In this document: one piece after another, positions 1 to 64,000 of the stretch | Layout of the letters: every line of letters begins with the position of its first letter | Numbering within the stretch: the first letter of the stretch is position 1 | Source: an uncultured bacterium | GTDB taxonomy: Bacteria; Actinomycetota; Acidimicrobiia; Spongiisociales; ZC4RG35 | DNA: 64,000 nucleotides | Direction of reading: 5' to 3' | Assembly: GCA_963745865.1 (NCBI GenBank) | Contig: CAVUYZ010000002.1 | Location: 101,514 to 165,513 of the forward strand | Notes under the pieces: generated by a model | The model's database searches: none | Seen by the model: the letters and a program-made list of their open reading frames with translations, nothing else | Told to the model about the DNA's origin: nothing | Made by a program: the position numbers and the translations under genes

Positions 1-918
1 CCGGTATCGGCGCCAATTACCTCGACGTCTGCGGCCGAGCCGCAGAGATGGTGCCCGACGCCGCCCAGGCGGCCGATGGGCTCCGAGACGTCCTCGACGG
101 GCGGCTCGACAGCTTCAGCTTCGAGTACCCGTGCCATGGTCCGAGAGAGGAGCGGTTCTACCGGATGCAGGTCGCCCCGATCCACAACACCGGCGCCGTC
201 GTCAGCCACATCGACGTCACCGCCGACGAACTGGCCAAGCGGCGTTGGAGGAGGTCGTCGTCGAGAAGGACAGTTCCTCGCCGCGGTCTCCCACGAGCTT
301 CGGACACCCTTGACAGCCGTCGTCGGTTTCGCCGAGTGTCTCCGATCCGGAGAGCTCGACGCAGAGGACCTCCCGGTGTTCCACGACCTGGTGGCCGACC
401 AGGCGCGAGAGGTGGCCGACCTCGTGGAAGACCTCCTCGTGGTCGGGCGCCTCGACATAGCGACGCTCGCCATCCACCCCGAGTCGTTGTTGGCGGACGC
501 AGTGGCCGACCTGGTGGTCCGACCGTGGAACTCCTCGACTGAGATCAGCGTGCAGGTCGACGGATCCGACCGAGTCTCTCCCGTCTTTGCAGATCCGTTG
601 CGGCTTCGTCAGATCCTTCGAAATCTCATCTCGAACGCCGTGCGCCACGGAGAGCCTCCGATCGACGTCGAGATCTCGACGGTTGGCCACGACACGATCT
701 TCGCCATCTCGGACTTCGGTGACGGGGTTCGTGAGGAGGTTCGGGAGAGCCTGTTTCATCCATACTCGCGGGCCGCTCACTCCGATGGCCAACCGGGCTC
801 GGTGGGACTCGGGCTCTTCGTGTCGAAACGCCTCGCGGAGCTGATGGGGGGCACGATCGAATACCGTCGTGCCCACGGGCGGACCAGCTTCACCGTGACG
901 CTGCCGGCAGGCCCCTGA
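1..918 (+). CDS. Sensor histidine kinase, 5'-partial (PAS C-terminal part, HisKA, HATPase_c). Three frames are used, with two 1-nt indels near 255 and 283.
   Basis: Frame 0 reads FEYPCHGPREERFYRMQVAPI, which is PAS-like. Frame 2 reads LEEVVVEKD. Frame 1 reads QFLAAVSHELRTPL (the H-box) and then GLGLFVSKRLAELMGGTIEY (the G2 box), ending at 918. Confidence 0.8.
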   Translation, partial: PVSAPITSTSAAEPQRWCPTPPRRPMGSETSSTGGSTASASSTRAMVRERSGSTGCRSPRSTTPAPSSATSTSPPTNWPSGVGGGRRREGQFLAAVSHELRTPLTAVVGFAECLRSGELDAEDLPVFHDLVADQAREVADLVEDLLVVGRLDIATLAIHPESLLADAVADLVVRPWNSSTEISVQVDGSDRVSPVFADPLRLRQILRNLISNAVRHGEPPIDVEISTVGHDTIFAISDFGDGVREEVRESLFHPYSRAAHSDGQPGSVGLGLFVSKRLAELMGGTIEYRRAHGRTSFTVTLPAGP

Positions 919-924
919 TCCCGG

Positions 925-1873
925 TCAGGGTGCCCAACCATCGACGGACATGCCGACCAGTGTCCAGCTCGAACCTGTCCAATCAAAGAACACGTACCAC
1001 GTGAGCCAGTCGAGTCCGGTGACGTTCGGATCGTCACCGGGATCGTGGAAGGCGACATAGTCGAAGTTCTGGAATTGCGCGGGGATGAACGGTGGAGCCG
1101 ACTCCGGACCCTGCAGCGGCTGGTTCACGGCTGTCTGGAGATCCGGTCGCCGACCACACCCGCAAGACTCGCAGCGATCTCGTTGGTGAACGTGTCGGAC
1201 GCCACCGGTTGGCCGGGGCCGGCGGCCTCGCCGCCCCAGTCGTAGACGGTCTGGTCAAGGAAGGGGTTCTGGCTCGGCGGCCACGATTTCATCGGGTCGA
1301 AGTGGATCACATGAAACCCCTTCGGACTCACGATCGAGGGCCACGCAGGACCGGAGCCGGTTTGCGCCCAGTTCGAAAGTGCGCCACTCGGGGCGTTGGA
1401 TGCGAACGATGCGTCATCGATCTCCTCGGTGATGAATCGGTCGTTCACCCAGCCCGTCTGGCCATCGAACTCGACCTCGAGCCAATGGTCGCCGGTGTCG
1501 AGGGTCTCCGTCATCCCAGTGGCGACAATGCCCCTCTCGGTCGGATCGAGTGTGAAGAGGATCTCGCCGAGCGGTTCGTCGCGAACGTTCAGCACGTCGT
1601 CGGGAGCGACCAGGACGACCGCCCAGGTGGTGGCGGCCACAGGGTCCGTGGTGGTCGGCGGAGCTGTGGTCGTCGCAGCCAAAGTCGTCGTTGGCGCGTC
1701 CGATGTGGTTGTGGTGGCGGCTGGCGTCGTCGTGGTCGTTCGATGCTCGTCGTCGTCGGAGCGGTTGTAACGGTCGAGCCGGAATCGCTGCATCCCGTCG
1801 CCACAACCGAGAGAACGACACCGATCACGATGGTGGTTCGCTTGATGGAGGTGCTGTTCGCGCTCGTCGTCAC
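925..1873 (-). CDS. Secreted lipoprotein with a Thr/Pro-rich linker and an SH3b-like domain. The reading frame switches inside the ACG/ACC repeat. The 925-1128 ORF may be a coupled second cistron (GTGA overlap).
   Basis: A GTG start at 1873 gives MTTSANSTSIKRTTIVIGVVLSVVATGC, a signal peptide with a lipobox. It is followed by a TTTTTPAATTTT linker, then LNVRDEP...HWLEVEFDGQTGWVNDRF, which is bacterial SH3-like. Confidence 0.55.
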
Positions 1874-2701
1874 CGTACTTCGGTGTCTCCATCGGACCCA
1901 TGTCTGTCTCGGCGCACCTGAAGGGTGCGGAGCAATCCGAGGGCACCGGCCGCGACCAGTATCGAGACCCAGCCATTGCGGCTGATTCCGAGGAGACGGA
2001 AGGTCGTGTCCGTGCGGATCAGTTCCAGCGTGAATCTGCCGACGGCGTACAGGATCGCATAGACCATGAACAGGCCGCCCGTGGGAAGCCGGCCCCGTCG
2101 CTCGAGCCACAGCAGCAGAGGGATGACCAAGACGAGGTTCCACAGGGATTCGTACAGGAAGGTCGGGTGGAACGTTGTCGCGTCGGCATACGCCTCGGGC
2201 CGGAAACGGGGAGCGATCTCGACCGCCCATGGCAGATCACTCGGTGTGCCGAACAGCTCCTGGTTGAAGTAGTTGCCCCATCGACCGATCGCTTGAGCGA
2301 GCGGGATCGCCACGGCGGCGGCATCCATCAGGCGCCACGGATCGCCGCCCATTCGCCGGATCATCAGGACTGCCGTCACGGTGCCGACGGTCAGGCCACC
2401 GAAGGCGCCAGCCCGCCCTCCCAGATGGCGATGATCTTCCACAATTCGCCCTCGAACCGACCGAGGTGGGTCGACACATACGCGATCCTCGCTCCGATGA
2501 ACCCAAGGATGACTGCCCATACCAAGATCCGTTCGAGCGCTTGTCGCTCGTCGTCGGTATCGGCGTATCGGTTGACGGTGAGGGTCATGCTGAGAATCAC
2601 GCCGAGGCCGATCAGCAGTCCGTAGACATGGATCTCGAAGGGGCCGAGCGGGATGCTGCTCCAGGGAGGAGAGGGGATCGAGGCGAGCGCGGTCATCATC
2701 A
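1870..2701 (-). CDS. lgt: Prolipoprotein diacylglyceryl transferase, with one frameshift at about 2395.
   Basis: N-terminal IPSPPWSSIPLGPFEIHVYGLLIGLGV. The C-terminal part contains the Lgt signature AQAIGRWGNYFNQELFG. The frames join at IWEGGLA|FGGLTV. Confidence 0.85.
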
Positions 2702-3707
2702 GCACGGTATCGCACTGGCGAGGATGAAGGGTCCGACGAAAGTCCTGATCAGTGGCCGAAGAGCGCCGGTTGATCGCAGGTGGGGGAGGCCTCCAGCTCG
2801 TCTGGCTGTCGATCCGATCGTGTCGGCCGATGTGCACCGGCTGGAGTCGCTCCGGTTGCGGTACAACTCCCGGTAGTCGGCGGTCAGTTCGGGGCGATGG
2901 GTGCGGAGCCACTCCATCCAGTGGGACTTCATCGGAGGCGAGAGATGCAGCAGCATCGGGGTGGCGAATCTGGCGCCGGCATCCTCGGCGGCCGCCATCA
3001 CCTCGGCCACCTGATCCTCGCCGTCGCTGATGTGTGGGAGCAGGGGAGCGATCAGCACGCCGCTCGGCACTCCGGCCTCGTTGAGCCGCTTCACCGCTGC
3101 CATCCGCTGCCGGGGATGGGGTGTGCCGGGTTCGGTTTCCCTCCAGACACCCTCGTCGAGGGTGGCGATCGAGAAGTCGACGGACACATCGGTGCGCTCA
3201 GCAGCCTCGATGAAAAGATCGAGATCACGGATCGCCAGGGTGGACTTCGTCAGGATCGAGAAAGGATTCCTCCGTTCGGCCAGCACCTCGACGATGCCTC
3301 GTGTGAGCCGGTACTTCCCTTCGGCTCGTTGGTAGGGGTCGGTGTTGGTCCCCATGGCGATGCGGTCGCCTGCCCATCACGGCCATCTCGGCGCGAGTCA
3401 GCGCCACCGCGTTGGTCTTGACCACGATCTGACGATCGAAGTCGGATCCGATGTCGAAGCCGAGATACTCGTGGGTGGGGCGGGCGAAGCAATAGGTGCA
3501 GGCGTGGCTGCACCCGCGGTAGGGGTTGATCGTGTAGCGGAACGGGACCTGCGACGAGTCAGGAACCCGGTTGATGACAGTCTTGGATTCCACCTCGTGG
3601 AAGGTGAGGGATCGGTACTCGCCGGTTCCGATCACGCGTCGTGCGGGCTGGAAGAGGCGGGGAGCGCTCGGCCCGAGTGAGGACCACCGGAAGGATTGCT
3701 GCGTCAT
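2699..3707 (-). CDS. Radical SAM protein of the spore-photoproduct-lyase-like family (COG1533 DNA repair photolyase). Frameshift at about 3355, and possibly another near 2870.
   Basis: RYTINPYRGCSHACTYCFARPTHEY is the CxxxCxxC cluster. It is followed by VKTNAVALTRAEMA and then GTNTDPYQRAEGKYRLTRGIVEVLAERRNPFSILTKS in another frame. Confidence 0.75.
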
Positions 3708-3738
3708 GATCGACCGAGTATATCGAACATATGTTCGA

Positions 3739-4284
3739 TCAGGTCAGGATGATGGACGACTCGGCGTCGAGGGCGGGAATCGGCACGTATGTCCGGGCCG
3801 AGGCCACCACCGAGTCGGTCGCCGGGAGGCCGCGCCCGTATGGCAACCTGCTGATCGCCGAGACGATCGCCGGTTCGCTCGGTTCGACCAGAACGATGCG
3901 TCTCGGCGCGAGCGCCGGCAAATGGTCGAGATACCAATGAGCCCGGGTCCCTGAGATCTGAGGGTCGACGAAATAGAAGTCCGGAATCGGGGCATCGCTC
4001 ATGAGTCCGATCGCGAGTTCGAGATCTGACTGCTCGCCGTCGAGCCGTCGCGCCCATTCCCGTACCACTGGAGCCAGAGGATCGCGGGTCATGACCGTGT
4101 AGATGGTCGATCGTCGGAGTGCGGCACTCCATGCCGTCTGAAGCTGGGCGGCCCAGTCCGGCAGTGATTCGATCGGTTCGGGGACCAATTCCCTGGCGAC
4201 GTTGCCGGCTGCATCCGCCACCCGCTCACTCGGCTCCTCGAACCGAGATCCGATGGTCGCAATCAGTGTCGTCACGCGTTGCAT
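3739..4284 (-). CDS. Hypothetical protein
   Basis: Uninterrupted 181-aa ORF, divergent from the ACAD gene. No domain recognised. Confidence 0.4.
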   Translation of the reverse strand: MQRVTTLIATIGSRFEEPSERVADAAGNVARELVPEPIESLPDWAAQLQTAWSAALRRSTIYTVMTRDPLAPVVREWARRLDGEQSDLELAIGLMSDAPIPDFYFVDPQISGTRAHWYLDHLPALAPRRIVLVEPSEPAIVSAISRLPYGRGLPATDSVVASARTYVPIPALDAESSIILT

Positions 4285-4320
4285 CAGCGGTACGGTAGAA
4301 CCTGACCCAGGGAAGGTGAC

Positions 4321-5470
4321 ATGACCGCGACCATCTACGAGACCGAGGATCTCGCAGCGATCCGATCACAGACGCGGCGCTTCGTCGAGGAGAAGGTTCG
4401 CGGCAAAGGGCGACGAGTGGGAGGAGCGTGGCGAGGTACCCCGTTCGATCCTCCGATGAGATGGGGTCGATCGGATTCTTCGGACTCAGGGTCCCCGAGG
4501 AGTACGGGGGGATCGGCATGGGCGAACTGGCGTCGGTCGTCCTCGCCGAGGAGTTGGCGGGCGGCACCTACGGCGGATTCACGGCGACAGCGATCGTTCA
4601 CACGGACCTCGCCATGCCGTATCTGCTCAATTTCGGCAGCGACGAACAGAAGCGGCGCTGGCTTCCCGGACATGCTGACGGGGAAGATCATTCACTGCGA
4701 TCGGCGTGACCGAGCCGGATGCAGGCTCCGACGTCGGTGCGATCCGAACCTCGGCTGTGCGTGACGGAGACGGTTGGCGTCTCAACGGATCGAAGCTGTA
4801 CATCACCAACGGTGGGGTCGCCGACCTGCTGTTCATCGCTGCGAAGACCAATTCGGAGGTCAAGTCCTCGCGAGGGATCACGATCTTTGCCGTCCCGTCT
4901 GACACCGAGGGGTTCGAAGCGAGCAGGAAGCTCGACAAGATGGGATGGCGCTCCTCCAACACCGCAGAACTGAGCTTCGAGGATGCGTGGGTGCCCGACG
5001 AGAACGTCATCGGCGACGTGGACAGGGGCTTTTACTCGATCATGAACAACTTCCAGAACGAGCGGTTGGTCCTCGGCGCGATGGCCGTTGGCGAGGCCAG
5101 CACGGCGATCGAGATCACGCTGGATTGGGTCAGGAACCGTATGGCGTTCGGAGCGCCACTGTGGGACAAGCAAGCCATACGCCAGCGTCTGGCGATGGAT
5201 GCTGCGGAAGTCGAAGCGGCTCGTCAGCTCGTGTACCACGCCGGATGGTTGATGGAGCAGGGCCACGATGCCGTCAAGGAGGTCTCGATGGTGAAGTCAT
5301 GCTTCGGCGAGCTCGTGAACCGTGTGCTCTACGACTGCGTGCAGTTCCACGGCGGGATGGGCTATCTCCGTGAGAGCGCTGTCGAGCGGATGTATCGCGA
5401 CGCTCGGCTCCACTCGATCGGTGGTGGAGCAACCGAGGTCATGCTCGAGGAAATCGCCAAGAGGATGTGA
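4321..5470 (+). CDS. Acyl-CoA dehydrogenase, with four 1-nt indels at about 4395, 4470, 4675 and 4700.
   Basis: The pieces MTATIYETEDLAAIRSQTRRFVEEKV, AAKGDEWEERGEVPRSIL, DEMGSIGFFGLRVPEEYGG, MLTGKII and GVTEPDAGSDVGAIRT...YITNGGVAD...QFHGGMGY are spread over three frames. There is an SD GGAAGGTG before the ATG. Confidence 0.85.
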
Positions 5471-5477
5471 AGACAGG

Positions 5478-5867
5478 TCAACTCTCGATCGTGCCGGCCG
5501 CCCTGAGCGACGCCTCGAACTGTTCTCGCTCTTCGAGTCTGTGGTAGCGGAGCTCGGTCGCCATCCAGATCGACTTCGACCATGGGTAGAACAGCACGGG
5601 AACGAGGAGGGCCACGGCGATGGTCGCGACGAAGAGGGCATCCCAGGCAACGTCCGGCCATGTCAATGAGATACCGAGGCCGATGGTGCCGAGGACCACG
5701 ATCAGCGTCGCCGCCATATTGATGATCATGGCTCCGACCCAGTATCCGGGCTCGCGCTCGAACATGAAGCCGCACGTCGGACAGTGATCCTTGAGCGCCG
5801 CCCATCCTCGGAAGATGTGGCGGCCACCACGGCGCGGACAGCGCCGAACGATGGCCCGGCCGAGCAT
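5478..5867 (-). CDS. DUF983 family membrane protein
   Basis: CPTCGFMFEREPGYWVGAMIINMAATLIVV; intact. Confidence 0.65.
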   Translation of the reverse strand: MLGRAIVRRCPRRGGRHIFRGWAALKDHCPTCGFMFEREPGYWVGAMIINMAATLIVVLGTIGLGISLTWPDVAWDALFVATIAVALLVPVLFYPWSKSIWMATELRYHRLEEREQFEASLRAAGTIES

Positions 5868-5928
5868 CGAACAGGGAGGCCGATGGATCTCTCATTGGCG
5901 GAAGCGTATCGGGATCTGCGGCTTGGAC

Positions 5929-6594
5929 AATCCGTTCGGTACGGTTCCAAGCGTGAGCGAACCATGGATCAGTGCGCTGCGGCATGAGTACGAGTCGGAG
6001 TCGTTCGGGATGGGCGATGCCGATCCCGATCCGTTCGTCCAATTCGATCGCTGGTTCACCGAAGCGATGAGCGCGGCCGTGGACGAACCGAACGCCATGG
6101 TCCTCTCCACCGTGGGTGCCGACGGTGGACCCGATTCGAGAGCGGTGTTGCTGAAGTCTTTCGACGAAGCGGGCTTCGTGTTCTTCTCGAACTACAGATC
6201 GAAGAAGGCAGTCGACATGGCGACCACTCCGTCTGTGGCGTTGCTGTTTGTGTGGCTTTCGCTGCATCGCCAAGTGCGCGTGCAGGGAACGGTCACGATG
6301 ATCTCCAAGAGCCAGTCCGATGACTATTTCTCGACCCGCCCGCTCGGCGCCAGAATCGGCGCAGTCGCATCCCCACAGAGTCGGGAGATCCCCGGACGCG
6401 AGTGGCTGCAGAGTCGATACGACGAGGTGAGCGCCGGAGCCTCCGACCAACTGGCTCGGCCGGACGACTGGGGCGGATATCTGGTGGCGCCCAGGGCCTT
6501 CGAATTCTGGCAGGGCCGCGAGAACCGGCTTCACGATCGCATCCGGTACGCCCGAATCGACGCAGCGTGGAGTCGCGTCCGGCTGGCCCCCTGA
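5929..6594 (+). CDS. pdxH: Pyridoxamine 5'-phosphate oxidase. The start is uncertain: GTG near 5929 or ATG near 5943 with a frameshift.
   Basis: ALRHEYESE...DADPDPFVQFDRWF, RAVLLKSFDEAGFVFFSNYRSKKA, LLFVWLSLHRQVRVQG and FEFWQGRENRLHDRIRY. Confidence 0.8.
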   Translation, partial: NPFGTVPSVSEPWISALRHEYESESFGMGDADPDPFVQFDRWFTEAMSAAVDEPNAMVLSTVGADGGPDSRAVLLKSFDEAGFVFFSNYRSKKAVDMATTPSVALLFVWLSLHRQVRVQGTVTMISKSQSDDYFSTRPLGARIGAVASPQSREIPGREWLQSRYDEVSAGASDQLARPDDWGGYLVAPRAFEFWQGRENRLHDRIRYARIDAAWSRVRLAP

Positions 6595-6613
6595 GCCCAT
6601 AGACTCGATCGCC

Positions 6614-7360
6614 GTGCGTGTCACCGTTCTCGGATCCAGCGGGACCTATCCGAGCCCCGCGAATCCGGCCTCCTCGTTCTTGATCTCCACCGATACCACC
6701 GCCATCTGGTGTGATGCAGGACCCGGGAGCTTTCAGGCACTCGCCAGGGTGATGGATCCTTCCGGGATTGCCGGGGTTGTCTTGTCGCATCGCCATTCCG
6801 ATCATTGCATTGATCTGCTGGCGGCCTACCACACGTTGGCGTATCGACCCGGGCAGGTCGAGAGACTTCCGGTGCTCGCCGATCAGAGTGTCGTCGATCG
6901 CCTGCTCGCGTTTCTGGACGCCGGCGACGACCACACCATTCACTCGGTCTTTCGATTCGACCCACCCGAGGACGGGGTCGTCATCCACCTGGGGAACGTG
7001 TCGATACTTCCGGTCGCCATGAGCCACTCGGCGCCAACCTTCGGGTCTGTGTTCGACGCCGACGGGAAGCGGGTCTTCTACACGGCAGACACAGGGCGCG
7101 GTCCGTGGGAGGAGCGCATCAGCGACGTCGATCTGTTGATCTGCGAGGCGACATTTCAAACGAGCGATGCCGCGCGGAATCCGGGTGGTCATCTGACCGC
7201 TCGGGAAGCCGGCGAAATTGCCACACGGGTGGGAGCGGCAAGACTGCTCCTCACGCATGTCCCTCCCCATCTCGATCCGGCGGTGTCGGTACTCGAGGCG
7301 GAAGACACATTCGGAGGCCCCGTCATGATGGCGGAGCCCGGAGCGACCCACGAGGTTTGA
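6614..7360 (+). CDS. MBL-fold metallo-hydrolase (RNase Z/BN-like), a conserved neighbour of rph in actinobacteria.
   Basis: HRHSDHCIDL motif; intact 248 aa. Confidence 0.8.
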   Translation: MRVTVLGSSGTYPSPANPASSFLISTDTTAIWCDAGPGSFQALARVMDPSGIAGVVLSHRHSDHCIDLLAAYHTLAYRPGQVERLPVLADQSVVDRLLAFLDAGDDHTIHSVFRFDPPEDGVVIHLGNVSILPVAMSHSAPTFGSVFDADGKRVFYTADTGRGPWEERISDVDLLICEATFQTSDAARNPGGHLTAREAGEIATRVGAARLLLTHVPPHLDPAVSVLEAEDTFGGPVMMAEPGATHEV

Positions 7361-7363
7361 ACG

Positions 7364-8068
7364 ATGACGCGAACCAGAGAACACGACGAATTGCGGCCGG
7401 TCAGATTGCATCTCGGATTCACCGAAGCAACCCCCGGCTCGGTGCTGATCGAGATGGGGAAGACCCGAGTGCTGTGCACCGCTTCGCTCGAGAGTGACGT
7501 GCCCCGATGGATGCGAGGATCTGGCAAGGGATGGGTCACCGCCGAGTACGGCATGCTGCCGGGCTCGAGCGACAGCAGGATCCGTCGCGACTCCTACACC
7601 AAGGGTCGCCAGCAGGAGATCTCGAGGCTCATCGGTCGGGCGCTTCGGGCGGTTGTCGACATGAAGGCGATGGGCGAAGGAATGGTGAGGGTCGACTGTG
7701 ACGTCATCGAGGCCGACGGTGGGACCCGGACAGCCGCCGTCACGGGAGCATGGATCGCTCTGCATCAAGCGTTCGATTGGGCGGTGGCCGAAGGCAAGAT
7801 GGCCCGGAATCCGATCATCGATCAGGTGGCTGCCATCTCGGTCGGCATCGTTGATGGCGAGACCCTGCTCGACCTCGAGTACGTCGATGACGTGAATGCC
7901 GACGTCGACATGAACGTCGTTATGTCGGGACGTGAGCTTCTCATCGAAGTCCAGGGCACCGCAGAGGGAGCCCCCTTCAGCCGTGAAGATCTCGACGGGA
8001 TGCTCGATCTCGCTGCGGGAGGCATCGCCGAGTTGGTCGAGGCACAGAAGGCTGCGACCCCGCCGTGA
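7364..8068 (+). CDS. rph: Ribonuclease PH
   Basis: LCTASLE...AEYGMLPGSSDSRIRRD...VDCDVIEADGGTRTAAVTGAW. Confidence 0.9.
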   Translation: MTRTREHDELRPVRLHLGFTEATPGSVLIEMGKTRVLCTASLESDVPRWMRGSGKGWVTAEYGMLPGSSDSRIRRDSYTKGRQQEISRLIGRALRAVVDMKAMGEGMVRVDCDVIEADGGTRTAAVTGAWIALHQAFDWAVAEGKMARNPIIDQVAAISVGIVDGETLLDLEYVDDVNADVDMNVVMSGRELLIEVQGTAEGAPFSREDLDGMLDLAAGGIAELVEAQKAATPP

Positions 8069-8643
8069 TCCCACGCCTCGTCGTCGCTTCGAAGAACCCC
8101 GACAAGATCGCCGAGGTCGAGGACGTCTTGACTGCGCTCGACCTGGTCGGGGAGATCGTTCGGGGTCTCGAGTGGCCCGACGTCGAGGAGACCGAATCGA
8201 CGTTGGTCGGCAATGCGCTGCTCAAGGCGCGGGCGGTCGCGGAGGCCACCGGTCTGGCGGCGCTGGCGGACGACACCGGACTCGAGGTCGACGCGCTCGA
8301 CGGGGCCCCAGGAGTGTTCACGGCGCGATTCGCTGGTCCCGACGCAACGTATGACGACAACGTCGAGAAGCTGTTGGGCGACCTGGAGGGTCGTGCCGAC
8401 CGGACCGCCAGGTTCAAGACGGCGGTGGCGCTGGTCGGCGCAGACGGCTCGATCGTCACGGCAGAAGGAACCGTGGAAGGAACGATCAGCGAGTCGCGGC
8501 GGGGGAGCCGCGGGTTCGGGTACGACCCGGTCTTCGAGGTCGGAGGCCGCACGTTCGCCGAGATGAGTGCGGCAGACAAGCACGAGATCTCACATCGGGC
8601 GCGAGCCCTCACTGCGCTCGCCATGCGCTTGCGCAACAGCTGA
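8065..8643 (+). CDS. rdgB: Non-canonical purine NTP pyrophosphatase (RdgB/HAM1)
   Basis: VVASKNPDKIAEV...FGYDPVFE. It overlaps the rph stop by 4 nt. Confidence 0.9.
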   Translation: MIPRLVVASKNPDKIAEVEDVLTALDLVGEIVRGLEWPDVEETESTLVGNALLKARAVAEATGLAALADDTGLEVDALDGAPGVFTARFAGPDATYDDNVEKLLGDLEGRADRTARFKTAVALVGADGSIVTAEGTVEGTISESRRGSRGFGYDPVFEVGGRTFAEMSAADKHEISHRARALTALAMRLRNS

Positions 8644-8676
8644 ATCGCCGTTCGTCTGGCACAATGCCGGGGTCAC

Positions 8677-8760
8677 GCGGGTGTGGCGGAATTGGAAGAC
8701 GCGCCAGGTTTAGGTCCTGGTGGGCGAAAGCCCGTGGGGGTTCGAGTCCCTCCATCCGCA
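8677..8760 (+). tRNA. tRNA-Leu(TAG), class II with a long variable arm
   Basis: Acceptor GCGGGTG/CATCCGC, anticodon loop TTTAGGT, T-arm GGGGGTTCGAGTCCCTC. Confidence 0.85.
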
Positions 8761-8766
8761 CAATGC

Positions 8767-8799
8767 AAACCCCCTGGTCAGAGGCTTGGGGGTTTGTTT
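8767..8799 (+). terminator. Hairpin terminator downstream of tRNA-Leu
   Basis: AAACCCCC-loop-GGGGGTTT followed by GTTTCTGTC. Confidence 0.5.
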
Positions 8800-9191
8800 C
8801 TGTCTCGGAATGGTTGGAAGGTCTGAGGCTAATGGGTACCGCCGGTCTCGAAAGGGTGTTCGATGGTGCCCTAACCGGAGAGGGGGGAGGGGGGTATACC
8901 TCCCTGGATGTCCCGATATTTTGTTTAGTTATCGGACAGGATGACTGCTTCGAGGCGCTTCCGCGCCGGCCACTAGACATCGAGAACATCGACTCCGAAG
9001 TGTTGGAGGAGCTCCGCAGGTGGGGGATGGTGATGCCGAAGTCGCTTGAGTTGACCGGGATGGGCGCGCGGTATGCGGGTGGATCAAGAGGCGGCGTGTT
9101 GGAGTGAGTTCGCTTTTTATGGAGGAAGGGCCAGACCCCGTTGTGATCTCTGGGATCTGGCCTCTTCATCGTGATTGTGTTGTGAGTGCTT

Positions 9192-9716
9192 CTAGGGGTT
9201 GTTGAATCGGGCGTTCGGGTTCCCCTGCTTGAAGCGGGCGTTGTCGTTTGCTCGCTCCCCAGCGGGGCCAGACTTCGCGTTCAGGAGACCCTTTGCGCCT
9301 GGCAACGGCTCGACATCCACGTAGGTCCAATCGAACCGTTCATCGGCCTCTGCACCGAAGACCATGCGAATCTCGACATACTCGACCGCGCTGATCGTAA
9401 GCGTCTTGGTCTCGTTAATCACACATACGTAGCCCCAGAGCCCGTCCTCGATGGCCGGGTTGAAGTTGCCAGTGGAATAGTCCGGGTCCTCGCCGTCGCT
9501 GCGGTGCTCGAAACACGAGTAGAAGTTCCGAGTGCTGACGAACTCGACGTCAACCTCACCGACACGCGCGTCGAGGACGTTGAAATGCGCCCAGCCCTTG
9601 TCTCGGTTCACATCGTTAGTGCTCGGCGTGACAGCATCGACAGCGCCGAAGGCCATGCTCATGGTGCTGAGTAGCAGCGTCATGGCCATCGCCATCACTA
9701 TGTATGTCCTTCGCAT
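9192..9716 (-). CDS. Hypothetical secreted protein (islet cargo)
   Basis: N-terminal signal peptide MRRTYIVMAMAMTLLLSTMSMAFGA. The surrounding DNA is lower in GC than the rest of the window. Confidence 0.45.
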   Translation of the reverse strand: MRRTYIVMAMAMTLLLSTMSMAFGAVDAVTPSTNDVNRDKGWAHFNVLDARVGEVDVEFVSTRNFYSCFEHRSDGEDPDYSTGNFNPAIEDGLWGYVCVINETKTLTISAVEYVEIRMVFGAEADERFDWTYVDVEPLPGAKGLLNAKSGPAGERANDNARFKQGNPNARFNNP

Positions 9717-9885
9717 ATTCGCTCGCTTCCCCTTGGTCCCCTGGAACGTCTTCGTCCCAGGCCACTCCGACGGAATCGCCAGACGTGGTCACTCATTGTT
9801 TCGGCAACCTCGGCTCGATCTTGAAGTTCTTGACGATTCGAGTGCCCAGCGTCACACCCGCCCGATACGTTCCCTTCAGGTGGAT

Positions 9886-10250
9886 CTACCCGACAGTCAC
9901 CGCCACCTGCTCGAGGCGCTCGCTCGCCGGCCACCAAGACAGCCTCGTACTGGATCTCCTCAATGCAGCGGTACAAGTCTGTTGGCTGCTCTCACTCTTG
10001 AGCGCCACAGGAGTTGGAGAAGTGTCGGGCCCACCAGCTCCCGGTTTTGCGGGTTCCCAGAGTGACGCCGCGACAAGGGCCAACCCAATCCACGCCCCGT
10101 ACATGGTCAAAAGGCAGGCGAGAGCGAGCAGCAAGTAGCGGGGATGCCCCCTGGCCCAGATCAGGGAACTGAGTCCGGCGAACACCAGACCGAGCAAGAA
10201 AAGGGCCGCGAGTGCGGCGAGGTCTGAGTCGAGCGACTCCAGCTGAACAC
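9886..10250 (-). CDS. Hypothetical membrane protein, in frame continuity with the truncated IS110 ORF
   Basis: Hydrophobic helices LGLVFAGLSSLIW and LLLALACLLTMYGAWIGLALVAASLW. Confidence 0.3.
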
Positions 10251-10251
10251 C

Positions 10252-10436
10252 CTACCCCAACCCCCGAGCCGACTCCACAGCCCAGGCCCGATCCGGATAC
10301 CCCGACGCCCACTCCCGGAGCTCACTTGCCTGGCCGGTCGACGCTCTCACCCGGATCTCGCCGATCACCACCTCGCTGTCGTCAACGACCACTGCCGTGT
10401 GTGACCCCTTATGAGGGTCGATGCCGATCATCATCA
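10252..10436 (-). mobile_element. IS110-family transposase, N-terminal ~60-aa fragment only (remnant)
   Basis: MMMIGIDPHKGSHTAVVVDDSEVVIGEIRVRASTGQASELREWASGYPDRAWAVESARGLG matches the IS110 DEDD-transposase N-terminus. The rest of the ~400-aa transposase is absent. Confidence 0.7.
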
Positions 10437-10888
10437 TTGTGCTGCCCTTTCTGTCGGCAATTGGAGCCGCGGCGGGCAAGCCTGATTCGGGTCGATGTGC
10501 TCTCGCCTCTTTCGAGCCACGCCACAGCCGAGGACACCAACCGGCAGACACCTCGTTAGAAGGCCAACCCAACAAGGGCGGCAGGCACTTCAAGAGCCAA
10601 CCGGCTGGCGCCCTCGACGCTACGGGAACACCCCGCAACGCGCCCCCAGTCTCAATCAGGCACATACCAGAGTGGTACTAGAGCCCGGTCATACCTCTGA
10701 TAGGTGTACTCGCGCTTCCTCACGCTGAAACCGCTACGAATCAGAGCCACTTTCATCGAGCGTGCTCAATAGACACTCGCCCATGCCAGCGCCCGTCGGG
10801 GATCGGGACCCGGGCTCGGGCCCGGGTCAATGAGTGAGTGTGTCCGATGTCGCCGAGATCATGGGTGGCCGACCCTGAGGCGCGAAAT

Positions 10889-10921
10889 GAGCCTCCCGGA
10901 CATCGAGCCGGGAGGCTCATC
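10889..10921 (-). terminator. Hairpin immediately 3' of tRNA-Lys
   Basis: GAGCCTCCCGG-acatcga-CCGGGAGGCTC. Confidence 0.4.
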
Positions 10922-10930
10922 TCGTAGTTG

Positions 10931-11005
10931 TAGGCCGCCCGGGACTCGAACCCGGAACCCTCGGATTAAGAGTCCGATGCTCTAGCCAGTTGAGCTAGCG
11001 ACCCG
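10931..11005 (-). tRNA. tRNA-Lys(CTT)
   Basis: Reverse complement GGGTCGCTAGCTCAACTGG...TCGGACTCTTAATCCGA...GGTTCGAGTCCCGG. Confidence 0.85.
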
Positions 11006-11756
11006 GCGGCAGGATACCCGTTACACCTATCGCCTCGTCAATTCGGAGGCACTCAATCCATGTCATTGCCGTGTGCCAGGCATCCGTCGACCGGCAGATC
11101 CGCGTTCGGGCGACGCCGTGCGCCAACGTGTTCTTTCTCTGGCCCGTTCCGGCCGGCTTGACGAACGACTTATCAAACCGCACCTCCGGCAAGGAGAGCT
11201 CGTGCTGCCACCACTCGCGTGCCTTCTCTTGGTTGTTTCCCTCGTGGAGGTGGAGATGGAGAACGACTTCAGGATCGTTGACCAGAAATGTCTCCACCCA
11301 TTCGAGAAACCGGCGGTGGATCCCGGGGTCGGAGTTCGTCACGCTCAGCATCTTCTTGGATTTCGATCCCTCTCCCCAGTACAGCGCAGTGCCGAGACAC
11401 CACAGCGGACTCGACCGGTACTGCTCATAGCTCTCACGGGCCGAGGCTTGGACTGCTTCGAGTTCCCGTCTTCGGCGCCACTGGGTGTCGCGTGGGATGC
11501 CTTGTTGGCTGCCGGTTCTGGCCTTGATGTCCTCGATCTGCTCAGCAGTGAGTTCGATATTGCGGCACCAGCCGGCGATCGTGCTCTTGGCGGCGCCGAC
11601 GACTGCGCCGATCTCACGGTACGTCCAGCCATGTTCCCGGAGCCGTCGACCGAGTTCGGCGCGCTCCCATTGGCTGAGGTCGTGAACGCGGTCGATCCGA
11701 CTCGAGATGTGGGCCGGAACAGGTGGGGTCACCGCTGCACCGTATCGATGGGCCAT
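10995..11756 (-). CDS. HTH-containing hypothetical protein embedded in the tRNA cluster
   Basis: WTYREIGAVVGAAKSTIAGWCRNI is a helix-turn-helix. A downstream LYWGEGSKSKKMLSV region is weakly LAGLIDADG-like. The 3' end overlaps tRNA-Lys by about 10 nt. Confidence 0.5.
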   Translation of the reverse strand: MAHRYGAAVTPPVPAHISSRIDRVHDLSQWERAELGRRLREHGWTYREIGAVVGAAKSTIAGWCRNIELTAEQIEDIKARTGSQQGIPRDTQWRRRRELEAVQASARESYEQYRSSPLWCLGTALYWGEGSKSKKMLSVTNSDPGIHRRFLEWVETFLVNDPEVVLHLHLHEGNNQEKAREWWQHELSLPEVRFDKSFVKPAGTGQRKNTLAHGVARTRICRSTDAWHTAMTWIECLRIDEAIGVTGILPPGR

Positions 11757-11812
11757 GACACGAATCGTGGTCTCGTCAACCGGGCGTCGGCCGAGTACCG
11801 TTGACTGACACA

Positions 11813-11886
11813 CGGGTTGTGGCGCAGCTTGGTAGCGCGCCTGCTTTGGGAGCAGGAGGTCGTGGGTTCAAGTCCCACCAACCCGA
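11813..11886 (+). tRNA. tRNA-Pro(TGG)
   Basis: Acceptor CGGGTTG/CAACCCG, anticodon loop TTTGGGA. Confidence 0.85.
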
Positions 11887-11957
11887 CCGATCACCCATCT
11901 CAGTGCTGTCCAGCGAGCTTTCAGCCTCACAGGCCCAGCGATATACTCGGCGGCTCC

Positions 11958-12028
11958 GCGGGTGTAGCTCAATGGTAGAGCCCCAGCCTTCCAAGCTGGT
12001 CATGAGGGTTCGATTCCCTTCACCCGCT
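11958..12028 (+). tRNA. tRNA-Gly(TCC)
   Basis: GCGGGTGTAGCTCAATGGTAGAGC, anticodon loop CTTCCAA, T-arm GGGTTCGATTCCC. Confidence 0.85.
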
Positions 12029-12095
12029 CGAAGAGTGGTCGTTGCCGGCTTGTGGCCGTGATGGCTGCCCCTCGGTAGCATTCCCTCCCCGCCGA

Positions 12096-12168
12096 GCCCC
12101 CGTAGCTCAGTGGACAGAGCAGGAGCCTTCTAAGCTCTTGGTCGGAGGTTCGAATCCTTCCGGGGGCG
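12096..12168 (+). tRNA. tRNA-Arg(TCT)
   Basis: GCCCCCGTAGCTCAGTGGACAGAGC, anticodon loop CTTCTAA, acceptor 3' CGGGGGC. Confidence 0.85.
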
Positions 12169-12210
12169 CAGTAGATTCGCGTCTGCCGAAGGCATCGAAT
12201 CGCTCTCCAT

Positions 12211-12285
12211 GGTGGCCGTAGCTCAGTTGGTTAGAGCGCCAGTTTGTGGAACTGGAGGTCGGGGGTTCAATTCCCCTCGGTCACC
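12211..12285 (+). tRNA. tRNA-His(GTG), with an encoded G at position -1
   Basis: G-GTGGCCGTAGCTCAGTTGGTTAGAGC, anticodon loop TTGTGGA. Confidence 0.85.
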
Positions 12286-12322
12286 CCATGCGTCCGGGAG
12301 GCCCGCGCCTCCCGGACGATTC

Positions 12323-13769
12323 ATGTCCACGACACCAGGAGCACCCGTGACGAATGTCACCGTGACCGAAGCCGGTCCCAACGAGAAACTCGTAACGTTC
12401 GAAGTCCCTGAGTCAGACCTGGAGGCCGCCAAGACGGTGGCAGCTCGCAAGCTCTCCAAGGATCTGAACATCCGCGGCTTCCGGCCCGGCAAAGCCCCGC
12501 GAGCCATCGTCGAGGCGTCCGTCGGCGCCGCCCGGCTTCGCTCGGAGGCGATCGACGAGATGCTGCCCGAAAAGGTCGGCGCGATCCTCACCGAGGCCGA
12601 CATCGATCCGGCAGTTCCGCCATCGCTCGAATCGTTGGAAGACACCGACGACGGGGTCAAGGTCGAAGTCCGCGTGACGCTGTGGCCATCGCTCGACGAT
12701 GTTCCCGAGATCCACGACCGGACGGTCGAGGTCGGGTCGCCAGATGTGGCCGACGATGAGTTGCAGGAGCAACTCGACCGTTTCCGCGAGCAGTTCGCCG
12801 TCCATCGAAGAGGTCGACCGTCCCGCCGAAGAGGGTGACTTCGTGATGATGGACATCTCCGCCGTTCAGAACGACGAAGAGGTCCCCGAAGCCACCGCGT
12901 CGGCACTGATGTACGAGGTCGGTTCCGGGGGTCTCATCGAGGCGCTCGACGATTCGCTCACCGGTGCCTCGGCGGGCGACGTGGTCAGTTTCGACGGTCC
13001 GCTGCCGGACGGCTTCGGCGAGAAGGCGGGCATGGAGGTGACCTACACCGTCACCGTCTCCGACGTTCGCAAGCGCGTCCTGCCCGAGGTGACCGACGAG
13101 TGGGTGTCGGAAAGCACTGAGTTCGAGACCGCGGAAGAGTTGACCGACACCCTCAGAACCCAGATGGGGTCGATGAAAAAGCGCTCGATGCTCAGCGCTT
13201 TCCAGGAGCGGGCACTCGATCAGCTGATCGACGAGGTCGAGATCGAATTGCCGGAGGCTCTCGTGAGAGCCGAGATGGATGAGGTCTTTCACCGATTCAG
13301 TCATCGTCTCGAAGAGCAGGAGCTCTCGCTGGAGGACTATTTCCAGGCGACAGGGATCCCTCAGGAGTCGTTTGTCTCGGACCTCGAGTCGCAGGCCGAG
13401 CGGAGCGTGAAGTCGCGTCTCCTGCTCGAGGCGGTCATCGACAACGAGGGTCTCGAGGTCTCCGACAGCGAACTGCAGTCCGTGGTCGAGATGGTCATCG
13501 CCTCGTCCGAAGATCCCGAGCGGGTCAAGCTGGCGCTCGAATCCGAAGCCCAGAGAAAGAATCTGGTCGGTGATATCCTCCGCAACAAGGCATTGGAAGC
13601 CATCGTCAAGGGCGCCAGGCCGGTCGATGAGGACGGCAATGAGGTCGACCTCACGATCGAGGAGCCAGCGGTCGAGGCGGAGGTCGTCGAAGCCGAAGTG
13701 ATCGATGAATCCAGCGAAACCGAACACGTTGTCGAAGCAGTGGTCACCGAAGCCACCGAGGAGGAATGA
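12323..13769 (+). CDS. tig: Trigger factor, with one frameshift at about 12805
   Basis: [17 protein letters not shown]. The C-terminal part is acidic. The frames join at REQFA|[13 protein letters not shown]. Confidence 0.9.
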
Positions 13770-14392
13770 TGGATCCCAAGGCCTACGTGCCCGTCCCATA
13801 CGTCACCGAGAGCACGAGCCGCGGTGAGCGCACCTATGACATCTACAGCCGGCTCCTCAAGGATCGGATCATCTTCCTGGGGACGCCGATCGACGACACG
13901 GTCGCCAACCTGATCATGGCGCAGCTGCTCCACCTCGAGTCGGATGACCCCGACAAGGACGTCTTCCTCTACATCAACTCTCCTGGCGGTTCGATCACCT
14001 CGCTGTTCGCCATCTACGACACGATGCGCTACATCCGCCCTGACGTGAACACGGTGTGCATGGGCATGGCCGCGTCGGCGGCGTCTGTGATCCTCGCCGG
14101 TGGCGCAGAAGGCAAGCGCTTCGCACTCCCGCACGCCCGGATCATGCTCCACCAGCCACACGGTGGCGCCCAGGGACAGGCGACCGACATCGAGATCCAG
14201 GCCCGGCTCATCGTGCAGATGCGCGAGCAGCTGAACCGGATCTTGTCCGAGCACACCGGACAGCCGCTCGAGAAGGTCGAGAAGGACACCGAACGCGACT
14301 ATTGGCTCCTTGCCGACGAGGCCAAGGAGTACGGGTTGATCGATCAAGTGCTCTCCCGTCGGGAGCTTTCTGCAGTAACGTCTTCCGAGTAA
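13766..14392 (+). CDS. clpP: ATP-dependent Clp protease proteolytic subunit
   Basis: [20 protein letters not shown]...[19 protein letters not shown]...[11 protein letters not shown]. Confidence 0.9.
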
Positions 14393-14402
14393 GGAGGCGC
14401 TT

Positions 14403-15670
14403 TTGTCGAAGTTCAGCGAGAGCGGGGAGCTGCTGAAATGCAGCTTCTGCGGTAAGTCGCAGCGGCAGGTCAAGAAATTGATCGCCGGTCCCTGGCGTCT
14501 ACATCTGCGACGAGTGCATCGATCTCTGCAACGAGATCATCGAGGAGGAACTGTCGTCCTCGGAGGAGGTCGGTTTCACCGAGCTCCCCAAGCCCGTCGA
14601 GATCCGCTCCTATCTGAACGAGTACGTGGTAGGCCAGGAGCCGGCCAAGAAGGCCCTCGCCGTCGCTGTGTACAACCACTACAAGCGGGTGCGCACCGGC
14701 GAGCCCCGGCACGACGACGTCGAACTCGCCAAATCGAACATCCTGATGATCGGCCCCACCGGTTCGGGCAAGACCTTCCTGGTCCAGACCCTCGCCCGCC
14801 AGTTGAACGTCCCGATCGCCATCGCCGACGCCACCGCCCTCACCGAGGCCGGCTACGTCGGCGAGGATGTCGAGAACATCCTCCTCAAGCTGATCCAGGC
14901 CGCCGACTACGACGTCAAGCGGGCCGAGCAGGGCATCATCTACATCGACGAGATCGACAAGGTGGCGCGCAAAGGCCGAGAACCCGTCGATCACCCGGGA
15001 CGTGTCCGGCGAGGGCGTCCAGCAGGCGCTATTGAAGATCCTCGAGGGCACCGTTGCCAGCGTGCCGCCGCAGGGCGGCCGCAAGCACCCCCACCAGGAG
15101 TTCATCCAGATCGACACGTCGAACGTGCTGTTCATCTGTGGGGGAGCGTTCGCCGGCCTCGATGACATCATCTCGAACCGGATCGGCGCCAAGCACGTCG
15201 GGTTCGGTGCCGAGGTGCGGTCCAAGAACGATCTCCAGCGCTCCGAGGTGCTCTCGAAGGTGCTCCCCGAGGACCTGATCAAGTTCGGGCTGATCCCCGA
15301 GTTCATTGGCCGTCTCCCGATCGTGGCCACCGTCGAATCGCTCGACAAGGACGCCCTCGTCCAGATCCTCACCGAGCCGCGCAATGCGCTGGTCCGTCAG
15401 TACGCCAGGATGTTCGACATGGACGGCGTCGACCTGGTGTTCACCGACGACTCGCTCGATGCGATCGCCGACCAGGCGATCCTGAGAGGCACCGGAGCCC
15501 GCGGACTGCGTGCGATCCTGGAGGAGGTCCTACTCAACACGATGTTCGACATCCCGTCTCGGGAGGACATCGGACGGGTGGAGATCACCAAGGAAGTGGT
15601 CGAGGAGCGGGTCAACCCGACCCTCGTCCCCCACTCCGAGATCGAGACCCCCCAAGAGCGCTCCGCCTGA
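14403..15670 (+). CDS. clpX: ClpX ATPase, with two frameshifts at about 14490 and 14990
   Basis: [20 protein letters not shown] is the zinc ribbon. [17 protein letters not shown] is the Walker A motif. [13 protein letters not shown] is followed by [15 protein letters not shown]. Confidence 0.9.
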
Positions 15671-15769
15671 CGGAGGGCTGCCCGGCCCATTGCGCTGCAT
15701 CTGACCGGTCGATAAGATGCGGCCTGGCGACGTCGAGCTTGTTTCTCGATGGCGACCCATAACGCACAT

Positions 15770-15924
15770 TCGCCTGTGGTCACAGACTGTGGCTGCATGG
15801 GGCAAACAACTGGGAGACTTCGACCTGTGGTCCGTTAGTTCGGTCACCGAGGAACGCAGCGAGTCAGTGGTGAGACCGGCCCTCCCCAAGCGAGCGGGAA
15901 CAGCTCTAGGGAGGCAACAACGAC
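15770..15924 (+). promoter_or_regulatory. Conserved leader element, copy 1 (candidate SD-sequestering cis-regulatory RNA)
   Basis: CGGTCACCGAGGAACGCAGCGAGTCAGTGGTGAGACCGGCCCTCCCC, then 21 nt, then GGGAGG, 10 nt, ATG. Shared with the copies at 17345, 21398 and 22930. Confidence 0.5.
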
Positions 15925-17164
15925 ATGAGTGCTATTGCACAGCGCAGGGCGGCGGCCGCCGTCGCGATCACAATGCTGCTCGCAGTGCTGCAGTTTGTAC
16001 TGTTTTCGATCAGTCCGATGCCGGCGAGTGCTGTCGGGCACGCGTCGACGTGCCAGGACTCGTCATACTCGAGTTCACTTTCAACTTTGTGAACGGGACG
16101 TCGAGCTCCGGCGACAGACTTCTCGGGACAGCGACTACGAGTTCGACTGGCAACAGCTAACGGTGCAAGCGCAAGACCCAGGAGGCGTTCCATTCCGGGA
16201 ACCGGCGGCTCGGCCACGTTCCGAACGGAGTCCGGTATTGGCGTCGACGCGTTTCGTGCAGGCAGGTCTACACGAACGGCTGGGCGAACAACGGCGGTCA
16301 GACCCGACCAGACCGGTGATCCCAATTGGCGAATCGCCAGCTACAGAACGAGAATACAGTCAGACTTCGAAACGGTGAGACGTCGAGGCACACGACACAC
16401 GTCTCGACTACGTCGACCACACGATCAAGCACGACGTCGACCACGTCGGTTCAAGCACGACGTCGACTACGTCGGGATCAAGCACGACGTCGACTACGTC
16501 GGGATCAAGCACGACGTCGACTACTTCTGGATCGAGCACGACGTCGACGACGGCTCCGACCACCACGACCACACAGCCTGGACTGGGAACCTCGGTGACT
16601 ATGTGTGGATCGATACGAACGCTGACTGCACGCAAGATGGAGGCGAAACTCCCATTGGCCGGGGTTCAGGTGGATCTCTTCAACGATGGGGTTTTGTCGC
16701 CTCGACCTTCACCGACGCCAACGGCAAAGTACGTTTTCGGGAACTTGCTTGCCAGTAGCAGGTACCAGGTGCGCTTCACGCTGACCGATACCCCATCCAC
16801 GGACTACTCGTTCACGCCGGATTGCACGACGGGATACGCCGATGACGTCGACAGCGACGTGACCGCCGCGGTCGGTGTGAATGCAGCCCAGACGAGCTTC
16901 ATCAACCTACCGCTCGGTGTGAGTGATCTGACCTGGGATGCGGGCGTGGTCGCTATAGCGGTCGAGGGGATTCAGATCGAGTCCACGACGACCACGATCG
17001 CTCCAGTGACGACCGACACCCTTGCCGTTCACCGGATTGGACGACTCAGGAGTTCCTGCTGCTCGGCCTCGCCATCATGGTGGCGGGCTCGGCGTTGCTG
17101 TTCGCGGCATCTCGCCGTGAGGACGACGCGGTCGAGTCGCTCTCGACCGTGGACCGCCGACTGA
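15925..17164 (+). CDS. LPXTG-anchored surface protein paralog 1: signal peptide, N-domain, S/T-rich linker, Cna-B/SdrD-B-like domain and LPFTG sorting signal. At least five frameshifts; it may be a pseudogene.
   Basis: MSAIAQRRAAAAVAITMLLAVLQFVLFSISPMPASA. The N-domain pieces DYEFDWQQ and NGTSSSGDRLLGT are homologous to paralog 4. The middle part has GDYVWIDTNADCTQDGG...YQVRFT. The 3' end reads IQIESTTTTIAPVTTDTLPFTG followed by a TM segment and RRED, once two indels are corrected. Confidence 0.5.
16425..16559 (+). repeat. 27-nt coding tandem repeat (about 5 copies) forming the S/T-rich linker
   Basis: Repeating unit CAAGCACGACGTCGACTACGTCGGGAT. Confidence 0.7.
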
Positions 17165-17191
17165 ACTGAATGACCTGTTAGACAAGGATCC

Positions 17192-17223
17192 CAGAGGCCC
17201 GGAGCAATCGCTCCGGGCCTCTG
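17192..17223 (+). terminator. Hairpin terminator after paralog 1
   Basis: CAGAGGCCCGGAGC-aatc-GCTCCGGGCCTCTG, a perfect 14-bp stem. Confidence 0.6.
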
Positions 17224-17344
17224 TCTCGTCCTGTTCGCCACTTCTCGAGAGAATGCCCGGCATGCGGAGCACTTGGGCCTATCTAGTCACCTTGAGTAGA
17301 AGCGCCAATGGCCCTGTCGCGGATCTTGCAAGATCACCCCGCGG

Positions 17345-17510
17345 TGTTACAAAGAGTGGTGTGGGACCACAGAGCGTGGTTGTACGGGGTAAACAACTGG
17401 GAGACTTTGACCTGCGGTCCGTTAGTTCGGTCACCGAGGAACGCAGCGAGTCAGTGGTGAGACCGGCCCTCCCCAAGTGAGCGGGTACAGCTTCAGGGAG
17501 GCAATTCGAG
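17345..17510 (+). promoter_or_regulatory. Conserved leader element, copy 2
   Basis: Same core as copy 1. It also has an upstream TGTGGGACCACA palindrome and a TTACAA box. Confidence 0.5.
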
Positions 17511-20500
17511 ATGAGTTCCATGGCACAGCGCAGGACGGCAGCCGCCGCTGCGATCACAATGCTGTTTGCAGTACTGCAATACGTACTGCTCTCAGTCAGT
17601 CCAATGCCGGCGTTCGCTGCGACCGAATTGGGCGGGACGGTCGAAATCGTTCGTCGATATCACGGGACCAAATGATGGGGGGTCGGACGCCCGGCCAGAA
17701 CCCTCAGTATGTCGAGGGTGATGTGATCCCGCTGTCGTTATGGGTCATGGAGCGGTGACTGCGAACAATACGAGTTCACTGCCTGCTTCGATTACGCGGC
17801 CCCAAATGGTGCACACGCCTCAGGCAGATCGCGCATAGTCAAACGGATTATGTCGTGCCGCCGAGGATGTTTGGACTGGCTTCGAGGTCGAACCAGACGG
17901 TGATGTCATCTTCCTGTTCGCTTGGCTCCGAGGCACCAACGTCGGTGAAGTGATACATCTATCTGCCCCTTCAACGAGGAGCCGAAGGTCGCAGCGGCGA
18001 CAGGTCATCGGTCGAATCATGACTGCGGACGCAAAGGCGATCACCGTTCAATCTACTCGACTGAGCTGGGCGACAAGATGGGGCAACTGAGAGCCCCATC
18101 ACGTCATATGCGGACACCGCGATCGGGATCTGATAACAAGTTCGGCGAGGTTGCACTGAACTGCTGGATGCCGGCGTCTGCCTCGTGACCGGTGCGACAG
18201 CTTCCTGGCAACGTCCGTCATCACGGAAACTGGCCAGGGCAACGCCGAGCCAACGCTGTTCGATTATGTAGCTGTTGGGCCGCTGGAGTTCACTTCGTGC
18301 AGCACGATCACCGTGATCAAGAAGACTGAGCGTCAGCTGGTCTCTCCGGGACTTCACGTTCGATCTGAGTGCGGCCGACGACGGTCATCGGACGGCGCCC
18401 TCGACGGTGACGGTGACTCCTACGTGGTGAACGACGTCCTGCCCGGGACGTACTCGCTCTCAGAAGACGACCCATCAGCCCAGCTGTTCGCCCTCGAGTC
18501 GATCGTGTGCGACGACGTCGATGTGGCTCGGTTCGACCTGTCGCTGTGCGGCGTCAACTTCAGTCCCACGGGACGTCAGCATCATCACCAACTCGAGCAC
18601 TGCTCCTGGTGCGATTTCGGTTGACAAGGATGCGTCGGTGTCGTCGGTGACGGCGCCGGGTGGTGATGTGACCTATACGGTGACGGTGACGAATACGTCG
18701 AGTCCGTCTCAGGGTGTGACGATCACCAAGATCGACGATGACAAGTTTGGTGTGATCTGGGATACGGCCACTGATTCGGGAATGGCTGCTGCGGATACGA
18801 CGTGTGACACCGAGTTGGGTGCTGACGGCAGGTATTTGGCTGCGGCTACCGATTCGTTCTCGTGCACCTTTGTTGGTTCGGTGACCGGTAATGCTGGTGA
18901 CACGCACACCAACATCGTGACGGGTTCGGGTGTCGATGATCTCGACAATCCGGTGTCGGATACGGGTACCGAGTCTGTGCGGGTGATCGCTGATCAGGTG
19001 ACGGTGACCATCCAGCCGGGTTCGTGCTACTACGACGGAGGCTCGTTCACGCCGGTGACGGTGACGATCGATCCTGACTCGGGTGCGACGGTCGAGCTGA
19101 AGGATGGTTCGACGGTTGTCGCGACGTTCTCGGGGACTGGCGGGTCTGAGGATCTGGCTCCTGGCACCTATGACGTGGTGGTGACGACTGCTGACAACTT
19201 CGAGTTGGTTGGCGACGTCCCCGAAACGGTCACAGTCGGCGAATGTGCTCCTGGTGCGATTTCGGTTGACAAGGATGCGTCGGTGTCGTCGGTGACGGCG
19301 CCGGGTGGTGATGTGACCTATACGGTGACGGTGACGAATACGTCGAGCCCGTCTCAGGGTGTGACGATCACCAAGATCGACGATGACAAGTTTGGTGTGA
19401 TCTGGGATACGGCCACTGATTCGGGAATGGCTGCTGCGGATACGACGTGTGACACCGAGTTGGGTGCTGACGGCAGGTATTTGGCTGCGGCTACCGATTC
19501 GTTCTCGTGCACCTTTGTTGGTTCGGTGACCGGTAATGCTGGTGACACGCACACCAACATCGTGACGGGTTCGGGTGTCGATGATCTCGACAATCCGGTG
19601 TCGGATACGGGCACCGAGTCTGTGCGGGTGATCGCTGATCAGGTGACGGTGACCATCCAGCCGGGTTCGTGCTACTACGACGGAGGCTCGTTCACGCCGG
19701 TGACGGTGACGATCGATCCTGACTCGGGTGCGACGGTCGAGCTGAAGGATGGTTCGACGGTTGTCGCGTCGTTCTCGGGGACTGGCGGGTCTGAGGATCT
19801 GGCTCCTGGCACCTATGACGTGGTGGTGACGACTGCTGACAACTTCGAGTTGGTTGGCGACGTCCCCGAAACGGTCACAGTCGGCGAATGTGCTCCTGGT
19901 GCGATTTCGGTTGACAAGGATGCGTCGGTGTCGTCGGTGACGGCGCCGGGTGGTGATGTGACCTATACGGTGACGGTGACGAATACGTCGAGCCCGTCTC
20001 AGGGTGTGACGATCACCAAGATCGACGATGACAAGTTTGGTGTGATCTGGGATACGGCCACTGATTCGGGAATGGCTGCTGCGGATACGACGTGTGACAC
20101 CGAGTTGGGTGCTGACGGCAGGTATTTGGCTGCGGCTACCGATTCGTTCTCGTGCACCTTTGTTGGTTCGGTGACCGGTAATGCTGGTGACACGCACACC
20201 AACATCGTGACGGGTTCGGGTGTCGATGATCTCGACAATCCGGTGTCGGATACGGGTACCGAGTCTGTGCGGGTGATCGCTGATCAGGTGACGGTGACCA
20301 TCCAGCCGGGTTCGTGCTACTACGACGGAGGCTCGTTCACGCCGGTGACGGTGACGATCGATCCTGACTCGGGTGCGACGGTCGAGCTGAAGGATGGTTC
20401 GACGGTTGTCGCGACGTTCTCGGGGACTGGCGGGTCTGAGGATCTGGCTCCTGGCACCTATGACGTGGTGGTGACGACTGCTGACAACTTCGAGTTGGTT

Positions 20501-21178
20501 GGCGATGTCCCCGAAACGGTCACAGTCGGCGACTGCACGCCGCCTCCGACCACGACCACTACGACGCGACCTGCGGCGACGGGTTCGATCGGTGACTACG
20601 TCTGGCTGGATGCAAATGCTGATGGACATCAGGGCGACTTCGAGCTTCCTCTCGAGGGAGTGAAGGTCGAACTGCTCGACAGCAACGGTGCGGTCTTGGC
20701 AACGACCACAACCAACGCCAACGGTGGGTATTTGTTCGACGGCCTCGCCGCCGGCACCTACCAGGTCCGGTTCACCATCGCTGACGACCCGAACGATCAG
20801 ACAAACCTGACATTTGGGCCGGCGCTGGCGGATGGCGTGCCTGTTGATCGAAACAGTGACGCCACGGACATCGGCGGGGACGATGCCGACGATGTCGGCG
20901 TCACCGGTTCGATCTTCCTGCAGCCCGGTCAGGATGACCTGACGTGGGATGCCGGAGTGATTGCCGTGGCGGTCCAAGGGATTCAGATCGAGTCCACGAC
21001 GACCACGATCGCTCCAGTGACGACCGACACACTGCCGTTCACCGGGTTCGAGAGCCAGGAACTGGCGATTCTCGGCCTGGTGGTGTTGGCGGCGGGCGGA
21101 ATGCTGCTGTTTACAGCGGCTCGCCGCGAAGATGAGGAGGCGGCGACGGAGACCACGGGGACGTGGTCGAGTCTCTGA
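17511..21178 (+). CDS. Large LPXTG-anchored surface protein paralog 2 with 3 DUF11-like repeats and an SdrD-B-like domain. The 5' ~1 kb has several frameshifts. 18521-21178 is one clean 885-aa frame.
   Basis: MSSMAQRRTAAAAAITMLFAVLQYVLLSVSPMPAFA; GDGDSYVVNDVLPGTYSLSEDDPS; three copies of ISVDKDASVSSVTAPGGDVTYTVTVTNTS; GDYVWLDANADGHQGD...YQVRFT; LPFTG followed by a TM segment and ARRED. Confidence 0.7.
18591..20535 (+). repeat. Three tandem copies of a 645-bp unit (about 99.5% identical), in frame within paralog 2
   Basis: The same 215-aa block appears three times with only 2-3 substitutions. Confidence 0.9.
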
Positions 21179-21201
21179 CTCCGAGCCGGTATCGGAAGAC
21201 T

Positions 21202-21234
21202 GAGGCGGCCCCGGGTTCAACCCGGGGCCGTCTC
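21202..21234 (+). terminator. Hairpin terminator after paralog 2
   Basis: GAGGCGGCCCCGGG-ttcaa-CCCGGGGCCGTCTC. Confidence 0.55.
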
Positions 21235-21397
21235 GCGACATGCCGCCACCACCACCGCTCTTGTGCTTCCTCATGTCGGAAGCCGATCGGGCTCGGTGGT
21301 GACGTATCGAGAGGTGATGCCTCCGACCCATTGCATGTGGCTAGTCACATCGGGCACACTGCAATGGTCATGCCTCCTCTCTTGTGGGGAGCTGGCA

Positions 21398-21568
21398 AGG
21401 TGTTACAAATAGTGGTGTGCGACCACAGAGCGTGGTTGCACGGGGCAAACGATTGGGCGACTTCGACCTGCGGTCCGTTAGATCGGTCACCGAGGAACGC
21501 AGCGAGTCAGTGGTGAGACCGGCCCTCCCCGAAACAAGCGGGCCATGAGGTCAGGGAGGCATCCATTA
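21398..21568 (+). promoter_or_regulatory. Conserved leader element, copy 3
   Basis: The core CGGTCACCGAGGAACGCAGCGAGTCAGTGGTGAGACCGGCCCTCCCC is identical to copies 1 and 2. GGGAGG lies 9 nt before the ATG. Confidence 0.5.
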
Positions 21569-22758
21569 ATGAGTGCTATGGCGCAACGCAGAACGGCGGC
21601 AGCCGCTGCGATCACGATGATGTTTGCGGTACTGCAATTAGTGCTGTTCGCGACGAATCCGGTCCCGGCAGGCGCTGCAGAGGACAACCCCGGCCCCGCC
21701 GAGTCGGTGTGCCCGATTCCTGATGCCGAAGGTGTCGTGGCGCGGGTTCTCAACAAGGGTGGCTACATCTATGCCAACTTGACCGCGGATGACGCTGATA
21801 CAGGTCCCTTCGACATCTCGCTCGCAGCTGGCGTATACGACGTGTCCCTGACGAGCTGGGACAACCACACGGGCCGGACACCAGACCCGTCGCAGACCCA
21901 AGAGCAGTATTTGTCCAGGGTTGGTTCGAAGGATCCAAAGTCTGGACGTCTTCTACGATCGATGACTTACCGGATGATCAAGACATCCTGACTCAGCTTG
22001 TCGATTCGGGCGTGACTGTTCCCGAGCTAGACGAGGTCGGGGCTGTGCACGCTGCCTACCCATCCGACATCGGCAACTCTCACCAGCCGGTGTGCGTGGT
22101 GTTCGTTCCGACCAAGACGACCACGACGACGGAGGCGACGACGACCACGACGACGGAGGCGACGACGACCACGACGACGGAGGCGACGACGACCACGACG
22201 ACGGAGGCGACGACGACCACGGCTCCGAGGACTTCGACCACGGTGGAGTCGGCAGTAGGGGCGATCGTGATCGAGAAGAGCGCCCCCCTGGCCGATGGAG
22301 ACACGTTCGTCTTCACTCTTGACGATGACCGTTTCGTTCTCCAGGACGGCGGTTCAGAGACGTTTGGCAATCTCGACCCGGGGACATACCTCGCCAGCGA
22401 GTTCAATGGATCCGCGTGGGGCCTGACGACCATTGCGTGCGACAATGGCTCGGCGGGCACGATTGCCGATGATGGGTCCGAGGGCAGTGTCTCGATCGAC
22501 CTGGAAGCCGGAGAGACCGTGACCTGCGTGTTCTCCAACGCGCCGGTCGAGGTCCTGGGGATTCAGATCGAGTCCACGACGACCACCATCGCTCCAGTGA
22601 CGACCGACACCCTGCCCTTCACCGGGTTCGAGAGCCAGGAACTGGCGATTCTCGGACTGGTGGTGTTGGCGGCGGGTGGCGTGCTGCTCTTCGCAGCGAC
22701 ACGTCGTGAAGAGGATGACCTCGTGACCGAGGTCGTCGGAAGCTGGTCTCGCGACTGA
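21569..22758 (+). CDS. LPXTG-anchored surface protein paralog 3, with one frameshift at about 21925
   Basis: MSAMAQRRTAAAAAITMMFAVLQLVLFATNPVPAGA; four copies of TTTTTTEA; IQIESTTTTIAPVTTDTLPFTGFESQELAILGLVVLAAGG. Confidence 0.75.
22117..22212 (+). repeat. Four copies of a 24-nt coding repeat (TTTTTTEA)
   Basis: ACGACGGAGGCGACGACGACCACG repeated. Confidence 0.7.
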
Positions 22759-22786
22759 TCGAGCGCCCGCTCGGAGACAACTGGAA

Positions 22787-22810
22787 GGGCCCCGGGTTCG
22801 CCCGGGGCCC
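22787..22810 (+). terminator. Hairpin after paralog 3
   Basis: GGGCCCCGGG-ttcg-CCCGGGGCCC. Confidence 0.5.
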
Positions 22811-22929
22811 ATCCGCGTCCGATGGTCTCGTTGGAAGTGACACAGGACTCTTGAGTGGTCCTGGGGCTGGAGCTACACCGAGTGGTGAAGACGCCACAGA
22901 TAGTGGCGAATGGGGCTCTCAGGGCGACG

Positions 22930-23028
22930 AAGACCCGTGGCCTGGTAGATCGGTCACCGCAGGCCACAGCGAGTCAATGGTGAGACCGGCCCTCCCCAGA
23001 GATGAGCGAAAGCTCGGGGAGGCACGAA
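22930..23028 (+). promoter_or_regulatory. Conserved leader element, copy 4 (diverged)
   Basis: CGGTCACCGCAGGCCACAGCGAGTCAATGGTGAGACCGGCCCTCCCC, then GGGGAGG 7 nt before the ATG. Confidence 0.45.
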
Positions 23029-24189
23029 ATGGGTGCCACGACACAGCGCAGGCTGGCAGGCATCGCTGCACTGCTACTCCTGCTGACAGCACTGCAACTG
23101 GTGGTGTCGGCGAATTCGAGACCGGCGCTCGCCGCCGACCAACCGACGCTCGTCGAAGGGAACCCGACCTGCGCCGATTTCGGCTCGTACGAGCTGAGGC
23201 TCAAGATCGAGGCGGGCGATGAGCTGGACGACGGCAACTCCGGCGAATACGTCTCGGGCGACCTTGATTGTCGACGTCGACATCTACGAGACATCCGCCG
23301 GATGGGAGTTCGACTGGTCCGCAAACCACGACGTTGGAATCGTCGTTGCCAAGGGAGGTCCGGTAGCGAACCTCTACACGTACGAAGGCGCACAGAGTGA
23401 CTCCGGTTTGCATGCTCCGTTCAATTCCAACAGTGGGAGTTGGTACGGGCTGAGTCACATCTCGTTCTGCACGAGCACCAGCGATGACACACTCCGGGCA
23501 CGGATGACACGACGCCGGGGACAGATGACACGACTCCCGGCACGGATGCCACCACTCCGGTGACGAACGAAACCACGCCTGAAACCCGGGCCACGACACC
23601 TGCGACGTTGCCGCTCCTCGGGGCGATCGGAGACTTCGTGTGGTTCGATGCAGATCGGAACGGGCAACAGGACGACCCGGCGATCGAGATCCCGGTTCTC
23701 GGGGCAACTGTTGAACTCCTCGAGCCGTCGGGAACGGTGCTTGCCACCCAGCTGACCGGAGCCGATGGGCTGTACCTGTTCGACGGTCTCCCGGCCGGGA
23801 ACTATCGGGTTCAGGTGACGTATCAAGGAGCCGCATACACGCTTCCGAGGGCTTCGGGCGTTTCCAATGATCGGAACAGCGACGTGGATCCACTGGGCAA
23901 CGGCATCGGACGCACGGCCTTGATCAGTCTCGATGCGGGAGAAGTGGACCTGACGTGGGACGCCGGAATCGTCGTCGAGGTGTTGGCCGCCCAGATCGAG
24001 TCCACGACAACGACGATCGCAGTCGAACCGGTCGTCGTTGACACCCTGCCGTTCACAGGTTCCGATGTGGACCAGACGATCGCGCTTGCGATGATAATGA
24101 TCGTCGCCGGTGCCCTCTTGCTGCGTGCTGCATCCCGGCGGGAGGAAGAGACAATGTCCGACGTGACGGGGAGGTGGTCGAACGCCTGA
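23029..24189 (+). CDS. LPXTG-anchored surface protein paralog 4, with two frameshifts at about 23280 and 23500
   Basis: MGATTQRRLAGIAALLLLLTALQLVVSANSRPALA; AGWEFDWSANHD; three copies of PGTDDTT; GDFVWFDADRNGQQDD...YRVQVT; LPFTGSDVDQT followed by a TM segment and SRREE. Confidence 0.75.
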
Positions 24190-24222
24190 ACTTGGGATGT
24201 TCCTGAGGGATAGTCTACGACG

Positions 24223-24260
24223 AGTGGTTCCGCGATTTCAACGGAGATCGCGGAACCACT
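24223..24260 (+). terminator. Hairpin terminator after paralog 4
   Basis: AGTGGTTCCGCGAT-ttcaacggag-ATCGCGGAACCACT, a 14-bp stem. Confidence 0.55.
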
Positions 24261-24285
24261 GTGTGAGGTTCTACGTCGAACTCGC

Positions 24286-24951
24286 ATGACAACCATCACA
24301 CCAAACATCCGGGCAATCGCTGCGGCGATGTGCCTTTCCATTCTGCTGGCGGCGTGCAGCGCCGACGCATCATTGGCACGACTGTGCCGACGACGGATGG
24401 CCAGCCGACCACGACGACAACCCCACCTCCCCCGACGACTACTTCACCACCACGACGACAACTCCGACAACGGGAGCGCCGTCGACGACGACGCCGACCG
24501 CCGACGGGGAGATGTCGACGGCTGCCCGAGCCACCATCGAAGAGATCGAGAACGCCGCCAGATCAGGAGATCTCCTGCGGCTCGCCGAGCTCGCATTGTC
24601 GGGCGATGTGCTGTTCACGGCCTCGTTCGGGCAGGAGTTCTCCGACCCCGCCGAGCTGGCTGCGTACTGGGAAGGCATCGAAGGACCGTCGATCCCGGAG
24701 GTGATTCTCGGCCTGCTCGATGCCGGCTACACCCAGACCCTCGCAGCTATGAAGATGGCACGCAAGTCGCCATCCACGTTACCCCTGCAGTCATGGGAGA
24801 GGATTCCACGGCCGCCGACCGCGCCCGGCTCGAGTCGATCTTCGGGGAGGACACCGTAGCGTCCTGGTACGCCGACGGCATGTACCTGGGTTGGAGGATC
24901 GGGCGTCGACGCCGATGGGAACTGGCGGTTCCTCGTCATCGGCGACTGAGA
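24286..24951 (+). CDS. Hypothetical lipoprotein with a Thr/Pro-rich linker; 2-3 frameshifts
   Basis: MTTITPNIRAIAAAMCLSILLAACS has a lipobox. It is followed by TTTTTPPPPTTT, then ATIEEIENAARSGDLLRLAEL...WRIGIDADGNWRFLVIGD. Confidence 0.55.
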
Positions 24952-24959
24952 GCGGTTGC

Positions 24960-25330
24960 TCCTCCTCGGGGGGACAGGCGAGCGTCAGCGGGACCAGGGG
25001 CTAGTTGCGTGACAATGCCCCCCTGGGTTCGCGGGCGAACCCGGTCCCCCCTGCGGAGGGACAAACAACGACAATGCCCCCCTTTCCCCCCGGGGTTCAG
25101 CACGACGAACCCTGTCCCCCCTGCGGAGGGAGAGACAACGACGATGCCCCCCTGTCCCCCTGCGGAGGGACAAACGCACGACAATGCCCCCCTGGGTTCG
25201 CAGGGCGAACCCGTGTCCCCCCTGCGGAGGGACAAACAATGACGAGAGAACCCTGTTCTCCGTGCGGAGGGACAAACAGGGGACGAACAAACCCTGCGAA
25301 TTGGCGGAAGGGGGACGGTTGGGGATGTTG
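24960..25330. repeat. Cluster of alternating GC-rich palindromic repeats (hairpin A and hairpin B); not a CRISPR array
   Basis: Hairpin A is GTCCCCCCTGCGGAGGGACAAAC; hairpin B is GGGTTCGCGGGCGAACCC. At least 5 copies of A with irregular 17-47 nt spacers that contain further repeats. Confidence 0.6.
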
Positions 25331-25396
25331 GGGTAGGCTCCGGAATCGAGAAAACCTCGCCTGGGGACGGGCGATTTCCGCAATACTCCCGGATCT

Positions 25397-27991
25397 GTGA
25401 TGAACCCGACCTACGAACCCCGAGACGTCGAAGCCCATTGGTACGCCAAGTGGGAGGAGGCCGGAATCTTCCGGCCTGAGTTCCGCCCCGATGGGAAGCC
25501 CTACGCGGTCGTGATCCCGCCTCCGAACGTGACCGGCGTGCTGCACATGGGCCACGCCCTCAATCACACGATCCACGACACGATCATCCGCCGCAAGCGC
25601 ATGCAGGGGTACGCGGCGCTGTGGGTCCCCGGGACCGATCACGCCGGCATCGCCACCCAGAACGTCGTCGAGCGCGAGCTTGCTGTCGAGGGCATGGATC
25701 GTCACGAGCTCGGCCGCGAGGAGTTCATCCGTCAGGTGTGGGAGTGGAAGGACATCTATCACGCTCGCATCACCAATCAGATCCGCCGGATGGGGTCTTC
25801 GTGTGACTGGACCCGCGAGCGCTTCACCCTCGACGACGGCCTGTCTGACGCGGTCAACGAGGTGTTCGTCAGGTTGTACGAAGAGGACCTCATCTATCGA
25901 GGCAACCGGATCATCAACTGGTGTCCCCGGTGTGGCACGGCGCTCGCCGAGATCGAGGTCGAATACCGCGACGTGCAAGGCACGCTGACCCACATCCGGT
26001 ATCCGTTCGTGGACGGTGACGGCGGCATCGTCGTCGCCACCACCCGCCCCGAGACGATGCTCGGCGACACTGCCGTGGCTGTCCACCCCGACGACGAACG
26101 ATATGCGGCCATGGTGGGGAAGATGGTGCGTCTGCCCGTGGTCGGGCGTGAGATCCCGATCATCGCCGACGAGGCAGTCGATCCCGAGTTCGGGTCCGGA
26201 GCAGTCAAGGTCACACCCGCCCACGATCCCAACGACTTCGAGATCGGTGAACGGCACGGCCTCGAGAAGATCGCAGTTCTGGATGCGGAGGCGATCGTCA
26301 CCGCCGAGGGAGGCAGGTTCGAGGGATTGGATCGTTTCGCAGCCCGCGCTGCCATTCGCGAAGCGCTCGAAGCCGAAGGCGCCCTCGTTCAGATCGAAGA
26401 GCACAACCACTCCGTCGGGCACTGCTACCGCTGCGACACGATCATCGAGCCGTATCTGTCTGACCAGTGGTTCGTGGCGGTCAAGCCGCTCGCCGAGCCC
26501 GCCATGGAGGCCGTGCGGGACGGCTCGAACCGGTTCATTCCCGAACGCTGGGACAAGACCTATTTCCACTGGATGGAGAACCTTCGGGACTGGACGATCA
26601 GCCGCCAGATCTGGTGGGGCCATCGCATTCCGGCCTGGTATTGCGACAACGATCACGTGACCGTTGCCCGCAGTGAGGTCGAGGCATGCGCCGAATGCGG
26701 TTCCACCGAAGTCACCCAGGACCCCGACGTCCTCGACACGTGGTTCTCGTCGGCGCTGTGGCCGTTCTCGACCCTCGGATGGCCCGAGGAGACCGAGGAT
26801 CTGGCACGGTTCTATCCGAACGACGTCCTCATCACCGGCTTCGACATCATCTTCTTCTGGGTTGCCCGGATGATGAAGATGGGGATCCATTTCATGGGCG
26901 ACGTCCCCTTCCGCGACACGATCATTCACGGTCTGGTGCGCGACGCCGACGGCAACAAGATGTCGAAGTCCCGTGGAAACACCCTCGACCCGCTCGAGGT
27001 TGCCGAGGAGCACGGCGCCGATCCGCTTCGTCTCGCTCTGATCCAGGCGGCGAACCCCGGCCAGGACGTTCCCTTGAACATGGAGTGGGTCGAAGGCACG
27101 AGGAAGTTCGGCAACAAGCTCTGGAACGGGACACGGTTCGTGCTGCGAAGTGTCGAGCCGGGCACGGTGCCGGCCAATGGCGGCTATCCGGATGCCCCAT
27201 CGGCGATCGATGCATGGATCCTGTCGCGGCTGTCAACGGTCTCGACACGATTCGACGAGCTGTGCGACGAATACCGGTTCAGTGATGCGTTCAGCCTGCT
27301 CTACAGCTTCACGTGGTCAGAGGTCTTCGACTGGTACGTCGAGATGTCCAAGGGTGCCCTCGCCAACGAGGAGACCGCCGAGACGACCAAGCAGACGCTC
27401 GGTGTCGTCATCCGCGACGTCATCAAACTGTTCCATCCAGCGATCCCGTACCTGACCGAAGAGCTCTGGATGAATGTGGTCGGTGACGGCTTCGTCGCCG
27501 GTGCCGACTGGCCGCAGGTGCCCGCGTTCGACGGGCCGGTCGAGATGAGCGACATCCAGGATCTGATCTCCGGTGTCCGGCGATTCCGGGCCGAGCAGGG
27601 GATCTCGCCTCGCCAGGCGCTGACGCTCAAAGTCGAGTCTCCGGCCGGTTCGAGCCTCCCGAAGTGGGCCGAGCGGCTCCTCGTCGACCTGGCAGCCTGT
27701 GAGGTCGAGATCGCGTCCGAGTCACCCGAAGAGGGCCACACCCGGATCGTGGCCGGTCGGTATCAAGGGTTCATCCCGCTCGACGGTCTGATCGATGTGG
27801 ATGCTGAGCGGGAGCGACTCTCGAAGCGGATGGCCGACGCTCAGGCGGATCTCGACAAGGTCGAACGCAAGCTCGGCAACGAGGCTTTCATGTCGAAGGC
27901 CCCGGAAGAGATCGTCGAGAAGGAACGCGGGAAGCAGGCAGAGCTCTCGGACCTCATCGCCAAGCTCCAATCACAGCTGGACCTGCTCTGA
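25397..27991 (+). CDS. valS: Valyl-tRNA synthetase
   Basis: PPPNVTGVLHMGHALNHTI is the HIGH motif and KMSKS is present. Intact 864 aa. Confidence 0.95.
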   Translation: MMNPTYEPRDVEAHWYAKWEEAGIFRPEFRPDGKPYAVVIPPPNVTGVLHMGHALNHTIHDTIIRRKRMQGYAALWVPGTDHAGIATQNVVERELAVEGMDRHELGREEFIRQVWEWKDIYHARITNQIRRMGSSCDWTRERFTLDDGLSDAVNEVFVRLYEEDLIYRGNRIINWCPRCGTALAEIEVEYRDVQGTLTHIRYPFVDGDGGIVVATTRPETMLGDTAVAVHPDDERYAAMVGKMVRLPVVGREIPIIADEAVDPEFGSGAVKVTPAHDPNDFEIGERHGLEKIAVLDAEAIVTAEGGRFEGLDRFAARAAIREALEAEGALVQIEEHNHSVGHCYRCDTIIEPYLSDQWFVAVKPLAEPAMEAVRDGSNRFIPERWDKTYFHWMENLRDWTISRQIWWGHRIPAWYCDNDHVTVARSEVEACAECGSTEVTQDPDVLDTWFSSALWPFSTLGWPEETEDLARFYPNDVLITGFDIIFFWVARMMKMGIHFMGDVPFRDTIIHGLVRDADGNKMSKSRGNTLDPLEVAEEHGADPLRLALIQAANPGQDVPLNMEWVEGTRKFGNKLWNGTRFVLRSVEPGTVPANGGYPDAPSAIDAWILSRLSTVSTRFDELCDEYRFSDAFSLLYSFTWSEVFDWYVEMSKGALANEETAETTKQTLGVVIRDVIKLFHPAIPYLTEELWMNVVGDGFVAGADWPQVPAFDGPVEMSDIQDLISGVRRFRAEQGISPRQALTLKVESPAGSSLPKWAERLLVDLAACEVEIASESPEEGHTRIVAGRYQGFIPLDGLIDVDAERERLSKRMADAQADLDKVERKLGNEAFMSKAPEEIVEKERGKQAELSDLIAKLQSQLDLL

Positions 27992-27993
27992 CC

Positions 27994-29311
27994 GTGTTCA
28001 CGTACCCAGAAGCGGTCGCCTACCTCGACCACCACATCGGACGGGGAATGCATCCCGGTCTCGACACGATCCGCGGTCTGCTCGACCTGATGGGAAACCC
28101 CCAGGACAGCTACCCGATCGTCCACATCGCCGGAACCAATGGGAAGACGTCGGTAGCTCGCATGGTGACGATGCTGTGCATCGCGCATGGGCTGACGACC
28201 GGGACGTTCACCTCGCCGCATCTCCATCGTGTCGAGGAACGCACCCAGATGAACGGCCAGGTGCCCAAACCCGACGAGTTCGCTCAAGCGGTCCTGGACG
28301 TCAAGGCGTTTGCCGACATCTACGAGGAACGGACCGATCGACCGGTCAGCTACTTCGAACTGACCGCCGCGCTCGCCTTCTCGTGGTTCGCCGATCAGGC
28401 CGTTGACGTCGGGGTCATCGAGGTGGGTCTCGGCGGCCGGCTCGATGCAACCAACGCCGGACATGGAACCGTCTCGGTGCTCACCAGCATCGGCCTCGAT
28501 CACACCAAGGAACTCGGTGACACTCTCGAGTCGATCGCCCGGGAGAAGCTGGCGATCGTCGAGCCAAACTCCATCTTGATCGCCGGGGCACTTCCCGACC
28601 ACATCGTCACGATCGTCGAAGAGGTGTGTCGGGATCGCGACGTCGAACTGCGGCTCTACGGCCGTGACTTTCGCCTGGAAGGCTCAGCGAAGGCCATCGG
28701 TGGTTGGCAGCTCGACATCGAGGGAACCCAAGGTGTCTACGAGGAGGTCTTCCTCCCGGTGCACGGCCGCTACCAGACCTTGAACTTCGCAGTCGCCGTC
28801 GCCGCGGTGGAGGCCCTGACCGGCCGCAGGCTCGATCGAGAGGCGGTGATCGAGGCCGCAACCGTCGTGACGGCCCCCGGGCGGATGGAGATCCTCGAGA
28901 CCGAACCGCCCCTGCTGGTCGACGGAGCTCACAACGTCCCCGGGTTCGTGGCGTTGTCCCAATCGCTCACGCGAGGAGTACCCCACCACGCGATGGGTGC
29001 TCGTGACCGGAGCCATGCAGGACAAGGATCTATCGGGGATGTATGGCGAGATCGCCGGTCGTCTGCTTGCTGTGATCACCACTCAGGTCGACTCCGCTCG
29101 AGCCCGCACCGCAGCCGATCTCGGCGCCCGTTTGGAACCCGTCGTCGGAGACACTCCGATCGTGGTCGTTCCCGACCCGGTCGAAGCGCTCGCCCACGCC
29201 AGGACACTGGTTGGCGAAGGTGACGGAATCCTGGTCGCCGGCTCGCTCTACCTCGTGGGAGCCATCCGCTCCCATCTCACGGGCCAAGCCAGCACCCCCA
29301 ACGAGCGCTGA
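27994..29311 (+). CDS. folC: Dihydrofolate synthase / folylpolyglutamate synthase, with one frameshift at about 28990
   Basis: VHIAGTNGKTSVARM...TSPHL...IEVGLGGRLDATN, followed by MLVTGAMQDKD in the second frame. Confidence 0.85.
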
Positions 29312-29356
29312 CCTCCAGCGCCCTTCTGCCGACGGAGGCGGAACCGGTGGTCCGGC

Positions 29357-29779
29357 GTGAGTAGCCTGCCCTCCATGGCACACGAGAACACCTTCATCAT
29401 GGTCAAGCCCGACGGGGTCGCACGCGGATTGGTCGGCGAGGTGATCGGCCGGCTGGAGCGCAAAGGATTCAAACTCGAACGCATCCAGATGGTCAGCCCA
29501 ACCGAGACGATCGCCCGCGAGCACTACGCCGAGCACGTCGACAAGCCCTTCTTTCCCGAGCTCCTCGAGTTCATCACGAGCGGACCGGTCGTAGCGATGG
29601 AGTGGTCTGGCGAGTCGGCAGTGTCCGCCGCTCGGAACCTCATGGGTGCCACCAATCCTGCCGAAGCCACACCGGGATCGATTCGCGGCGACCTTGCGAC
29701 CGTGGTCACCGAGAACATCGTCCACGGCTCCGACTCGACCGCCAGCGCCGAGCGCGAGCTCGCGATCTGGTTTTCGTAG
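29357..29779 (+). CDS. ndk: Nucleoside diphosphate kinase
   Basis: [25 protein letters not shown]...NIVHGSDS. Confidence 0.9.
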
Positions 29780-29950
29780 ACCACGAGAGGATCACCGACG
29801 ACCGACCGGTTCCCGTGATCGGTCATCTGTCATCTCGAACTCACAGGCGCGACCACCCTTCGGGTGGCGCGTCTTCGCGGGGATGCTCTACACTCGCGAA
29901 GAATCCCACGGCCCGAATACGGGCCTTCTAGCCGCAGGCGGAGTAGGTAC

Positions 29951-30982
29951 GTGGCAGAGACACTTCTCGCATTCGCCGGCCAAGACATGGCCATCGACCT
30001 TGGTACGGCGAACACACTGGTTTTCGTGAGAGGACAGGGCATCGTTCTCAACGAGCCTTCTGTCGTCGCGATCAATTCACACAACAATCGCGCGCTCGCC
30101 GTCGGTATGGAGGCAAAGCGGATGATCGGTCGCACACCGGCCAACATCACCGCCATCCGGCCGCTTCGCGACGGCGTGATCGCCGACTTCGACATCACCG
30201 AGAAGATGTTGCGCTATTTCATCCAGAAGGTCCATCGTCGCCGCTGGGCTCGACCCCGCATCGTGGTCTGCGTCCCGTCCGGCATCACCCCGGTCGAGCG
30301 ACGAGCCGTCGAGGAAGCGGCGTATCACGCCGGTGCCCGGCGCGCCTACACCATCGAAGAGCCGATGGCAGCCGCAATCGGATGCGGGTTGCCGATCGGC
30401 GAGCCATCAGGGTCGATGGTCGTCGACATCGGTGGTGGAACGACCGAAGTCGCCGTCATCTCGCTCGGCGGCATCGTCGTCTCGAGATCGATCCGCGTCG
30501 GCGGTGACGAACTCGACGAGGCGATCATCGATTGGGTCAAGAAGGAACACAACGTCCTTCTCGGCGAGCGCACCGCCGAACAGCTGAAGATGGCAGTTGC
30601 CTCGGCATGGCCACGCTCCGATGAGCCGGCAGCCGAAGTCAGGGGTCGCGACCTGGTGACCGGGCTCCCCAAGACGATCCTGCTCACCTCACCCGAGATC
30701 CGCGAGGCCATCGAAGAGCCGACCCAGGCGATCGTCGACGCGGTGAAGTACACCCTGGACAAGACGCCACCCGAGCTCGCTGCCGACATCATGGAGCGAG
30801 GCATCTGGCTCACCGGGGGAGGGGCGCTCCTCGAAGGTCTCGACCATCGGTTCGCCAACGAGACCGGCATGCCGATCGTGACCGCCGGCAAGCCGCTCCA
30901 GTCCGTCGTGCTTGGATCGGGGAAATGTCTCGAAGAGTTCGACACGCTTCATCACGTGCTCGTTTCCTCATCCCGACCCTGA
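29951..30982 (+). CDS. mreB: Rod-shape determining actin homolog MreB. The start is approximate: GTG at 29951 or ATG at 29987.
   Basis: IDLGTANTLVFV...DIGGGTTEVAVISLGGIV. Confidence 0.9.
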   Translation: MAETLLAFAGQDMAIDLGTANTLVFVRGQGIVLNEPSVVAINSHNNRALAVGMEAKRMIGRTPANITAIRPLRDGVIADFDITEKMLRYFIQKVHRRRWARPRIVVCVPSGITPVERRAVEEAAYHAGARRAYTIEEPMAAAIGCGLPIGEPSGSMVVDIGGGTTEVAVISLGGIVVSRSIRVGGDELDEAIIDWVKKEHNVLLGERTAEQLKMAVASAWPRSDEPAAEVRGRDLVTGLPKTILLTSPEIREAIEEPTQAIVDAVKYTLDKTPPELAADIMERGIWLTGGGALLEGLDHRFANETGMPIVTAGKPLQSVVLGSGKCLEEFDTLHHVLVSSSRP

Positions 30983-31009
30983 CCGTGCGGGCGAGAGGCC
31001 CGGTCCTCC

Positions 31010-31909
31010 ATGCGTGAGTTCCGAACCAACGACCGGGCGCTTCCGCTCTTCATCACGCTGGTGGTCCTCTCGATCATCATCATGACCTTCGACATCCGCG
31101 CCGAGGGCGAGGGTGCACTGTCGTCTCTCCGCTCGGTCGCCAACGGGGTCCTCGAGCCCCTGGAGACGGCAGGTTCGATCGTTGTCAACCCACTCGCTGA
31201 TCTCGTCGAGAACCTGAGCGAGATCACCAGCCTTCGCTCGGAGAATCAGGCGCTGAGAGCGTTGTTGGCCGAGCAACAGGCCGAGTTGGCCGCCAACGCC
31301 GACCTCTCGGCTCGCCTGACCGTGCTCGAGCGTCTCCTCCAACTCAGGTCTGAGGACTTCACAGATTTCACGACGACGGCCGCCAACGTCGTCGGGCAGA
31401 CCGATTCGTTCGATCTGGCGTTTCGGCTCGACAAGGGCGAAGAGGCCGGGATCCTCGCCGGACACCCGGTGCTGGATGAATTCGGCTACCTGGTAGGACG
31501 GGTCTCGGACTCCTGGAACGGTGGGGCGATCGTGGTGCCGTTGATCGCGGATGTGAACGCGGTCACCGTTCGGGTCGGAGAGCAGGTCGGGACGCTCGAA
31601 CCGATACGCGGCTCCGACACGATGCGCTTCGACGTCTTCGAGAACGCCGTCAGCGTCGTCGCCGGCCAGGAGGTGGTGACGTCGAGCCTCGCCAAGTCGT
31701 ATCCACCGTCGATCCCGGTCGGCGAGATCATCGAAGATTCCCAGCCGACCGGCCAGACCCTCACCGCCAGCGTCCGCCCGTTCACAGACCCGAGCAGGCT
31801 GCGAGCGGTCATCGTGCTCACCTGGCCAACAGACCAGATCGCCGACACCCCGCTCACGACCGTGCCCGTCATTCCGGGTGGACCGCAGACGGATCCGTCC
31901 GACGGATGA
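31010..31909 (+). CDS. mreC: Rod-shape determining protein MreC
   Basis: N-terminal TM segment plus coiled coil (LRSENQALRALLAEQQAELAA). Its position after mreB supports the call. Confidence 0.85.
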   Translation: MREFRTNDRALPLFITLVVLSIIIMTFDIRAEGEGALSSLRSVANGVLEPLETAGSIVVNPLADLVENLSEITSLRSENQALRALLAEQQAELAANADLSARLTVLERLLQLRSEDFTDFTTTAANVVGQTDSFDLAFRLDKGEEAGILAGHPVLDEFGYLVGRVSDSWNGGAIVVPLIADVNAVTVRVGEQVGTLEPIRGSDTMRFDVFENAVSVVAGQEVVTSSLAKSYPPSIPVGEIIEDSQPTGQTLTASVRPFTDPSRLRAVIVLTWPTDQIADTPLTTVPVIPGGPQTDPSDG

Positions 31910-32406
31910 ACGTTCGCAAAGCTCTCGCCGGCGCGGCGGCGGTCGTTGGCGCCATCGTCCTCCAGACGACCTTCTTCGGTCGTTTGACGATCGCCGGCAT
32001 CGCTCCCGACGCGGTGCTCATCGCCGTGCTGCTCTTCGCCGTCCGGCAACGCAGCGAGGGGACGATCGTGTTCGCGTTTCTCTCGGGTCTCCTCTTCGAT
32101 GCCCTCTCGTCGACCGCGCTGGGCCTGCGGGCCGCGGTGTACACCTCGATTGCGTTCCTGGCGATCCGCACGATCGATCGGATGGACTCCGGTCCGGTCA
32201 CCGTGTCTGCGTGGGTCGGCTTGATGACGCTCGGCGGAGTCGTGTTGTTCCTGATCGTTGGTAGCCTTTTCGGGCAGGTGACGCTCGATCCGGGAGAGGC
32301 CATGCGACGCGTGATCCTCGTGCCGATCTACAACCTGGTGCTCGCCCTGCTTCTCACTCCGGTCATCTCCCGGCTCCTCGCCCCCGCCCGACGTGGGTTC
32401 CCATGA
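31906..32406 (+). CDS. mreD: Rod-shape determining protein MreD
   Basis: Small polytopic membrane protein in the operon, overlapping mreC and pbp2. Confidence 0.7.
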   Translation: MNVRKALAGAAAVVGAIVLQTTFFGRLTIAGIAPDAVLIAVLLFAVRQRSEGTIVFAFLSGLLFDALSSTALGLRAAVYTSIAFLAIRTIDRMDSGPVTVSAWVGLMTLGGVVLFLIVGSLFGQVTLDPGEAMRRVILVPIYNLVLALLLTPVISRLLAPARRGFP

Positions 32407-34376
32407 AATTCAGCCTCAGACTCACCGTTCTCTTCGGTTTCTTCCTCGCCATGTTCGGGATCCTGAGCATGCGGCTGTGGTTCGTTCAGGTCGCCGAGGG
32501 TGCGTCGGCCGCCGAGGTCGCCGACAACCAGTCGTGGGTCGCCGTCGACACCCCCGCTCCCCGGGGCGACATTCGGGATCGGAACGGTCTGGTCCTGGCA
32601 ACGAGCCGCTTCGTGCCGGCCGTGGTGGTCGACCGTCACCTCGTGAACGCGGACCAGAAGGACCTCTTGATCCAACGCCTGTCCGCCCTCCTTGCGATCC
32701 CTGCCGACGACATCGCAGCGATGTACGAGAAGGCAGGCGTCAACGGAACCTTCACGGTTGCGACCGTCGACACGACCGAGGCGTATCAGATCAACGAACA
32801 GCTCGCGCTCTTTCCCGGCGTCAGAATCGAGAAAGTACCGGAGCGTGTCTACATCTCCGGTGAATCGATGGCGCACGTCATCGGCCAGCTCGGCCTGCCG
32901 GACGCCGATGACATCGACGCTCGACCGGATCTGAATCCCAGCGTTCGCATCGGGAAATCGGGGGTCGAAGCCAGATACGACGAGTGGCTGCAGGGCGAGT
33001 CGGGCGAGGTGTCCTATCAGGTTCGGCTGGGTGAGGTCATCTCCCAGCGTCCCGAGGTGGAACCGACGCCCGGCGACACATTGATCCTCACCCTGGACCT
33101 GGACATGCAACTCGTCGTCGAGAACGCACTCAAGGAGGGCATCACTCTCTCCAACGAGTGGAAGGACCGCCAGCGCGCCGCCGGCAACGGGGATGCCGCC
33201 AAGAACGAGACGGTTCGCGGGGCGGCGATCGTGCTCGACGTCGACACCGGTGCCGTTCTGTCGATGGCTTCGTATCCCGCCTTCGACCCGTCCCTGTTCG
33301 TCACGGGAATCGACGAGGAGACCTATGCGGCGTTGCGTGAGGTCGGTGCCGAGCAGAATCTCGCCGTCTCCGGTCAGTACCCGCCCGCCTCGACCTTCAA
33401 GGCCGTCACCTATCTCACGTTCCTGGAGGAGGACGTCCCGCTGCCAACCGACGTCGAGGGGATCGATCCCGTCAACAACGTCGTGCACTGCGACGGCCAG
33501 CTCGAGCTGTCGAGGCTGAACGACGGGAGCGCCCAGATCTTCCCCGACTGGTACACGGGTGACAAGGGCTGGCTCGGCGTCTCGGAGTCCTTGCAAGAGT
33601 CGTGCAACATCTTCTTCTACTCCGTGGCCCTCGGCATCCACGATGCCTGGGACGGCACGCCCAGAGAGACGGTGCTCCAGGACATGGCCAAGGGTCTCGG
33701 ATACGGGTCCCCGACCGGCATCGACCTGGCAAGTGACACCGCAGGGATCATCCCCGACCGTGAGTTGTTCCTCCAGTGGCAGGAGGCGCAGATGGAGGAT
33801 CCTGAACGCGCTCCGACCCGACTCGATCCGAGTCGCCTCGACGGGAGGGACCCCTGGTTCGGAGGAGACCTGATGAACGCCGCCATCGGGCAGGGCTCGG
33901 TCAGCGCCACGCCCCTACAGGTCGCGGTGTCGTATGCGGCGATGGCCAACGGCGGCAAGGTCTGGACCCCCTATGTGGTGGGCGAGATCCGTGACGTCGA
34001 TGGTGCGCTGGTCACACGCAACGTTCCGACTCTCAAGAACGAAGTGGACTTGGATCCGGCGAACGTCCAGCGTTTGCTCACCGACCTGAACCGGGTCGTC
34101 ACCCAGGGGACCGCTGCAACCGCATTCCGGGGCTTCGGGGACTCGATCAACGATGTCGGTGGCAAGACGGGAACCGGCCAGTCGATCCGCTCGAAGGACA
34201 ATCACGCCTGGTTCACGGGCATTGCTCCGTTGTCGGACCCGAAGTATGCGGTGGTCGTGCTGATCGACGAGGGTGGCAGTGGTGGCGGTGTCGCGGCTCC
34301 GGTCGCCCGCCAGATCATGCAGTACCTGATGGGCGAGGAACTCGACCCGATCGTCGCCGGCGAGTCGGCACAGTGA
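32403..34376 (+). CDS. mrdA: Penicillin-binding protein 2 (elongasome transpeptidase)
   Basis: RGDIRDRNG, STFK and KTGT motifs. Confidence 0.9.
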   Translation: MKFSLRLTVLFGFFLAMFGILSMRLWFVQVAEGASAAEVADNQSWVAVDTPAPRGDIRDRNGLVLATSRFVPAVVVDRHLVNADQKDLLIQRLSALLAIPADDIAAMYEKAGVNGTFTVATVDTTEAYQINEQLALFPGVRIEKVPERVYISGESMAHVIGQLGLPDADDIDARPDLNPSVRIGKSGVEARYDEWLQGESGEVSYQVRLGEVISQRPEVEPTPGDTLILTLDLDMQLVVENALKEGITLSNEWKDRQRAAGNGDAAKNETVRGAAIVLDVDTGAVLSMASYPAFDPSLFVTGIDEETYAALREVGAEQNLAVSGQYPPASTFKAVTYLTFLEEDVPLPTDVEGIDPVNNVVHCDGQLELSRLNDGSAQIFPDWYTGDKGWLGVSESLQESCNIFFYSVALGIHDAWDGTPRETVLQDMAKGLGYGSPTGIDLASDTAGIIPDRELFLQWQEAQMEDPERAPTRLDPSRLDGRDPWFGGDLMNAAIGQGSVSATPLQVAVSYAAMANGGKVWTPYVVGEIRDVDGALVTRNVPTLKNEVDLDPANVQRLLTDLNRVVTQGTAATAFRGFGDSINDVGGKTGTGQSIRSKDNHAWFTGIAPLSDPKYAVVVLIDEGGSGGGVAAPVARQIMQYLMGEELDPIVAGESAQ

Positions 34377-34386
34377 GGGGACGCTG

Positions 34387-35538
34387 ATGGCGACGATCTC
34401 ACCGACGATGACAGCGGTCTCGGACCGGAAAGGCAACCGGCCCGACTCGATCCTGATCACCGTGATGATGCTCCTGTCCGGCTTCGGCCTGGTGATGATC
34501 TACTCGGCGACGAGATTCAATCTCGAACGCGCCGAGCAGATCCCCACCGGGACGATGGAGCGCCAGATGATCTTCGTGACCGCAGGAATGATCGTCCTGG
34601 CGATCTTCTCGTGGATCGACTACCGGGAGTACAAGAGCTTCCTCCCGCTCATCTACGGCTCGATCATCGTGCTCCTCGTTGCGGTGTTCCTGTTCGAGGA
34701 GGTCAACGGAGCCCAGCGGTGGATCCCCATCCCATTGTTCAACCTCCAGCCCGCCGAGTTCGCCAAGCCGATCACGATCATCACCTTGGCCTATGTCCTG
34801 GGGCAGGGGTCGGAGCAGGAGACGCTGCGATGGAAGCGCATGCTGCAGGCCGTTGCGATCGCCGCGCTCCCCGCGGCGTTGATCGTGCTCGAACCGGATC
34901 TCGGAACGACGCTCACCATCCCGTTTGTCCTGCTCGTCATGTTGTTCGCCTCCGGCGCCAGTTGGAAACAGATGTTCAGCCTGGTGTTCACCGGCGTTCT
35001 CGCGGTGGTCGTGGCGTTCAGGTTCGATCTCCTGGCGGATCACCAGCAGAACCGGATCTCGGTCTTTCTCGACCCGAACATCGATCCCCAGGGTCTCGGG
35101 TTCCAGTTGCGACAATCGAAGTTGGCGATCGGGTCTGGTCAGCTGACGGGCAAAGGTCTGTTCCAAGGGACCCAGACCAACCTGGCATACGTCCCTGAAG
35201 CCGAGACCGACTTCATCTTCACCGCCGTCGGCGAGCAACTGGGATTCATCGGTGGGGTGATCGTGATCGCCGCGTTCCTCGTGTTGATCTGGCGCCTGCT
35301 CGTGATCGCAGCCCAATCCCGTGATCGATTCGGCTCCCTGATCGCCGTTGGCATCGCCGGAATGATGGTCTTCCATGTCTTCGTCAACGTCGGCATGACC
35401 GTCGGGATCGCGCCCGTCACCGGGCTGCCGCTGCCGTTCTTGAGCCTCGGCGGGAGCTTCTATCTGGCGATGGCAGTCTCGGTCGGGATCGCCAATTCGA
35501 TCTGGCTGCGGAGATCTCCGGTCCCGGGCGAACGGTGA
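34387..35538 (+). CDS. mrdB: RodA (SEDS family peptidoglycan glycosyltransferase)
   Basis: FtsW/RodA/SpoVE fold with motifs QLRQSKLAIGSGQLTGKGL and TDFIF. Confidence 0.9.
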   Translation: MATISPTMTAVSDRKGNRPDSILITVMMLLSGFGLVMIYSATRFNLERAEQIPTGTMERQMIFVTAGMIVLAIFSWIDYREYKSFLPLIYGSIIVLLVAVFLFEEVNGAQRWIPIPLFNLQPAEFAKPITIITLAYVLGQGSEQETLRWKRMLQAVAIAALPAALIVLEPDLGTTLTIPFVLLVMLFASGASWKQMFSLVFTGVLAVVVAFRFDLLADHQQNRISVFLDPNIDPQGLGFQLRQSKLAIGSGQLTGKGLFQGTQTNLAYVPEAETDFIFTAVGEQLGFIGGVIVIAAFLVLIWRLLVIAAQSRDRFGSLIAVGIAGMMVFHVFVNVGMTVGIAPVTGLPLPFLSLGGSFYLAMAVSVGIANSIWLRRSPVPGER

Positions 35539-35647
35539 CTGTCGGAGGACTCGCGGACGGTGCCGGTCCGATCATCATCCGGCCCGGCGCATTGATCGCG
35601 ACAGATGTGTCTGTCTCCGGGCCGGCAGCGGTCTAAGTTCTGGGAAC

Positions 35648-37636
35648 ATGTCCCGGTTCACAGCATGGTTGAGAAGGGTCCGCCTCGGCGAAGCGCCGAC
35701 CTTGATGATCCTCGCGGGCCTCGTCGGTGTCGGAGCCGGCCTCGGAGCGGTGGTGCTGATCACGGCGATCGATCTCGTGTCATCGGCTGGCGGCTGGGCG
35801 TCCGAACTCCTGCATCTCGGCTCGCTGTGGCCGCTCGTGATCCTCCCCCTCGGCATGTGGCTCTCGTGGAGGCTCACGTCGTGGTTTGCCCCCGAAGTCG
35901 TCGGACATGGCGTCCCCCAGATCGTCGCGGCGATCGCAGTGCGGGGTGGCCGGATCCGACCCCGGGTGATGGGAATGAAGACGATCGCCACCGCCCTCAC
36001 CATCGGGAGTGGAGGGTCGGCGGGTCGCGAAGGCTCGATCGCCCAGATCGGTGCGTCGATCGGGTCATGGGCTGCCCGGACCGCCCGGCTCTCGGAGAAC
36101 GAGGTGAGGACGCTGGTGGCGGCCGGGGCCGGGGCCGGGATCTCGGCGACGTTCAACGCGCCCATTGCCGGCTTGTTCTTTGCGATGGAGGTCATCCTCC
36201 AAGAGTTCGCGGTGCGACAGGTCCATACGATCGTCATCGCCTCGGTCGCGGCGGCCGTCGTCAGCCAATCTGTGATCGGAGAGGGCCTGACGTTCGAGGT
36301 CGAGCCGTACTTTCTCGACGACCCTCTCCAGTTGCTTCTCTTTGCACTCCTCGGCCTGGCAGCGGTGGTGGTTGGATGGTTGTTTCTCGAGGCGCTCGAC
36401 CGACTCGAGACGATGCCCGATCGGTGGCCGACCTGGGCAGGCCGGCGCTGTTCGCCGTATCCGTGGGCGTGATCGGCTTGATTCGCCCAGAGGTGCTCGG
36501 GACCGGACAGGACTTCATCAACTCCCTGCTCCGCAACGATGCGGGGTTGACATGGTGGATCCTCGGCATCCTCGCGGTCTTGAAGGTGGGTGCGACTGCC
36601 GCAACGCTGGGTGGACGCGGAGCCGGGGGGATCTTCATGCCCAGCCTCTTCATCGGTGCCTCGACGGGCGCGAGTATCGCCGTCCTGTTCGGGAGGGTGT
36701 GGGGTTGGTCGGAGATCCAGCCAGGCGCATTCGCACTCGTCGGGATGGCAGCCACGTTCTCGGCTGTGGCGCGAGCGCCGCTCACCTCGATCCTGATCGT
36801 CTTCGAGATCACCGGTGACTACGGACTGGTCCTGCCGCTGATGATCGCCACTGCGATCAGCAACGATCCTGGCTGGGCGAGTGCGACCCGAGAGCGCCTA
36901 CGCCGCGCCGCTGGCGAGGATGGGCATCCACCCGGTTCACGCCGGTGTCACCGATCTCCTCGACATGGTCCGCGTCGGAGACGTGATCGAGCCCGGTTCG
37001 GTCACGGTCGAACCGTCGGCGTCGCTCGGTGAGGTCCGGGGGATCCTGCAACGCAACCGCCTCCACGGTGCTCCGGTGATCGACGATGGACGGCTCGTCG
37101 GTCTCGTCGCCGAAAGCGACATCCTGCGGGCGGGAGGGCCCTCCGATCAGGTGACGGCCGCCGATGCCATGACCCCGAATCCCGCCACGGTCAATCCCGA
37201 TACCCGTGTGTCGGATGCCCTCGAACGAATGGCTGCCCTCGGGGTCGGACGACTGCCAGTCGTCGATGCCTCCGACCCCGAGCACCTCATCGGGATGTTC
37301 CGCCGTGCCGATGTCGTCGCGGCCTACCACCTCGCGCTCAGCACGACCTCGCGGGCGCACTCGGTGCCGGAGCGGGTCCAGACCCGAACGGGCCGGCGTT
37401 CGTCCTTCTTCGAGCTCACCGTGGTGCAGGGCTCGATAGCAGATGGCCGTCTCGTCAGCGAGGTCTCGTGGCCGGAGGGGTGTTTGGTCGTCTCGATCAA
37501 TCGTGGGGCAGAGCAGTTGGTTCCCAGCGGAACAACGGGGCTGATGGCCGGAGACGCGATCACCGTGTTCGGGACGGTGGAAGCTCGCGATCGACTCGTC
37601 GAGCGCCTGGCAGTGAGGTCCGAGTCACCGACGTGA
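35648..37636 (+). CDS. ClC voltage-gated chloride channel with a C-terminal CBS pair; two frameshifts at about 36420 and 36862
   Basis: GSGGSAGREGS, GAGAGISATFNAPIAGLFFAMEV and GIFMPSLFIGA, plus CBS domains (GAPVIDDGRLVGLVAESDI). Confidence 0.8.
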
Positions 37637-37665
37637 TGACTCGAGGATGTCGGCGGTCTCCGGCA

Positions 37666-38271
37666 TCACTCCAGCGCGAGTTGTTCTGGTTCCTCGGTCG
37701 AGTAGCACATCCGGCAGCGCGCTTCGTATGTGCCCTGTGCGCCTAGCACGACGAGATCGTCGGAGCGTGCAATCCGCTGGGTGAACAGCGCAGGGCCGCC
37801 ACAGCGATGGCATACAGCGAGCATCTTCGAGACGTATTCGGCGCGACCGCACAGCGTGGGAATCGGCTCGAACGGTCGTCTGAGGTAGTCGAGATCCAGG
37901 CCGGCGACGATGATCTGTTTGCCGGCGTCCGCCAGGCGCTCGCATACGGCGATGAGCCCGTCGTCGAAGAACTGCCCCTCGTCGATGCCGATCACCTCGG
38001 TGGCGTCGTCCACCGCGTGGAGGAGTGCGTCGCTGTCACCCACCGGCATGGCGTCGGCGCGCATGTGGGAGTGCGAGACCACCTCACGGTCGGCATATCG
38101 GACGTCGACACTGGGTTTGAAGGTCTGGACGGGTCGCCTGGCGATCTGTGAGCGAGTCACCCGGCGGATGAGCTCCTCGCTCTTCCCCGAGAACATCGGC
38201 CCGCAGATCACCTCGATCCACCCTGATTGCGGCCTCCTGAACATGGGTCGCGAGCGTAGACGGATCTGCAC
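37666..38271 (-). CDS. tdk: Thymidine kinase. The real start is probably the internal Met at about 38244.
   Basis: GPMFSGKSEELIRR, and the zinc ribbon CHRCGGPA...CRMCY. Confidence 0.85.
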   Translation of the reverse strand: MQIRLRSRPMFRRPQSGWIEVICGPMFSGKSEELIRRVTRSQIARRPVQTFKPSVDVRYADREVVSHSHMRADAMPVGDSDALLHAVDDATEVIGIDEGQFFDDGLIAVCERLADAGKQIIVAGLDLDYLRRPFEPIPTLCGRAEYVSKMLAVCHRCGGPALFTQRIARSDDLVVLGAQGTYEARCRMCYSTEEPEQLALE

Positions 38272-38622
38272 ATGCCGATTGCCGGACCAGGTGTCTGGCG
38301 ACGGAGTCCGTCCCCGGCTCCGTCGGATGAGCCTGGTGGGACACGCGAAAAGTGGTGCTATCGTTCAGGGTGCGTCCCGGAGCCCCAGATCGGCTGTGCC
38401 AGGCTGATGCCGAACCGAGCCGGGGACACGTGACGCTTCGCATTTCTGGCTATGGAGCCTTTCGAATCGTGACCATGTGCATCCCACCGTCTTCACCTCC
38501 CACTGGAGTTGCTGGAGTGACGATGTACGCACGTTCGGCTCCTGGTCATGTCCCTTCTGTCGCACACGGCGACATTCCTCATCGGTGCCGTTCGGCATCG
38601 TCCGATTCAGGAGTACGTATTC

Positions 38623-40188
38623 ATGGCATTCTTCCGCAAGCGGTCACCCGAGGTGATCCGCAGAGGTGCAGCTGGTCAAGTCATCGAAGAGCGCAAGAAG
38701 ATGCGCCTCGGCGGCCAGAAGGTCGAAGTGAAGCGGGTCATCGAACCCGCTCCCAAGTCTGAGCCTCGACAGGGTCAAAAGGGTCAGAAGAGCCGCAAGG
38801 GCTCGAACCGCAATCAGAAAGACTCCAACCGGAACCAGTCGCAACAGCGGAACCGGAACCGGCAACGGCGTGAAGAAGAGATCATCATTCCGACCGAGTC
38901 TGCGCGCAAGCAGATGCTGGTCAGGGTCACGCCCCATCAGACACAGTGTGTGGTGCTCGAAGGCCCGGTGCTCGTCGAGCACTACGTCGCATCGGCGGAT
39001 CAGACATCGCTGGTCGGAAACATCTATCTCGGTCGGGTGCGCAACGTGCTGCCCGGCATGGAGGCGGCATTCATCGACTTCGGAGCGGCCAAGAACGGGG
39101 TGGTGTACTCGTCGGACGTTCGAATCGACCGTGAGAAGTTCGGCAAGAAGAAACCGCGTATCGAGGAAGTCCTGAAAGAAGGCGACGAGGTCCTCGTCCA
39201 GGTCGTCAAGGATGCCATGGGGGCCAAGGGCGCCCGGCTGACCGGACAGCCATCCCTCCCGGGACGCTATCTGGTGCTGGTGCCCGACTCCGACGCTCAA
39301 GGCATCTCCCGCCGCCTCCCCGAAGATGAGCGCACCCGGCTTCGTGAGGTCATCTCGAAGGTGAAGCCGAAGGGGTTCGGCGTCATCGTCCGAACCGCAG
39401 CGCTTCATGCGTCGGGCGAGGAGATCGCCGCAGACATCGCACGACTCTTGAAGATCTGGGAGCAGATCCAGGAGGAGTCGGCCGGCGGAGGCAAGGCGCC
39501 CCGGGCGGTCTACGAGGAGCCCGATCTGCTGATCCGCGTGATCCGTGAGCACTTCACGGGCGACTTCCGTCGGATGCTGGTCGACAACTCAGATGCGACC
39601 AAGCAGGTCACCGATTACCTGGGTCGCACGGCTCCCGACCTCGTCTCGAAGATCACGCAATACGAGGACGAGCTTCCGCTGTTCGAGCGGTACCACGTCG
39701 AGGATCAGCTGCGGAAGGCCCTCGACCGTCGCGTGTATCTCCCGTCGGGCGGTCACCTCGTGATCGACCGAACCGAAGCGCTCACCGTCATCGACGTGAA
39801 CACCGGCAAGTTCGTCGGTTCGTCGAATCTGGAAGACACGGTTCTGCAGAACAATGTCGAGGCTGCCGAGGAGATCGGCCGTCAGCTGCGGCTGCGCGAC
39901 ATCGGCGGCATCATCGTCATCGACTTCATCGACATGGAGATCGAGAAGCATCAGCAGATGGTGCTTCGCAAGCTCAAAGAGACGCTGGCGAGGGACAAGA
40001 CGAGGACGCAGGTCTTCGATGTGTCTCATCTCGGTCTCGTCGAGATGACGCGCAAGAACGTGTCTGCTGGATTGCTCGAGTCCTTCTCGGAGAAGTGCCC
40101 GCACTGCGAAGGGCGCGGCGTCCTGCTCCACGAAGAAGCCGCCACTCATGCCGTCCCGATCTCGGGAACCGCCGAAGACGTGGACTGA
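38623..40188 (+). CDS. Ribonuclease E/G family endoribonuclease with a basic low-complexity N-terminal segment
   Basis: S1 domain (VGNIYLGRVRNVLPGMEAAFIDFG), GFGVIVRTAA, DVNTGKFVG and CPHCEGRG. Confidence 0.85.
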   Translation: MAFFRKRSPEVIRRGAAGQVIEERKKMRLGGQKVEVKRVIEPAPKSEPRQGQKGQKSRKGSNRNQKDSNRNQSQQRNRNRQRREEEIIIPTESARKQMLVRVTPHQTQCVVLEGPVLVEHYVASADQTSLVGNIYLGRVRNVLPGMEAAFIDFGAAKNGVVYSSDVRIDREKFGKKKPRIEEVLKEGDEVLVQVVKDAMGAKGARLTGQPSLPGRYLVLVPDSDAQGISRRLPEDERTRLREVISKVKPKGFGVIVRTAALHASGEEIAADIARLLKIWEQIQEESAGGGKAPRAVYEEPDLLIRVIREHFTGDFRRMLVDNSDATKQVTDYLGRTAPDLVSKITQYEDELPLFERYHVEDQLRKALDRRVYLPSGGHLVIDRTEALTVIDVNTGKFVGSSNLEDTVLQNNVEAAEEIGRQLRLRDIGGIIVIDFIDMEIEKHQQMVLRKLKETLARDKTRTQVFDVSHLGLVEMTRKNVSAGLLESFSEKCPHCEGRGVLLHEEAATHAVPISGTAEDVD

Positions 40189-40302
40189 TCGTCCAAAGAG
40201 GCGGCAAACTGGGCCGTGAATCGGGACGACTCGTGCGGCCCGGGAACGGTGCCATCGGCAATCCGAGCGTCTGTCAGCGCTCATTCGTCGAATCGACCCG
40301 CT

Positions 40303-40329
40303 TTGGACAGTGCAAGCGGGATCTAGTAT
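40303..40329 (+). promoter_or_regulatory. Candidate sigma-70-type promoter for rplU-rpmA-obg
   Basis: TTGGAC, then a 15-16 nt spacer, then TAGTAT; about 35 nt upstream of the rplU ATG. Confidence 0.3.
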
Positions 40330-40362
40330 CTTTACGCCGTTCCCCCTCACAGAGGTTTTCCC

Positions 40363-40776
40363 ATGTATGCCATCATCAAGTCGGGTGGGAAGCAGGCCAA
40401 GGTGACTCCCGGAGATGTCATCGAAGTCGAACTGCTTCACACCGAGGATGAGAGTGTCTCGTTCACTCCGCTCCTCATCGTCGACGACGAAGGCTCGACC
40501 ATCACCGACAAGGACAGCCTGGCGAAGGCCAGCGTGACTGCCAAGGTCCTCGGTGACATCAAAGGCCCCAAGATCGACATCTTCAAGTACAAGAACAAGA
40601 CGGGCTATCGCCGCCGTATGGGTCATCGCCAGAAGTACACCTCGCTCGAGGTGACTGGCATCGACATGCCGGGCGGAGCCAAGAAGTCGAGCAAGAAGTC
40701 CCCGAAGGCCGAGAAGCCCGAGGCTCCGGAAGCAGCCACTGAGGCCGCCGTCGAAGGCGCCTCCGAGGAGGAGTGA
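40363..40776 (+). CDS. rplU: 50S ribosomal protein L21 with a C-terminal extension
   Basis: [14 protein letters not shown]...[21 protein letters not shown]. Confidence 0.9.
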
Positions 40777-40779
40777 ACG

Positions 40780-41031
40780 ATGTCCAAGACAAAAGCAGGC
40801 GGCTCTAGCAAGAACGGGCGCGACTCCCGTGCCCAGCGACTCGGCCCGAAGGTCTTCGACGGCCAGCTCGTGAACGCGGGCGCCGTCATCGTGCGTCAGC
40901 GCGGGACCCGCATCCATCCCGGTGTGAACGTAGGCCGGGGCAACGACGACACGCTGTTCGCCATGGCAGAGGGGACCGTCAAGTACTCGACGCGCAACAA
41001 TCGCCGTCTGGTCGACGTCCTCTCAGACTGA
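40780..41031 (+). CDS. rpmA: 50S ribosomal protein L27
   Basis: [18 protein letters not shown]...[12 protein letters not shown]. Confidence 0.9.
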
Positions 41032-41046
41032 TCGGGGTCCGGTCGC

Positions 41047-42321
41047 ATGTTCGTCGACCGGACACAGGTTCACGCCCGCGCCGGAAATGGTGGTGCGGGC
41101 GTTGCCGCGTTCGTACGAGCCAGGGGGAGACCACAGGGGAAGCCGGTCGGTGGGAACGGCGGCGATGGCGGATCGATCTATTTCGAGGCTGACGAGCATG
41201 TCGGCACGCTCCTGAGCTACCGGAGACGACCGCACACCAAGGCCCAGTCGGGCACGCACGGCACCGGTGACTTCCAGAGCGGTCGCAACGGCGAGGATCT
41301 CGTGCTCTCCGTCCCTCCCGGCACGACGATCTATGACGAAGAGGGCACCATGGTCGCCGATCTCGTCGAGCCCGGTCAGCGGGTGATGGCGATTCGAGGA
41401 GGCCGCGGCGGACGGGGGAACGCAGCATTCGTGTCTCCCCGATTGAAGGCACCGAGCATCTGTGAGCAGGGGGAGTACGGCGCCGAGGAGACCTTCACAC
41501 TGGAACTGAAGCTCATGGCCGACGCGGCGCTCGTCGGCTTCCCGAATGCGGGCAAGAGCACCTTCATCTCTCGGGTCTCGGCCGCCAAGCCGAAGATCGC
41601 CGACTACCCGTTCACGACTCTCGAACCGAATCTCGGGGTCGTATCCGTCGACGATCACGAGTTCGTTCTCGCCGACATCCCGGGTTTGATCGAGGGAGCG
41701 GCTGAAGGCAAGGGCCTCGGCCACGAGTTCCTTCGTCACGTCGAACGAGCTCAGGTGCTCGTCGTGCTGCTCGATCCTGCCATCACCGCCACCGAGCCCG
41801 TTGCCAGCCAGCGCGACATCTTGCTGAGGGAGTTGGGTGACTTCTCGCCTGCGCTGCTCGATCGCCCGCGGGTGGTGGCCATCACCAAGGCAGACATGGC
41901 CGAGGCGGTCGATGCGGCACGGGAACTCGATGACGAGCACGTGCACCTGATCTCATCGGTCACCGGCGACGGCGTTCGGGAACTCCTGTACGAGATCGCC
42001 GGAAAGGTCGACGAAGCCGAGCGCGCCCGCCCCGAGCGCGAGGGTTACGTGTTGCATCGCCCGGTCAGGCCCCAGTTCGAGGTATCTCGCACCGCGGGAG
42101 CGTGGGTCGTCGAGGGGGTTGGAGCGGAGCGGGCGGTCCGCTTCTCGGATCTCACGAATCCACAGGCTGCAGACATGGCCGCTGACCGGTTGGAACGTCT
42201 CGGTGTCGAGCAAGCCCTGATCGATGCGGGAGCCGAGGAGGGAGACACGATCAGGATCGGGGATCTCGAGTTCGAGTTCGTCGTGCTTCATGAGCTGCTC
42301 GATGACGAGGACGAGATGTGA
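41047..42321 (+). CDS. obgE: GTPase Obg
   Basis: FVDRTQVHARAGNGGAG is the Obg fold. GFPNAGKST and DIPGLIEGA are GTPase motifs. Confidence 0.9.
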   Translation: MFVDRTQVHARAGNGGAGVAAFVRARGRPQGKPVGGNGGDGGSIYFEADEHVGTLLSYRRRPHTKAQSGTHGTGDFQSGRNGEDLVLSVPPGTTIYDEEGTMVADLVEPGQRVMAIRGGRGGRGNAAFVSPRLKAPSICEQGEYGAEETFTLELKLMADAALVGFPNAGKSTFISRVSAAKPKIADYPFTTLEPNLGVVSVDDHEFVLADIPGLIEGAAEGKGLGHEFLRHVERAQVLVVLLDPAITATEPVASQRDILLRELGDFSPALLDRPRVVAITKADMAEAVDAARELDDEHVHLISSVTGDGVRELLYEIAGKVDEAERARPEREGYVLHRPVRPQFEVSRTAGAWVVEGVGAERAVRFSDLTNPQAADMAADRLERLGVEQALIDAGAEEGDTIRIGDLEFEFVVLHELLDDEDEM

Positions 42322-43421
42322 GGCGCCCGCTGACTCCAGCCGGTGTCGTCGTGGCCAAGATCGGATCGTCCTCCTTGACCACGGCAGGGCTGACCATCAA
42401 CGATGAGCGAATCTTCCAGGTGGTGCGCCAGGTCGCCGCATCCTGGCGTTCGGGGCATCCGACGGTCCTCGTGACGTCCGGTGCCGTCGCGGCCGGTCTG
42501 GGGGCGCTCGGGGCCGCCAGACGCCCGACGGACGTCCCGGGGCTGCAAGTTGCTGCCGCTGTCGGCCAGGGACGCTTGATGGAGCGGTATACCAGGGCGT
42601 TCGCCGCAGAGGGTCGGATCGCCGGACAGATCCTCTTGACCAAGTCGGTTCTCGCCGATCGTGACCAATACCTCCATGCTCGCCGTGCGCTCGAGCGAAT
42701 GCTCGAAGACGGCGTCGTGCCGATCGTCAACGAGAACGACACCGTGGCGGTCGAAGAGCTCAGATTGGGCGACAACGACCGGATGGCGGCACTCGTTGCA
42801 CACCTGGTTCACGCGGAGCTGCTCGTGCTCCTCACCGATACCGCCGGCCTACTGACAGCCGACCCACGCGTCGACGAATCAGCCACGCTGCTCACCGAGA
42901 TCTCGCACACCGACACGCTGCTCGACGAGCTGAGTCGAGCCCCGTCCGGACCGATCGGTTCGGGTGGCATCGGTTCGAAGGTTGCCGCTGCTCGCATGGC
43001 TGCATGGTCGGGCATCCCGACCGTCATCGGCCCGGCATCGGATGATGACGCGATATCGAAGTCGGCGGCAGGTGAGGACTTCGGGACGTGGGTCGACCCC
43101 AGACACGAGCGGCTGCCTGCCAGGAAACTGTGGATCGCCTTCGGTCAGCCGTCGGAGGGATCGGTGGTGATCGACGAGGGGGCCGTCGCCGCGTTGACCG
43201 CAAACGGGCGATCACTGCTCGCCGTTGGCGTCCGGCGGGTCGAGGGCGACTTTCGTGCGGGGTCGGCCGTCGAGATCACCGCGCTCGACGGCGGATTCGT
43301 CGGCAAGGGGATCGCTCGCATGTCATCGGCGGAGTTGGGTGAAGCGCTCGGAGACGGCGGAGTCGAACAGGGTCAGGTGGTCGTCCACCGAGACGACCTC
43401 GTGGTGATGTTCGAAGACTGA
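42318..43421 (+). CDS. proB: Glutamate 5-kinase with a PUA domain
   Basis: VVAKIGSSSLT...VPIVNENDTVAVEELRLGDND. Confidence 0.9.
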   Translation: MRRPLTPAGVVVAKIGSSSLTTAGLTINDERIFQVVRQVAASWRSGHPTVLVTSGAVAAGLGALGAARRPTDVPGLQVAAAVGQGRLMERYTRAFAAEGRIAGQILLTKSVLADRDQYLHARRALERMLEDGVVPIVNENDTVAVEELRLGDNDRMAALVAHLVHAELLVLLTDTAGLLTADPRVDESATLLTEISHTDTLLDELSRAPSGPIGSGGIGSKVAAARMAAWSGIPTVIGPASDDDAISKSAAGEDFGTWVDPRHERLPARKLWIAFGQPSEGSVVIDEGAVAALTANGRSLLAVGVRRVEGDFRAGSAVEITALDGGFVGKGIARMSSAELGEALGDGGVEQGQVVVHRDDLVVMFED

Positions 43422-43459
43422 CCGGGTCCGTGGACGTGTCGCAGACGTCGCGACGGGCT

Positions 43460-44953
43460 TCACCGCTTCCAGAGATCGCGTGTGAAGAGGAGCAGTACGG
43501 GGAAGATCTCGAGCCGACCCACGATCATGAGGACCGCCAGCAGGGTCCGCCCCACGATCGGGATCGCCAAATAGTTCTCGACCGGCCCGACGTCGCCCAG
43601 ACCAGGCCCGATGTTCCCGATCGAGGCGGCAACCGCACTGACCGAGGTGATGAGATCGAGGTCCTCGCTGATGTTGGCGTCGATGAACGAGATCAGGAAG
43701 GTCGAGACCAGGAACAACGTGATGTAGAAGAGGAAGAAGCTCTGGACGCTCTCCACGACATCGTCTCGCACCCGGTCCTTGCCGAACCGTGTGATGAGGA
43801 CGGCTTTGGGATGGACGATTCTCCGCAGATCGGCGAGTGCCGCCTTCGCCAGGATCCCGATCCGGAACGTCTTGATCCCACCCGCCGTGGAGCCCGCCAT
43901 CCCGCCGAGGAGCATCAGGCCGATGACCAGAACCTGGAGGGCCGGACGCCACGCCCCGAAGTCCGCTGTGGCGAAGCCGGTGGTCGTGATGAGCGAACCG
44001 GCCGTGAAGGCGGCGTCTCGGAGCGCATCGGAGAAGGCGATACCCGGCTCGAGCAATCCGCCGGTGATGAGAACCACGGCACCGAAGAACAGCATCGAGT
44101 AGAGGCCGAACTCGGCGCTGCGGAGATACGCCCGTGGATCACGCAACGCCCGGAAGTGGAGCGCGAACGAGGCTCCTGCGACGAACATGAAGAAGGCGAT
44201 GACCCATTGGGTGTACGCGCTGAAACCGTCGATCGAGGTGGCGACGGTGCCGAACCCGCCGGTCGACATCGTGGTCATCGAGTGGTTCACCGCCTCGAAC
44301 ACGTCCATGTCGCCGACCCACAGCAGCGCGACCTCGATGACGGTGAGCCCCGCATAGACCCACCAGAGTCGTTTCGCCGTCTCCTGGAACCGGGGAGTCA
44401 GCCTGTCCGGCGTCGGGCCCGGTGACTCGGCCCGAGCCAGTTGGACCCCTCCCACGCCGAGCAGCGGCAAGATGGCGATCGACAGCACGATGACACCCAT
44501 GCCGCCGATCCATTGCGTCGTCGACCGCCAGAACAGCACGCCCTTCGACAGCGCCGCGGGGTCCGGCAGGATGGAGGCGCCCGTCGTGGTGAACCCCGAT
44601 GCTGTCTCGAAGAATGCGTCGAGGAAGTGACCGATGTCGTTGGTCATGATGAACGGCAGTGTTCCGAAGATCGACATCACGAACCACGCCAGCCCGACGG
44701 CTGCAAAACCCTCCTTGGTGGTGAGTATCCCGGATCGGCCGAAGACCTTCCAGCCGAGTGCTCCTGCCCCCATCGTGACGAGTGCCGCCGCGAGGATCAT
44801 CCAGACATCCGATTCGCGATACATCGCCGATACGAGCGCCGCGGGCAGCATCGCCGCTCCTGATGCAGAGACGACCGCACCGATGATGAAGAGAAGTCGG
44901 CGTGCCATTGCCGGTCGACCGGTCGACTCCCGCATCCGCGGCGAGATGTTCAT
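43460..44953 (-). CDS. trkH: TrkH/KtrB potassium uptake membrane protein
   Basis: Multiple M-P-M repeats (TTTGF, STGGFG). The ORF runs further upstream, but the TrkH homology starts at about 44953. Confidence 0.85.
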   Translation of the reverse strand: MNISPRMRESTGRPAMARRLLFIIGAVVSASGAAMLPAALVSAMYRESDVWMILAAALVTMGAGALGWKVFGRSGILTTKEGFAAVGLAWFVMSIFGTLPFIMTNDIGHFLDAFFETASGFTTTGASILPDPAALSKGVLFWRSTTQWIGGMGVIVLSIAILPLLGVGGVQLARAESPGPTPDRLTPRFQETAKRLWWVYAGLTVIEVALLWVGDMDVFEAVNHSMTTMSTGGFGTVATSIDGFSAYTQWVIAFFMFVAGASFALHFRALRDPRAYLRSAEFGLYSMLFFGAVVLITGGLLEPGIAFSDALRDAAFTAGSLITTTGFATADFGAWRPALQVLVIGLMLLGGMAGSTAGGIKTFRIGILAKAALADLRRIVHPKAVLITRFGKDRVRDDVVESVQSFFLFYITLFLVSTFLISFIDANISEDLDLITSVSAVAASIGNIGPGLGDVGPVENYLAIPIVGRTLLAVLMIVGRLEIFPVLLLFTRDLWKR

Positions 44954-46284
44954 AGCTGGATGAAGAGCTGTTCGACCGTCTCGATCGAGTCGGGCATGGA
45001 GAACAGGATGACTCGGTCCCCGGCTTCGATGGTGCTGATCCCCGACGGAACGAAGGTCTCGCCATTGCGGAGCACCCCGCCGATCACGGCGTCCTTCGGC
45101 ATGTGGAGGTCCACGACGGATCTGCCGACTGCCGGCGAGTTCGCGGCCACCTCGAGCTCGATCGCTTCTGCGTCGGTGTCCTTGAACGTCACCACAGAGT
45201 GGATTCGTCCTCTTCGAACGAACCGGAGGATCGCGCCTGCCGCGATGAGCCGGCTCGAGACTGCGGTGTCGATGCCGGTTCCGGCGAGGAGATTCACGTA
45301 TTCGATCCGGTTGAACCGAGCGACCGTCGATGATGCACCCGTTGCCTTGCCGAGGAGACATCCGAGGATGTTGACCTCATCCCACCCCGTGAGTGCCAAC
45401 ACGGCGTCGCGGTCGTCGAGGTTGAGATTCTTCAACGTGTCCGGATGGACCGGATCGTCGCAGATCACCAGCACCCGTGCTTGGCGTTCTGCGATCTTGC
45501 GACATCGAGCAGGGTCCTGATCGATGACGATGACCTCGTAACCCTCGGCCGTCAGGTTGGCTGCGGTCAACTCGGCCAGCCGCGTCGCACCGAGGATGAT
45601 CACGCGTCTGATGATGTGGTGCCTGACGCCGATGAGGTCGGTCACCCGATCGACGTCCTCGGTGGCCACCATCACCAGGGCATGGTCTCCTGCTTCGATG
45701 ACGGTGTCGCCGTGGGCGACGATCGTCTCACCGAGTCGCACGATCGCGGCGATGACCCAGTCGAACTCGCGTCGAGCCGCCCGAAGCTGGTTCAGCGGTT
45801 TCCCGACCAGATACGAGGCGGGCGGGACCGTCGCTCCGACGAGCGAGAGCGAGCCCGCCCCGAACTCGACGAGCTCGGACACCCCGGATTGTCTCACCAG
45901 GCTCACGAGTTCCGCCGCAGCGGCTTCACCCGGATCGATCACGAAGTCGACCTCGAGTCCGGCGATCGCTTCGCGCATATCCGGGTCCTCGACACGGGCG
46001 ACGGTGCGCTTGACCCCGAGCTCGGCACCGACATGACAGGCGAGCACGTTCGCTCCGTCCGAGTTGGAGACGGCGATCAGGAGGTCGGATCTCTGGACGC
46101 CAGCTTCCTGGAGAACGGTGGGGCTTGCTCCGTTCCCGGTGATCACGAGAGCATCGATTCGGTCTTGCAGCTCGGCGGCTCGGGTCTCGTCGTCCTCGAT
46201 GACGACGACATCCTGGCCCTCCGCAGAAAGGCGTTCGGCGAGATAGGAGCCGACGGCCCCTGCGCCAACGATGACGATTCTCAT
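44950..46284 (-). CDS. trkA: TrkA, two RCK/NAD-binding domains
   Basis: MRIVIVGAGAVGSYLAERL, and a second Rossmann fold RRVIILGATRLAELTA. Confidence 0.9.
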   Translation of the reverse strand: MRIVIVGAGAVGSYLAERLSAEGQDVVVIEDDETRAAELQDRIDALVITGNGASPTVLQEAGVQRSDLLIAVSNSDGANVLACHVGAELGVKRTVARVEDPDMREAIAGLEVDFVIDPGEAAAAELVSLVRQSGVSELVEFGAGSLSLVGATVPPASYLVGKPLNQLRAARREFDWVIAAIVRLGETIVAHGDTVIEAGDHALVMVATEDVDRVTDLIGVRHHIIRRVIILGATRLAELTAANLTAEGYEVIVIDQDPARCRKIAERQARVLVICDDPVHPDTLKNLNLDDRDAVLALTGWDEVNILGCLLGKATGASSTVARFNRIEYVNLLAGTGIDTAVSSRLIAAGAILRFVRRGRIHSVVTFKDTDAEAIELEVAANSPAVGRSVVDLHMPKDAVIGGVLRNGETFVPSGISTIEAGDRVILFSMPDSIETVEQLFIQL

Positions 46285-46423
46285 AGATCAGTCCACACGA
46301 TCGGATCAGGATACGCCGGTGGGATGCCCGGCTCTACACGCCGCTCCCCGGACGAACGTGGAGCCTGTCACCGATCCACTTACACTTCGGGAGTTCACGC
46401 ACCGACCGCTCCGGAGTGCCACA

Positions 46424-47289
46424 TGACCCTCGACCGCTTCGATTCGCCCTCGGCCCTCGCCGAGGCACTTCGTTCTGTCTCGTATCTCCCCGATGATCGC
46501 ATCTCCCAAGTCGCGTTCCTGGCAGCAGCTCTCGGCAAGCCGGTGTTGGTCGAAGGTCCTGCTGGAGTGGGCAAGACCGAACTTGCCAAGGCGCTGGCCA
46601 TGGTGACAGGTCGCAAATTGATCCGCCTGCAGTGTTACGAGGGGCTCGACGAGTCCCGGGCGCTGTACGAGTGGAACTACAAGAAGCAGCTTCTCAGAAT
46701 CCAGGCCGATGAGGGTCACGACTGGTCCGAGATCGAGGACGACATCTTCTCCGAGGACTTCCTCCTGGCACGCCCCCTCCTCGAGGCGATCCGCTCGGAG
46801 GAGCCGGTGGTCCTGCTCATCGATGAGATCGATCGCGTCGAGATGGAAACCGAGGCCCTCCTCCTCGAGGTGTTGTCGGACTTCCAGGTCTCGATCCCCG
46901 AGTTGGGCACCGTCACTGCCAAGACGCAGCCACTGGTGATTCTGACGTCCAACAACACCCGGGAGCTGTCTGAGGCGCTGAAGCGGCGTTGTCTCTTCCT
47001 GCACATCTCGTATCCGACCCCCGAGCGTGAACGGGAAATTCTCCTCGCCCGAATCCCGGAACTGCCGGAGCGCCTCGCCGGCGAGATCGCCCGTGTGGCG
47101 CGCTCGGTGCGGGCGATGGATCTCAAGAAGGCACCGTCGATCTCCGAGACGATCGACTGGGCTCGAACACTCCTCGCGCTGGGGATCGAACATGTCGACA
47201 CCAACGTGGTGCAGGAGACGATCCACGTGTTCCTCAAGTACCAGGCGGACATCGATCGGGCGCTCAAAGAGTTCTCGACGGTGGAGTGA
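46424..47289 (+). CDS. MoxR-family AAA+ ATPase
   Basis: VLVEGPAGVGKTELAKALA is the Walker A motif and LLIDEIDRV is the Walker B motif. Confidence 0.85.
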
Positions 47290-47297
47290 TCGCGTGC

Positions 47298-48797
47298 TCT
47301 CACTGATGACGGCGTTCGTCGAGGAGCTCCGGGTCGTCGGTGTCCCCGTCTCGATGGTCGAGACCCTCGACGCGATGAAGGCGACCGAGCATGTCGACCT
47401 GGCGGATCGCGGGGCGTTCAAAGAGGCTCTTCGCGCGACCCTGGTCAAGAACAGTCGCCACGAAGGTGCGTTCGACACGGCGTTCGAGGTGTTCTTCGCA
47501 GACCGGAGTCGGACGCTCAGCCTGGGAGCCGGAGGAGCAGACCGAGTCGCAGGCGCAAGGGCAGTCGGACGGAGCCGAGAGTGGTGGGGGCGGCTCATCA
47601 CGCGACCTGCAGGACTTGATCGAGTCTCTGTTCAACGCTCTTGCACAGCAGGACTTCTCCCAACTCAGGCAGTCGGCTCGCGACGCCATCGACGATCTCG
47701 CCGGGATGGAACCCGGTCGACCGGTCGGAGGGACCTACTACCTCTACCGGACGCTCCGTCAACTCGACATCGACGCACTGGAGCAGCGGTTGCTCGAAGC
47801 CATGATGGCCGAGCAACCCGATCTCGACGACCTCGAGCAGCGGCTCATCACCGAGGAGGTGGCCGGACGGATCGAGCGACTTCGCGAGGAGTTGTCGGAG
47901 GAGATCAGGCGACGTCTCGTCGAAGACCGCGGTCACGAGGCGGTGGCGAAGACCCTGCGGAAGCCACTCACCGAAGAGTTGGACCTGATGCACGCCACCC
48001 GGCATGATCTCCGATCGATCGAAGAGGTCGTTGAGCCGCTCACCAGGAAACTCGCCGCCCGACTGGCACAGAAGCGACGTAACCAGAACCGGGGTCGCCT
48101 CGACTTCCGCAAGACCGTTCGGAGCTCATTGGGATCGGGCGGAGTGCCGATCGAGCCGAAGTTCAGGAACAAGCGACCGCACAAACCTGAGCTCTTCCTG
48201 ATCTGTGACGTCTCCGGTTCGATGGCCACGTTCGCTCGATTCACCCTCCAATTCACCTATGCGATGGCGAACCAATTCTCTCGGCTTCGTGCCTTTGTTT
48301 TCGTGGATGCGGTCGATGAGGTGACCGACTTCCTGAAGCCGGGATCCGACTTCAAGGACGCCCTGGCCCGAATTTCAACGGAGGCCGACGTGGTCTGGCT
48401 CGACGGCCACTCCGATTACGGCCATGCGCTCGAGCAGTTCATGTCGAGATACGGGCGGGAGCTCACTCCCCGTTCGACCGTCATCGTCACAGGCGATGCC
48501 CGGAACAACTACCGGGAGCCGAGAGAGGCGTATCTCGCCCAGATCTCCGAACGATCCAAGCATCTCTACTGGTTGAATCCCGAGCCCACGAGCTATTGGG
48601 ACAGTGGTGATTCGGTGATGGGACGCTACGCGAAGTACTGCGACGAGGTGTTCGAAGTTCGGAATCTGAAGCAATTGGAGGCTTTCGTCGAAACAATCGC
48701 GGTCGAGCGACATACAATCCGTCGCAGCGCAGTGGCTCCCGGGGCCAACCGAGACTCACACACATATTCGAAGAATTCCCTCAACTACACACCGTGA
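47298..48797 (+). CDS. VWA-domain protein (CoxE-like MoxR partner), with one frameshift at about 47520
   Basis: LFLICDVSGSMATF is the MIDAS DxSxS motif. It lies directly downstream of moxR. Confidence 0.8.
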
Positions 48798-48815
48798 CGT
48801 GACGAGAGGTACACC

Positions 48816-49181
48816 GTGGGACAACGAATTCTTGTCATAGAAGACTCAGCAGTGATCCGCCGGCTGATCGAAGTCTGCCTCCGGGCCGCCGATCTGGAGA
48901 TCCTCATGCGTGAGGACGGACCGACCGGCTTGGACGCAGTGCGGACTGAATCGCCTGATCTGCTGGTCCTCGACATCGGTCTCCCCGGCATGGATGGATG
49001 GCAGGTCCTCGACCACATCCGCAGCGATCAGGCGACCCGATCGCTCCCCGTCGTCGTGCTGACCGCCCACGCCGAGGAAGAGTCTCGACGCCGTGCCGAC
49101 GAGGGTGGCGCCGACGCGTTCGTCACCAAGCCGTTCCAGCCCAACGACTTCCGTCAGACAGTCCTCGACCTCCTCGCATAA
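48816..49181 (+). CDS. Stand-alone response regulator receiver domain (CheY-like)
   Basis: ILVIEDSAVIRRL...LLVLDIGLPGMDGWQVL...FVTKPF. Confidence 0.85.
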   Translation: MGQRILVIEDSAVIRRLIEVCLRAADLEILMREDGPTGLDAVRTESPDLLVLDIGLPGMDGWQVLDHIRSDQATRSLPVVVLTAHAEEESRRRADEGGADAFVTKPFQPNDFRQTVLDLLA

Positions 49182-49189
49182 CTCGCTCT

Positions 49190-49429
49190 GCTCGACCCCT
49201 TGGCTTGGTGATGCAGCGTTTACCTCGGCCGTGGCGGCCTCGTCAAATCCCCCGTTGCGCTTGTCTCGACGTCATGAGTCGTTTGTTCCTCCGGCGGGAG
49301 GGGTTGTACACGAACCAACGAATGCACTTGTTCTGGCTTCGATCATTGTTTGTCCCTCCGGCGGGGGGACGGGGTTCGTCCTACGAACCCAGGGGGCGTT
49401 GTCGCGGATCCCCCGGCGAACTCAGGGGG
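49190..49429. repeat. Second locus of the hairpin A / hairpin B palindromic repeat family, in inverted orientation
   Basis: GTTTGTCCCTCCGGCGGGGGGAC and GTTTGTTCCTCCGGCGGGAGGGG, plus GGGGTTCGTCCTACGAACCC. Compare with the locus at 24960-25330. Confidence 0.55.
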
Positions 49430-50446
49430 CTAGGCCGGGATCAGCTCTGCCATTCGGTCGATCAGGTCGACGACTCGGTTCGAGTAGCCCCACTCGTTGT
49501 CGTACCAGCTGAGGACCTTCACCAGATTCCCACCCAGGACCTGAGTCGATTCGGCATCGAAGATCGAGGAGTGGGGGTTGCCGATGATGTCGGTGGACAC
49601 CAGCGGAACTTCCGAGTACTGGAGGATGCCCTTCAGCGGGCCGTCGGCGGCAGCCTTGACCGCGGCGTTGATGCTCTCGACGGTGACATCGGACTCGAGT
49701 TCGACCACGAGGTCGACCGTCGACCCATCTGGGACCGGGACGCGCATCGCCATGCCGTCGAGCTTGCCCTCGAGCCGAGGCAGGACCTGGCCGACCGCCG
49801 CGGCGGCTCCGGTGGTGGTGGGGATGATGTTCTCGGTCGCGGCCCGGCTGCGGCGAAGGTCCTTGTGGGGGACGTCGGCCAACCGCTGGTCGTTGGTGTA
49901 GGCGTGGACGGTCGTCATCACACCCCGAGTGATTCCGAACGCGTCGTCGAGGACCTTTGCGAGCGGGGCCAGGCAATTCGTCGTGCACGATGCGTTCGAG
50001 ACGATCACGTCGCTGGCATCGAGCTCCTGGTCGTTCACACCGAGCACCACCATCTCGTCGACCGAGCCCTTGGGGGGCACCGTCAGGATGACTCGCTTGG
50101 CGCCGGCGTCGATGTGGGGCTGCAGCTTGGCGCGGTCACGGAACACGCCGGTGGCCTCGATCACGATATCGACATCGAGCTCTGCCCAGGGGAGATCTGC
50201 AGGGTTGCGCTCCATGAGCATCTTCACCGAATGGCGACCAACAGTCATGGTCCCGTCGCTCACCGTGGGATGGACGTCGAGATGACCCATGACCGAGTCG
50301 TACTCGAGGAGGTAGGCGAGGATGTCGTCGTCTGCGAGGTCGTTGATCGCAACTACCTCGACGTCGGGGTTGTCGCGTTTGAGGATGATCCTGAAGACGT
50401 TTCGGCCGATGCGGCCGAACCCGTTGATTGCGACTCGAGTGGTCAT
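49430..50446 (-). CDS. gap: Glyceraldehyde-3-phosphate dehydrogenase, type I (canonical)
   Basis: INGFGRIGRNVFR, SNASCTTNCLAP with the catalytic Cys, and TTVHAYT. Confidence 0.9.
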   Translation of the reverse strand: MTTRVAINGFGRIGRNVFRIILKRDNPDVEVVAINDLADDDILAYLLEYDSVMGHLDVHPTVSDGTMTVGRHSVKMLMERNPADLPWAELDVDIVIEATGVFRDRAKLQPHIDAGAKRVILTVPPKGSVDEMVVLGVNDQELDASDVIVSNASCTTNCLAPLAKVLDDAFGITRGVMTTVHAYTNDQRLADVPHKDLRRSRAATENIIPTTTGAAAAVGQVLPRLEGKLDGMAMRVPVPDGSTVDLVVELESDVTVESINAAVKAAADGPLKGILQYSEVPLVSTDIIGNPHSSIFDAESTQVLGGNLVKVLSWYDNEWGYSNRVVDLIDRMAELIPA

Positions 50447-51468
50447 GCGGATGCTCCTTGCAGTGTGTCGGCCATGAGCTCGGCGACCTCGATGAGGCGG
50501 GTGGTGTAGCCCCAGCCGTTGTTGTACCAGGTGATGGTCTTGACCAGCGTGTCGCTCATCACCATCGTCGCCAGGCTGTCGAAGACCGCCGACTCCGGCT
50601 CCATTCTCACATCTGATGAAACGATCGGATCGGTGTTGTATTCCAGGATGCCTGCGTATACGCCTTCGGACGCGCTCTTGATGGCTGCGTTGACTTCGTC
50701 GACGGTCGTCGGCGTCGCAACGTAGGCCACGAGGTCGATGGTCGAACCGTCCGCGACGGGCACGTTGAGAGCCTGTCCGCTCAGCTTGCCGGCGAACTCG
50801 GGCATCACCGCGACGAGAATGTCTGCGGAGTTGGTCGGGCCGGGGATGATGTTCTCGCCTGCGGCCCGACTCTGCCGGAACCCCTCGGTCGGAACGTCCG
50901 CAAGGCGCTGGGAGTTCGTCATCGCATGCACCGTCGTGAAGAAGGCCCGCTCGATCCCGAACGACGCATCGAGCGTCTTGAGGATCGGGGCGAGGGCGTT
51001 CGACGTGTTCGAGCCGAGCGCCACGACGTGGGTGTCTGCGGTCAGGATCTCGTCGTTGACGCCCTTCAGGAGGAGAGGAACCGGTGAGCCCTGCTCGGGA
51101 GTGGACGCAAGGATGACCTTCTTCGCGCCGCGGTCGAGGTGCTTCTGGAGGTGCTCAGCCGTGCGGTACTTTCCCACGGCCTGTACCACGATGTCGACGT
51201 CGTAGTCGCTCCAGTTGGCGTCGCCCGGTTCGCGTGCCGAGATGAACGGGATCTTCCGTCCGTTGAGGAAGATGCTGTCTCCCTCCATCTCGATCGGGAC
51301 GGGGAAGCGCCCGTAGATCGAGTCGTATTTCAACAGGTATGTGAGGCCTTCGGGGTCGTCGATGTCGGCGATGACGGCTACTTCGAGGTCGGGGTGATCG
51401 GTGAGCATTCGGAAGACGTTCTTCCCGATGCGCCCGAAACCCATGAGACCCAGGCGTGTCTTGCTCAT
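50443..51468 (-). CDS. GAPDH-like paralog lacking the catalytic cysteine motif (putative pseudo-enzyme)
   Basis: LMGFGRIGKNVFR is an intact NAD-binding motif, but the active site reads GSNTSNALAP instead of SNASCTTNCLAP. The ORF is an intact 341 aa. Confidence 0.8.
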   Translation of the reverse strand: MSKTRLGLMGFGRIGKNVFRMLTDHPDLEVAVIADIDDPEGLTYLLKYDSIYGRFPVPIEMEGDSIFLNGRKIPFISAREPGDANWSDYDVDIVVQAVGKYRTAEHLQKHLDRGAKKVILASTPEQGSPVPLLLKGVNDEILTADTHVVALGSNTSNALAPILKTLDASFGIERAFFTTVHAMTNSQRLADVPTEGFRQSRAAGENIIPGPTNSADILVAVMPEFAGKLSGQALNVPVADGSTIDLVAYVATPTTVDEVNAAIKSASEGVYAGILEYNTDPIVSSDVRMEPESAVFDSLATMVMSDTLVKTITWYNNGWGYTTRLIEVAELMADTLQGASA

Positions 51469-51585
51469 GTTGTTCCTCAGTCGTTGTGTTCTGGTCGAAA
51501 CCTAGTCGCCGTCGGTGTTGTGCGCCGTTGCCGGAAGATGAACAAGGGTCTTCTGCCGAGGCGCTCCCGTTCGTAGGTTGACGGC

Positions 51586-52009
51586 GTGATCCGCTCTCTC
51601 GTTCTCGCCGTATGTCTGCTGACAGCTCCTGTCTCGTCTCCCGTCGGGATCGGCTTCGCACCTGGTGACGGATTCGACGGGCATTGGGGGGTCGATCTGT
51701 CCGTTCCTTTCGGTACGCCGGTGGCAGCGCCAGCTCGATGGCCTGGTCACCTTCGCCGGTTCAGTTGCCGGAATGCGATCGGTCACGCTGGATCATGGCG
51801 GAGGTCTCCGAACCTCGGTCTCGTACCTGTCTGAGATCTCGGTCGTCGTTGGGCAACGGGTTCGCTCGGGAGACCCCGTCGGACGAGCCGGACAGCCCCA
51901 CGGCGTCCCCGGAGTGCACCTGTCGGCGCGGCTCGCTGGAACGTACGTGGACCCCGAGCCGCTGCTCGACTGTCTCGACGGTGTGATCCGTCTGGTGCTC
52001 GATCGGTAG
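51586..52009 (+). CDS. Secreted M23-family (LytM-like) peptidase, with one frameshift at about 51730
   Basis: Signal peptide MIRSLVLAVCLLTA, then GHWGVDLSVPFGTPVAAPA and then LDHGGGLRTSVSYLSEI...HLHFE-like motifs. Confidence 0.7.
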
Positions 52010-52023
52010 GCTGCCGACCCAAC

Positions 52024-52608
52024 ATGGTGAGACGGGCGATTTTGGGAGGAACTTTCGATCCGCCGCATCTCGCCCATTTGGTGGCTGGGGAAGCGGCGTT
52101 CCGTTCGCTCGGGGTCGATGTCGTGACGTTCGTGCCGGCTGGTGCTCCCTGGCAGAAAGCTGACCGCACGGTGACGTCCGCGGCCCACCGGTGGGAGATG
52201 ACCCGTCGTGCTACCGAAGGTGTCGACTACTTCGAAGCCGATGATCGCGAGGTTCATCGCGATGGATGGACATACACGATCGACACGATCGAGTCGTTCC
52301 CGGCCGACGACGACCTGATCCTGGTGCTGGGGTCGGACGCTGCTGCCGGGTTGCGCTCGTGGGAATCGTCGAGCCAGCTCCTGGAACGAGTCGAAGTCGC
52401 CGTCGCTGAACGGCCCGGGACGAGCCGGGCTGCCGTCGAGGATGCGGTCGGAGAGGTCGTCTGGCTCGACATGCCGAGCCTTCCTGTGAGTGGGACCGGA
52501 CTGCGACGCAGAGCCAGCGAGGGGTCGTCGATTCGGTTTCTGGTCCGCGAGACCGTCTGGGAGTACATCCACGAACACAGGCTGTACCTCGACGGCTCCG
52601 ACGCCTGA
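52024..52608 (+). CDS. nadD: Nicotinate-nucleotide adenylyltransferase
   Basis: ILGGTFDPPHLAHL. Confidence 0.9.
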   Translation: MVRRAILGGTFDPPHLAHLVAGEAAFRSLGVDVVTFVPAGAPWQKADRTVTSAAHRWEMTRRATEGVDYFEADDREVHRDGWTYTIDTIESFPADDDLILVLGSDAAAGLRSWESSSQLLERVEVAVAERPGTSRAAVEDAVGEVVWLDMPSLPVSGTGLRRRASEGSSIRFLVRETVWEYIHEHRLYLDGSDA

Positions 52609-52663
52609 CAATGCTGGTCGGGCGGTAGAATGTCGAACCGACTCGAAGCCTGAGGAGGGCACC

Positions 52664-53038
52664 GTCTCACAGAACAGCGAATCTCACGACATCGCCCGTA
52701 TCGCCGCCGACGCGCTCGACGACAAGAAGGGGTCCGACATCGTGCTCCTCGACGTTGGCGACCTGCTCTCCATCACCGAGGTCTTCGTGATCGCAACGGG
52801 GAACGCTCGTCCCCATGTCAAGACACTCGCTGAAACGGTGGTCGAGAAGCTGAGGGATCACGATCGGAGGCCGCTCCGGTCGGAAGGCGAAGCAGAAGCC
52901 GAATGGATTCTGTTGGACTACGGCGACTTCGTAGTGCATGTGTTCCAGGAGACGCCGAGGGATTTCTATGGTCTCGAGCGATTGTGGGGAGACGCACCCC
53001 GGGTCGCGTGGGAGGCGACTGTCGCCTCCGAGGGCTGA
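52664..53038 (+). CDS. rsfS: Ribosomal silencing factor RsfS (Iojap)
   Basis: KKGSDIVLLDVGDLLSITEVFVIATGNARPHVKTLAE...DYGDFVVHVF; GTG start. Confidence 0.85.
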   Translation, partial: VSQNSESHDIARIAADALDDKKGSDIVLLDVGDLLSITEVFVIATGNARPHVKTLAETVVEKLRDHDRRPLRSEGEAEAEWILLDYGDFVVHVFQETPRDFYGLERLWGDAPRVAWEATVASEG

Positions 53039-53097
53039 CGACGGCGGAAGAATTGTCGGGCGGGCGATCGACTCGATACACTTTCGCATTCCCCGAT

Positions 53098-53171
53098 GGG
53101 GCTGTAGCTCAGCCTGGCAGAGCACTTGCATGGCATGCAAGGGGTCAGGGGTTCGAATCCCCTCAGCTCCA
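53098..53171 (+). tRNA. tRNA-Ala(GGC) with the G3:U70 identity pair
   Basis: GGGGCTGTAGCTCAGCCTGG, anticodon loop ATGGCAT, T-arm GGGGTTCGAATCCCC. Confidence 0.85.
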
Positions 53172-53176
53172 CAACT

Positions 53177-53212
53177 CGAAGTCCCCCGTGTTTGCGGGGG
53201 ACTTCGTCGTTT
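53177..53212 (+). terminator. Hairpin terminator after tRNA-Ala
   Basis: CGAAGTCCCCCG-tgtttg-CGGGGGACTTCG followed by TCGTTTC. Confidence 0.6.
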
Positions 53213-53375
53213 CAAGGAGTCAGGCGATGGTTACGAATCTCGGCGAGGCAATGGAGCGCCCATCTGTTCTCTAGAGACCGTAGGGCATGAATGACAGATC
53301 GAGCCAGCGGAGCTGGTCACTGCCGGTGCTCGGCTCGGGTGCATTTCGTCACCCGGGCCGAGTCTCCAGCGTGTA

Positions 53376-53780
53376 TCAGTGATCGGGGAACTCAAACCCT
53401 GCGCAGACGAAGAAGTTTCCGACGCCTTTCCCGTCGCATTGGCTCTCGCCATCGGGCCCTGCGGTGAGTGCTCCCTCGGGGAGATGACCCGTGGGGGTAC
53501 CCGGGATCAGGAACTCGCCGTCAACCTCGCCGTCCCCGTCAAGGTCCACTCCAAGGAATCCAGCGAGGTGCGGGGTCCCGTCGTCGCTCAACGAGTTCTC
53601 GTTTCGATGCTCCACCGACTTGTTGAGAATCTCGAAGGATTCGTCAGTGAAGTTGATCACCGCCTGCTGACCCGGCCCGACCGGCTTGTTTTCCACGAAG
53701 CAAAACCCGGCAAAGGCGGGTGCTGCTCCTATCACGATCGTCGCCAACAGCATGGATGTGAACATGAACCCACGTCTCAT
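53376..53780 (-). CDS. Hypothetical secreted protein
   Basis: Signal peptide MRRGFMFTSMLLATIVIGAAPAFA; acidic, Gly/Asp-rich mature part. Confidence 0.45.
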   Translation of the reverse strand: MRRGFMFTSMLLATIVIGAAPAFAGFCFVENKPVGPGQQAVINFTDESFEILNKSVEHRNENSLSDDGTPHLAGFLGVDLDGDGEVDGEFLIPGTPTGHLPEGALTAGPDGESQCDGKGVGNFFVCAGFEFPDH

Positions 53781-54182
53781 CCGTGTCTCCTTTCGTTGCA
53801 TACTGGAGGCCATCCCGGCCCCCCACGGCCCCACGATGGAGGATGCAGACAGTCGGCAACAGGGTGGAGGCTTCCGTTCTGAGGTGTGGAAAGCCACACC
53901 GTCTCGCCATCGTTGAGCGTTCCGCGGCCGTCGAGGAGGGCGCCGATCCCGTCATACGGTGTCCTGAGAACGAGTTGGGAAGGAAGGGTCGGACAGATTC
54001 AACCCGCATGAGTGCCTCTCTCGTTCAGGCAGTTGGTGCGAAGTGCGAGATGATCGAAGTGGTCGCGCAACAGGGCGGCCATTCGCGGCCGCATGGTCAC
54101 GGGAATCTCGATACGATCCGAACGCGCAGCGGGATCGGCCGGAATGGTGCGGTCCTGAACCCCCACGAGCCAGGAGCAACCC

Positions 54183-55379
54183 TTGAACGGTCACCCCCTC
54201 GAGTCCACTGTGCGACTCCTCTTCCGAAGTGCGTTGGGGATCTTCCTCATCACGATCGTCATCGGCATCCTCAACGGCATCGACGTGTGGGATCCGACCC
54301 ATGAGATGCTTCTCACCCACGTCCACGCCGGCACGCTCGGTTGGATCACGCTGTCGGTGATCGGTGTCGCACTCCTCATGTTCGGTGAGAACTCGTCGCC
54401 GACGGAGGCTGCAGCCGTCAGCCGGATGGGCACAGCCACCGCCGGTGCCGTTGGCCTGTATGTGATCGCATTCGCCACGACGACCGGACTGTTCCGTCCG
54501 ATCGCCGGCACCTTGATGCTGGCCGTGATCGTGTGGTCGTTCGTATGGGTGACGGGACGATGGAAGAGCACGCCTCGCACGGTTCCCGTGTTGGCGTTGT
54601 TCCTGTCGTTGATCTCGCTCCTGATGGGTGCCGTCCTCGGAGTGGTTCTCGGACTGTTCATCGCACAGGGAGAGGTCCCGGGACTCGACACCGAGACTGC
54701 ATCGAACCTGGGAGGCGCTCATCCGGCCGCCATGTTGACCGGGTACCTCTTGCTCGCCGGGATCGCGATCGCCGAGTGGCGACTGTCGGACCGTCCGGCG
54801 ATGGCATCGGACACGAAGGTCGGCACCGGCACGGCGTGGGCCCTGTTCGTGGCGGGAATACTGTTCAACCTCGCCTTCATCCTCGATATCGAGGCGTTCA
54901 TCCAGGTGGCGTCAATGCTCCAGGTGATCGCTGTGGTGGCATTCGTCAGCAGGATGTGGCCGTACCTGGCCCCCCGGACCTGGCGAGATACCGGCGTCGG
55001 GGTCTACGCCAAGTTGTCGGTCGTCTATCTGATCATCGGTGTGGCGCTGCTCGTCTACGTAGTCCAGCTCTTCGTGAGCGGTGAGCTGAACCCCGAGACC
55101 GGGGAAGGGCCGGTCGGCGTGCTCATCGCGTTCGATCATGCGATGTTCCTGGGAGTCATGACCAACGCCCTGTTCGCCGGGCTGGCCATCGGACTCGTCT
55201 TCGACTCAGCTCAGCGGTTCGTCGTCTGGGGAGTGAACGTGGGCCTCGCCGGCTTCTTGATCGGCCTCGTTGGTGACATCACAGTCATGAAGCGCATCTT
55301 CACACCTCTGATGGGGCTGGCGTTGATCATGGCGGTCGTCGTGTTCCTCCGACCACGGCAGGTGGCCGAATCCGTCTGA
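54183..55379 (+). CDS. Polytopic membrane protein, possibly NnrS-like (haem-copper membrane protein family)
   Basis: At least 10 predicted TM helices. Conserved His clusters THEMLLTHVHAGTLGW and FDHAMFLG. Confidence 0.45.
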   Translation: MNGHPLESTVRLLFRSALGIFLITIVIGILNGIDVWDPTHEMLLTHVHAGTLGWITLSVIGVALLMFGENSSPTEAAAVSRMGTATAGAVGLYVIAFATTTGLFRPIAGTLMLAVIVWSFVWVTGRWKSTPRTVPVLALFLSLISLLMGAVLGVVLGLFIAQGEVPGLDTETASNLGGAHPAAMLTGYLLLAGIAIAEWRLSDRPAMASDTKVGTGTAWALFVAGILFNLAFILDIEAFIQVASMLQVIAVVAFVSRMWPYLAPRTWRDTGVGVYAKLSVVYLIIGVALLVYVVQLFVSGELNPETGEGPVGVLIAFDHAMFLGVMTNALFAGLAIGLVFDSAQRFVVWGVNVGLAGFLIGLVGDITVMKRIFTPLMGLALIMAVVVFLRPRQVAESV

Positions 55380-55384
55380 CGATC

Positions 55385-55765
55385 TTGGCGCTGGTAGTGG
55401 CGCTCCTCGCGGCGTCATGTGCGTCAGCTCCCGTCGACCCCGACATGGCCGGCGGCAGCGACGTGTTCGTGACCTGCGCTGCCTGTCACGGCAAGACCGG
55501 CGGAGGCGGAGTGGGACCGGCGCTCACCTCGGTTCTCGAGACGTTTCCTGACTGCGAGACCCACATGAAGTGGATCCGGCTCGGGTCCGAGGGCTGGAAG
55601 GCGGAGGTGGGGCCCACCTACGGCGAGAGCGACTCGCCGATCACGCAGGTGATGCCGTCGTTCGACAGGTTGGACGACGAGGCCCTGAGACGGATCGCAA
55701 TGTATGAACGGGTTCGGTTCGGAGGCGGTGAGCTCGAGTCGGAGCGATCGGCGTGCGGTCTCTGA
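55385..55765 (+). CDS. Class I c-type cytochrome, probable lipoprotein. TTG start 3 nt after the upstream stop; the N-terminus is uncertain.
   Basis: CAACHGKTGG is the CxxCH haem site. LLAASC is lipobox-like. Confidence 0.7.
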   Translation: MALVVALLAASCASAPVDPDMAGGSDVFVTCAACHGKTGGGGVGPALTSVLETFPDCETHMKWIRLGSEGWKAEVGPTYGESDSPITQVMPSFDRLDDEALRRIAMYERVRFGGGELESERSACGL

Positions 55766-55773
55766 CGGGCCGA

Positions 55774-57171
55774 TTAGCTGCTGAGAGTGTCCCATCTCAT
55801 GTGGCTACTCGCAACGCTCTCGAGCTCGTAGAGGTCCCAATCGCCGGGGACGCCTTTGAGCACGAATGTTCCAACTGGCGTGAACTCCATGCCCGAGCCG
55901 ACGACGAGGTCCTTGACGGTCCGTGAGACGAACACGCCCTGGCCGTCGGTGTGTTGCATCACTCGGGCCGCGATGTGCACGCCGATTCCTCCGAGCTCAT
56001 CGCCTCGGTATTCGACCTCTCCGGTGTGTACGCCAGCCCTGATCGAGAGACCGATCGAAGGGAGAAGTTCGGCGAGAGCGGCAGCGCAAGCCACTGCTCG
56101 CGCCGGTCCTTCGAAGGTGGCCACGCACCCGTCTCCTGTCATCTTGATCTCCGTGCCACCGAACCGGTTCAGCTGTGCCCGGACGATCGTGTTGTGCTCG
56201 GCGAGGAGGTCAAGCCATCGTTCGTCTCCAATCGACGCTGCGCGCGACGTCGAGCCGACGATGTCGGTGAAGAGAACCGTTGCCAGGACTCGACCGGTCG
56301 CGGGCGATTGCTGCCCGCCGGTGAGGAACGCCTCGACGGTGTCCAGCGTCGGTCCGAAGTCACCCGCATGGAACGGAAGGGTGTCGGCTCCGTCGACGTG
56401 ACGGAGAACCGACCCCTCGATGTTGGCTGCGAGGTACTCGCCGAACTCGGGGCGATGAAACCGGGCGTCGCGTCGGGCGATGACCAACGTTGGAGCGTGG
56501 ATGAGTGGCAGCGCCGCCCGCACGTCCACTTCTCCGAACCAGTCGAACGTCTTCTTGACCATTCCCAGCGGGACGGACAACCGCTCGTATCTGGTCCACC
56601 AGGTTCGAAAACGCGGGTCGTCGGCCATGCTCGGTGCCGTGAGTTCGAGCATGTCGCCGGTTGTACCGTGTTGGCTGACGTACTGATCCGAGAGGGCCTC
56701 TGCCACCGCGAACGGTGCACCGATCGGATAGTCGTCTGCCTGCTGGAGGCGGGGATAGGCGTTGGCCAGGATCAGCGAGGAGACCCGGCCGGGGTCGACC
56801 GCGGCGAGCATCATCGCCGAGAATCCTCCCTCGGTGTCGCCGTAGAGCACGGCTTCTCGAGAGCCCGCCGCGTCCATCACCGACCGCAGGTCCTCGACCG
56901 ACTCCTCGATTGGAAGCCACCTGGTATCACCGGGGACCGGGTCAGACACCCCCGATCCGCGCATGTCGTAGAGGATCACCCGTCCCATGCGACTGAGCCG
57001 GTCGAAGAAGCGGACAGCGGACGGCTCATCCCAGATTGCGTCGAGATTGGTGAGTCCACCGGTGACGAAGAAGATGTCGCGCTCGCCGCTGCCGTATGTC
57101 TGGTACGCCAGGTATCCGAGCCGTGTTTCGACGTATCGGGTGTCCGGGCGTCGATGCGGGAAGACCTCCAT
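55774..57171 (-). CDS. Alpha/beta-hydrolase fused to a class III adenylate/guanylate cyclase (Rv1900c/LipJ-like architecture)
   Basis: N-terminal hydrolase (GDTEGG nucleophile elbow-like). C-terminal VLFTDIVGSTS...GTEIKMTGDGCVATF...GVHTGEV cyclase motifs. Confidence 0.85.
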   Translation of the reverse strand: MEVFPHRRPDTRYVETRLGYLAYQTYGSGERDIFFVTGGLTNLDAIWDEPSAVRFFDRLSRMGRVILYDMRGSGVSDPVPGDTRWLPIEESVEDLRSVMDAAGSREAVLYGDTEGGFSAMMLAAVDPGRVSSLILANAYPRLQQADDYPIGAPFAVAEALSDQYVSQHGTTGDMLELTAPSMADDPRFRTWWTRYERLSVPLGMVKKTFDWFGEVDVRAALPLIHAPTLVIARRDARFHRPEFGEYLAANIEGSVLRHVDGADTLPFHAGDFGPTLDTVEAFLTGGQQSPATGRVLATVLFTDIVGSTSRAASIGDERWLDLLAEHNTIVRAQLNRFGGTEIKMTGDGCVATFEGPARAVACAAALAELLPSIGLSIRAGVHTGEVEYRGDELGGIGVHIAARVMQHTDGQGVFVSRTVKDLVVGSGMEFTPVGTFVLKGVPGDWDLYELESVASSHMRWDTLSS

Positions 57172-57439
57172 CGGCCAAGGTTAACCGCCTTGATTGTGCG
57201 TCTCGGGAAGACAACCGCCGTGGATGGCCGGAGCGCTGCCGATCGCAGCGGTGAACCGACTTCCGACCCTTGGCGCCGATCCTATCACCGCCTGTGTGAT
57301 GATCGAGTGGTCAGAGCCTCACGGTCGGTACTTCGGCCGATGAGCGGAGCGACATGCGAGAGCAACTGAACGATGTGAAAGGTGACGGACATGCAGACAA
57401 TGCGCCAGGCCGCAGACGAGTTTCCTTGCCAATCCGACG

Positions 57440-57900
57440 GATTGCCATAACCGGTGTTTCGCGGAACCCAGCGGTCACGGTCCAACGCCGTGTATCAGCG
57501 GCTCGGGCCGCGGGTACGAGGTGTTTGCAGTGAACCCGAACGCAGACAGCGTCGAGGGCGATGTCGCGTATCCGAGTCTCGTCGGCATTCCCGGAGGGGT
57601 TGACGCGGTCGTGATCGGCACGCGGCCCGAAACTGCGGTCGACACGATGCGGGACTGCATCGAGCTCGGGTATCGGACACGTGTGGATGCATCGGGGTCC
57701 GGGAGAGGGAAGCGTCAGCGAAGAGGCGCCACGGGCTCGGTCGTGAGCCGGGCATCACGGTGATCGACGGTGGTTGTCCGTGCATGTTCGATCCGACAGC
57801 CGACCTCGGTCACAAGCTGTTGAGGTTCTTCCTTGGCATGTCGGGCAGTGTTCCGAAGCGGATCCCGACGGGAATCCGGCCGGCACCGATGCCGGGAGCT
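57440..57900 (+). CDS. CoA-binding domain protein (YccU-like), with at least two frameshifts
   Basis: GYEVFAVNPNADSVEGDVAYPSLVGIPGGVDAVVIGTRPE, then ITVIDGGCPCMF in another frame. Confidence 0.5.
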
Positions 57901-57994
57901 GACACTCAGATGATGAGGGTTTGCGCCCGCTCGAAGACGCGTGCTCAGTCGTTCGGGCGGTCTTCGGTCGCGCCGAATGAATCGACCATATCGG

Positions 57995-58147
57995 AGGGAT
58001 GAGATGGGCCGGATCGTCGTGATCGGCGGGCTGAACATGGATCTCCATCTCTTCGGCCTGATGCTTCCAGATCGCGACTCGGTGGACACGCATCTTCAGG
58101 CGATGGGCGGCGCTCCGGTCTGCCTATTCGCACAGAGGGTCATCTGA
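57995..58147 (+). pseudogene. Remnant of a PfkB/ribokinase-family sugar kinase (first ~45 aa only)
   Basis: MGRIVVIGGLNMDLHLFGLMLPDRDSVDTHLQAMGGAP matches the PfkB N-terminus. A stop follows after 49 aa. Confidence 0.5.
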
Positions 58148-58214
58148 GATCGATCGGTCAGCCGCTCGTCCCCCCGAGTCACAGAGAGGAGAACCGGCCC
58201 CTTGTCAGAGATGT

Positions 58215-58874
58215 TCAGCTGAGGCTGAACGCCGGGTACTCATCGGTCACCAGGAGGAAAGCATACGCATCGACGCGAAGGCTCCATCGCCCGACACCCT
58301 CGAGGTAGTCGAAGAGGGAGCGAGGGAATCGGCCGGTGAACACTATTGCGAACCATGCGACGACCCATACGACGATCGCGACAGCCCACAGCACCGCCAG
58401 CACGATGTAATGGGGCAGAGCGAGGAGCCATTTGACGAGCGGAAGCCATCGGTTGAGGTCGCGTTCCACGTCGGGATAGTCGATCTCGAGATGGACGGTC
58501 TGCTCGTCGACGGTCGATGGGTACTTGTCGGTCATGAGGAACAGATAGGCGAGTACTCGGGCAGAGAATCGCATCAGTTCTCGGGCAAAGTCGAACCACC
58601 ATCTCGGATATCGCTGACGGAACACGATCATCAACATGGTGGCGACGGCGAGACCGCCCGTGATTCCTGCGCCAGACTCAGATGTTCGAGAAATGACTTG
58701 TCCGCTCTCAGAGATCACCGAAGCGGTGTCGGTTCCGTTCGCAGTGAGGAATGCGAGGACGATGAGTGCCGGTATCACCCAGATCAAACGGAAGAACGTG
58801 GTGACGCGATCGAGATCGTCGGGATAATCGATGTCGAGACGGGCCGGATACTGACTGGATGGTGATGTCACCAA
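58215..58874 (-). CDS. DUF4389-like membrane protein
   Basis: FRLIWVIPALIVLAFL and PLVKWLLALPHYIVLAVLWAVAIVVWVVAWFAIVFTGRFP. Confidence 0.55.
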   Translation of the reverse strand: MVTSPSSQYPARLDIDYPDDLDRVTTFFRLIWVIPALIVLAFLTANGTDTASVISESGQVISRTSESGAGITGGLAVATMLMIVFRQRYPRWWFDFARELMRFSARVLAYLFLMTDKYPSTVDEQTVHLEIDYPDVERDLNRWLPLVKWLLALPHYIVLAVLWAVAIVVWVVAWFAIVFTGRFPRSLFDYLEGVGRWSLRVDAYAFLLVTDEYPAFSLS

Positions 58875-59156
58875 GCTGGCACTCCCATGGGCGGTCGGGT
58901 GCCCACGCTACGCCGTTCGGTCGTCCCCGGTCGGCTCGAGTCGGTTTGGTAGGTCTCGCCATTCCGGATACACGCCTATCGAAGGGATCAGCGGTCACAG
59001 CGCGTCCACTCATCAATCTGTCTGAGCACGTTGGACGCATCGATCGGGGCGTCCTCGGTTGAGATCAAGCCCACACATTCCTCGAAGGACGTGTTGCCGG
59101 GATCGGAGCCGGGACGAAGACCCGGCCGGCTTCGATCATCGCCACGTAACCTCGAC

Positions 59157-60006
59157 GTGCATCGAGGAGGAAGGGTGGCGATCGCAGCCTTCATCTGTCG
59201 GACCTGCGGCGTTCAGTACCGGAAGTCCGACGTGCCACCGACCGGATGCATCATCTGTCTCGATCCGCGTCAGTACGTCGGTTGGGATGGTCAGCGGTGG
59301 ACGACACTCGACGACTTGGCGACCGAAGGCCATCGCACGGTGGTGCGGGAGGAAGAGCCGGGCTTGGTTGGGATCGGGGTCGAGCCGGCCATCGCCATCG
59401 GTCAGCGTTCTCTGCTGGTGACGAGCCCGGACGGGAACCTCCTCTGGGATGTGCCGAGATTCGTCGACGACGCTGCGATGCAGTTCGTGTCGGATCACGG
59501 CGGTCTGCGTCGCCGTGTCGGCCTCGCATCCTCACTTCTACGGTGTCATGACCGAGTGGGCCGATGCCTTCGACGTCCCGTTGGTACTGCCGGAGTCCGA
59601 TCGCCGCTGGATCGTGCGGCCGGCCCGGAGGTTGGAGCTCTACTCGGACCGGGTCGACGTCACATCCGAGATCTCGATAGTGAGGTGCGGAGGGCACTTC
59701 CCGGGAAGTGCAGTCGTGGCGTGGAGCGGCGCTGAGGACGGCCGGGGCGTCCTCCTCACCGGTGACTCGGTCACCGTTGCCCAGGACCGCGACTGGGTGA
59801 GCTTCATGTGGAGCTACCCGAACATGATTCCGATCGACGCCACCGAACTCGTCGCGATCGAAGCGGCCCTCGCTCCACTCTCCTATGACCGGATCTATGG
59901 AGGATGGTGGGGGAGGGCGGTCGGATCGAACGGAGAGGCAGCGGTGCAGCGCTCGATCGAGCGCTACCTGACGGCAATCTCCGACACGAAGTCGCTCGAA
60001 CCGTGA
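59157..60006 (+). CDS. MBL-fold metallo-hydrolase with an N-terminal Cys4 ribbon; one frameshift at about 59500
   Basis: CRTCGVQY...CIICLD; SASHPHFYG; LLTGDSV. Confidence 0.6.
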
Positions 60007-60196
60007 GGGTCGGTGTCTCGGTTTCGTTGCATTGAGGCAAGGGACGTCGAGCCCTCGTAGCCCCGCCCACCGCATGTCACCCGAGCAGGCGGCTGTAGTG
60101 GTGGATGTCAGCGGACCGTCGCCGGAGAATCGATCAACCGTTGCTGGCGGCAACGCTCATCGCCGTCATCCTGGATCGAGTTCCATCGAGCGGCAC

Positions 60197-60523
60197 CTAG
60201 CGACCGAGGTCTCGCTTGATGGCGGATGCCTTTGCATACACGGCCGTTCGCAGCCGCGCCAGATCGACGTTGACAGCGTCGACGTCTTCCTGGTCGATTG
60301 CGTGTCCATTTCTAGGGTGAATGACGAGATCGCTGAGGCTGCCTACGCCGCCGAATGCTTCCAGCATCGAGTCCAGGCCGTGTTGCTCGCCTCGTTCGAT
60401 GCTGGTTCGGTCACGGTGAACCCAGTTGGCCCAATCGCGCTCGCCGTACGCCGAGAGGAGCGCGACCAAATCAGCCATCGCAGCGAGCAGGGCCGCGTAG
60501 GTGTCGTCGAAGTCACCGGACAT
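60197..60523 (-). CDS. Hypothetical small acidic protein
   Basis: Intact 108-aa ORF; no domain recognised. Confidence 0.35.
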   Translation of the reverse strand: MSGDFDDTYAALLAAMADLVALLSAYGERDWANWVHRDRTSIERGEQHGLDSMLEAFGGVGSLSDLVIHPRNGHAIDQEDVDAVNVDLARLRTAVYAKASAIKRDLGR

Positions 60524-60635
60524 ACGGACCAGACTGCCGGATGGTGGGCAGTTTCGCCAGTTCTCCCGCGGAGGTCCTGGGGCGGCGTGTCACCCGCACG
60601 CTCGCGCCCATCTCCAGGATGTGACTCCGTGAACC

Positions 60636-62057
60636 TCAACCGGCTTCGACAGGTGCGTCCAACAGCGCAGCGATGACATCGGCCGCCGTGTACGACGTGG
60701 CTCCATTCGGGAGGAATCTCCGGATGCTCTCGAGGTCGTCGCCCGTCGTCACGATCGGGGGCTCCGTCAACCCACCGTCCCGTCTCTGACCTAGGCCGAT
60801 GTTCGCCATCAGCGCATTGCACAGGCATTTGCGCCCCTCGGTGTCCTCGATGGCGCCGCCCTTCTTGACGAACAGATCGACGGGCTCGGCAGGACATCGC
60901 CACCCGACCGAGTCGTCGTCCCGCCGATAGGCCGTCCTCAGGTACCCGAGATCGCAGACCCGCTCGCGTTCGACGTCGGTGCCGGACCCAGGGCCGGTGG
61001 ACAGGACCTTGAACGGGAACCCTGTCGGTGAGGCCACGGGGTCGGTGAACACGGTGGCTCTCCCGGCGAGCGCTTCGGAGATGATCTCCCGCTTGAGGAC
61101 CGGATCGAGTCCCGACTCTTCGCAGAAGGCGAACGCGGTACCGACCTGAATTCCGGCGGCACCCACCTGGCGTGCCCGCGACAACGCCTCTGCAGATGCT
61201 TGCCCACCAGCGAGCCAGAAGGGCAGGTCGAGCCCTCGAATCGACTCGAGATCAGCCTGGTCGCGCTCGGAATACACGGGCTGGCCGTCGTCGGTGAAAC
61301 TGGGCTTGCCGCGAGGGGGCGCATTGTGCCCGCCAGCCGTGGCACCTTCGACGATGAAGCCATCGGCGGGCCGATCGAGGCGGGCGAGCATGGTCGCCAG
61401 GACGTGGGACGACACGATGCCAAGGAAGTCGGGGCGGGCAACCCCGCTCAGGCCCCCCAGGTACGGGGTCGGATCGAGCGACGTCTCGGGAACATCGTCC
61501 GATCCGCCCTTCACCTCGAAGCGCAACACGGAGAGCTCGCCGGCGCTCAATTCATCGAGCACTCGTGGGATGGCGCGCGGGATGCCCGCCCCCATCAGCA
61601 CGAAGTCGACGCCTGCCATCATCGCTCCGAGGATCGATGGCAGGGTTGGCACCTGGATCTTCTCGAGAAAATTGATTCCGACGGGCTGGGGGTGGCCCTC
61701 CCTGGCCAGAAACACCTCGATGAAGTTGGCGGCGACCAGGAGATCGCTAGCGAGCCCACTCGGCCGCGGCCCCGGCATCGGGCCCCGTTTGAAGGGTTGC
61801 CCGGCAGGGATGCCACCTTCGACGAAGAACTTGTCCAGGATGCGCCCCGCAACCGCCGGGACAGGAAACGCGGCGAGAGCGCGACGCACGTGGCCTCCGG
61901 GATCGCCCCGCTGTAGTCGTCGAACCAGCACGGCGTCGATCGCCGTTCCGGAGACGACGCCGAGTTGCCCGCAGCGAGCCACCGCATTCGCCAGCCTCCA
62001 GTCGGAGACTGCAATGCCCATTCCCCCCTGGATGATCGTCGGTAGGTCGCGGCTCAT
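60636..62057 (-). CDS. Nitronate monooxygenase (NMO / 2-nitropropane dioxygenase-like, FMN-dependent)
   Basis: IIQGGMGIAVSDWRLANAVARCGQLGV, with GGIQVGTAFA in the C-terminal part. Confidence 0.85.
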   Translation of the reverse strand: MSRDLPTIIQGGMGIAVSDWRLANAVARCGQLGVVSGTAIDAVLVRRLQRGDPGGHVRRALAAFPVPAVAGRILDKFFVEGGIPAGQPFKRGPMPGPRPSGLASDLLVAANFIEVFLAREGHPQPVGINFLEKIQVPTLPSILGAMMAGVDFVLMGAGIPRAIPRVLDELSAGELSVLRFEVKGGSDDVPETSLDPTPYLGGLSGVARPDFLGIVSSHVLATMLARLDRPADGFIVEGATAGGHNAPPRGKPSFTDDGQPVYSERDQADLESIRGLDLPFWLAGGQASAEALSRARQVGAAGIQVGTAFAFCEESGLDPVLKREIISEALAGRATVFTDPVASPTGFPFKVLSTGPGSGTDVERERVCDLGYLRTAYRRDDDSVGWRCPAEPVDLFVKKGGAIEDTEGRKCLCNALMANIGLGQRRDGGLTEPPIVTTGDDLESIRRFLPNGATSYTAADVIAALLDAPVEAG

Positions 62058-62253
62058 CCGTCCAAACTACGCGATGAGACCCGCATCTGCCGATTTCTCG
62101 GTGGGGCACAAGGACCACAGCCCTAGGTCCGGTCGGCCCGAATCCGACAGAAATCCCTGTTCGCGGAGGCGTCCGGGAGCACCATGAGCGAGCTATCCGG
62201 GGCGGTCACGGGTCATCGACGTCATGGCTCTCGAGGCGCGTCCGGTTCGGTCC

Positions 62254-63097
62254 TCAGGTCGACGGGATGTGGTCCCGCCACGAGTGAGACGGCTCGTATC
62301 CGAGCACCGACCCGGCTCTCTCGATCGACAGCAATGTCTCGTGGGACGCGAGGTCGCCTCGGATTGGGACACCGGGATACACCTCTGCCATGAGATCGCG
62401 ACTCGGACGGGTCATACAGGTGTCGGCCGCCGCCACCAAGAACGCCGGGGCTCCGTCGAGGTCTGCGATGATCGCCCGTCGCGCCGCCTGGGCAACGTCC
62501 CGGGAATCCACATATCCCCACAGATTCCATGCTCTCAACGATGGGTCGTCCCAGAATCCCGGGAACCGCTCATAGTCGGGAGGGGTCATGATGTTCGAGA
62601 TGCGGAGTGCCACGATCGGAATCCCGCTCCAACGGTTGAATTGCTCGGCGATCGCCTCGCCTGCCAGCTTCGACAATGCGTAGTGAGATTCTGGTAGCCG
62701 GGGGTGGTCTTCGTCGATCGGTGCGTACCTCGGCTCTTCCCGATCGAACGGGAGACCGATCAGGGTCTCCGAGGATGCCCACACGATCCGCTCGACCCCG
62801 AGTCGGGTGGCTGCGTTGAACACGTTGTAGGTCGACATCATGTTGTTGCGGAATGTCTCGGCGTCGGGTCGGATATTGGGCGCAGGGATGGCGGCGAGGT
62901 GTACGACCGACGTCACTGCCGGACAGTGCCTCGATGGTCTGGCCGAAGTCGGTCAGGTCGGCGATCAAGGTCGGGTCGTCGGGTCGACCGGATGCGGCGA
63001 CGTCGACGGTGACCACGTCGAAGCCGTGTTCGGCGAGGTCATGGACGACCGCGACTCCGGCTTTTCCGCTTCCACCGGTCACGACTACACGTGTCAT
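62254..63097 (-). CDS. NAD-dependent epimerase/dehydratase, with one frameshift at about 62910
   Basis: MTRVVVTGGSGKAGVAVVHDL is a Rossmann fold, and YALSKLAGE is the YxxxK motif. Confidence 0.8.
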
Positions 63098-63212
63098 CGA
63101 AATCTCCTGATCATCGGGGGTCTGATCCTAGATATCGACACGACGATCGCAGTCGCCGGTTTTCCGCGCCCCGTCGAGCCGATGATGCGTAGTGTCAGTA
63201 TCGAGGGACGGT

Positions 63213-64000
63213 ATGCAGATCGATATCCATGGTTTCGGCGGATATGTGCCGGAACACGTGATGTCCAACGACGATTGGGCGAACCTGCTGGACACATCGG
63301 ACGACTGGATCGTCAGTCGGACCGGAATCCGCGAGCGACGGATCGCCGCCGACGACCAATCGACGCTCGATCTCGCCGAAGCCGCCGCCAGGTCTGCGCT
63401 CGAAGATGCCGGCCTCGGTGTCGAAGACGTCGGCGAGATCATCGTGGCCACCGATACCCCCGAGGTCTACACGCCTGACACCGCCGCTCACCTCCAGCAT
63501 CGACTCGGAGCGGGGAACGTCCCGGCTTTCGATCTCGGTGGTAGCGGCTGTGCCGGATTCGTTCAGGCGCTCGACGTTGCCAGATCCCGGATTGCGTTCG
63601 ATCCCAAGACGGTGTTGGTCGTCGGAGTGGAATTGATCAGCAGGCTGTTGTCCAAGGAGGACCGCAACACGGCCGTGCTGTTCGGCGATGGTGCCGGCGC
63701 GGTTGTGGTCGCGCCAGGAGTTGGTCGGGCCGAGGTGTTGGATGTCGTGACCGGAACCGACGGATCCAAGGCTGACATCCTGACGGTCGAGGTCGGTGGA
63801 ACGAGGAAGCCGTTCGGTCTCGAAGCGGCCCGTGCGGGGAGCCATCAGCATCTGGAGATGGCCGGGAGGCAGGTGTTCGTCGAGGCGGTCCGTCGGATGA
63901 GCGGCTCGGTGCTGGAATTACTCGGACGGATCGGATGCACCGTCGACGACGTTGCCCTCGTCGTCCCGCACCAGGCGAATCTCCGGATCATCGATGCGAT
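63213..64000 (+). CDS. fabH: 3-oxoacyl-ACP synthase III, 3'-partial (runs off the window)
   Basis: IVSRTGIRERR..., the active-site Cys in DLGGSGCAGFVQAL, and VPHQANLRII. Confidence 0.85.
   Translation, partial: MQIDIHGFGGYVPEHVMSNDDWANLLDTSDDWIVSRTGIRERRIAADDQSTLDLAEAAARSALEDAGLGVEDVGEIIVATDTPEVYTPDTAAHLQHRLGAGNVPAFDLGGSGCAGFVQALDVARSRIAFDPKTVLVVGVELISRLLSKEDRNTAVLFGDGAGAVVVAPGVGRAEVLDVVTGTDGSKADILTVEVGGTRKPFGLEAARAGSHQHLEMAGRQVFVEAVRRMSGSVLELLGRIGCTVDDVALVVPHQANLRIIDA

Follow-up and report, generated by a model that had tools for sequence, protein, structure and literature searches.

A tandem array of four LPFTG surface protein genes, each preceded by a c-di-GMP-II-GAG riboswitch, between clpX and valS in a member of the Acidimicrobiia

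The interval between clpX and valS in the window studied here (the whole 64-kb stretch of DNA that was analysed) is probably a tandem array of four independent riboswitch-controlled units, each coding for an LPFTG protein under a c-di-GMP-type translational ON switch. The array lies in a conserved, variable slot, and the frameshifts within it are most likely assembly errors. The four LPFTG genes, named A, B, C and D, begin after the clpX stop at position 15670 and are followed by the lipoprotein and valS genes; all are on the + strand, in agreement with an earlier reading made from the sequence only. That reading had also given each gene its own hairpin terminator. A GC-rich hairpin is indeed present 24-37 nt past each stop, but none has a U tract and a consensus terminator scan calls none. 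The features of the four units are given in Table 1.

Table 1. Features of the clpX-valS interval. Gene coordinates run from start to stop; SD = Shine-Dalgarno sequence.
Feature	Position	Strand	Details
Leader A inverted repeat and third half-site (CTGTGGTCACAG..GTGG)	15774..15792	+	sequence motif
Aptamer A, c-di-GMP-II-GAG riboswitch	15804..15890	+	Rfam RF03169, 57.5 bits, E 9e-9
Aptamer A platform	anti-SD (CCCUCCCC) 15880-15887; SD (GGGAGG) 15909-15914	+	
Gene A	15925..17169	+	13 frameshifts in present sequence; signal peptide, P0005-like N-terminal domain, T/S-rich 27-nt repeats, SdrD_B, LPFTG sorting signal
GC-rich hairpin 3' of gene A (AGAGGCCCGGAGC...GCTCCGGGCCTCT)	17193..17222	+	no U tract
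Leader B motif GTGGT-N5-ACCAC-N-GTGG	17356..17379	+	
Aptamer B, c-di-GMP-II-GAG riboswitch	17391..17477	+	RF03169, 61.2 bits, E 1e-9
Aptamer B platform	anti-SD 17467-17474; SD 17496-17501	+	
Gene B	17511..21178	+	at least 11 frameshifts between 17767 and 18369; signal peptide, L084-like N-terminal region, three 215-aa repeats with DUF7507, SdrD_B, LPFTG signal
Intact 885-aa ORF within gene B	18521 to 21178	+	
645-nt unit, three tandem copies within gene B	18601..20541	+	~99.3% identical, zero indels
GC-rich hairpin 3' of gene B	21207..21229	+	
Leader C motif GTGGT-N5-ACCAC-N-GTGG	21412..21435	+	
Aptamer C, c-di-GMP-II-GAG riboswitch	21447..21533	+	RF03169, 58.2 bits, E 5.9e-9
Aptamer C platform	anti-SD 21523-21530; SD 21554-21559	+	
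Gene C	21569..22758	+	one frameshift near 21915-21990; signal peptide, unassigned N-terminal domain, (TTTTTTEA)n linker, weak SpaA-like Ig domain, LPFTG signal
GC-rich hairpin 3' of gene C	22787..22810	+	
Leader D motif GTGGT..CCAC..GTGG	22882..22906	+	
Aptamer D, c-di-GMP-II-GAG riboswitch	22917..23000	+	RF03169, 54.2 bits, E 6.4e-8
Aptamer D platform	anti-SD 22990-22997; SD 23017-23022	+	
Gene D	23029..24189	+	two frameshifts, about 23261 and 23490; signal peptide, GNPTC..FDW..LSHISFC beta-sandwich domain, T/P-rich linker, SdrD_B, LPFTG signal
Hairpin 3' of gene D	24226..24257	+	

One c-di-GMP-II-GAG aptamer (RF03169) is found on the coding strand 5' of each gene, its 3' end 29-36 nt upstream of the ATG. 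The four copies fall within 7.2 kb, each with an anti-SD/SD platform, and all score above the gathering score (GA) of 40 bits, A and B as well as C and D. RF03169 is a little-studied variant of the c-di-GMP-II family (RF01786). The window copies are full-length, share its P1/P2/pseudoknot layout and its position in the 5' UTR, and carry GAG instead of GCA in the GUG[CA]ACCG core; they differ from the Rfam model in its long P1, the outer 8 pairs of which are unformed, so that P1 is short. The parent consensus has GUGCAACCG and UGGGCAC where the window aptamers have GUGAGACCGG and CGGUCACC, ie the GAG signature GUGAGACCG takes the place of GUGCAACCG, with a compensating change of GGGCAC to GGUCAC in the pseudoknot partner. 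In an alignment of 38 aptamers, including the four from the window, compensatory double changes were observed in 12 of the 18 predicted pairs, and the P2 stem of aptamer D differs from those of A-C by compensatory changes. The pseudoknot strands are invariant in this set and are therefore uninformative for covariation. The aptamers are the most distinctive conserved element of the block and had been overlooked in the sequence-only reading.

We know of no ligand established or reported for the GAG variant. The nucleotide changed in the conserved GUGCAACCG core is one which we take to contact the ligand in the c-di-GMP-II crystal structure, and c-di-GMP is therefore an assumption as the ligand here. 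That the aptamers are functional but recognise something else (another cyclic dinucleotide, pGpG or an unrelated metabolite) is a possibility to be taken seriously, if a doubtful one, in which case the array and the Firmicute adhesin switches would answer to different signals. The altered core points in this direction. Such variants, as Weinberg et al. reportedly put it in PNAS in 2017, 'might recognize different bacterial signaling molecules', and no GGDEF or EAL gene was present among 75 ORFs scanned downstream of the aptamer in metagenomes. On the other side stands the nature of the downstream genes. Of 80 complete ORFs, 48 or more close with an LPFTG-type sorting signal; LPFTG-anchored surface proteins predominate among the products, which also include small TAT-signal secreted proteins and a few others, and their Pfam content covers SdrD_B, SpaA, DUF11, secreted peptidases and a family-2 glycosyltransferase. 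Adhesins, pilin-like Ig-fold proteins, secreted peptidases and a family-2 glycosyltransferase make up the classical output repertoire of c-di-GMP (PMC4591827). In addition, one aptamer with the GAG signature (L092) scores best with the parent model, and another contig (L111) also bears a c-di-GMP-I riboswitch.

The 3' strand of P1, CCCUCCCC, is a perfect anti-Shine-Dalgarno to the GGGAGG ribosome-binding site, and this complementarity predicts a ligand-activated translational ON switch. The pairing appears in the MFE folds of five of six leaders. The P1 3' strand co-varies with the RBS region (CCCUCCCC/GGGGAGG, CCUGUCCC/GGGAUAGG and CCCGUCCC/GGGAUGGG), and an 8-bp complement is found in the leader's own downstream sequence in 41% of cases, compared to 10% in mismatched leaders. 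Whole-leader folding energies were no better than those of shuffled sequence, and the ON/OFF logic is a prediction from sequence complementarity only. When the ligand is absent, CCCUCCCC would pair with GGGAGG and initiation would be blocked. Binding of c-di-GMP or a close relative would stabilise the pseudoknotted aptamer and P1 and so draw the anti-SD off the SD, allowing translation, Sec export and anchoring to peptidoglycan by a sortase whose gene would lie elsewhere in the genome.

In this scheme each unit would comprise, in order, a weak promoter, a 5' palindromic element, the riboswitch, the SD, an LPFTG Ig-fold protein (a putative adhesin) and a GC-rich hairpin. A weak promoter-like site (TTGnnn-N15-TAnnnn) lies just upstream of the leader A motif. 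The GTGGT/ACCAC-type motif is kept 5' of all four aptamers and also in the relatives L002 and L003; in its strict form it occurs in 24 of 123 metagenome leaders, compared to 2 of 860 background windows. This element could pair alternatively with the GUGGU strand of the aptamer, and a small conserved hairpin (GAGCGGG..CAGCUC) sits between the anti-SD and the SD. Both would suit a switch that is mainly transcriptional, by Rho-dependent or intrinsic attenuation, or one that turns expression OFF. We nevertheless consider such a switch unlikely, as the terminator scan found no U-tract terminator between aptamer and ATG, the distance separating them is only 29-36 nt, and the partner which co-varies with the P1 3' strand overlaps the RBS. 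A more elaborate scheme, to which we would give little credence, combines a GAG aptamer for a signal other than c-di-GMP with the 5' GTGGT-N-ACCAC-N-GTGG element in a two-layer switch for a cassette-like LPFTG family in Acidimicrobiia, the leader/signal-peptide and sorting modules serving as recombination handles by which passengers are shuffled at a clpX hot spot.

The shared signal peptide and LPFTG sorting modules uphold the earlier assignment of the products as sortase-type surface proteins. The signal peptide MS(A/S)xAQRRxAAAxAITM is common to A, B and C, but D has diverged (MGATTQRRLAGIAALLLLL). A basic n-region, a hydrophobic core and AxA-type sites (PASA|V, PAFA|A, PAGA|A and PALA|A) can be read in them. 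All four genes also carry the proposed C-terminal module, which consists of (I/A)QIESTTTTIA..DTLPFTG, a hydrophobic stretch and a basic tail. LPFTG is followed in B, C and D by some 20 hydrophobic residues and then RRE(E/D); gene A has the signal too, but two 1-nt insertions divide it. With Pfam, Gram_pos_anchor scores below threshold (13.5 bits vs 20). SdrD-B and DUF11-like domains were found as claimed, with Pfam SdrD_B (PF17210) in D (E 7.5e-24), B (1.7e-22) and A (6.6e-6, a fragment just below GA), and three DUF7507 (DUF11-like) stretches in B; gene C has no SdrD_B match in Pfam. A sortase gene is missing from the 64 kb, as had been stated, the TLxTC motif occurring in no plausible coding frame. 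The lone regex match, at 52752, is in a frame without coding appearance. Nor is there a GGDEF or EAL gene within the window.

The YEFDW-type N-terminal domain said to be common to the four proteins is not shared by them, their passenger regions being mutually unrelated. That of A resembles P0005, from the relative L202; the 5' part of B resembles an ORF of L084, and the passenger of C had no match. The passenger of D belongs to a GNPTC...FDW...LSHISFC domain family, and the orthologue of gene D, P0001, is intact, with 376 aa and 74-78% identity. The AlphaFold model of P0001 has a single N-terminal beta-sandwich of about 110 residues. Its best PDB matches in Foldseek are the adhesins SdrD and UafA and pilins, with low whole-model TM-scores to SdrD and UafA (0.21-0.25). 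The block proteins resemble these staphylococcal MSCRAMM/Sdr adhesins in having a signal peptide, an N-terminal beta-sandwich, SdrD_B (CnaB-like), a low-complexity linker that spans the wall and an LPXTG signal. They differ in that the N-terminal domains are unrelated in sequence to the N2N3 DEv-IgG ligand-binding region (none of them has any Pfam hit) and in lacking the SD-dipeptide repeat. What the units have in common lies at their ends, leader and signal peptide at the 5' end and SdrD_B with the sorting signal at the 3' end. Their passengers are unrelated, and the cell would display a varied set of surface proteins in response to a single signal.

No gene of the four forms an intact ORF in the present sequence. 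The frameshifts in A, B (within its first 0.86 kb) and D were counted by frameshift-aware alignment to intact homologues, and the one in C by a minimal-path count. Housekeeping genes are also broken (two frameshifts in clpX, one in tig and one in folC), though 70-88% identical to intact orthologues. The sequence-only reading had overlooked the frameshifts in all of these genes. A dense patch from 16,072 to 18,369 spans the A/B boundary and ends inside gene B, beyond which 2.66 kb of B are free of any frameshift. A patch that runs across one gene boundary and ends within a gene is most likely an artefact of assembly. The alternative is a set of truly decaying pseudogenes with relic riboswitches, made up of the whole array or at minimum of A and 5' B; it seems improbable to us. 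It could draw on the frameshift counts, 13 in A and 11 or more within 0.86 kb of B. At about 1%, their density is some 25-fold that of the housekeeping genes, which have 4 in about 9.5 kb. It could also draw on the shifts being both + and - in A and 5' B, compared to four of +1 in the housekeeping genes. However, the two frameshifts in clpX mean that an error process certainly exists, and the dense indels form a single contiguous 2.3-kb patch with no regard to gene boundaries. The rest of B, 2.66 kb with the three 645-nt repeats, is without frameshift or stop, a state which neutral decay would not preserve. Frame-corrected A is 59% identical to P0005, and aptamers A and B score no worse than C and D. 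With indel errors breaking even clpX, pseudogene calls in this window assembly are unreliable.

The block had been read as an accessory insertion of horizontal origin, an interpretation which the same block at the same place in all relatives, with ordinary codon usage, was to count against. This was found in part. LPFTG genes occupy the clpX-valS/folC slot of every close relative recovered, and in most the same riboswitch class lies directly 3' of clpX. There are two riboswitch/LPFTG units in L202, at least two in L201, one in L003, and at least one each in L002 and L179; the L001 slot has two LPFTG genes and no detectable riboswitch. In the more distant L017, clpX is directly followed by valS and the slot is empty. 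The slot is therefore a conserved, variable hot spot and not a fresh horizontal insertion, and its gene content does differ between relatives, in partial support of the earlier interpretation. The compositional offset is also real. Codon usage is less biased than in the neighbours, GC3 is 0.69-0.80 compared to 0.78-0.92 in the flanking housekeeping genes, and GC is 0.59-0.61 at 16-21 kb compared to 0.63-0.65 in the flanks. The reported preference for codons ending in G or T is pronounced in the three 645-nt repeats of B only (G3 0.43, T3 0.29); C and D are near ordinary. A GC3 deficit of about 0.08-0.12 recurs in the slot genes of L202, L201 and L003, which suggests a trait of the gene class more than a sign of recent transfer. 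The 15.6-25.4 kb region has no ORF resembling an integrase or transposase; no flanking direct repeats were seen, the repeats found being internal paralogous modules, and no adjacent tRNA, the tRNA cluster lying 3.4 kb upstream, before tig. A horizontally acquired island whose paralogous sortase substrates have no special regulation and are expressed in a relaxed or niche-specific way, which the low GC and GC3, the varying gene number and passenger domains and the empty L017 slot might suggest, is thus largely refuted by synteny, and very improbable given also the dedicated riboswitch of each gene.

The control of sortase-anchored adhesins by second-messenger riboswitches has been elucidated in Clostridia and Bacilli. 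In C. difficile the sortase substrates CD2831 and CD3246 are turned on by c-di-GMP-II riboswitches (PMC4591827). The clpX-valS array is alike in placing a class II c-di-GMP-type aptamer 5' of genes for cell-wall-anchored putative adhesins, with expression predicted here to be ON at high messenger. It differs in its host, which belongs to another phylum (Actinomycetota, and by the similarity of its ClpX to the class Acidimicrobiia), in its GAG variant aptamer, in its sorting motif (LPFTG compared to (S/P)PxTG) and in its predicted control, by translational SD sequestration and not transcriptionally or via a ribozyme. A ZmpI-like counter-regulated protease, as in the C. difficile system, was not seen in the window. 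Tandem c-di-GMP-II riboswitches precede surface-anchor proteins (COG4932) in Paraclostridium (PMC9481103), and in Bacillus thuringiensis the c-di-GMP-I riboswitch Bc2 is associated with the collagen adhesin Cap (PMC4933901). These too couple a second-messenger riboswitch to an LPXTG or Cna-type adhesin, but with several aptamers per gene, compared to one per gene and four genes in tandem here, and with a different aptamer class or variant.

At this locus the logic of the Clostridia and Bacilli would operate in the Acidimicrobiia, a class of actinobacteria that has been little studied and is for the most part uncultured. Four natural sequence variants of the aptamer are available in the window, with an anti-SD platform that is simple and easy to read. 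Together with the strong gene association of the aptamer in metagenomes, these variants make the question of the ligand directly testable, for a signal that is predicted to control the composition of the cell surface.

Four genes for sortase-anchored surface proteins, each with its own riboswitch, lie in tandem between clpX and valS, in a slot that is conserved but variable. The sequence-only reading had presented them as an inserted accessory block of four paralogous LPFTG proteins, suggesting horizontal origin or relaxed, niche-specific expression; the observation is real but was mis-framed. The four genes, A to D, lie on the plus strand between the clpX stop codon at 15670 and the end of a hairpin at 24257. 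All share a C-terminus of the form (I/A)QIESTTTTIA..DTLPFTG, followed by about 20 hydrophobic residues and RRE(E/D). The signal peptide said to be common to the four, MS(A/S)xAQRRxAAAxAITM, is common to A, B and C and has a diverged form in D. As to the repeat domains described as shared, Pfam found SdrD_B in A, B and D, and DUF7507 (DUF11-like) in B. Within gene B a 645-nt unit is repeated three times in tandem (18601-20541), the copies being about 99.3% identical. A GC-rich hairpin is present 24-37 nt 3' of every stop codon, none with a U tract, and a consensus promoter/terminator scan called no block hairpin or promoter; the "strong terminators" are therefore termed GC-rich stem-loops here, not proven terminators. 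With the gene starts, shared ends, Pfam domains, B repeats and hairpins all found, the core of the original observation holds.

Position (window) of the features of each unit, and frameshifts in each gene
Unit	GTGGT-N-ACCAC-N-GTGG element	RF03169 aptamer (Rfam)	Gene start	Strand (aptamer, gene)	Frameshifts	Basis of count
A	15774-15792	15804-15890	15925	+	13	alignment to P0005, a protein of relative L202
B	17356-17379	17391-17477	17511	+	at least 11, all within 17767-18369	alignment to an ORF in locus L084
C	21412-21435	21447-21533	21569	+	1	minimal-path count
D	22882-22906	22917-23000	23029	+	2	alignment to P0001, an intact gene D orthologue

The paralogy is restricted to the gene ends: the copies agree at 73-91% of positions in the DNA of leader and signal peptide, and at about 83% in that of SdrD_B domain and sorting signal. 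The passenger regions between them are unrelated to one another, and the proposal of a "YEFDW-type" N-terminal domain common to all four fails. The passenger of A resembles P0005, the 5' part of B resembles the L084 ORF, that of D is a member of a family marked by GNPTC...FDW...GLHAP...LSHISFC, and no match was found for the passenger of C. In the AlphaFold model of P0001, an SdrD_B domain accompanies an N-terminal beta-sandwich of about 110 residues that is predicted with confidence (pLDDT about 90). Its top PDB matches, all with low TM-scores, were the MSCRAMM adhesins SdrD and UafA and Gram-positive pilins. The block proteins are built like wall-anchored adhesins.

Scanned with Rfam, the window contains the c-di-GMP-II-GAG riboswitch aptamer (RF03169) four times, once before each gene; this element had been overlooked. 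The scores were 54-61 bits, the gathering score being 40, E-values ranged from 1e-9 to 6e-8, and the distance from the aptamer 3' end to the start codon is 29-36 nt in all four units. The window copies carry the variant signature GUGAGACCGG, versus GUGCAACCG in the parent c-di-GMP-II consensus, and the pseudoknot partner compensates, being CGGUCACC rather than UGGGCAC. An RNAalifold analysis of 38 aptamers (the four window copies together with those of relatives and metagenomes) recovered P1 and P2, with double compensatory changes in 12 of 18 pairs; P2 of aptamer D differs from that of A-C by exactly such changes. The GAG variant was reportedly defined by Weinberg and colleagues in 2017 (in PNAS), and such variants are said to be possible receptors for different signalling molecules. 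Full-text literature searches yielded no experimental data on which ligand this variant binds.

The 3' strand of P1, CCCUCCCC, is complementary to the Shine-Dalgarno (SD) site and is referred to as the anti-SD. The SD, GGGAGG, lies 20-22 nt beyond it and 6-10 nt upstream of each ATG, and in the minimum-energy folds of five of six leaders the two pair around a small hairpin. The P1 3' strand and the SD region covary, as CCUAUCCC/GGGAUAGG in L002 and CCCGUCCC/GGGAUGGG in L003, both relatives' loci, and as CCUGUCCC/GGGAUAGG in about 30 metagenomic leaders. When a P1 3' strand is compared with the downstream region of its own leader, a complement of at least 8 bp is present in 41% of cases, compared to 10% for mismatched leaders. 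Ligand binding would stabilise P1, withdraw the anti-SD from the SD and so turn translation on.

A second conserved element, GTGGT-N4-9-ACCAC-N3-9-GTGG, precedes every aptamer core by about 70 nt and comes directly after promoter-like sites of the form TTGnnn-N15-17-TAnnnn. It is also present in L002, L003 and many metagenome loci, and metagenomic leaders have its strict form more often than the background does (24 of 123 among the matches listed, versus 2 of 860). A DNA-binding regulator might use it as an operator, or it might act in the RNA as a 5' hairpin able to pair in alternative ways; by complementarity, its ACCAC could pair with the invariant GUGGU of the aptamer.

The idea of an inserted island did not survive comparison of the slot in relatives. 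The C-terminal half of the window ClpX is 80% identical to that of L001, from an uncultured Acidimicrobiia MAG, and two loci are closer: L202, on a 1.43-Mb contig (amino-acid identity 88% for ClpX, 98% for MreB and 81% for ValS), and L201 (valS 89% identical in nucleotides). L202 has the order tig-clpP-clpX, two units of aptamer and LPFTG gene, then valS-folC-(HDOD/HD)-ndk-mreBCD, and both slot leaders match RF03169. In L201 the order is a partial LPFTG gene (its 3' end), an aptamer, an intact 376-aa gene D orthologue and valS; the partial gene matches gene C at its sorting-signal end (87% over 70 aa) and is closest to gene A in its SdrD_B region. In L002 and L003 (ClpX 73-74%) an RF03169 aptamer lies no more than 180 nt downstream of clpX and the next gene encodes a secreted or LPFTG protein, and the spacing from tRNA cluster to aptamer is the same in L179. 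The clpX-folC slot of L001 (10669-12717) encodes two small LPFTG proteins with long (TTTTTVAP)n linkers, valS being elsewhere; their leaders are similar and contain GGGAGG, and gave no Rfam riboswitch match even at E up to 5. In L017 valS directly follows clpX. Since such units occupy the same slot in relatives, it is an old conserved site for them rather than a recent insertion, and their number and content are lineage-specific.

Two neighbouring features were also noted. A four-gene tRNA cluster adjoins tig upstream (11813-12285), with one more tRNA on the minus strand (10931-11004); the same cluster occurs before tig in L202, L002, L003 and L017. The gene for an HDOD+HD domain protein between folC and ndk in L202 (15551-16681 of that locus) has no counterpart in the window, in which the end of folC (about 29309) is followed by the start of ndk at 29357.

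Codon usage had been offered as a sign of horizontal origin or of relaxed, niche-specific expression. GC3 is indeed lower in the block (0.69-0.80) than in its neighbours (0.78-0.92), and the strong G/T-ending bias is limited to the gene B repeats. GC3 is likewise reduced in the slot genes of relatives: 0.59-0.61 against 0.63-0.71 for neighbours in L202, 0.74-0.78 against 0.86 in L201, and 0.64 against 0.74-0.77 in L003. The pattern suggests that this gene class is under weak codon selection or turns over fast, rather than being of horizontal origin. The window-specific insertion beside valS is instead the 1.1 kb at 24190-25330, all of which is absent from L201 and L202. It includes a lipoprotein-like ORF (24286-24950, lipobox LLAAC|S), itself frameshifted, and then a palindromic unit of 40-70 nt (GTCCCCCCTGCGGAGGGAC) that is present five times at 25011-25306. 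One further copy lies at 49352, versus 0.07 expected by chance, and the region gave weak, sub-threshold "whalefall-1" Rfam matches on the minus strand.

None of the four genes is intact in the window. Frameshifts were counted by frameshift-aware alignment to intact homologues, or for gene C by minimal path. Single-base +1 insertions, none in a homopolymer run, also occur in tig (12801), clpX (14491, 14972) and folC (28970), which are otherwise 70-88% identical to the intact L202 proteins, so this assembly certainly suffers from some error process that generates indels; the frames of clpP, valS, mreB and mreC are clean. The dense zone, with about 1% indels, is a single unbroken patch at 16,072-18,369 that spans the A/B boundary and ends inside B, the remaining 2.66 kb of which is a single uninterrupted 885-aa ORF. 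Together with the housekeeping indels, this makes it probable that the patch is locally unpolished sequence. Real pseudogenisation is less favoured, since neutral decay would not have spared the 885-aa ORF. Repeat-induced misassembly fits less well than an unpolished or low-coverage patch, as the 645-nt repeats are clean and unique sequence is hit, and phase variation is rejected, the indels lying outside simple-sequence tracts. An exact-sequence look-up found no second assembly with the window's ClpP, and blastn of the block against the relatives' and metagenome loci compared gave nothing above 90% identity. A six-frame regex search of the window for sortase (TLxTC), GGDEF and EAL gave no credible match, in line with the reported absence of a sortase gene, although the indel errors make this a weak negative.

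Metagenome contigs were scanned with an aptamer core pattern including the GAG signature, giving at least 125 aptamers, and RF03169 was confirmed in 19 of 20 loci rechecked with Rfam. Among the matches listed, 80 complete ORFs directly follow an aptamer, and at least 48 of them have a C-terminal sorting signal of the LPFTG type, a lower bound as ORF picking was crude, and several contigs carry two tandem units. In Pfam, 75 of the listed downstream ORFs contained mostly SdrD_B, SpaA-type, DUF11 and DUF7601 Ig-like domains, with a few secreted peptidases and TAT-signal proteins and one family-2 glycosyltransferase. A second class of gene follows the GAG-variant aptamer in five loci (L104, L126, L131, L165 and L187), whose products of about 180-226 aa carry a twin-arginine signal (..GLSRRDMIKASAAAGAAAWTAP..) but lack a sorting signal. 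One contig, L111, carries both a c-di-GMP-I riboswitch (5507-5598) and a GAG-variant class II aptamer (8991-9077).

Genes of this kind are the classical outputs of c-di-GMP signalling. There is a parallel in C. difficile, in which the sortase substrates CD2831 and CD3246 are turned on by c-di-GMP-II riboswitches (PMC4591827), and another in Paraclostridium, where tandem c-di-GMP-II riboswitches lie upstream of surface-anchor proteins (PMC9481103). The array belongs to a known kind of system, viewed through an error-prone assembly, and the locus is of moderate interest, chiefly because the orphan c-di-GMP-II-GAG variant could be studied cleanly in it.

What the first reader, a model, noticed from the sequence alone, without database searches (positions are those of the whole stretch)
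15770..23031. Conserved ~100-170 nt 5' leader shared by four sortase-substrate genes: candidate undescribed SD-sequestering cis-regulatory RNA
Upstream of each of the four paralogous LPFTG surface-protein genes, whose ATGs are at 15925, 17511, 21569 and 23029, there is a highly conserved noncoding block. Its core reads YGGTCACCG-AGG-NN-CRCAGCGAGTCARTGGTGAGACCGGCCCTCCCC. The core is identical in copies 1-3. It is still recognisable in copy 4, even though that paralog's coding sequence has diverged strongly. Twenty to twenty-five nucleotides downstream is a GGGAGG ribosome-binding site, 7-10 nt before the ATG. The conserved CCCTCCCC tract is the exact complement of that site, so an anti-SD/SD helix is predicted. 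Upstream, CGGTCACC can pair with GGTGA(GA)CCG to form an imperfect hairpin whose loop holds the most conserved bases, CGCAGCGAGTCA. The noncoding block is conserved more strongly than the adjacent coding sequence, and an expression-platform-like SD-sequestering helix is present. Together these argue for a structured regulatory RNA (a riboswitch, RNA thermometer, or protein/sRNA-bound translational operator) controlling cell-wall-anchored adhesin-like proteins. It does not resemble any riboswitch class I can recall: not TPP, SAM, cobalamin, glycine, c-di-AMP/ydaO, ZTP or guanidine.
Basis: partly seen in the sequence, partly recalled or inferred. Interest (0 to 1): 0.85.

Follow-up and report, generated by a model that had tools for sequence, protein, structure and literature searches.

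The report
Known c-di-GMP-II-type riboswitches before adhesin genes
The four conserved leaders are real, but they belong to a riboswitch family already in Rfam (the c-di-GMP-II-GAG variant, RF03169); here each one probably switches on translation of a cell-wall-anchored surface protein, so the finding is a correct observation of a known kind of element.

Summary
Four copies of an ~87-nt block lie 35-50 nt upstream of four paralogous LPFTG surface-protein genes.

The block is not undescribed. All four copies match Rfam RF03169 (c-di-GMP-II-GAG riboswitch aptamer) over the full model, at 54-61 bits against a gathering score of 40.

- CCCUCCCC is the 3' strand of helix P1.
- In free folds it pairs with the GGGAGG ribosome-binding site.
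- When the aptamer is imposed, it pairs instead with the 5' GGG and an upstream conserved GGGG, which releases the site.

This predicts a translational ON switch.

The same family was found in at least 120 other genomes. In 16 Acidimicrobiia loci it sits in the same clpX-adjacent position. Helices and pseudoknot covary strongly, and many downstream genes encode LPXTG or other secreted proteins. This mirrors the canonical class II switches upstream of Clostridioides difficile sortase substrates.

To my knowledge the ligand of the GAG variant (c-di-GMP or a related signal) has not been validated, and it cannot be tested here. Novelty: already known. Interest is low.

The parts
15804..15890 (+). 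Riboswitch aptamer, copy 1 (Rfam RF03169, c-di-GMP-II-GAG)
   Evidence: cmscan gives 57.5 bits against a gathering score of 40, covering model positions 1-86 of 86. Inner P1 5' strand GGG is at 15812-15814. The pseudoknot strands are 15841-15848 and 15869-15878.
17391..17477 (+). Riboswitch aptamer, copy 2
   Evidence: 61.2 bits, full-length match. Pseudoknot strands at 17428-17435 and 17456-17465.
21447..21533 (+). Riboswitch aptamer, copy 3
   Evidence: 58.2 bits, full-length match. Pseudoknot strands at 21484-21491 and 21512-21521.
22917..23000 (+). Riboswitch aptamer, copy 4 (most diverged)
   Evidence: 54.2 bits, full-length match. P2 differs from copies 1-3 through compensatory changes, C-G to U-A and U-A to C-G.
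15799..15802 (+). Upstream G-run (GGGG), proposed outer 5' strand of a split P1. The equivalents are 17386-17389, 21442-21445 and 22912-22915.
   Evidence: The G-run is invariant in all four copies. It pairs with the CCCC of CCCUCCCC in aptamer-constrained folds of all four copies. The arrangement 'G-run ... GGG / CCY-N1-3-CCC' occurs in 24 of 28 aptamers of the clpX-linked loci and in 6 of 88 others. The pairing itself is inferred.
15880..15887 (+). CCCUCCCC, copy 1: 3' strand of P1 and also the anti-Shine-Dalgarno sequence
   Evidence: Pairs with GGGAGG in the unconstrained MFE fold. Its first CCC is the P1 3' strand in the Rfam alignment.
17467..17474 (+). CCCUCCCC, copy 2
21523..21530 (+). 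CCCUCCCC, copy 3
   Evidence: In this copy the unconstrained MFE fold uses a different pairing, and the SD is 36% unpaired.
22990..22997 (+). CCCUCCCC, copy 4
15909..15914 (+). Shine-Dalgarno GGGAGG of gene 1. The equivalents are 17496-17501, 21554-21559 and 23017-23022.
   Evidence: Lies 6-10 nt upstream of each ATG. Invariant in alignment A1.
15925..17164 (+). Gene 1: LPFTG cell-wall-anchored surface protein, broken by several frameshifts in this assembly
   Evidence: Signal-peptide-like N-terminus MSAIAQRR.... SdrD_B domain. LPFTG at 17022. The ORF is fragmented.
17511..21178 (+). Gene 2: large LPFTG surface protein with three perfect 645-nt tandem repeats (copies starting at 18601, 19246 and 19891)
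   Evidence: SdrD_B at 1.7e-22; DUF7507 and SpaA-type hits. LPFTG at 21032. Repeat family D1.
21569..22758 (+). Gene 3: LPFTG surface protein, with one frameshift near 21990-22012
   Evidence: SpaA_4 domain. LPFTG at 22612.
23029..24189 (+). Gene 4: LPFTG surface protein, with two frameshifts
   Evidence: SdrD_B at 1.2e-24. LPFTG at 24046.
17356..17380 (+). Conserved tripartite element GTGGY-N4-7-RCCAC-N4-6-GTGGY between the putative -10 box and the aptamer. Also at 21412-21436 and 22882-22907; a partial copy lies at 15779-15793. Function unknown: either a 5' hairpin or a transcription-factor operator.
   Evidence: 3 matches in the window against 0.04 expected. In the fetched loci the pattern matches only eight, all of which have clpX next to the riboswitch. 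In seven of these eight the match lies within about 40 nt upstream of the riboswitch; L119 could not be checked this way. The RCCAC/GTGGY pair covaries, A-U to G-C.
15739..15765 (+). Inferred sigma-70-type promoter of unit 1 (-35 TTGTTT, -10 TAACGC). The equivalents are 17326-17353, 21382-21409 and 22851-22879.
   Evidence: Conserved TCTTG-N16-17-TAC/AA layout in alignment A5. Clearer TTGAC(A/T)...(T)AT boxes occur at the same place in more distant relatives. The consensus scan itself found nothing, so the promoter is inferred only.
17194..17221 (+). GC-rich terminator-like hairpin after gene 1. Similar hairpins follow the other genes at 21207-21229, 22787-22810 and 24224-24259.
   Evidence: Read directly from the sequence. 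Their presence suggests that each gene is its own transcription unit with its own riboswitch.

Best explanation
Each of the four leaders is a member of the c-di-GMP-II-GAG riboswitch family (Rfam RF03169), a variant of the class II cyclic-di-GMP riboswitch. Each is joined to a translational expression platform.

The aptamer consists of:
- a short P1 (GGG:CCC);
- P1b (GAC:GUC);
- a P2 hairpin;
- a pseudoknot between the P2 loop (CGGUCACC) and the 3' tail (GGUGAGACCG).

The tract CCCUCCCC directly after the pseudoknot has two alternative partners.
- Without ligand it pairs with the GGGAGG ribosome-binding site 21-23 nt downstream, and translation is off.
- With ligand bound, the pseudoknot and P1 are locked. 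CCC pairs with the 5' GGG, and CCCC pairs with a conserved GGGG 6-9 nt further upstream. The ribosome-binding site is then free and the surface protein is made.

The four genes are separate transcription units, each with its own promoter, riboswitch and terminator hairpin. One intracellular signal therefore co-induces a set of sortase-anchored, adhesin-like proteins. The signal is most likely c-di-GMP or a closely related nucleotide second messenger.

Basis of each step:
- Shown by computation: family membership, the fold with its covariation, and the alternative pairings.
- Inferred: the ON direction, the split P1, the promoters and the ligand.
For: **Family membership.** All four copies are full-length hits at 54.2-61.2 bits against a gathering score of 40. 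Lower-scoring matches to other families of clan CL00127 were suppressed in favour of RF03169.

**Fold.** On 118 family members aligned to a covariance model:
- 82.5% of cells are paired, against 33-38% when the 3' partners are slid;
- the covariation score is 0.401, against 0.153 in shuffles (0 of 500 shuffles reach it);
- P2 has changes on both sides at 9 of 9 pairs.

**Pseudoknot.** One position that the search pattern left free is A-U in 65 sequences, G-C in 42, G-U in 1 and never A-C.

**Covariation among close copies.** Within the 7 close copies (window plus L092), three P2 pairs show 3 pair types each.

**Expression platform in the window.** The SD unpaired probability rises from 0.004, 0.012, 0.357 and 0.016 in free folds to 0.51, 0.26, 0.59 and 0.55 with the aptamer imposed. 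The upstream GGGG then pairs with CCCC in all four copies.

**Expression platform across the family.**
- In 61 translational-type members the SD window becomes more accessible in 46 (Wilcoxon p = 3e-6).
- Cognate anti-SD/SD duplexes average -11.2 kcal/mol, against -9.6 +/- 0.27 for permuted pairings (0 of 5000 permutations reach it). Relatives show compensatory variants such as CCCGUCCC/GGGAUGGG and CCUGUCCC/GGGAUAGG.
- About 30 other members have a terminator whose 5' arm is the aptamer's own GAGACCGRCCC, which is again ON logic.

**Orthology.** clpX lies directly upstream of the riboswitch in 16 loci, with ClpX 70-89% identical.

**Gene context.** LPFTG or LPLTG proteins follow the motif in at least 11 other loci. 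Downstream proteins carry DUF11, DUF7507, SdrD_B and SpaA domains, and one is a GGDEF protein.

**Precedent.** Class II c-di-GMP riboswitches are ON switches upstream of the sortase-dependent adhesins CD2831 and CD3246 in C. difficile (PMC6366702) and of surface-anchor genes (PMC9481103). Ligand-bound c-di-GMP-II turns translation ON (PMC7583470).
Against: - No experiment is available. Ligand binding, the transcription start site and regulation are all untested.
- The ligand of the GAG variant is not established. From memory, the abstract of Weinberg et al., PNAS 2017, says only that the c-di-GMP-I and -II variants 'might recognize different bacterial signaling molecules'. The paper could not be read here.
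- In the Rfam register, P1 is only 3 bp in these copies, and the outer 8 model pairs are unpaired. The split P1 that I propose is a thermodynamic prediction plus a lineage-specific sequence pattern, not a covariation proof.
- ViennaRNA cannot model the pseudoknot or the ligand. Imposing the aptamer costs roughly 7-12 kcal/mol in these four copies (median 12.6 across the family) before those terms are added.
- Copy 3's free fold does not use the simple SD helix.
- The family-wide accessibility shift is modest (median 0.32 to 0.48), and start codons in other loci were called crudely.
- No diguanylate cyclase, phosphodiesterase or sortase gene was seen in the window.
Confidence: 0.85

Rival explanations
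1. The RNA and switching mechanism are the same, but the ligand is not c-di-GMP. On this reading the GAG variant has changed specificity to another signalling nucleotide, such as another cyclic dinucleotide or a linear breakdown product. The adhesin cluster would then respond to that signal.
For: - Rfam keeps the family separate from canonical c-di-GMP-II, and RF03169 outscores the other families of its clan on all four copies.
- The family was defined as a binding-site variant whose ligand 'might' differ (Weinberg et al. 2017 abstract, from memory).
- One genome (L078) carries a canonical c-di-GMP-I riboswitch 4 kb from two GAG-variant copies, so the two types coexist.
Against: - The gene context looks like a classic c-di-GMP regulon: LPXTG adhesin-like proteins, many small secreted proteins, and one GGDEF diguanylate cyclase directly downstream in L040.
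- The same association is documented for canonical class II switches.
- No gene context points to a different nucleotide.
Confidence: 0.3
2. The aptamers work as OFF switches, or as transcriptional rather than translational switches. Ligand binding would stabilise the SD-sequestering helix, for example by stacking it on P1, or would act on RNA stability or termination.
For: - In the Rfam register, P1 overlaps the anti-SD helix by only 2-3 nt.
- c-di-GMP riboswitches of both signs exist (PMC6366702).
Against: - The full 6-bp SD helix and the 3-bp P1 share two C residues, so they cannot coexist.
- With the aptamer imposed, the SD becomes more accessible in all four copies and in 46 of 61 relatives.
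- Terminator-type relatives use the aptamer's 3' strand as the terminator's 5' arm, which can only give ON logic.
- There is no terminator between aptamer and ATG here; the gap is only 35-47 nt.
Confidence: 0.1
3. The conservation reflects DNA-level constraints or recent gene duplication. On this reading the constrained sequences are a promoter and a transcription-factor operator, and the Rfam hits are decaying or non-functional copies.
For: - The four genes are tandem paralogues.
- A conserved promoter-like layout and a GTGGY/RCCAC/GTGGY element do lie just upstream of each aptamer.
- The genes are frameshifted in this assembly.
Against: - The aptamer is conserved at the same locus in genomes whose ClpX is only 70-89% identical. 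Helices vary by compensatory changes, while the pseudoknot and core stay fixed.
- The linker between anti-SD and SD is free to vary while both partners are invariant or co-vary.
- The frameshifts also hit the housekeeping gene clpX, so they are best read as assembly errors rather than pseudogenisation.
- The upstream element is additional to the riboswitch, not an alternative to it.
Confidence: 0.04

Closest known systems
c-di-GMP-II-GAG riboswitch aptamer (Rfam RF03169, clan CL00127; defined by Weinberg et al., PNAS 2017)
   Same: - All four copies are full-length matches above the gathering score.
- They have the same helices and the same pseudoknot.
- They have the same invariant core, GAG(Y)CA(R)UGG(Y)GAGACCG.
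- They sit in a 5' UTR on the strand of the downstream gene.
- 118 further members recovered here share the architecture.
   Different: There is no difference at the level of the aptamer. Two lineage-specific details stand out.
- The outer P1 of the Rfam model is replaced by a split P1: a G-run, an A-rich asymmetric loop, then GGG. This is typical of the aptamers in the clpX-linked Acidimicrobiia loci, found in 24 of 28 of them against 6 of 88 others.
- The whole P1 3' strand doubles as the anti-SD sequence.
Canonical c-di-GMP-II riboswitch (Rfam RF01786), e.g. Cdi-2-3 and Cdi-2-1 upstream of the C. difficile sortase substrates CD2831 and CD3246
   Same: - Same fold class and same Rfam clan.
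- Same ON logic.
- Same kind of target: sortase-anchored adhesin-like surface proteins (PMC6366702; PMC9481103).
   Different: - The other models of the clan score lower than the GAG model on these sequences.
- The variant differs at binding-site positions, and its ligand has not been validated to my knowledge.
- The C. difficile switches act on transcription termination, whereas these are SD-sequestering translational switches.
- The hosts are high-GC Acidimicrobiia, not Clostridia.
c-di-GMP-I riboswitch Bc2 upstream of the collagen adhesion gene cap in Bacillus thuringiensis
   Same: A cyclic-di-GMP ON switch in front of a cell-surface adhesin gene (PMC6366702).
   Different: It has an unrelated aptamer fold (GEMM-I, RF01051), and it acts by transcriptional read-through.

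Membership tests
c-di-GMP-II-GAG riboswitch (RF03169) | Covariance-model score at or above the curated gathering score, over the full model | tested here: met
   57.5, 61.2, 58.2 and 54.2 bits against 40, covering model positions 1-86 of 86 in all four copies.
c-di-GMP-II-GAG riboswitch (RF03169) | Scores better than the other families of clan CL00127 (to my knowledge the parent c-di-GMP-II and the sister GCG variant) | tested here: met
   cmscan kept RF03169 and dropped 8 lower-scoring overlapping clan matches on the four copies. The individual scores of the dropped families are not shown by the tool.
c-di-GMP-II-GAG riboswitch (RF03169) | Helices P1 (inner part), P1b and P2 supported by covariation | tested here: met
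   82.5% of cells are paired, against 33-38% for slid partners. P2 has changes on both sides at 9 of 9 pairs and P1b at 2 of 3. The four window copies form all inner P1 and P1b pairs, and all P2 pairs except one or two mismatches per copy. The outer 8 pairs of the Rfam P1 are not formed here.
c-di-GMP-II-GAG riboswitch (RF03169) | Pseudoknot between the P2 loop and the 3' tail | tested here: met
   CGGUCACC pairs with GGUG-AGA-CCG in all copies. The one pair left free by the search pattern is A-U in 65 sequences, G-C in 42, G-U in 1 and A-C in 0.
c-di-GMP-II-GAG riboswitch (RF03169) | The three binding-site nucleotides (G, A, G) that give the variant its name | tested here: inconclusive
   The window copies carry every upper-case (highly conserved) nucleotide of the Rfam consensus except the compensating pseudoknot pair G-C to A-U. 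This includes the invariant GAGA of GGYGAGACCG. I could not check which three positions define 'GAG', because the defining paper and the 3Q3Z structure paper are not held.
c-di-GMP-II-GAG riboswitch (RF03169) | Located in a 5' UTR, in the sense orientation, with an expression platform | tested here: met
   The aptamer ends 35-47 nt before each ATG on the same strand. An SD-sequestering helix is predicted.
c-di-GMP-II-GAG riboswitch (RF03169) | Selective binding of a small-molecule ligand | not testable with these tools
   Requires in-line probing, ITC or a reporter assay.
Canonical c-di-GMP-II riboswitch (RF01786) | Best-scoring clan model, with the canonical binding-site nucleotides | tested here: not met
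   RF03169 outscored the overlapping clan members on all four copies. On this basis I file the element under the variant, not the parent.
Sortase-anchored (LPXTG) surface proteins | N-terminal signal peptide, plus a C-terminal LPXTG motif followed by a hydrophobic segment and a positively charged tail | tested here: met
   - N-termini: MSAMAQRRTAAAAAITMMFAVLQLVLFATNPVPAGA and its paralogues.
- C-termini: LPFTG + hydrophobic stretch + RR(E/D), at 17022, 21032, 22612 and 24046.
- The L092 orthologue hits Pfam Gram_pos_anchor.
- No sortase gene was found in the window.

The most novel reading that the evidence does not exclude
The GAG variant may not sense c-di-GMP but a different, perhaps still uncharacterised, nucleotide second messenger. 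If so, this conserved Acidimicrobiia module would be the regulon of that signal. The module is clpX followed by one or more LPXTG adhesin genes. Each gene has its own promoter, a conserved GTGGY/RCCAC/GTGGY element and a split-P1 translational ON switch. The upstream tripartite element could be a second, undescribed regulatory layer, either a transcription-factor operator or an RNA element that competes with the pseudoknot strands.
Probability: 0.25. Interest if true: 0.6.

Novelty: already known. Interest (0 to 1): 0.18.

Why it matters
The finding mainly serves as a correct annotation. Four surface-protein genes of an uncultured Acidimicrobiia-like bacterium are each preceded by a class II-type cyclic-dinucleotide riboswitch. 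This implies that attachment or cell-surface remodelling in this little-studied lineage is controlled post-transcriptionally by a nucleotide second messenger, as in Clostridioides difficile.

The residual value is modest.
- To my knowledge the GAG variant's ligand has not been validated. This compact locus offers four natural sequence variants of one switch, with a simple SD-sequestering platform, and would be a convenient test system.
- The split P1, whose entire 3' strand doubles as the anti-SD sequence, is a clean example of how the aptamer and the expression platform are coupled.
- The conserved GTGGY/RCCAC/GTGGY element upstream is unexplained.

Tried and rejected
- **Defining papers.** I tried to read Weinberg et al. 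2017 (PMC5358364, by DOI and by PubMed id), Smith et al. 2011 (PMC3093532) and Lee et al. 2010 (PMC4538695). None is held. The positions that define 'GAG', and any ligand tests, could therefore not be checked. Full-text searches for 'c-di-GMP-II-GAG' returned only papers that list the Rfam model.
- **Source of the window.** The look-up of encoding contigs with the window's ClpP found no exact record. The taxon is inferred from the syntenic loci, which are mostly labelled Acidimicrobiia.
- **Promoters and terminators.** The consensus scan found no promoter upstream of any copy and no terminator between aptamer and ATG. The promoters are inferred from conserved TTG...TA boxes only.
- **Other Rfam families.** At E up to 10 in 15600-24300 there were only chance-level microRNA and sRNA matches.
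- **RNA thermometer or protein-bound operator.** Rejected, because the block is a complete riboswitch aptamer with a covarying pseudoknot.
- **Pseudogene cluster.** Rejected as the main reading, because clpX carries the same kind of frameshifts.
- **Signalling and sortase genes.** A six-frame motif scan for GGDEF, EAL, HD-GYP, PilZ and sortase signatures found nothing credible in the window. With this many indel errors, that is weak negative evidence.
- **My first constraint-folding script.** It failed on a wrong spacer length and was rerun.

Full report
**Observation.**
Four paralogous genes start at 15925, 17511, 21569 and 23029. Each is preceded by a conserved block. The repeat finder family D7 places 77-nt copies at 15812-15888, 17399-17475, 21455-21531 and 22922-22998, with 97%, 95% and 81% identity to copy 1. 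From CGGTCACC to CCCTCCCC, copies 1-3 are identical and copy 4 is recognisable.

GGGAGG lies 6-10 nt before each ATG. The linker between CCCTCCCC and GGGAGG varies freely while both flanks are invariant. The first ~110 nt of the coding sequence are less conserved than the leader: 81/73% against 97/95%.

All four proteins end in LPFTG followed by a hydrophobic segment and a charged tail, and they carry SdrD_B or SpaA-type domains. A degenerate pattern for the core matches 4 times in the window against 0.00 expected by chance.

**Identity.**
A scan of the whole window against Rfam 15 at gathering thresholds returns, besides seven tRNAs, exactly four hits. All are to RF03169, the c-di-GMP-II-GAG riboswitch aptamer.

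| Copy | Coordinates | Bits (gathering score 40) |
|---|---|---|
| 1 | 15804-15890 | 57.5 |
| 2 | 17391-17477 | 61.2 |
| 3 | 21447-21533 | 58.2 |
| 4 | 22917-23000 | 54.2 |

Each hit covers model positions 1-86 of 86. A permissive scan of 15600-24300 finds the same four hits. It reports that 8 lower-scoring overlapping matches to families of the same clan were removed, so the GAG model fits better than the other families of its clan. Nothing else credible appears.

**Anatomy.**
In the Rfam alignment the RNA has four parts:
- a short P1 (GGG 15812-15814 with CCC 15880-15882);
- P1b (GAC with GUC);
- a P2 hairpin;
- a conserved 3' tail.

The 'loop' CGCAGCGAGTCA consists of the 3' strands of P2 and P1b.

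Copy 4 differs from copies 1-3 in P2 by compensatory changes: C-G to U-A, U-A to C-G, and repair of a G.A mismatch to G-C. Over the seven close copies (window plus L092), three P2 pairs show three pair types each.

**The family elsewhere.**
They come mostly from Acidimicrobiia, Thermoleophilia, Frankiales/Mycobacteriales, Coriobacteriia and Chloroflexota. On 18 of these loci, Rfam assigned every site to RF03169 at 43-73 bits.

I built a covariance model from 22 sequences. It recovered 118 sites in 100 sources, including extra copies not caught by the pattern. Clusters of several copies per locus are common.

On that alignment the structure, including the pseudoknot, is well supported:
- 82.5% of cells are paired, against 33-38% when partners are slid;
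- the covariation score is 0.401, against 0.153 in shuffles (0 of 500 reach it).

The alignment is fitted to the model, which favours the structure, but the slide control is unambiguous. The pseudoknot position that the pattern left free (R/Y) is A-U in 65 sequences, G-C in 42, G-U in 1 and never A-C.

**Orthology, not just local duplication.**
tblastn shows clpX immediately upstream of the riboswitch in 16 loci, with ClpX 70-89% identical to the window's. clpP lies before it, and a tRNA cluster about 3.5 kb upstream, as in the window. The closest relative is L092, a MAG contig with ClpX 89% identical. It has three riboswitch copies in front of MSA(L/M)AQRR... paralogues, one of which is an intact 614-aa protein with SdrD_B and Gram_pos_anchor hits. 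Most of the syntenic loci are labelled Acidimicrobiia, so the window most likely comes from that class.

**Gene association across the family.**
A crude call of the first downstream ORF gives mostly proteins with signal-peptide-like N-termini. LPFTG or LPLTG sorting signals follow the motif in L003, L006, L050, L061, L062, L078 (twice), L082, L091, L101, L108 and L115.

Pfam on 78 of these proteins finds DUF11 (5), DUF7507 (4), SdrD_B (4) and SpaA-type domains, one GGDEF diguanylate cyclase and one nucleotide cyclase. Only a handful of the 78 match any given family, so many appear to be small secreted proteins without a known domain.

This resembles the regulons described for c-di-GMP riboswitches:
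- In C. difficile the four class II switches are ON switches. Two of them precede the sortase-dependent adhesins CD2831 and CD3246 (PMC6366702).
- Tandem c-di-GMP-II switches precede a surface-anchor gene in Paraclostridium (PMC9481103).

**Mechanism.**
Unconstrained folding of each leader pairs CCUCCC with GGGAGG, with a small nested hairpin in the linker. The SD is almost never free in copies 1, 2 and 4 (unpaired probability 0.003-0.025) and is partly free in copy 3 (0.36).

I then imposed the aptamer: inner P1, P1b and P2 enforced, and the pseudoknot strands blocked. The program then pairs the remaining CCCC with a GGGG 6-9 nt upstream of the P1 GGG in all four copies. That GGGG (15799-15802, 17386-17389, 21442-21445, 22912-22915) is invariant in the four leaders although it lies outside the Rfam model's paired core. 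The SD unpaired probability rises to 0.26-0.59.

The entire CCCUCCCC tract is thus the 3' strand of a split P1 in one state and the anti-SD in the other. This predicts a translational ON switch.

Three family-level observations agree with this.
- The 'G-run, A-rich spacer, GGGAGGC ... CCY-N1-3-CCC' layout is present in 24 of 28 aptamers of the clpX-linked loci and in 6 of 88 others.
- Cognate P1-3'-strand/SD duplexes are more stable than permuted ones: -11.2 against -9.6 +/- 0.27 kcal/mol, with 0 of 5000 permutations as low. Compensatory variants include CCCGUCCC/GGGAUGGG, CCUGUCCC/GGGAUAGG and CACUCCCAUC/GAUGGAGUG.
- Imposing the aptamer raises SD accessibility in 46 of 61 translational-type members (Wilcoxon p = 3e-6).

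About 30 other members, mainly from Thermoleophilia and Coriobacteriia, instead carry a terminator. Its 5' arm is the aptamer's own GAGACCGRCCC, so ligand binding can only prevent termination. The ON direction also matches what is reported for canonical class II switches.

These are thermodynamic and comparative inferences. The pseudoknot and the ligand are not in the energy model, and no transcription start is known.

**Transcription units.**
Each gene is followed by a GC-rich hairpin (17194-17221, 21207-21229, 22787-22810, 24224-24259). Each leader is preceded by a conserved TCTTG-N16-17-TAC/AA layout. In more distant relatives this becomes a clear TTGAC(A/T)...(T)AT promoter. The consensus scanner did not call these sites, so the promoters remain an inference.

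**Ligand.**
This cannot be decided here. From memory, the abstract of the paper that defined the variants says that variants of c-di-GMP-I and -II riboswitches 'might recognize different bacterial signaling molecules'. I could not obtain the text and found no later validation. The gene context (adhesins, secreted proteins, a GGDEF gene) favours c-di-GMP or something close to it. The coexistence of a c-di-GMP-I riboswitch near two GAG copies in L078 is compatible with either reading.

**Verdict.**
But the element is a member of a curated Rfam family, and its gene association has a well-studied precedent. It is already known, and interest is low. What remains open is the variant's ligand, the split-P1 coupling and the unexplained upstream GTGGY/RCCAC/GTGGY element.

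Noticed in passing
window 17356-17380, 21412-21436, 22882-22907 (partial copy 15779-15793); L003 3777-3801, L011 716-740, L050 2795-2820, L063 309-333, L091 4866-4901, L092 4891-4915, L095 3583-3607, L119 336-360: A tripartite element, GTGGY-N4-7-RCCAC-N4-6-GTGGY, sits between the putative -10 box and the riboswitch. It matches 3 times in the window against 0.04 expected. In the fetched loci the pattern matches only eight, all of which have clpX next to the riboswitch; where the riboswitch coordinates are listed (7 of the 8), the match lies within about 40 nt upstream of it. RCCAC and the second GTGGY covary, A-U to G-C. It could be a transcription-factor operator (an inverted repeat at the transcription start) or a 5' RNA hairpin. 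Its strands resemble the pseudoknot strands (GUGGU / GGUCACC), so it might compete with them.
   Followed up: partly
window 14403-15670 (clpX) and the four surface-protein genes, 15925-24189: clpX is split over three reading frames relative to the intact L092 orthologue: 14451-14492, 14491-14985 and 14972-15664 (Pfam fragments). The four LPFTG genes are likewise interrupted. This points to frequent indel errors in the assembly, typical of uncorrected long reads, rather than to pseudogenes.
   Followed up: partly
window 24990-25310: A ~320-nt intergenic stretch lies upstream of valS (25397-27991). It is built from about five imperfect direct repeats that combine two hairpin modules (GGGTTCGCGGGCGAACCC and GTCCCCCCTGCGGAGGGAC) with an ACAAACAACGACAATGCCCCCC spacer (repeat finder D12 and D14; sequence). 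There is no Rfam hit at gathering threshold.
   Followed up: no
window 18601-20535: Three perfectly identical 645-nt tandem repeats lie inside surface-protein gene 2 (repeat family D1). They may be real repeated Ig-like modules or an assembly artefact.
   Followed up: no
L078 5523-5615 (-), 1-63 (+) and 1203-1289 (+): An Actinomycetota MAG carries a canonical c-di-GMP-I riboswitch (RF01051, 41.7 bits) about 4 kb from two c-di-GMP-II-GAG copies. Those two copies precede LPFTG proteins.
   Followed up: no
L040 1300-2008: In a Frankineae MAG the GAG-variant aptamer lies directly upstream of a 217-aa ORF. This ORF is probably the single GGDEF match found among the 78 downstream proteins, judging by its C-terminal sequence; the scan does not name the matching member. 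If so, it is a direct link between this variant and c-di-GMP metabolism.
   Followed up: no
Frankiales/Mycobacteriales loci L018, L048, L053, L056, L058, L116, L051: In these lineages the GAG variant precedes very small (73-87 aa) secreted proteins with a conserved C-terminus...VK(Y/F)VR(N/D)ADG(S/T)(V/I)(T/R)(Q/R)(T/V)R. None of them was included in the Pfam scan, so their domain content is untested.
   Followed up: no
window 8677-12285 and 53098-53171: Seven tRNA genes are present, four of them in a cluster at 11813-12285. This cluster lies upstream of the likely trigger-factor gene (not checked), clpP and clpX. The same tRNA cluster lies about 3.5 kb upstream of the riboswitch in L003, L010 and L091.
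   Followed up: partly

Follow-up and report, generated by a model that had tools for sequence, protein, structure and literature searches.

Erythrose-4-phosphate dehydrogenase (Epd) and ArsJ-associated GAPDH, two paralogs with altered roles that derive from glyceraldehyde-3-phosphate dehydrogenase (GAPDH), both use a cysteine nucleophile. Neighbouring paralog genes under translational coupling frequently encode the subunits of a single complex. A copy that has lost catalytic residues and is kept by purifying selection forms a heteromer with its active paralog in GlgC/GlgD of Firmicutes, encoded by adjacent bacterial genes as are the gapX and gap genes described here, and similarly in NAD-isocitrate dehydrogenase with its regulatory subunits. 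Regulation of the plant GAPDH comes from a C-terminal extension on GapB. All characterised members of the GapDH superfamily are built around an active-site cysteine (review PMC12041015). Mixed tetramers of paralogous GAPDH subunits, of which one type is regulatory, are described in reports on the plant chloroplast A2B2-GAPDH and the yeast hybrid Tdh enzymes (10.1101/2021.11.21.469434; PMC7017825). For the trypanosomatid AdoMetDC and PRMT1 prozymes, two further reports describe a duplicated copy that lacks catalytic residues, is under purifying selection and forms a heteromer with its active paralog (PMC6221367; 10.1101/776112).

The locus compared here with these systems lies in a 64-kb stretch of DNA, the whole of which was analysed (the window), and consists of a canonical GAPDH gene, gap, preceded by a GAPDH-like gene, gapX. 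Its features are as follows:

49430..50446, minus strand: gap, 338 aa, canonical type I GAPDH with SNASCTTNCLAP, His176, Arg195 and Arg231
50443..50446, minus strand: ATGA stop/start overlap, in which the TGA of gapX overlaps the ATG of gap (read from the sequence)
50443..51468, minus strand: gapX, 341 aa, GAPDH-like paralog without Cys149, Cys153, Arg195, Arg231 and Glu314 (open reading frame and translation)
50454..50459, minus strand: AAGGAG, Shine-Dalgarno sequence for gap, inside the 3′ end of gapX and 7 nt before the ATG
50764..50766, minus strand: codon for Asn235 of gapX, in place of the substrate-phosphate ligand Arg231
50926..50928, minus strand: codon for His181 of gapX, the equivalent of the catalytic His176, kept
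50995..51015, minus strand: former active-site motif of gapX, G152-S-N-T-S-N-A158, with Asn154 in place of the nucleophile Cys149
51424..51441, minus strand: Rossmann GxGxxG dinucleotide-binding motif of gapX, G10-F-G-R-I-G15, kept and invariant in the family
51474..51478, minus strand: GAGGA, resembling a Shine-Dalgarno sequence, 5 nt ahead of the gapX start codon

An earlier note on this DNA had described two full-length GAPDH genes lying head to tail at these coordinates with a 4-nt overlap, and the open reading frames, the domains and the ATGA confirmed this description; the motifs that it quoted were also found in the sequence (SNASCTTNCLAP and TTVHAYT in gap; TTVHAMT and GSNTSNALAP in gapX), as was an N-terminal GFGRIG in gapX. 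Both products contain the Gp_dh_N and Gp_dh_C domains (Pfam E-values of 1e-27 and 7e-50 for gapX), and BLASTP aligned them from end to end at 45% identity, with gaps only near residues 22 and 122. The key residues checked in the canonical gap were invariant in its 47 orthologues. For gap, 35 of 47 loci have a Shine-Dalgarno-like core of at least 4 nt, and in 24 of the 47 this core reaches at least 5 nt; the element of gapX is weaker and less conserved, with no core of at least 4 nt in 19 of the 47 loci. Codon bias is strong in both genes (ENC of 37.8 for gapX and 35.8 for gap, versus 40-45 for the neighbours). Scans for sigma-70 promoters and intrinsic terminators around the operon gave no matches. 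An 8-bp hairpin at 49372-49390, about 40 nt past the gap stop codon, was dropped as a candidate terminator because shuffled sequence folds just as well (z = -0.2). A gap-pgk-tpiA operon was also rejected, as no pgk or tpiA signature motif occurred within about 6 kb of any locus or in the 64-kb window, in a motif-based search that very divergent genes could escape.

The active-site region aligned without a gap in BLASTP, with VSNASCTTNCLAP in gap facing ALGSNTSNALAP in gapX. Cys149 is replaced by Asn (AAC at 51007-51009) and Cys153 by Ala, both by substitution. The earlier note had claimed the loss of both cysteines, which stands, and had attributed it to an in-frame 3-aa (9-nt) deletion of C-T-T, which does not, since SNASCTTNCLAP and ALGSNTSNALAP align ungapped. 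GSNT(S/A)NA was found in all 120 closest gapX homologues, and Asn149 together with Ala153 in every one of the 167 family sequences examined. The equivalent of His176 is His in 165 of these 167 and is kept across nearly the whole of the wider clade described below. The phosphate site of the gapX in the window is also changed, with Arg231 replaced by Asn, Arg195 by Gln, Gly209 by Asn and Glu314 by Gly; these replacements had been missed by the earlier note. Position 231 is Asn in 166/167 family sequences and Arg231 is lost in every GapX-like subclade, while Arg195 has given way to Gln, Ser or Thr across the family. Because GapX has no thiol nucleophile and lacks the Arg195 of the Pi site and the Arg231 of the Ps site that hold the two phosphates, it is predicted to be incapable of phosphorylating oxidation of glyceraldehyde-3-phosphate (G3P + NAD+ + Pi to 1,3-BPG). 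Asp35 (equivalent to Asp32), Asn317 (Asn313) and Tyr321 (Tyr317) are invariant in the gapX family, Ser148, Thr150, Thr179 and Thr208 are also kept, and GapX, judged from its sequence, probably still binds NAD. The S-loop framework forms the tetramer core and is as strongly conserved in GapX as in catalytic GAPDH.

The pocket of the Acidimicrobiia proteins is very strongly conserved, with Asn149, Asn209, Asn231 and Gly314 nearly invariant and Gln, Ser or Thr at position 195. This conservation, together with the retained Rossmann motif, Asp32, Asn313, Tyr317, His176, Ser148, Thr150, Thr179 and Thr208, would suit a neofunctionalised, NAD-dependent enzyme that stands alone, or else a metabolite-binding protein; it would use His176 and its remodelled pocket, neutral and polar, on a substrate that lacks phosphate or differs in some other way, and would be co-transcribed with gap only because of a shared role in central carbon metabolism. 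An alternative chemistry of this kind is not suggested by any curated family or solved structure. No solved structure of a natural Cys-less GAPDH was found, the best PDB matches being engineered C149A/C149S mutants and ordinary GAPDHs. The AF2 model of gapX (pLDDT 85.3) has the GAPDH fold and matched 1gd1, 1npt and others in Foldseek with TM values of 0.88-0.89; the S-loop is the only disordered part of this monomer model, which is expected because the segment is ordered in the tetramer. Against TIGR01534, the curated equivalog model of type I GAPDH (EC 1.2.1.12; cut-off 367.2 bits), gapX scored 321.7, below the cut-off, and the downstream gap 446.5, above it. The scores of gapX were 238-239 bits against the Epd models TIGR01532 / NF010058 (cut-offs 530-539), and 238-294 bits against the Epd and ArsJ-associated GAPDH models taken together (cut-offs 450-539). 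Assignment to Epd, ArsJ-GAPDH or another curated family was ruled out, as all NCBIfam scores were under their cut-offs. Scoring against the GAPDH and E4PDH families, which the earlier note had named for comparison, places gapX below both the TIGR01534 and the Epd cut-offs.

Among close gapX pairs dN/dS was 0.02-0.16, equal to that of the canonical partner, and gapX was found in about 50 species-level genomes. In Acidimicrobiia the canonical gap lies directly downstream of gapX in 48/48 loci with downstream sequence, and the 4-nt overlap is present in 47 of 49 gapX-gap junctions. Frameshifts of 1 nt occur in the assembly, and a neighbouring M23 peptidase-like gene, for example, is split by one; such errors would speak for the Cys-less gene being an artefact of assembly or sequencing, or a pseudogene in decay. 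The gapX reading frame is intact, however, the change is a substitution and not an indel, and 167 independent sequences, drawn from many samples and produced by many assemblers, carry the motif. With conservation in 167/167 sequences and the above dN/dS over about 50 species-level genomes, this explanation has a negligible chance of being right and was rejected. The data support gapX as a genuine, selected, non-canonical GAPDH paralog, neither a sequencing error nor a decaying pseudogene. The earlier note had likewise taken it for a real paralog, and Asn149 in all 167 sequences, the low dN/dS and the pairing in 48/48 loci agree with this; the search for orthologues showed the Cys-less form to be conserved throughout, and the dN/dS values gave no sign of neutral drift.

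A profile search extended the family to a wider GapX-like clade, with members in Acidobacteriota, Planctomycetota and marine bacteria. The X clade was monophyletic in 186/200 bootstraps (93%) of a neighbour-joining tree, in which long-branch attraction is possible; the canonical partners group with one another, and the C tree mirrors that of X. Derived residues shared by the X clade are Met6, Ser/Ala31 and the losses of Arg231 and Glu314. A separate duplication in each phylum was rejected, and a single origin preferred, on the basis of this bootstrap value, subject to the same possible attraction, and of the shared derived residues. In every case with readable downstream sequence a canonical gap adjoins the GapX-like gene, in otherwise unrelated neighbourhoods, and no GapX-like gene without an adjacent canonical gap was seen among these loci; P0137 and P0134, whose contigs end right after the gene, are outside this count. 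The 4-nt ATGA overlap was also found in Acidobacteriota, Planctomycetota and other lineages, at most loci but not all. For two canonical representatives inside the partner clade an upstream X was predicted, and it was found in both.

Residue 149 varies by subclade (Asn, Ser, Val, Ala, Gly, Pro or Cys), and the pocket residues 195, 209 and 231 vary between subclades, with a bulky Trp at 209 in some. As these four residues differ between subclades, the constant feature is the partnership and not a shared catalytic pocket. From the gene arrangements compared, the gapX-gap pair is an ancient unit in several phyla, and translational coupling to the canonical gap is its constant feature. A stand-alone enzyme would gain from the Acidobacteriota subclade, in which Cys149 and His176 are kept and Arg195, Arg231 and Glu314 are absent, and from locus L094, where the pair forms part of a pyk-gapX-gap operon beside Entner-Doudoroff and sugar-kinase genes. 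The variation at position 149 and in the pocket nevertheless argues against a common catalytic apparatus, no unpaired GapX-like gene was seen, and the conservation of the overlap is much stricter than that commonly found between enzymes that are merely co-regulated; we therefore consider a stand-alone enzyme or metabolite-binding protein rather unlikely.

Because gapX belongs to an ancient, multi-phylum unit coupled to the canonical gap, a role as partner subunit is favoured both over a moonlighting protein that acts by itself and over a new dehydrogenase of independent function. The earlier note had proposed a non-catalytic, possibly moonlighting protein or a neofunctionalised one; a selected, non-canonical paralog is retained from that proposal, while the pairing across phyla favours a partner subunit over both of its options. 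We give about an even chance to GapX being an NAD-binding, catalytically dead subunit that co-assembles with Gap, where association, NAD binding and regulation are what we infer. In this reading gapX goes back to a single duplication of gap and has since been passed on, and occasionally transferred, with one particular canonical gap lineage as a coupled two-gene unit, with gapX first, the ATGA overlap, and the Shine-Dalgarno sequence for gap within gapX. Most likely, both proteins would be made in fixed proportion and would assemble into a hetero-oligomer of the GAPDH type, such as an X2C2 tetramer. GapX would be its non-catalytic subunit, with a role in structure or regulation, and the degenerate pocket and NAD site of GapX would be free for binding or allostery. 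More tentatively, and with somewhat less than even confidence, we suggest that several phyla (among them the abundant marine Acidimicrobiia, Planctomycetota, Acidobacteriota and unclassified marine lineages) may use an obligate heteromeric GAPDH in glycolysis/gluconeogenesis, with the dead, NAD-binding GapX as half of the tetramer. The enzyme would then be hard-wired for 'half-of-the-sites' behaviour, or its active subunits would be under allosteric, redox-sensing control.

The partner-subunit role is in line with what marks a prozyme: GapX is paralogous to an active enzyme, has lost residues essential for catalysis, is under purifying selection and co-occurs with the active paralog. Co-expression with gap, which we count as a further point of agreement, is suggested by adjacency, the ATGA overlap and similar codon bias. 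Rate covariation, measured for X and C against four neighbouring genes, did not distinguish the X-C pair (partial r of 0.52, versus 0.64 for X-VWA and 0.71 for C-VWA), and no partner-specific covariation was found in the S-loop, which is highly conserved in both proteins; both results lend a partner subunit no support and count, if anything, against it. With the conserved Acidimicrobiia pocket, the clade-wide His176 and the Cys149 of Acidobacteriota, ligand binding or conversion in the pocket would be equally compatible. A function independent of Gap and non-enzymatic, for instance in sensing NAD(H) or redox state, as a moonlighting factor that binds RNA or protein, or as a thiol-free decoy, in each case merely co-expressed with gap, would agree with the retained NAD-binding residues and lost catalytic residues, and GAPDH proteins are well-known moonlighters (review PMC7765867). 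Such a factor would not need the strict gene order, the ATGA coupling across phyla or the co-inheritance with one gap lineage; moreover, the Acidimicrobiia form carries no extra domains (341 versus 338 aa) and its S-loop framework is conserved as in catalytic GAPDH. We regard this alternative as improbable.

With type I GAPDH (GapA; TIGR01534; EC 1.2.1.12), from which it clearly derives by duplication, GapX shares the two-domain architecture, the fold, 41-47% identity, the Rossmann motif, Asp32, Asn313, Tyr317, His176 and the S-loop framework. It differs in lacking Cys149, Arg195, Arg231 and Glu314, in scoring below the cut-off, and in being encoded upstream of, and coupled to, a true member of the family. 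Both subunit types of A2B2-GAPDH and yeast Tdh are catalytically competent, whereas GapX is disabled by its sequence; the second subunit of the plant enzyme carries a CP12-like C-terminal regulatory extension, whereas GapX has neither an extension (341 versus 338 aa) nor Cys149. The likeness to these mixed tetramers lies in a proposed co-assembly of GapX with Gap. The prozymes and the other dead-paralog subunits named above have an unrelated fold and reaction, and an activating or regulatory effect of GapX would be hypothetical. Epd and ArsJ-associated GAPDH resemble GapX as GAPDH-derived paralogs with altered roles, to which it gives sub-threshold matches; unlike them, GapX has no Cys and lies far under their cut-offs.

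In the literature searched under varied wordings, no paper or curated family was found that describes a gapX-type paralog, nor any dead-paralog partner for GAPDH, and the gapX-gap unit appears to be undescribed so far. An ancient, selected, multi-phylum paralog has dropped the cysteine (kept in the Acidobacteriota subclade) and both phosphate-binding arginines of the textbook enzyme, yet its coupling to a canonical gap persists. A role of GapX as partner subunit, if true, would change the view of GAPDH quaternary structure, cooperativity and regulation in these lineages, and the pair would offer a clean bacterial case of a homomer turned into a heteromer with a dead subunit; an obligate heteromer, if true, would give one of the most thoroughly studied enzymes a quaternary form that had gone unrecognised. 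In public annotation the GapX proteins are named "glyceraldehyde-3-phosphate dehydrogenase", and because of this gap copy numbers are inflated in metabolic reconstructions of environmentally abundant bacteria.

Two GAPDH-like genes, gapX, which lacks the catalytic cysteine codon, and gap, its canonical downstream partner, are arranged head to tail on the minus strand:

50443..51468, minus strand: gapX, intact ORF, 341 aa
49430..50446, minus strand: gap, intact ORF, 338 aa
50443-50446, minus strand: ATGA overlap, the TGA stop of gapX sharing bases with the ATG of gap
50454-50459, minus strand: Shine-Dalgarno sequence for gap, AAGGAG, within the final codons of gapX

Both products carry Gp_dh_N and Gp_dh_C domains. 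With 446.5 bits against the TIGR01534 cut-off of 367.2, Gap is an ordinary type I GAPDH; GapX, compared with the GAPDH and E4PDH families as the earlier note had proposed, scored 321.7 bits, under the cut-off, and failed both the Epd and the ArsJ-GAPDH models. GapX shares fold and superfamily with type I GAPDH but fails on the nucleophile, Arg195, Arg231 and the curated cut-off (residues numbered as in G. stearothermophilus GAPDH). BLASTP comparison found 45% identity between GapX and Gap across 335 residues, with just three gapped positions, none close to the active site, where the stretches SNASCTTNCLAP and ALGSNTSNALAP match column for column. Since the alignment is ungapped there, the 3-aa in-frame deletion read in the earlier note is wrong, and Cys149 to Asn (codon AAC at 51007-51009) and Cys153 to Ala came about by substitution; the rest of that description of the pair was correct. 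Codon bias is strong in both genes, with ENC values of 37.8 for gapX and 35.8 for gap (neighbouring genes 40-45) and GC3 of 0.85 and 0.86, respectively.

GapX shares 61-100% of its residues with its 120 best database homologues, well above the 45% shared with Gap, and all 120 have GSNT(S/A)NA. A scan with one genome per species, in line with the search for Cys-less orthologues suggested earlier, returned about 50 loci of 56-81% identity, below which identity falls sharply to 47% or less, that of ordinary GAPDH. The genomes come from soil, marine OM1, sponge and coral samples, and nearly all bear the label Acidimicrobiia MAG, the exceptions being a few named just 'bacterium' or 'Actinomycetota'. 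For close orthologue pairs (Nei-Gojobori, dS below about 0.7), dN/dS was 0.02-0.16 for gapX and 0.02-0.15 for gap. Across the whole set of pairs, non-synonymous change in gapX was about 1.7 times that in gap. Judged from these comparisons, gapX is a conserved family and neither an error nor a pseudogene, both of which are excluded.

Residues were compared in 167 GapX and 47 partner sequences, with numbering verified against an alignment with PDB sequences and functional roles taken from those in the G. stearothermophilus enzyme. Cys149 is replaced by Asn and Cys153 by Ala in all 167 GapX sequences, Arg231, the substrate phosphate site, by Asn in 166/167, Gly209 by Asn in 156/167, and Glu314 by Gly in 166/166. 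Arg195, the inorganic phosphate site, is replaced by Gln, Ser or Thr; Asp312 to Asn, Asn31 to Ala and Asn6 to Met are further replacements. GxGxxG, Arg10, Asp32, Thr96, Asn313 and Tyr317, the NAD-binding residues, are retained, as are Ser148, Thr150, Thr179, Thr208 and, in 165/167, His176. In degree of conservation, the S-loop framework RLADVP...R...SRAA...ENIIP matches that of the catalytic partner. As read from the sequences, GapX cannot make a thiohemiacetal or thioester intermediate, because the nucleophile Cys149 is replaced, and both phosphate-binding arginines are gone; its sequence looks compatible with NAD binding and with the GAPDH quaternary scaffold.

The AF2 model of GapX is a confident GAPDH fold (pLDDT 85.3, pTM 0.85), with low confidence confined to residues 183-206, the S-loop, as would be expected for a segment ordered through inter-subunit contacts. 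Foldseek with this model returned ordinary GAPDHs only (TM 0.88-0.89), the best being engineered C149A and C149S mutants, and a PDB sequence search found no natural Cys-less homologue.

A canonical Cys-type gap lies directly 3' of gapX on the same strand in 48/48 Acidimicrobiia loci having downstream sequence. In 47/49 junctions (window included) the two genes overlap by 4 nt, as ATGA or GTGA, and in 35 of 47 loci the final codons of gapX contain an AGGAG-type Shine-Dalgarno sequence for gap whose core is 4 nt or longer.

We queried 1.84 billion cluster representatives with the family profile. The nearest (P0121-P0140 denote representative proteins from this search) have in common Met/Phe/Val6, (A/V)I(S/A)D at 29-32 and the loss of Arg231 and Glu314, and vary at residue 149, which is invariant inside each of five clusters checked:

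Asn149: P0122, P0128
Ser149: P0131, P0132, P0136, P0139
Val149: P0125, P0137
Ala149: P0129
Gly149: P0134
Pro149: P0140
Cys149 (retained): P0124

By depositor source names only, P0124 is from Acidobacteriota, P0131 from Planctomycetota, and P0132 and P0136 from unclassified marine bacteria; these clade members are annotated merely as GAPDH or hypothetical. A canonical gap lies immediately 3' of the genes for P0136, P0124, P0125, P0129, P0131, P0132, P0140 and P0139, mostly with an ATGA overlap and in unrelated neighbourhoods; P0137 and P0134, where the contig stops at the gene, are outside this count. Reciprocally, immediately 5' of the genes for P0133 and P0127, "canonical" proteins inside the partner clade, lies in each case a GapX-like gene (Ala149 and Asn149, respectively) that overlaps its partner by 4 nt. 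An operon with overlapping junctions, pyruvate kinase-gapX(Ala149)-gap, was found on L094 (525-4005), adjoining divergent PfkB kinase, KDPG aldolase, SDR and MFS transporter genes; among the contexts found, only this one ties gapX-gap explicitly to glycolysis or to the Entner-Doudoroff pathway.

In the marine Ser149 subclade (L080, 167-1429; P0136 cluster, 137 members), the GapX-like protein (420 aa) is extended at its N terminus by about 85 aa, and its gene adjoins gap without overlap (TAAATG). The canonical gap partner of the Pro149 GapX-like gene (L090, 4011-5017) is in two pieces of 243 and 104 aa on this contig, owing either to a frameshift error or to decay. The profile search also returned two giant proteins, P0121 (2089 aa) and P0130 (1455 aa), with four and two GAPDH-like domains, respectively, two domain types alternating, all with Cys149 and some with degenerate GxGxxG ('GRISLA') and S-loops.

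In a neighbour-joining tree (Kimura distances, 334 columns, 200 bootstraps), all GapX-like proteins form one clade in 186/200 bootstraps. This distance-based result is open to long-branch attraction, but the shared derived residues speak for the same grouping. Partners of different phyla group together within canonical GAPDHs, and the two topologies mirror one another within Acidimicrobiia. This fits a single ancient duplication, after which the pair would have been inherited or transferred as a unit. Since the Acidobacteriota form keeps Cys, the data suggest that loss of Arg231, Arg195 and Glu314 came first, and that the nucleophile disappeared afterwards, on several independent occasions.

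Pocket residues 149, 195, 209 and 231 differ among subclades, with Trp at 209 in some; common to all are the GAPDH scaffold with intact NAD motif and S-loop, and the position directly 5' of canonical gap. The most economical explanation, to which we give an even chance, is that GapX is a non-catalytic partner subunit: the two proteins would be translated from one mRNA, GapX immediately before Gap, and would co-assemble. The remodelled polar pocket is very strongly conserved within Acidimicrobiia, His176 is retained clade-wide and one subclade retains Cys, all of which would favour a GapX that works on its own with a new substrate or ligand, the main rival, though a distinctly less probable one. 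In two indirect tests of co-assembly, rate covariation of GapX with Gap was not distinctive when compared with neighbouring genes, and the S-loop gave no partner-specific covariation. An independent moonlighting or sensor role appears improbable.

We class GapX as a GAPDH pseudoenzyme or partner paralog of putative function. GlgC/GlgD is one parallel for a dead paralog as partner. Trypanosome prozymes (PMC6221367, 10.1101/776112) are another, and plant A2B2 and yeast hybrid GAPDH tetramers (10.1101/2021.11.21.469434, PMC7017825) are also parallels. Full-text literature search turned up neither a natural Cys-less GAPDH paralog from bacteria nor a gapX-gap operon, and a GapDH superfamily review from 2025 has all members centred on an active-site Cys (PMC12041015).

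The neighbourhood of the pair is stable and housekeeping, with neighbours conserved in 26-43 loci: a divergent M23-like peptidase, nadD and rsfS upstream, and a VWA protein, MoxR-like ATPase, response regulator and TrkA downstream. No pgk or tpiA motif was found near the pair. Features flanking it in the window are:

45445-47289, plus strand: MoxR-like AAA ATPase, ORF as listed 614 aa, with an implausibly long N-terminal extension
47391-48797: VWA gene, downstream of gap
48816-49181: single-domain response regulator gene, downstream of gap
49372-49390, minus strand: 8-bp perfect hairpin GGGTTCGT-AGG-ACGAACCC, about 40 nt past the gap stop, no T-tract
51586-52009, plus strand: M23-type peptidase-like gene, divergent from gapX, broken by a 1-nt frameshift
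53098-53172, plus strand: tRNA-Ala (GGC), immediately 3' of rsfS

The hairpin is not claimed as a terminator, the region's fold energy being no better than shuffled (z = -0.2). The MoxR-like, VWA and response regulator genes form a conserved block 3' of gap in 31-40 loci; the listed MoxR-like ORF overlaps trkA of the opposite strand, and its real start is probably near 46400. A long ORF (52667..53215, minus strand) spanning the tRNA gene is probably spurious. The M23-like gene reads 'GHWGVDLSVPFGTPVAAPA' in one frame and 'DGLVTFAGSVAGMRSVTLDHGG...' in a different frame, and its orthologues at two other loci (L021 and L004) are undivided ORFs of about 150-160 aa. The split reflects an assembly indel or else a true pseudogene, consistent with the 1-nt indels remarked on earlier in this assembly.
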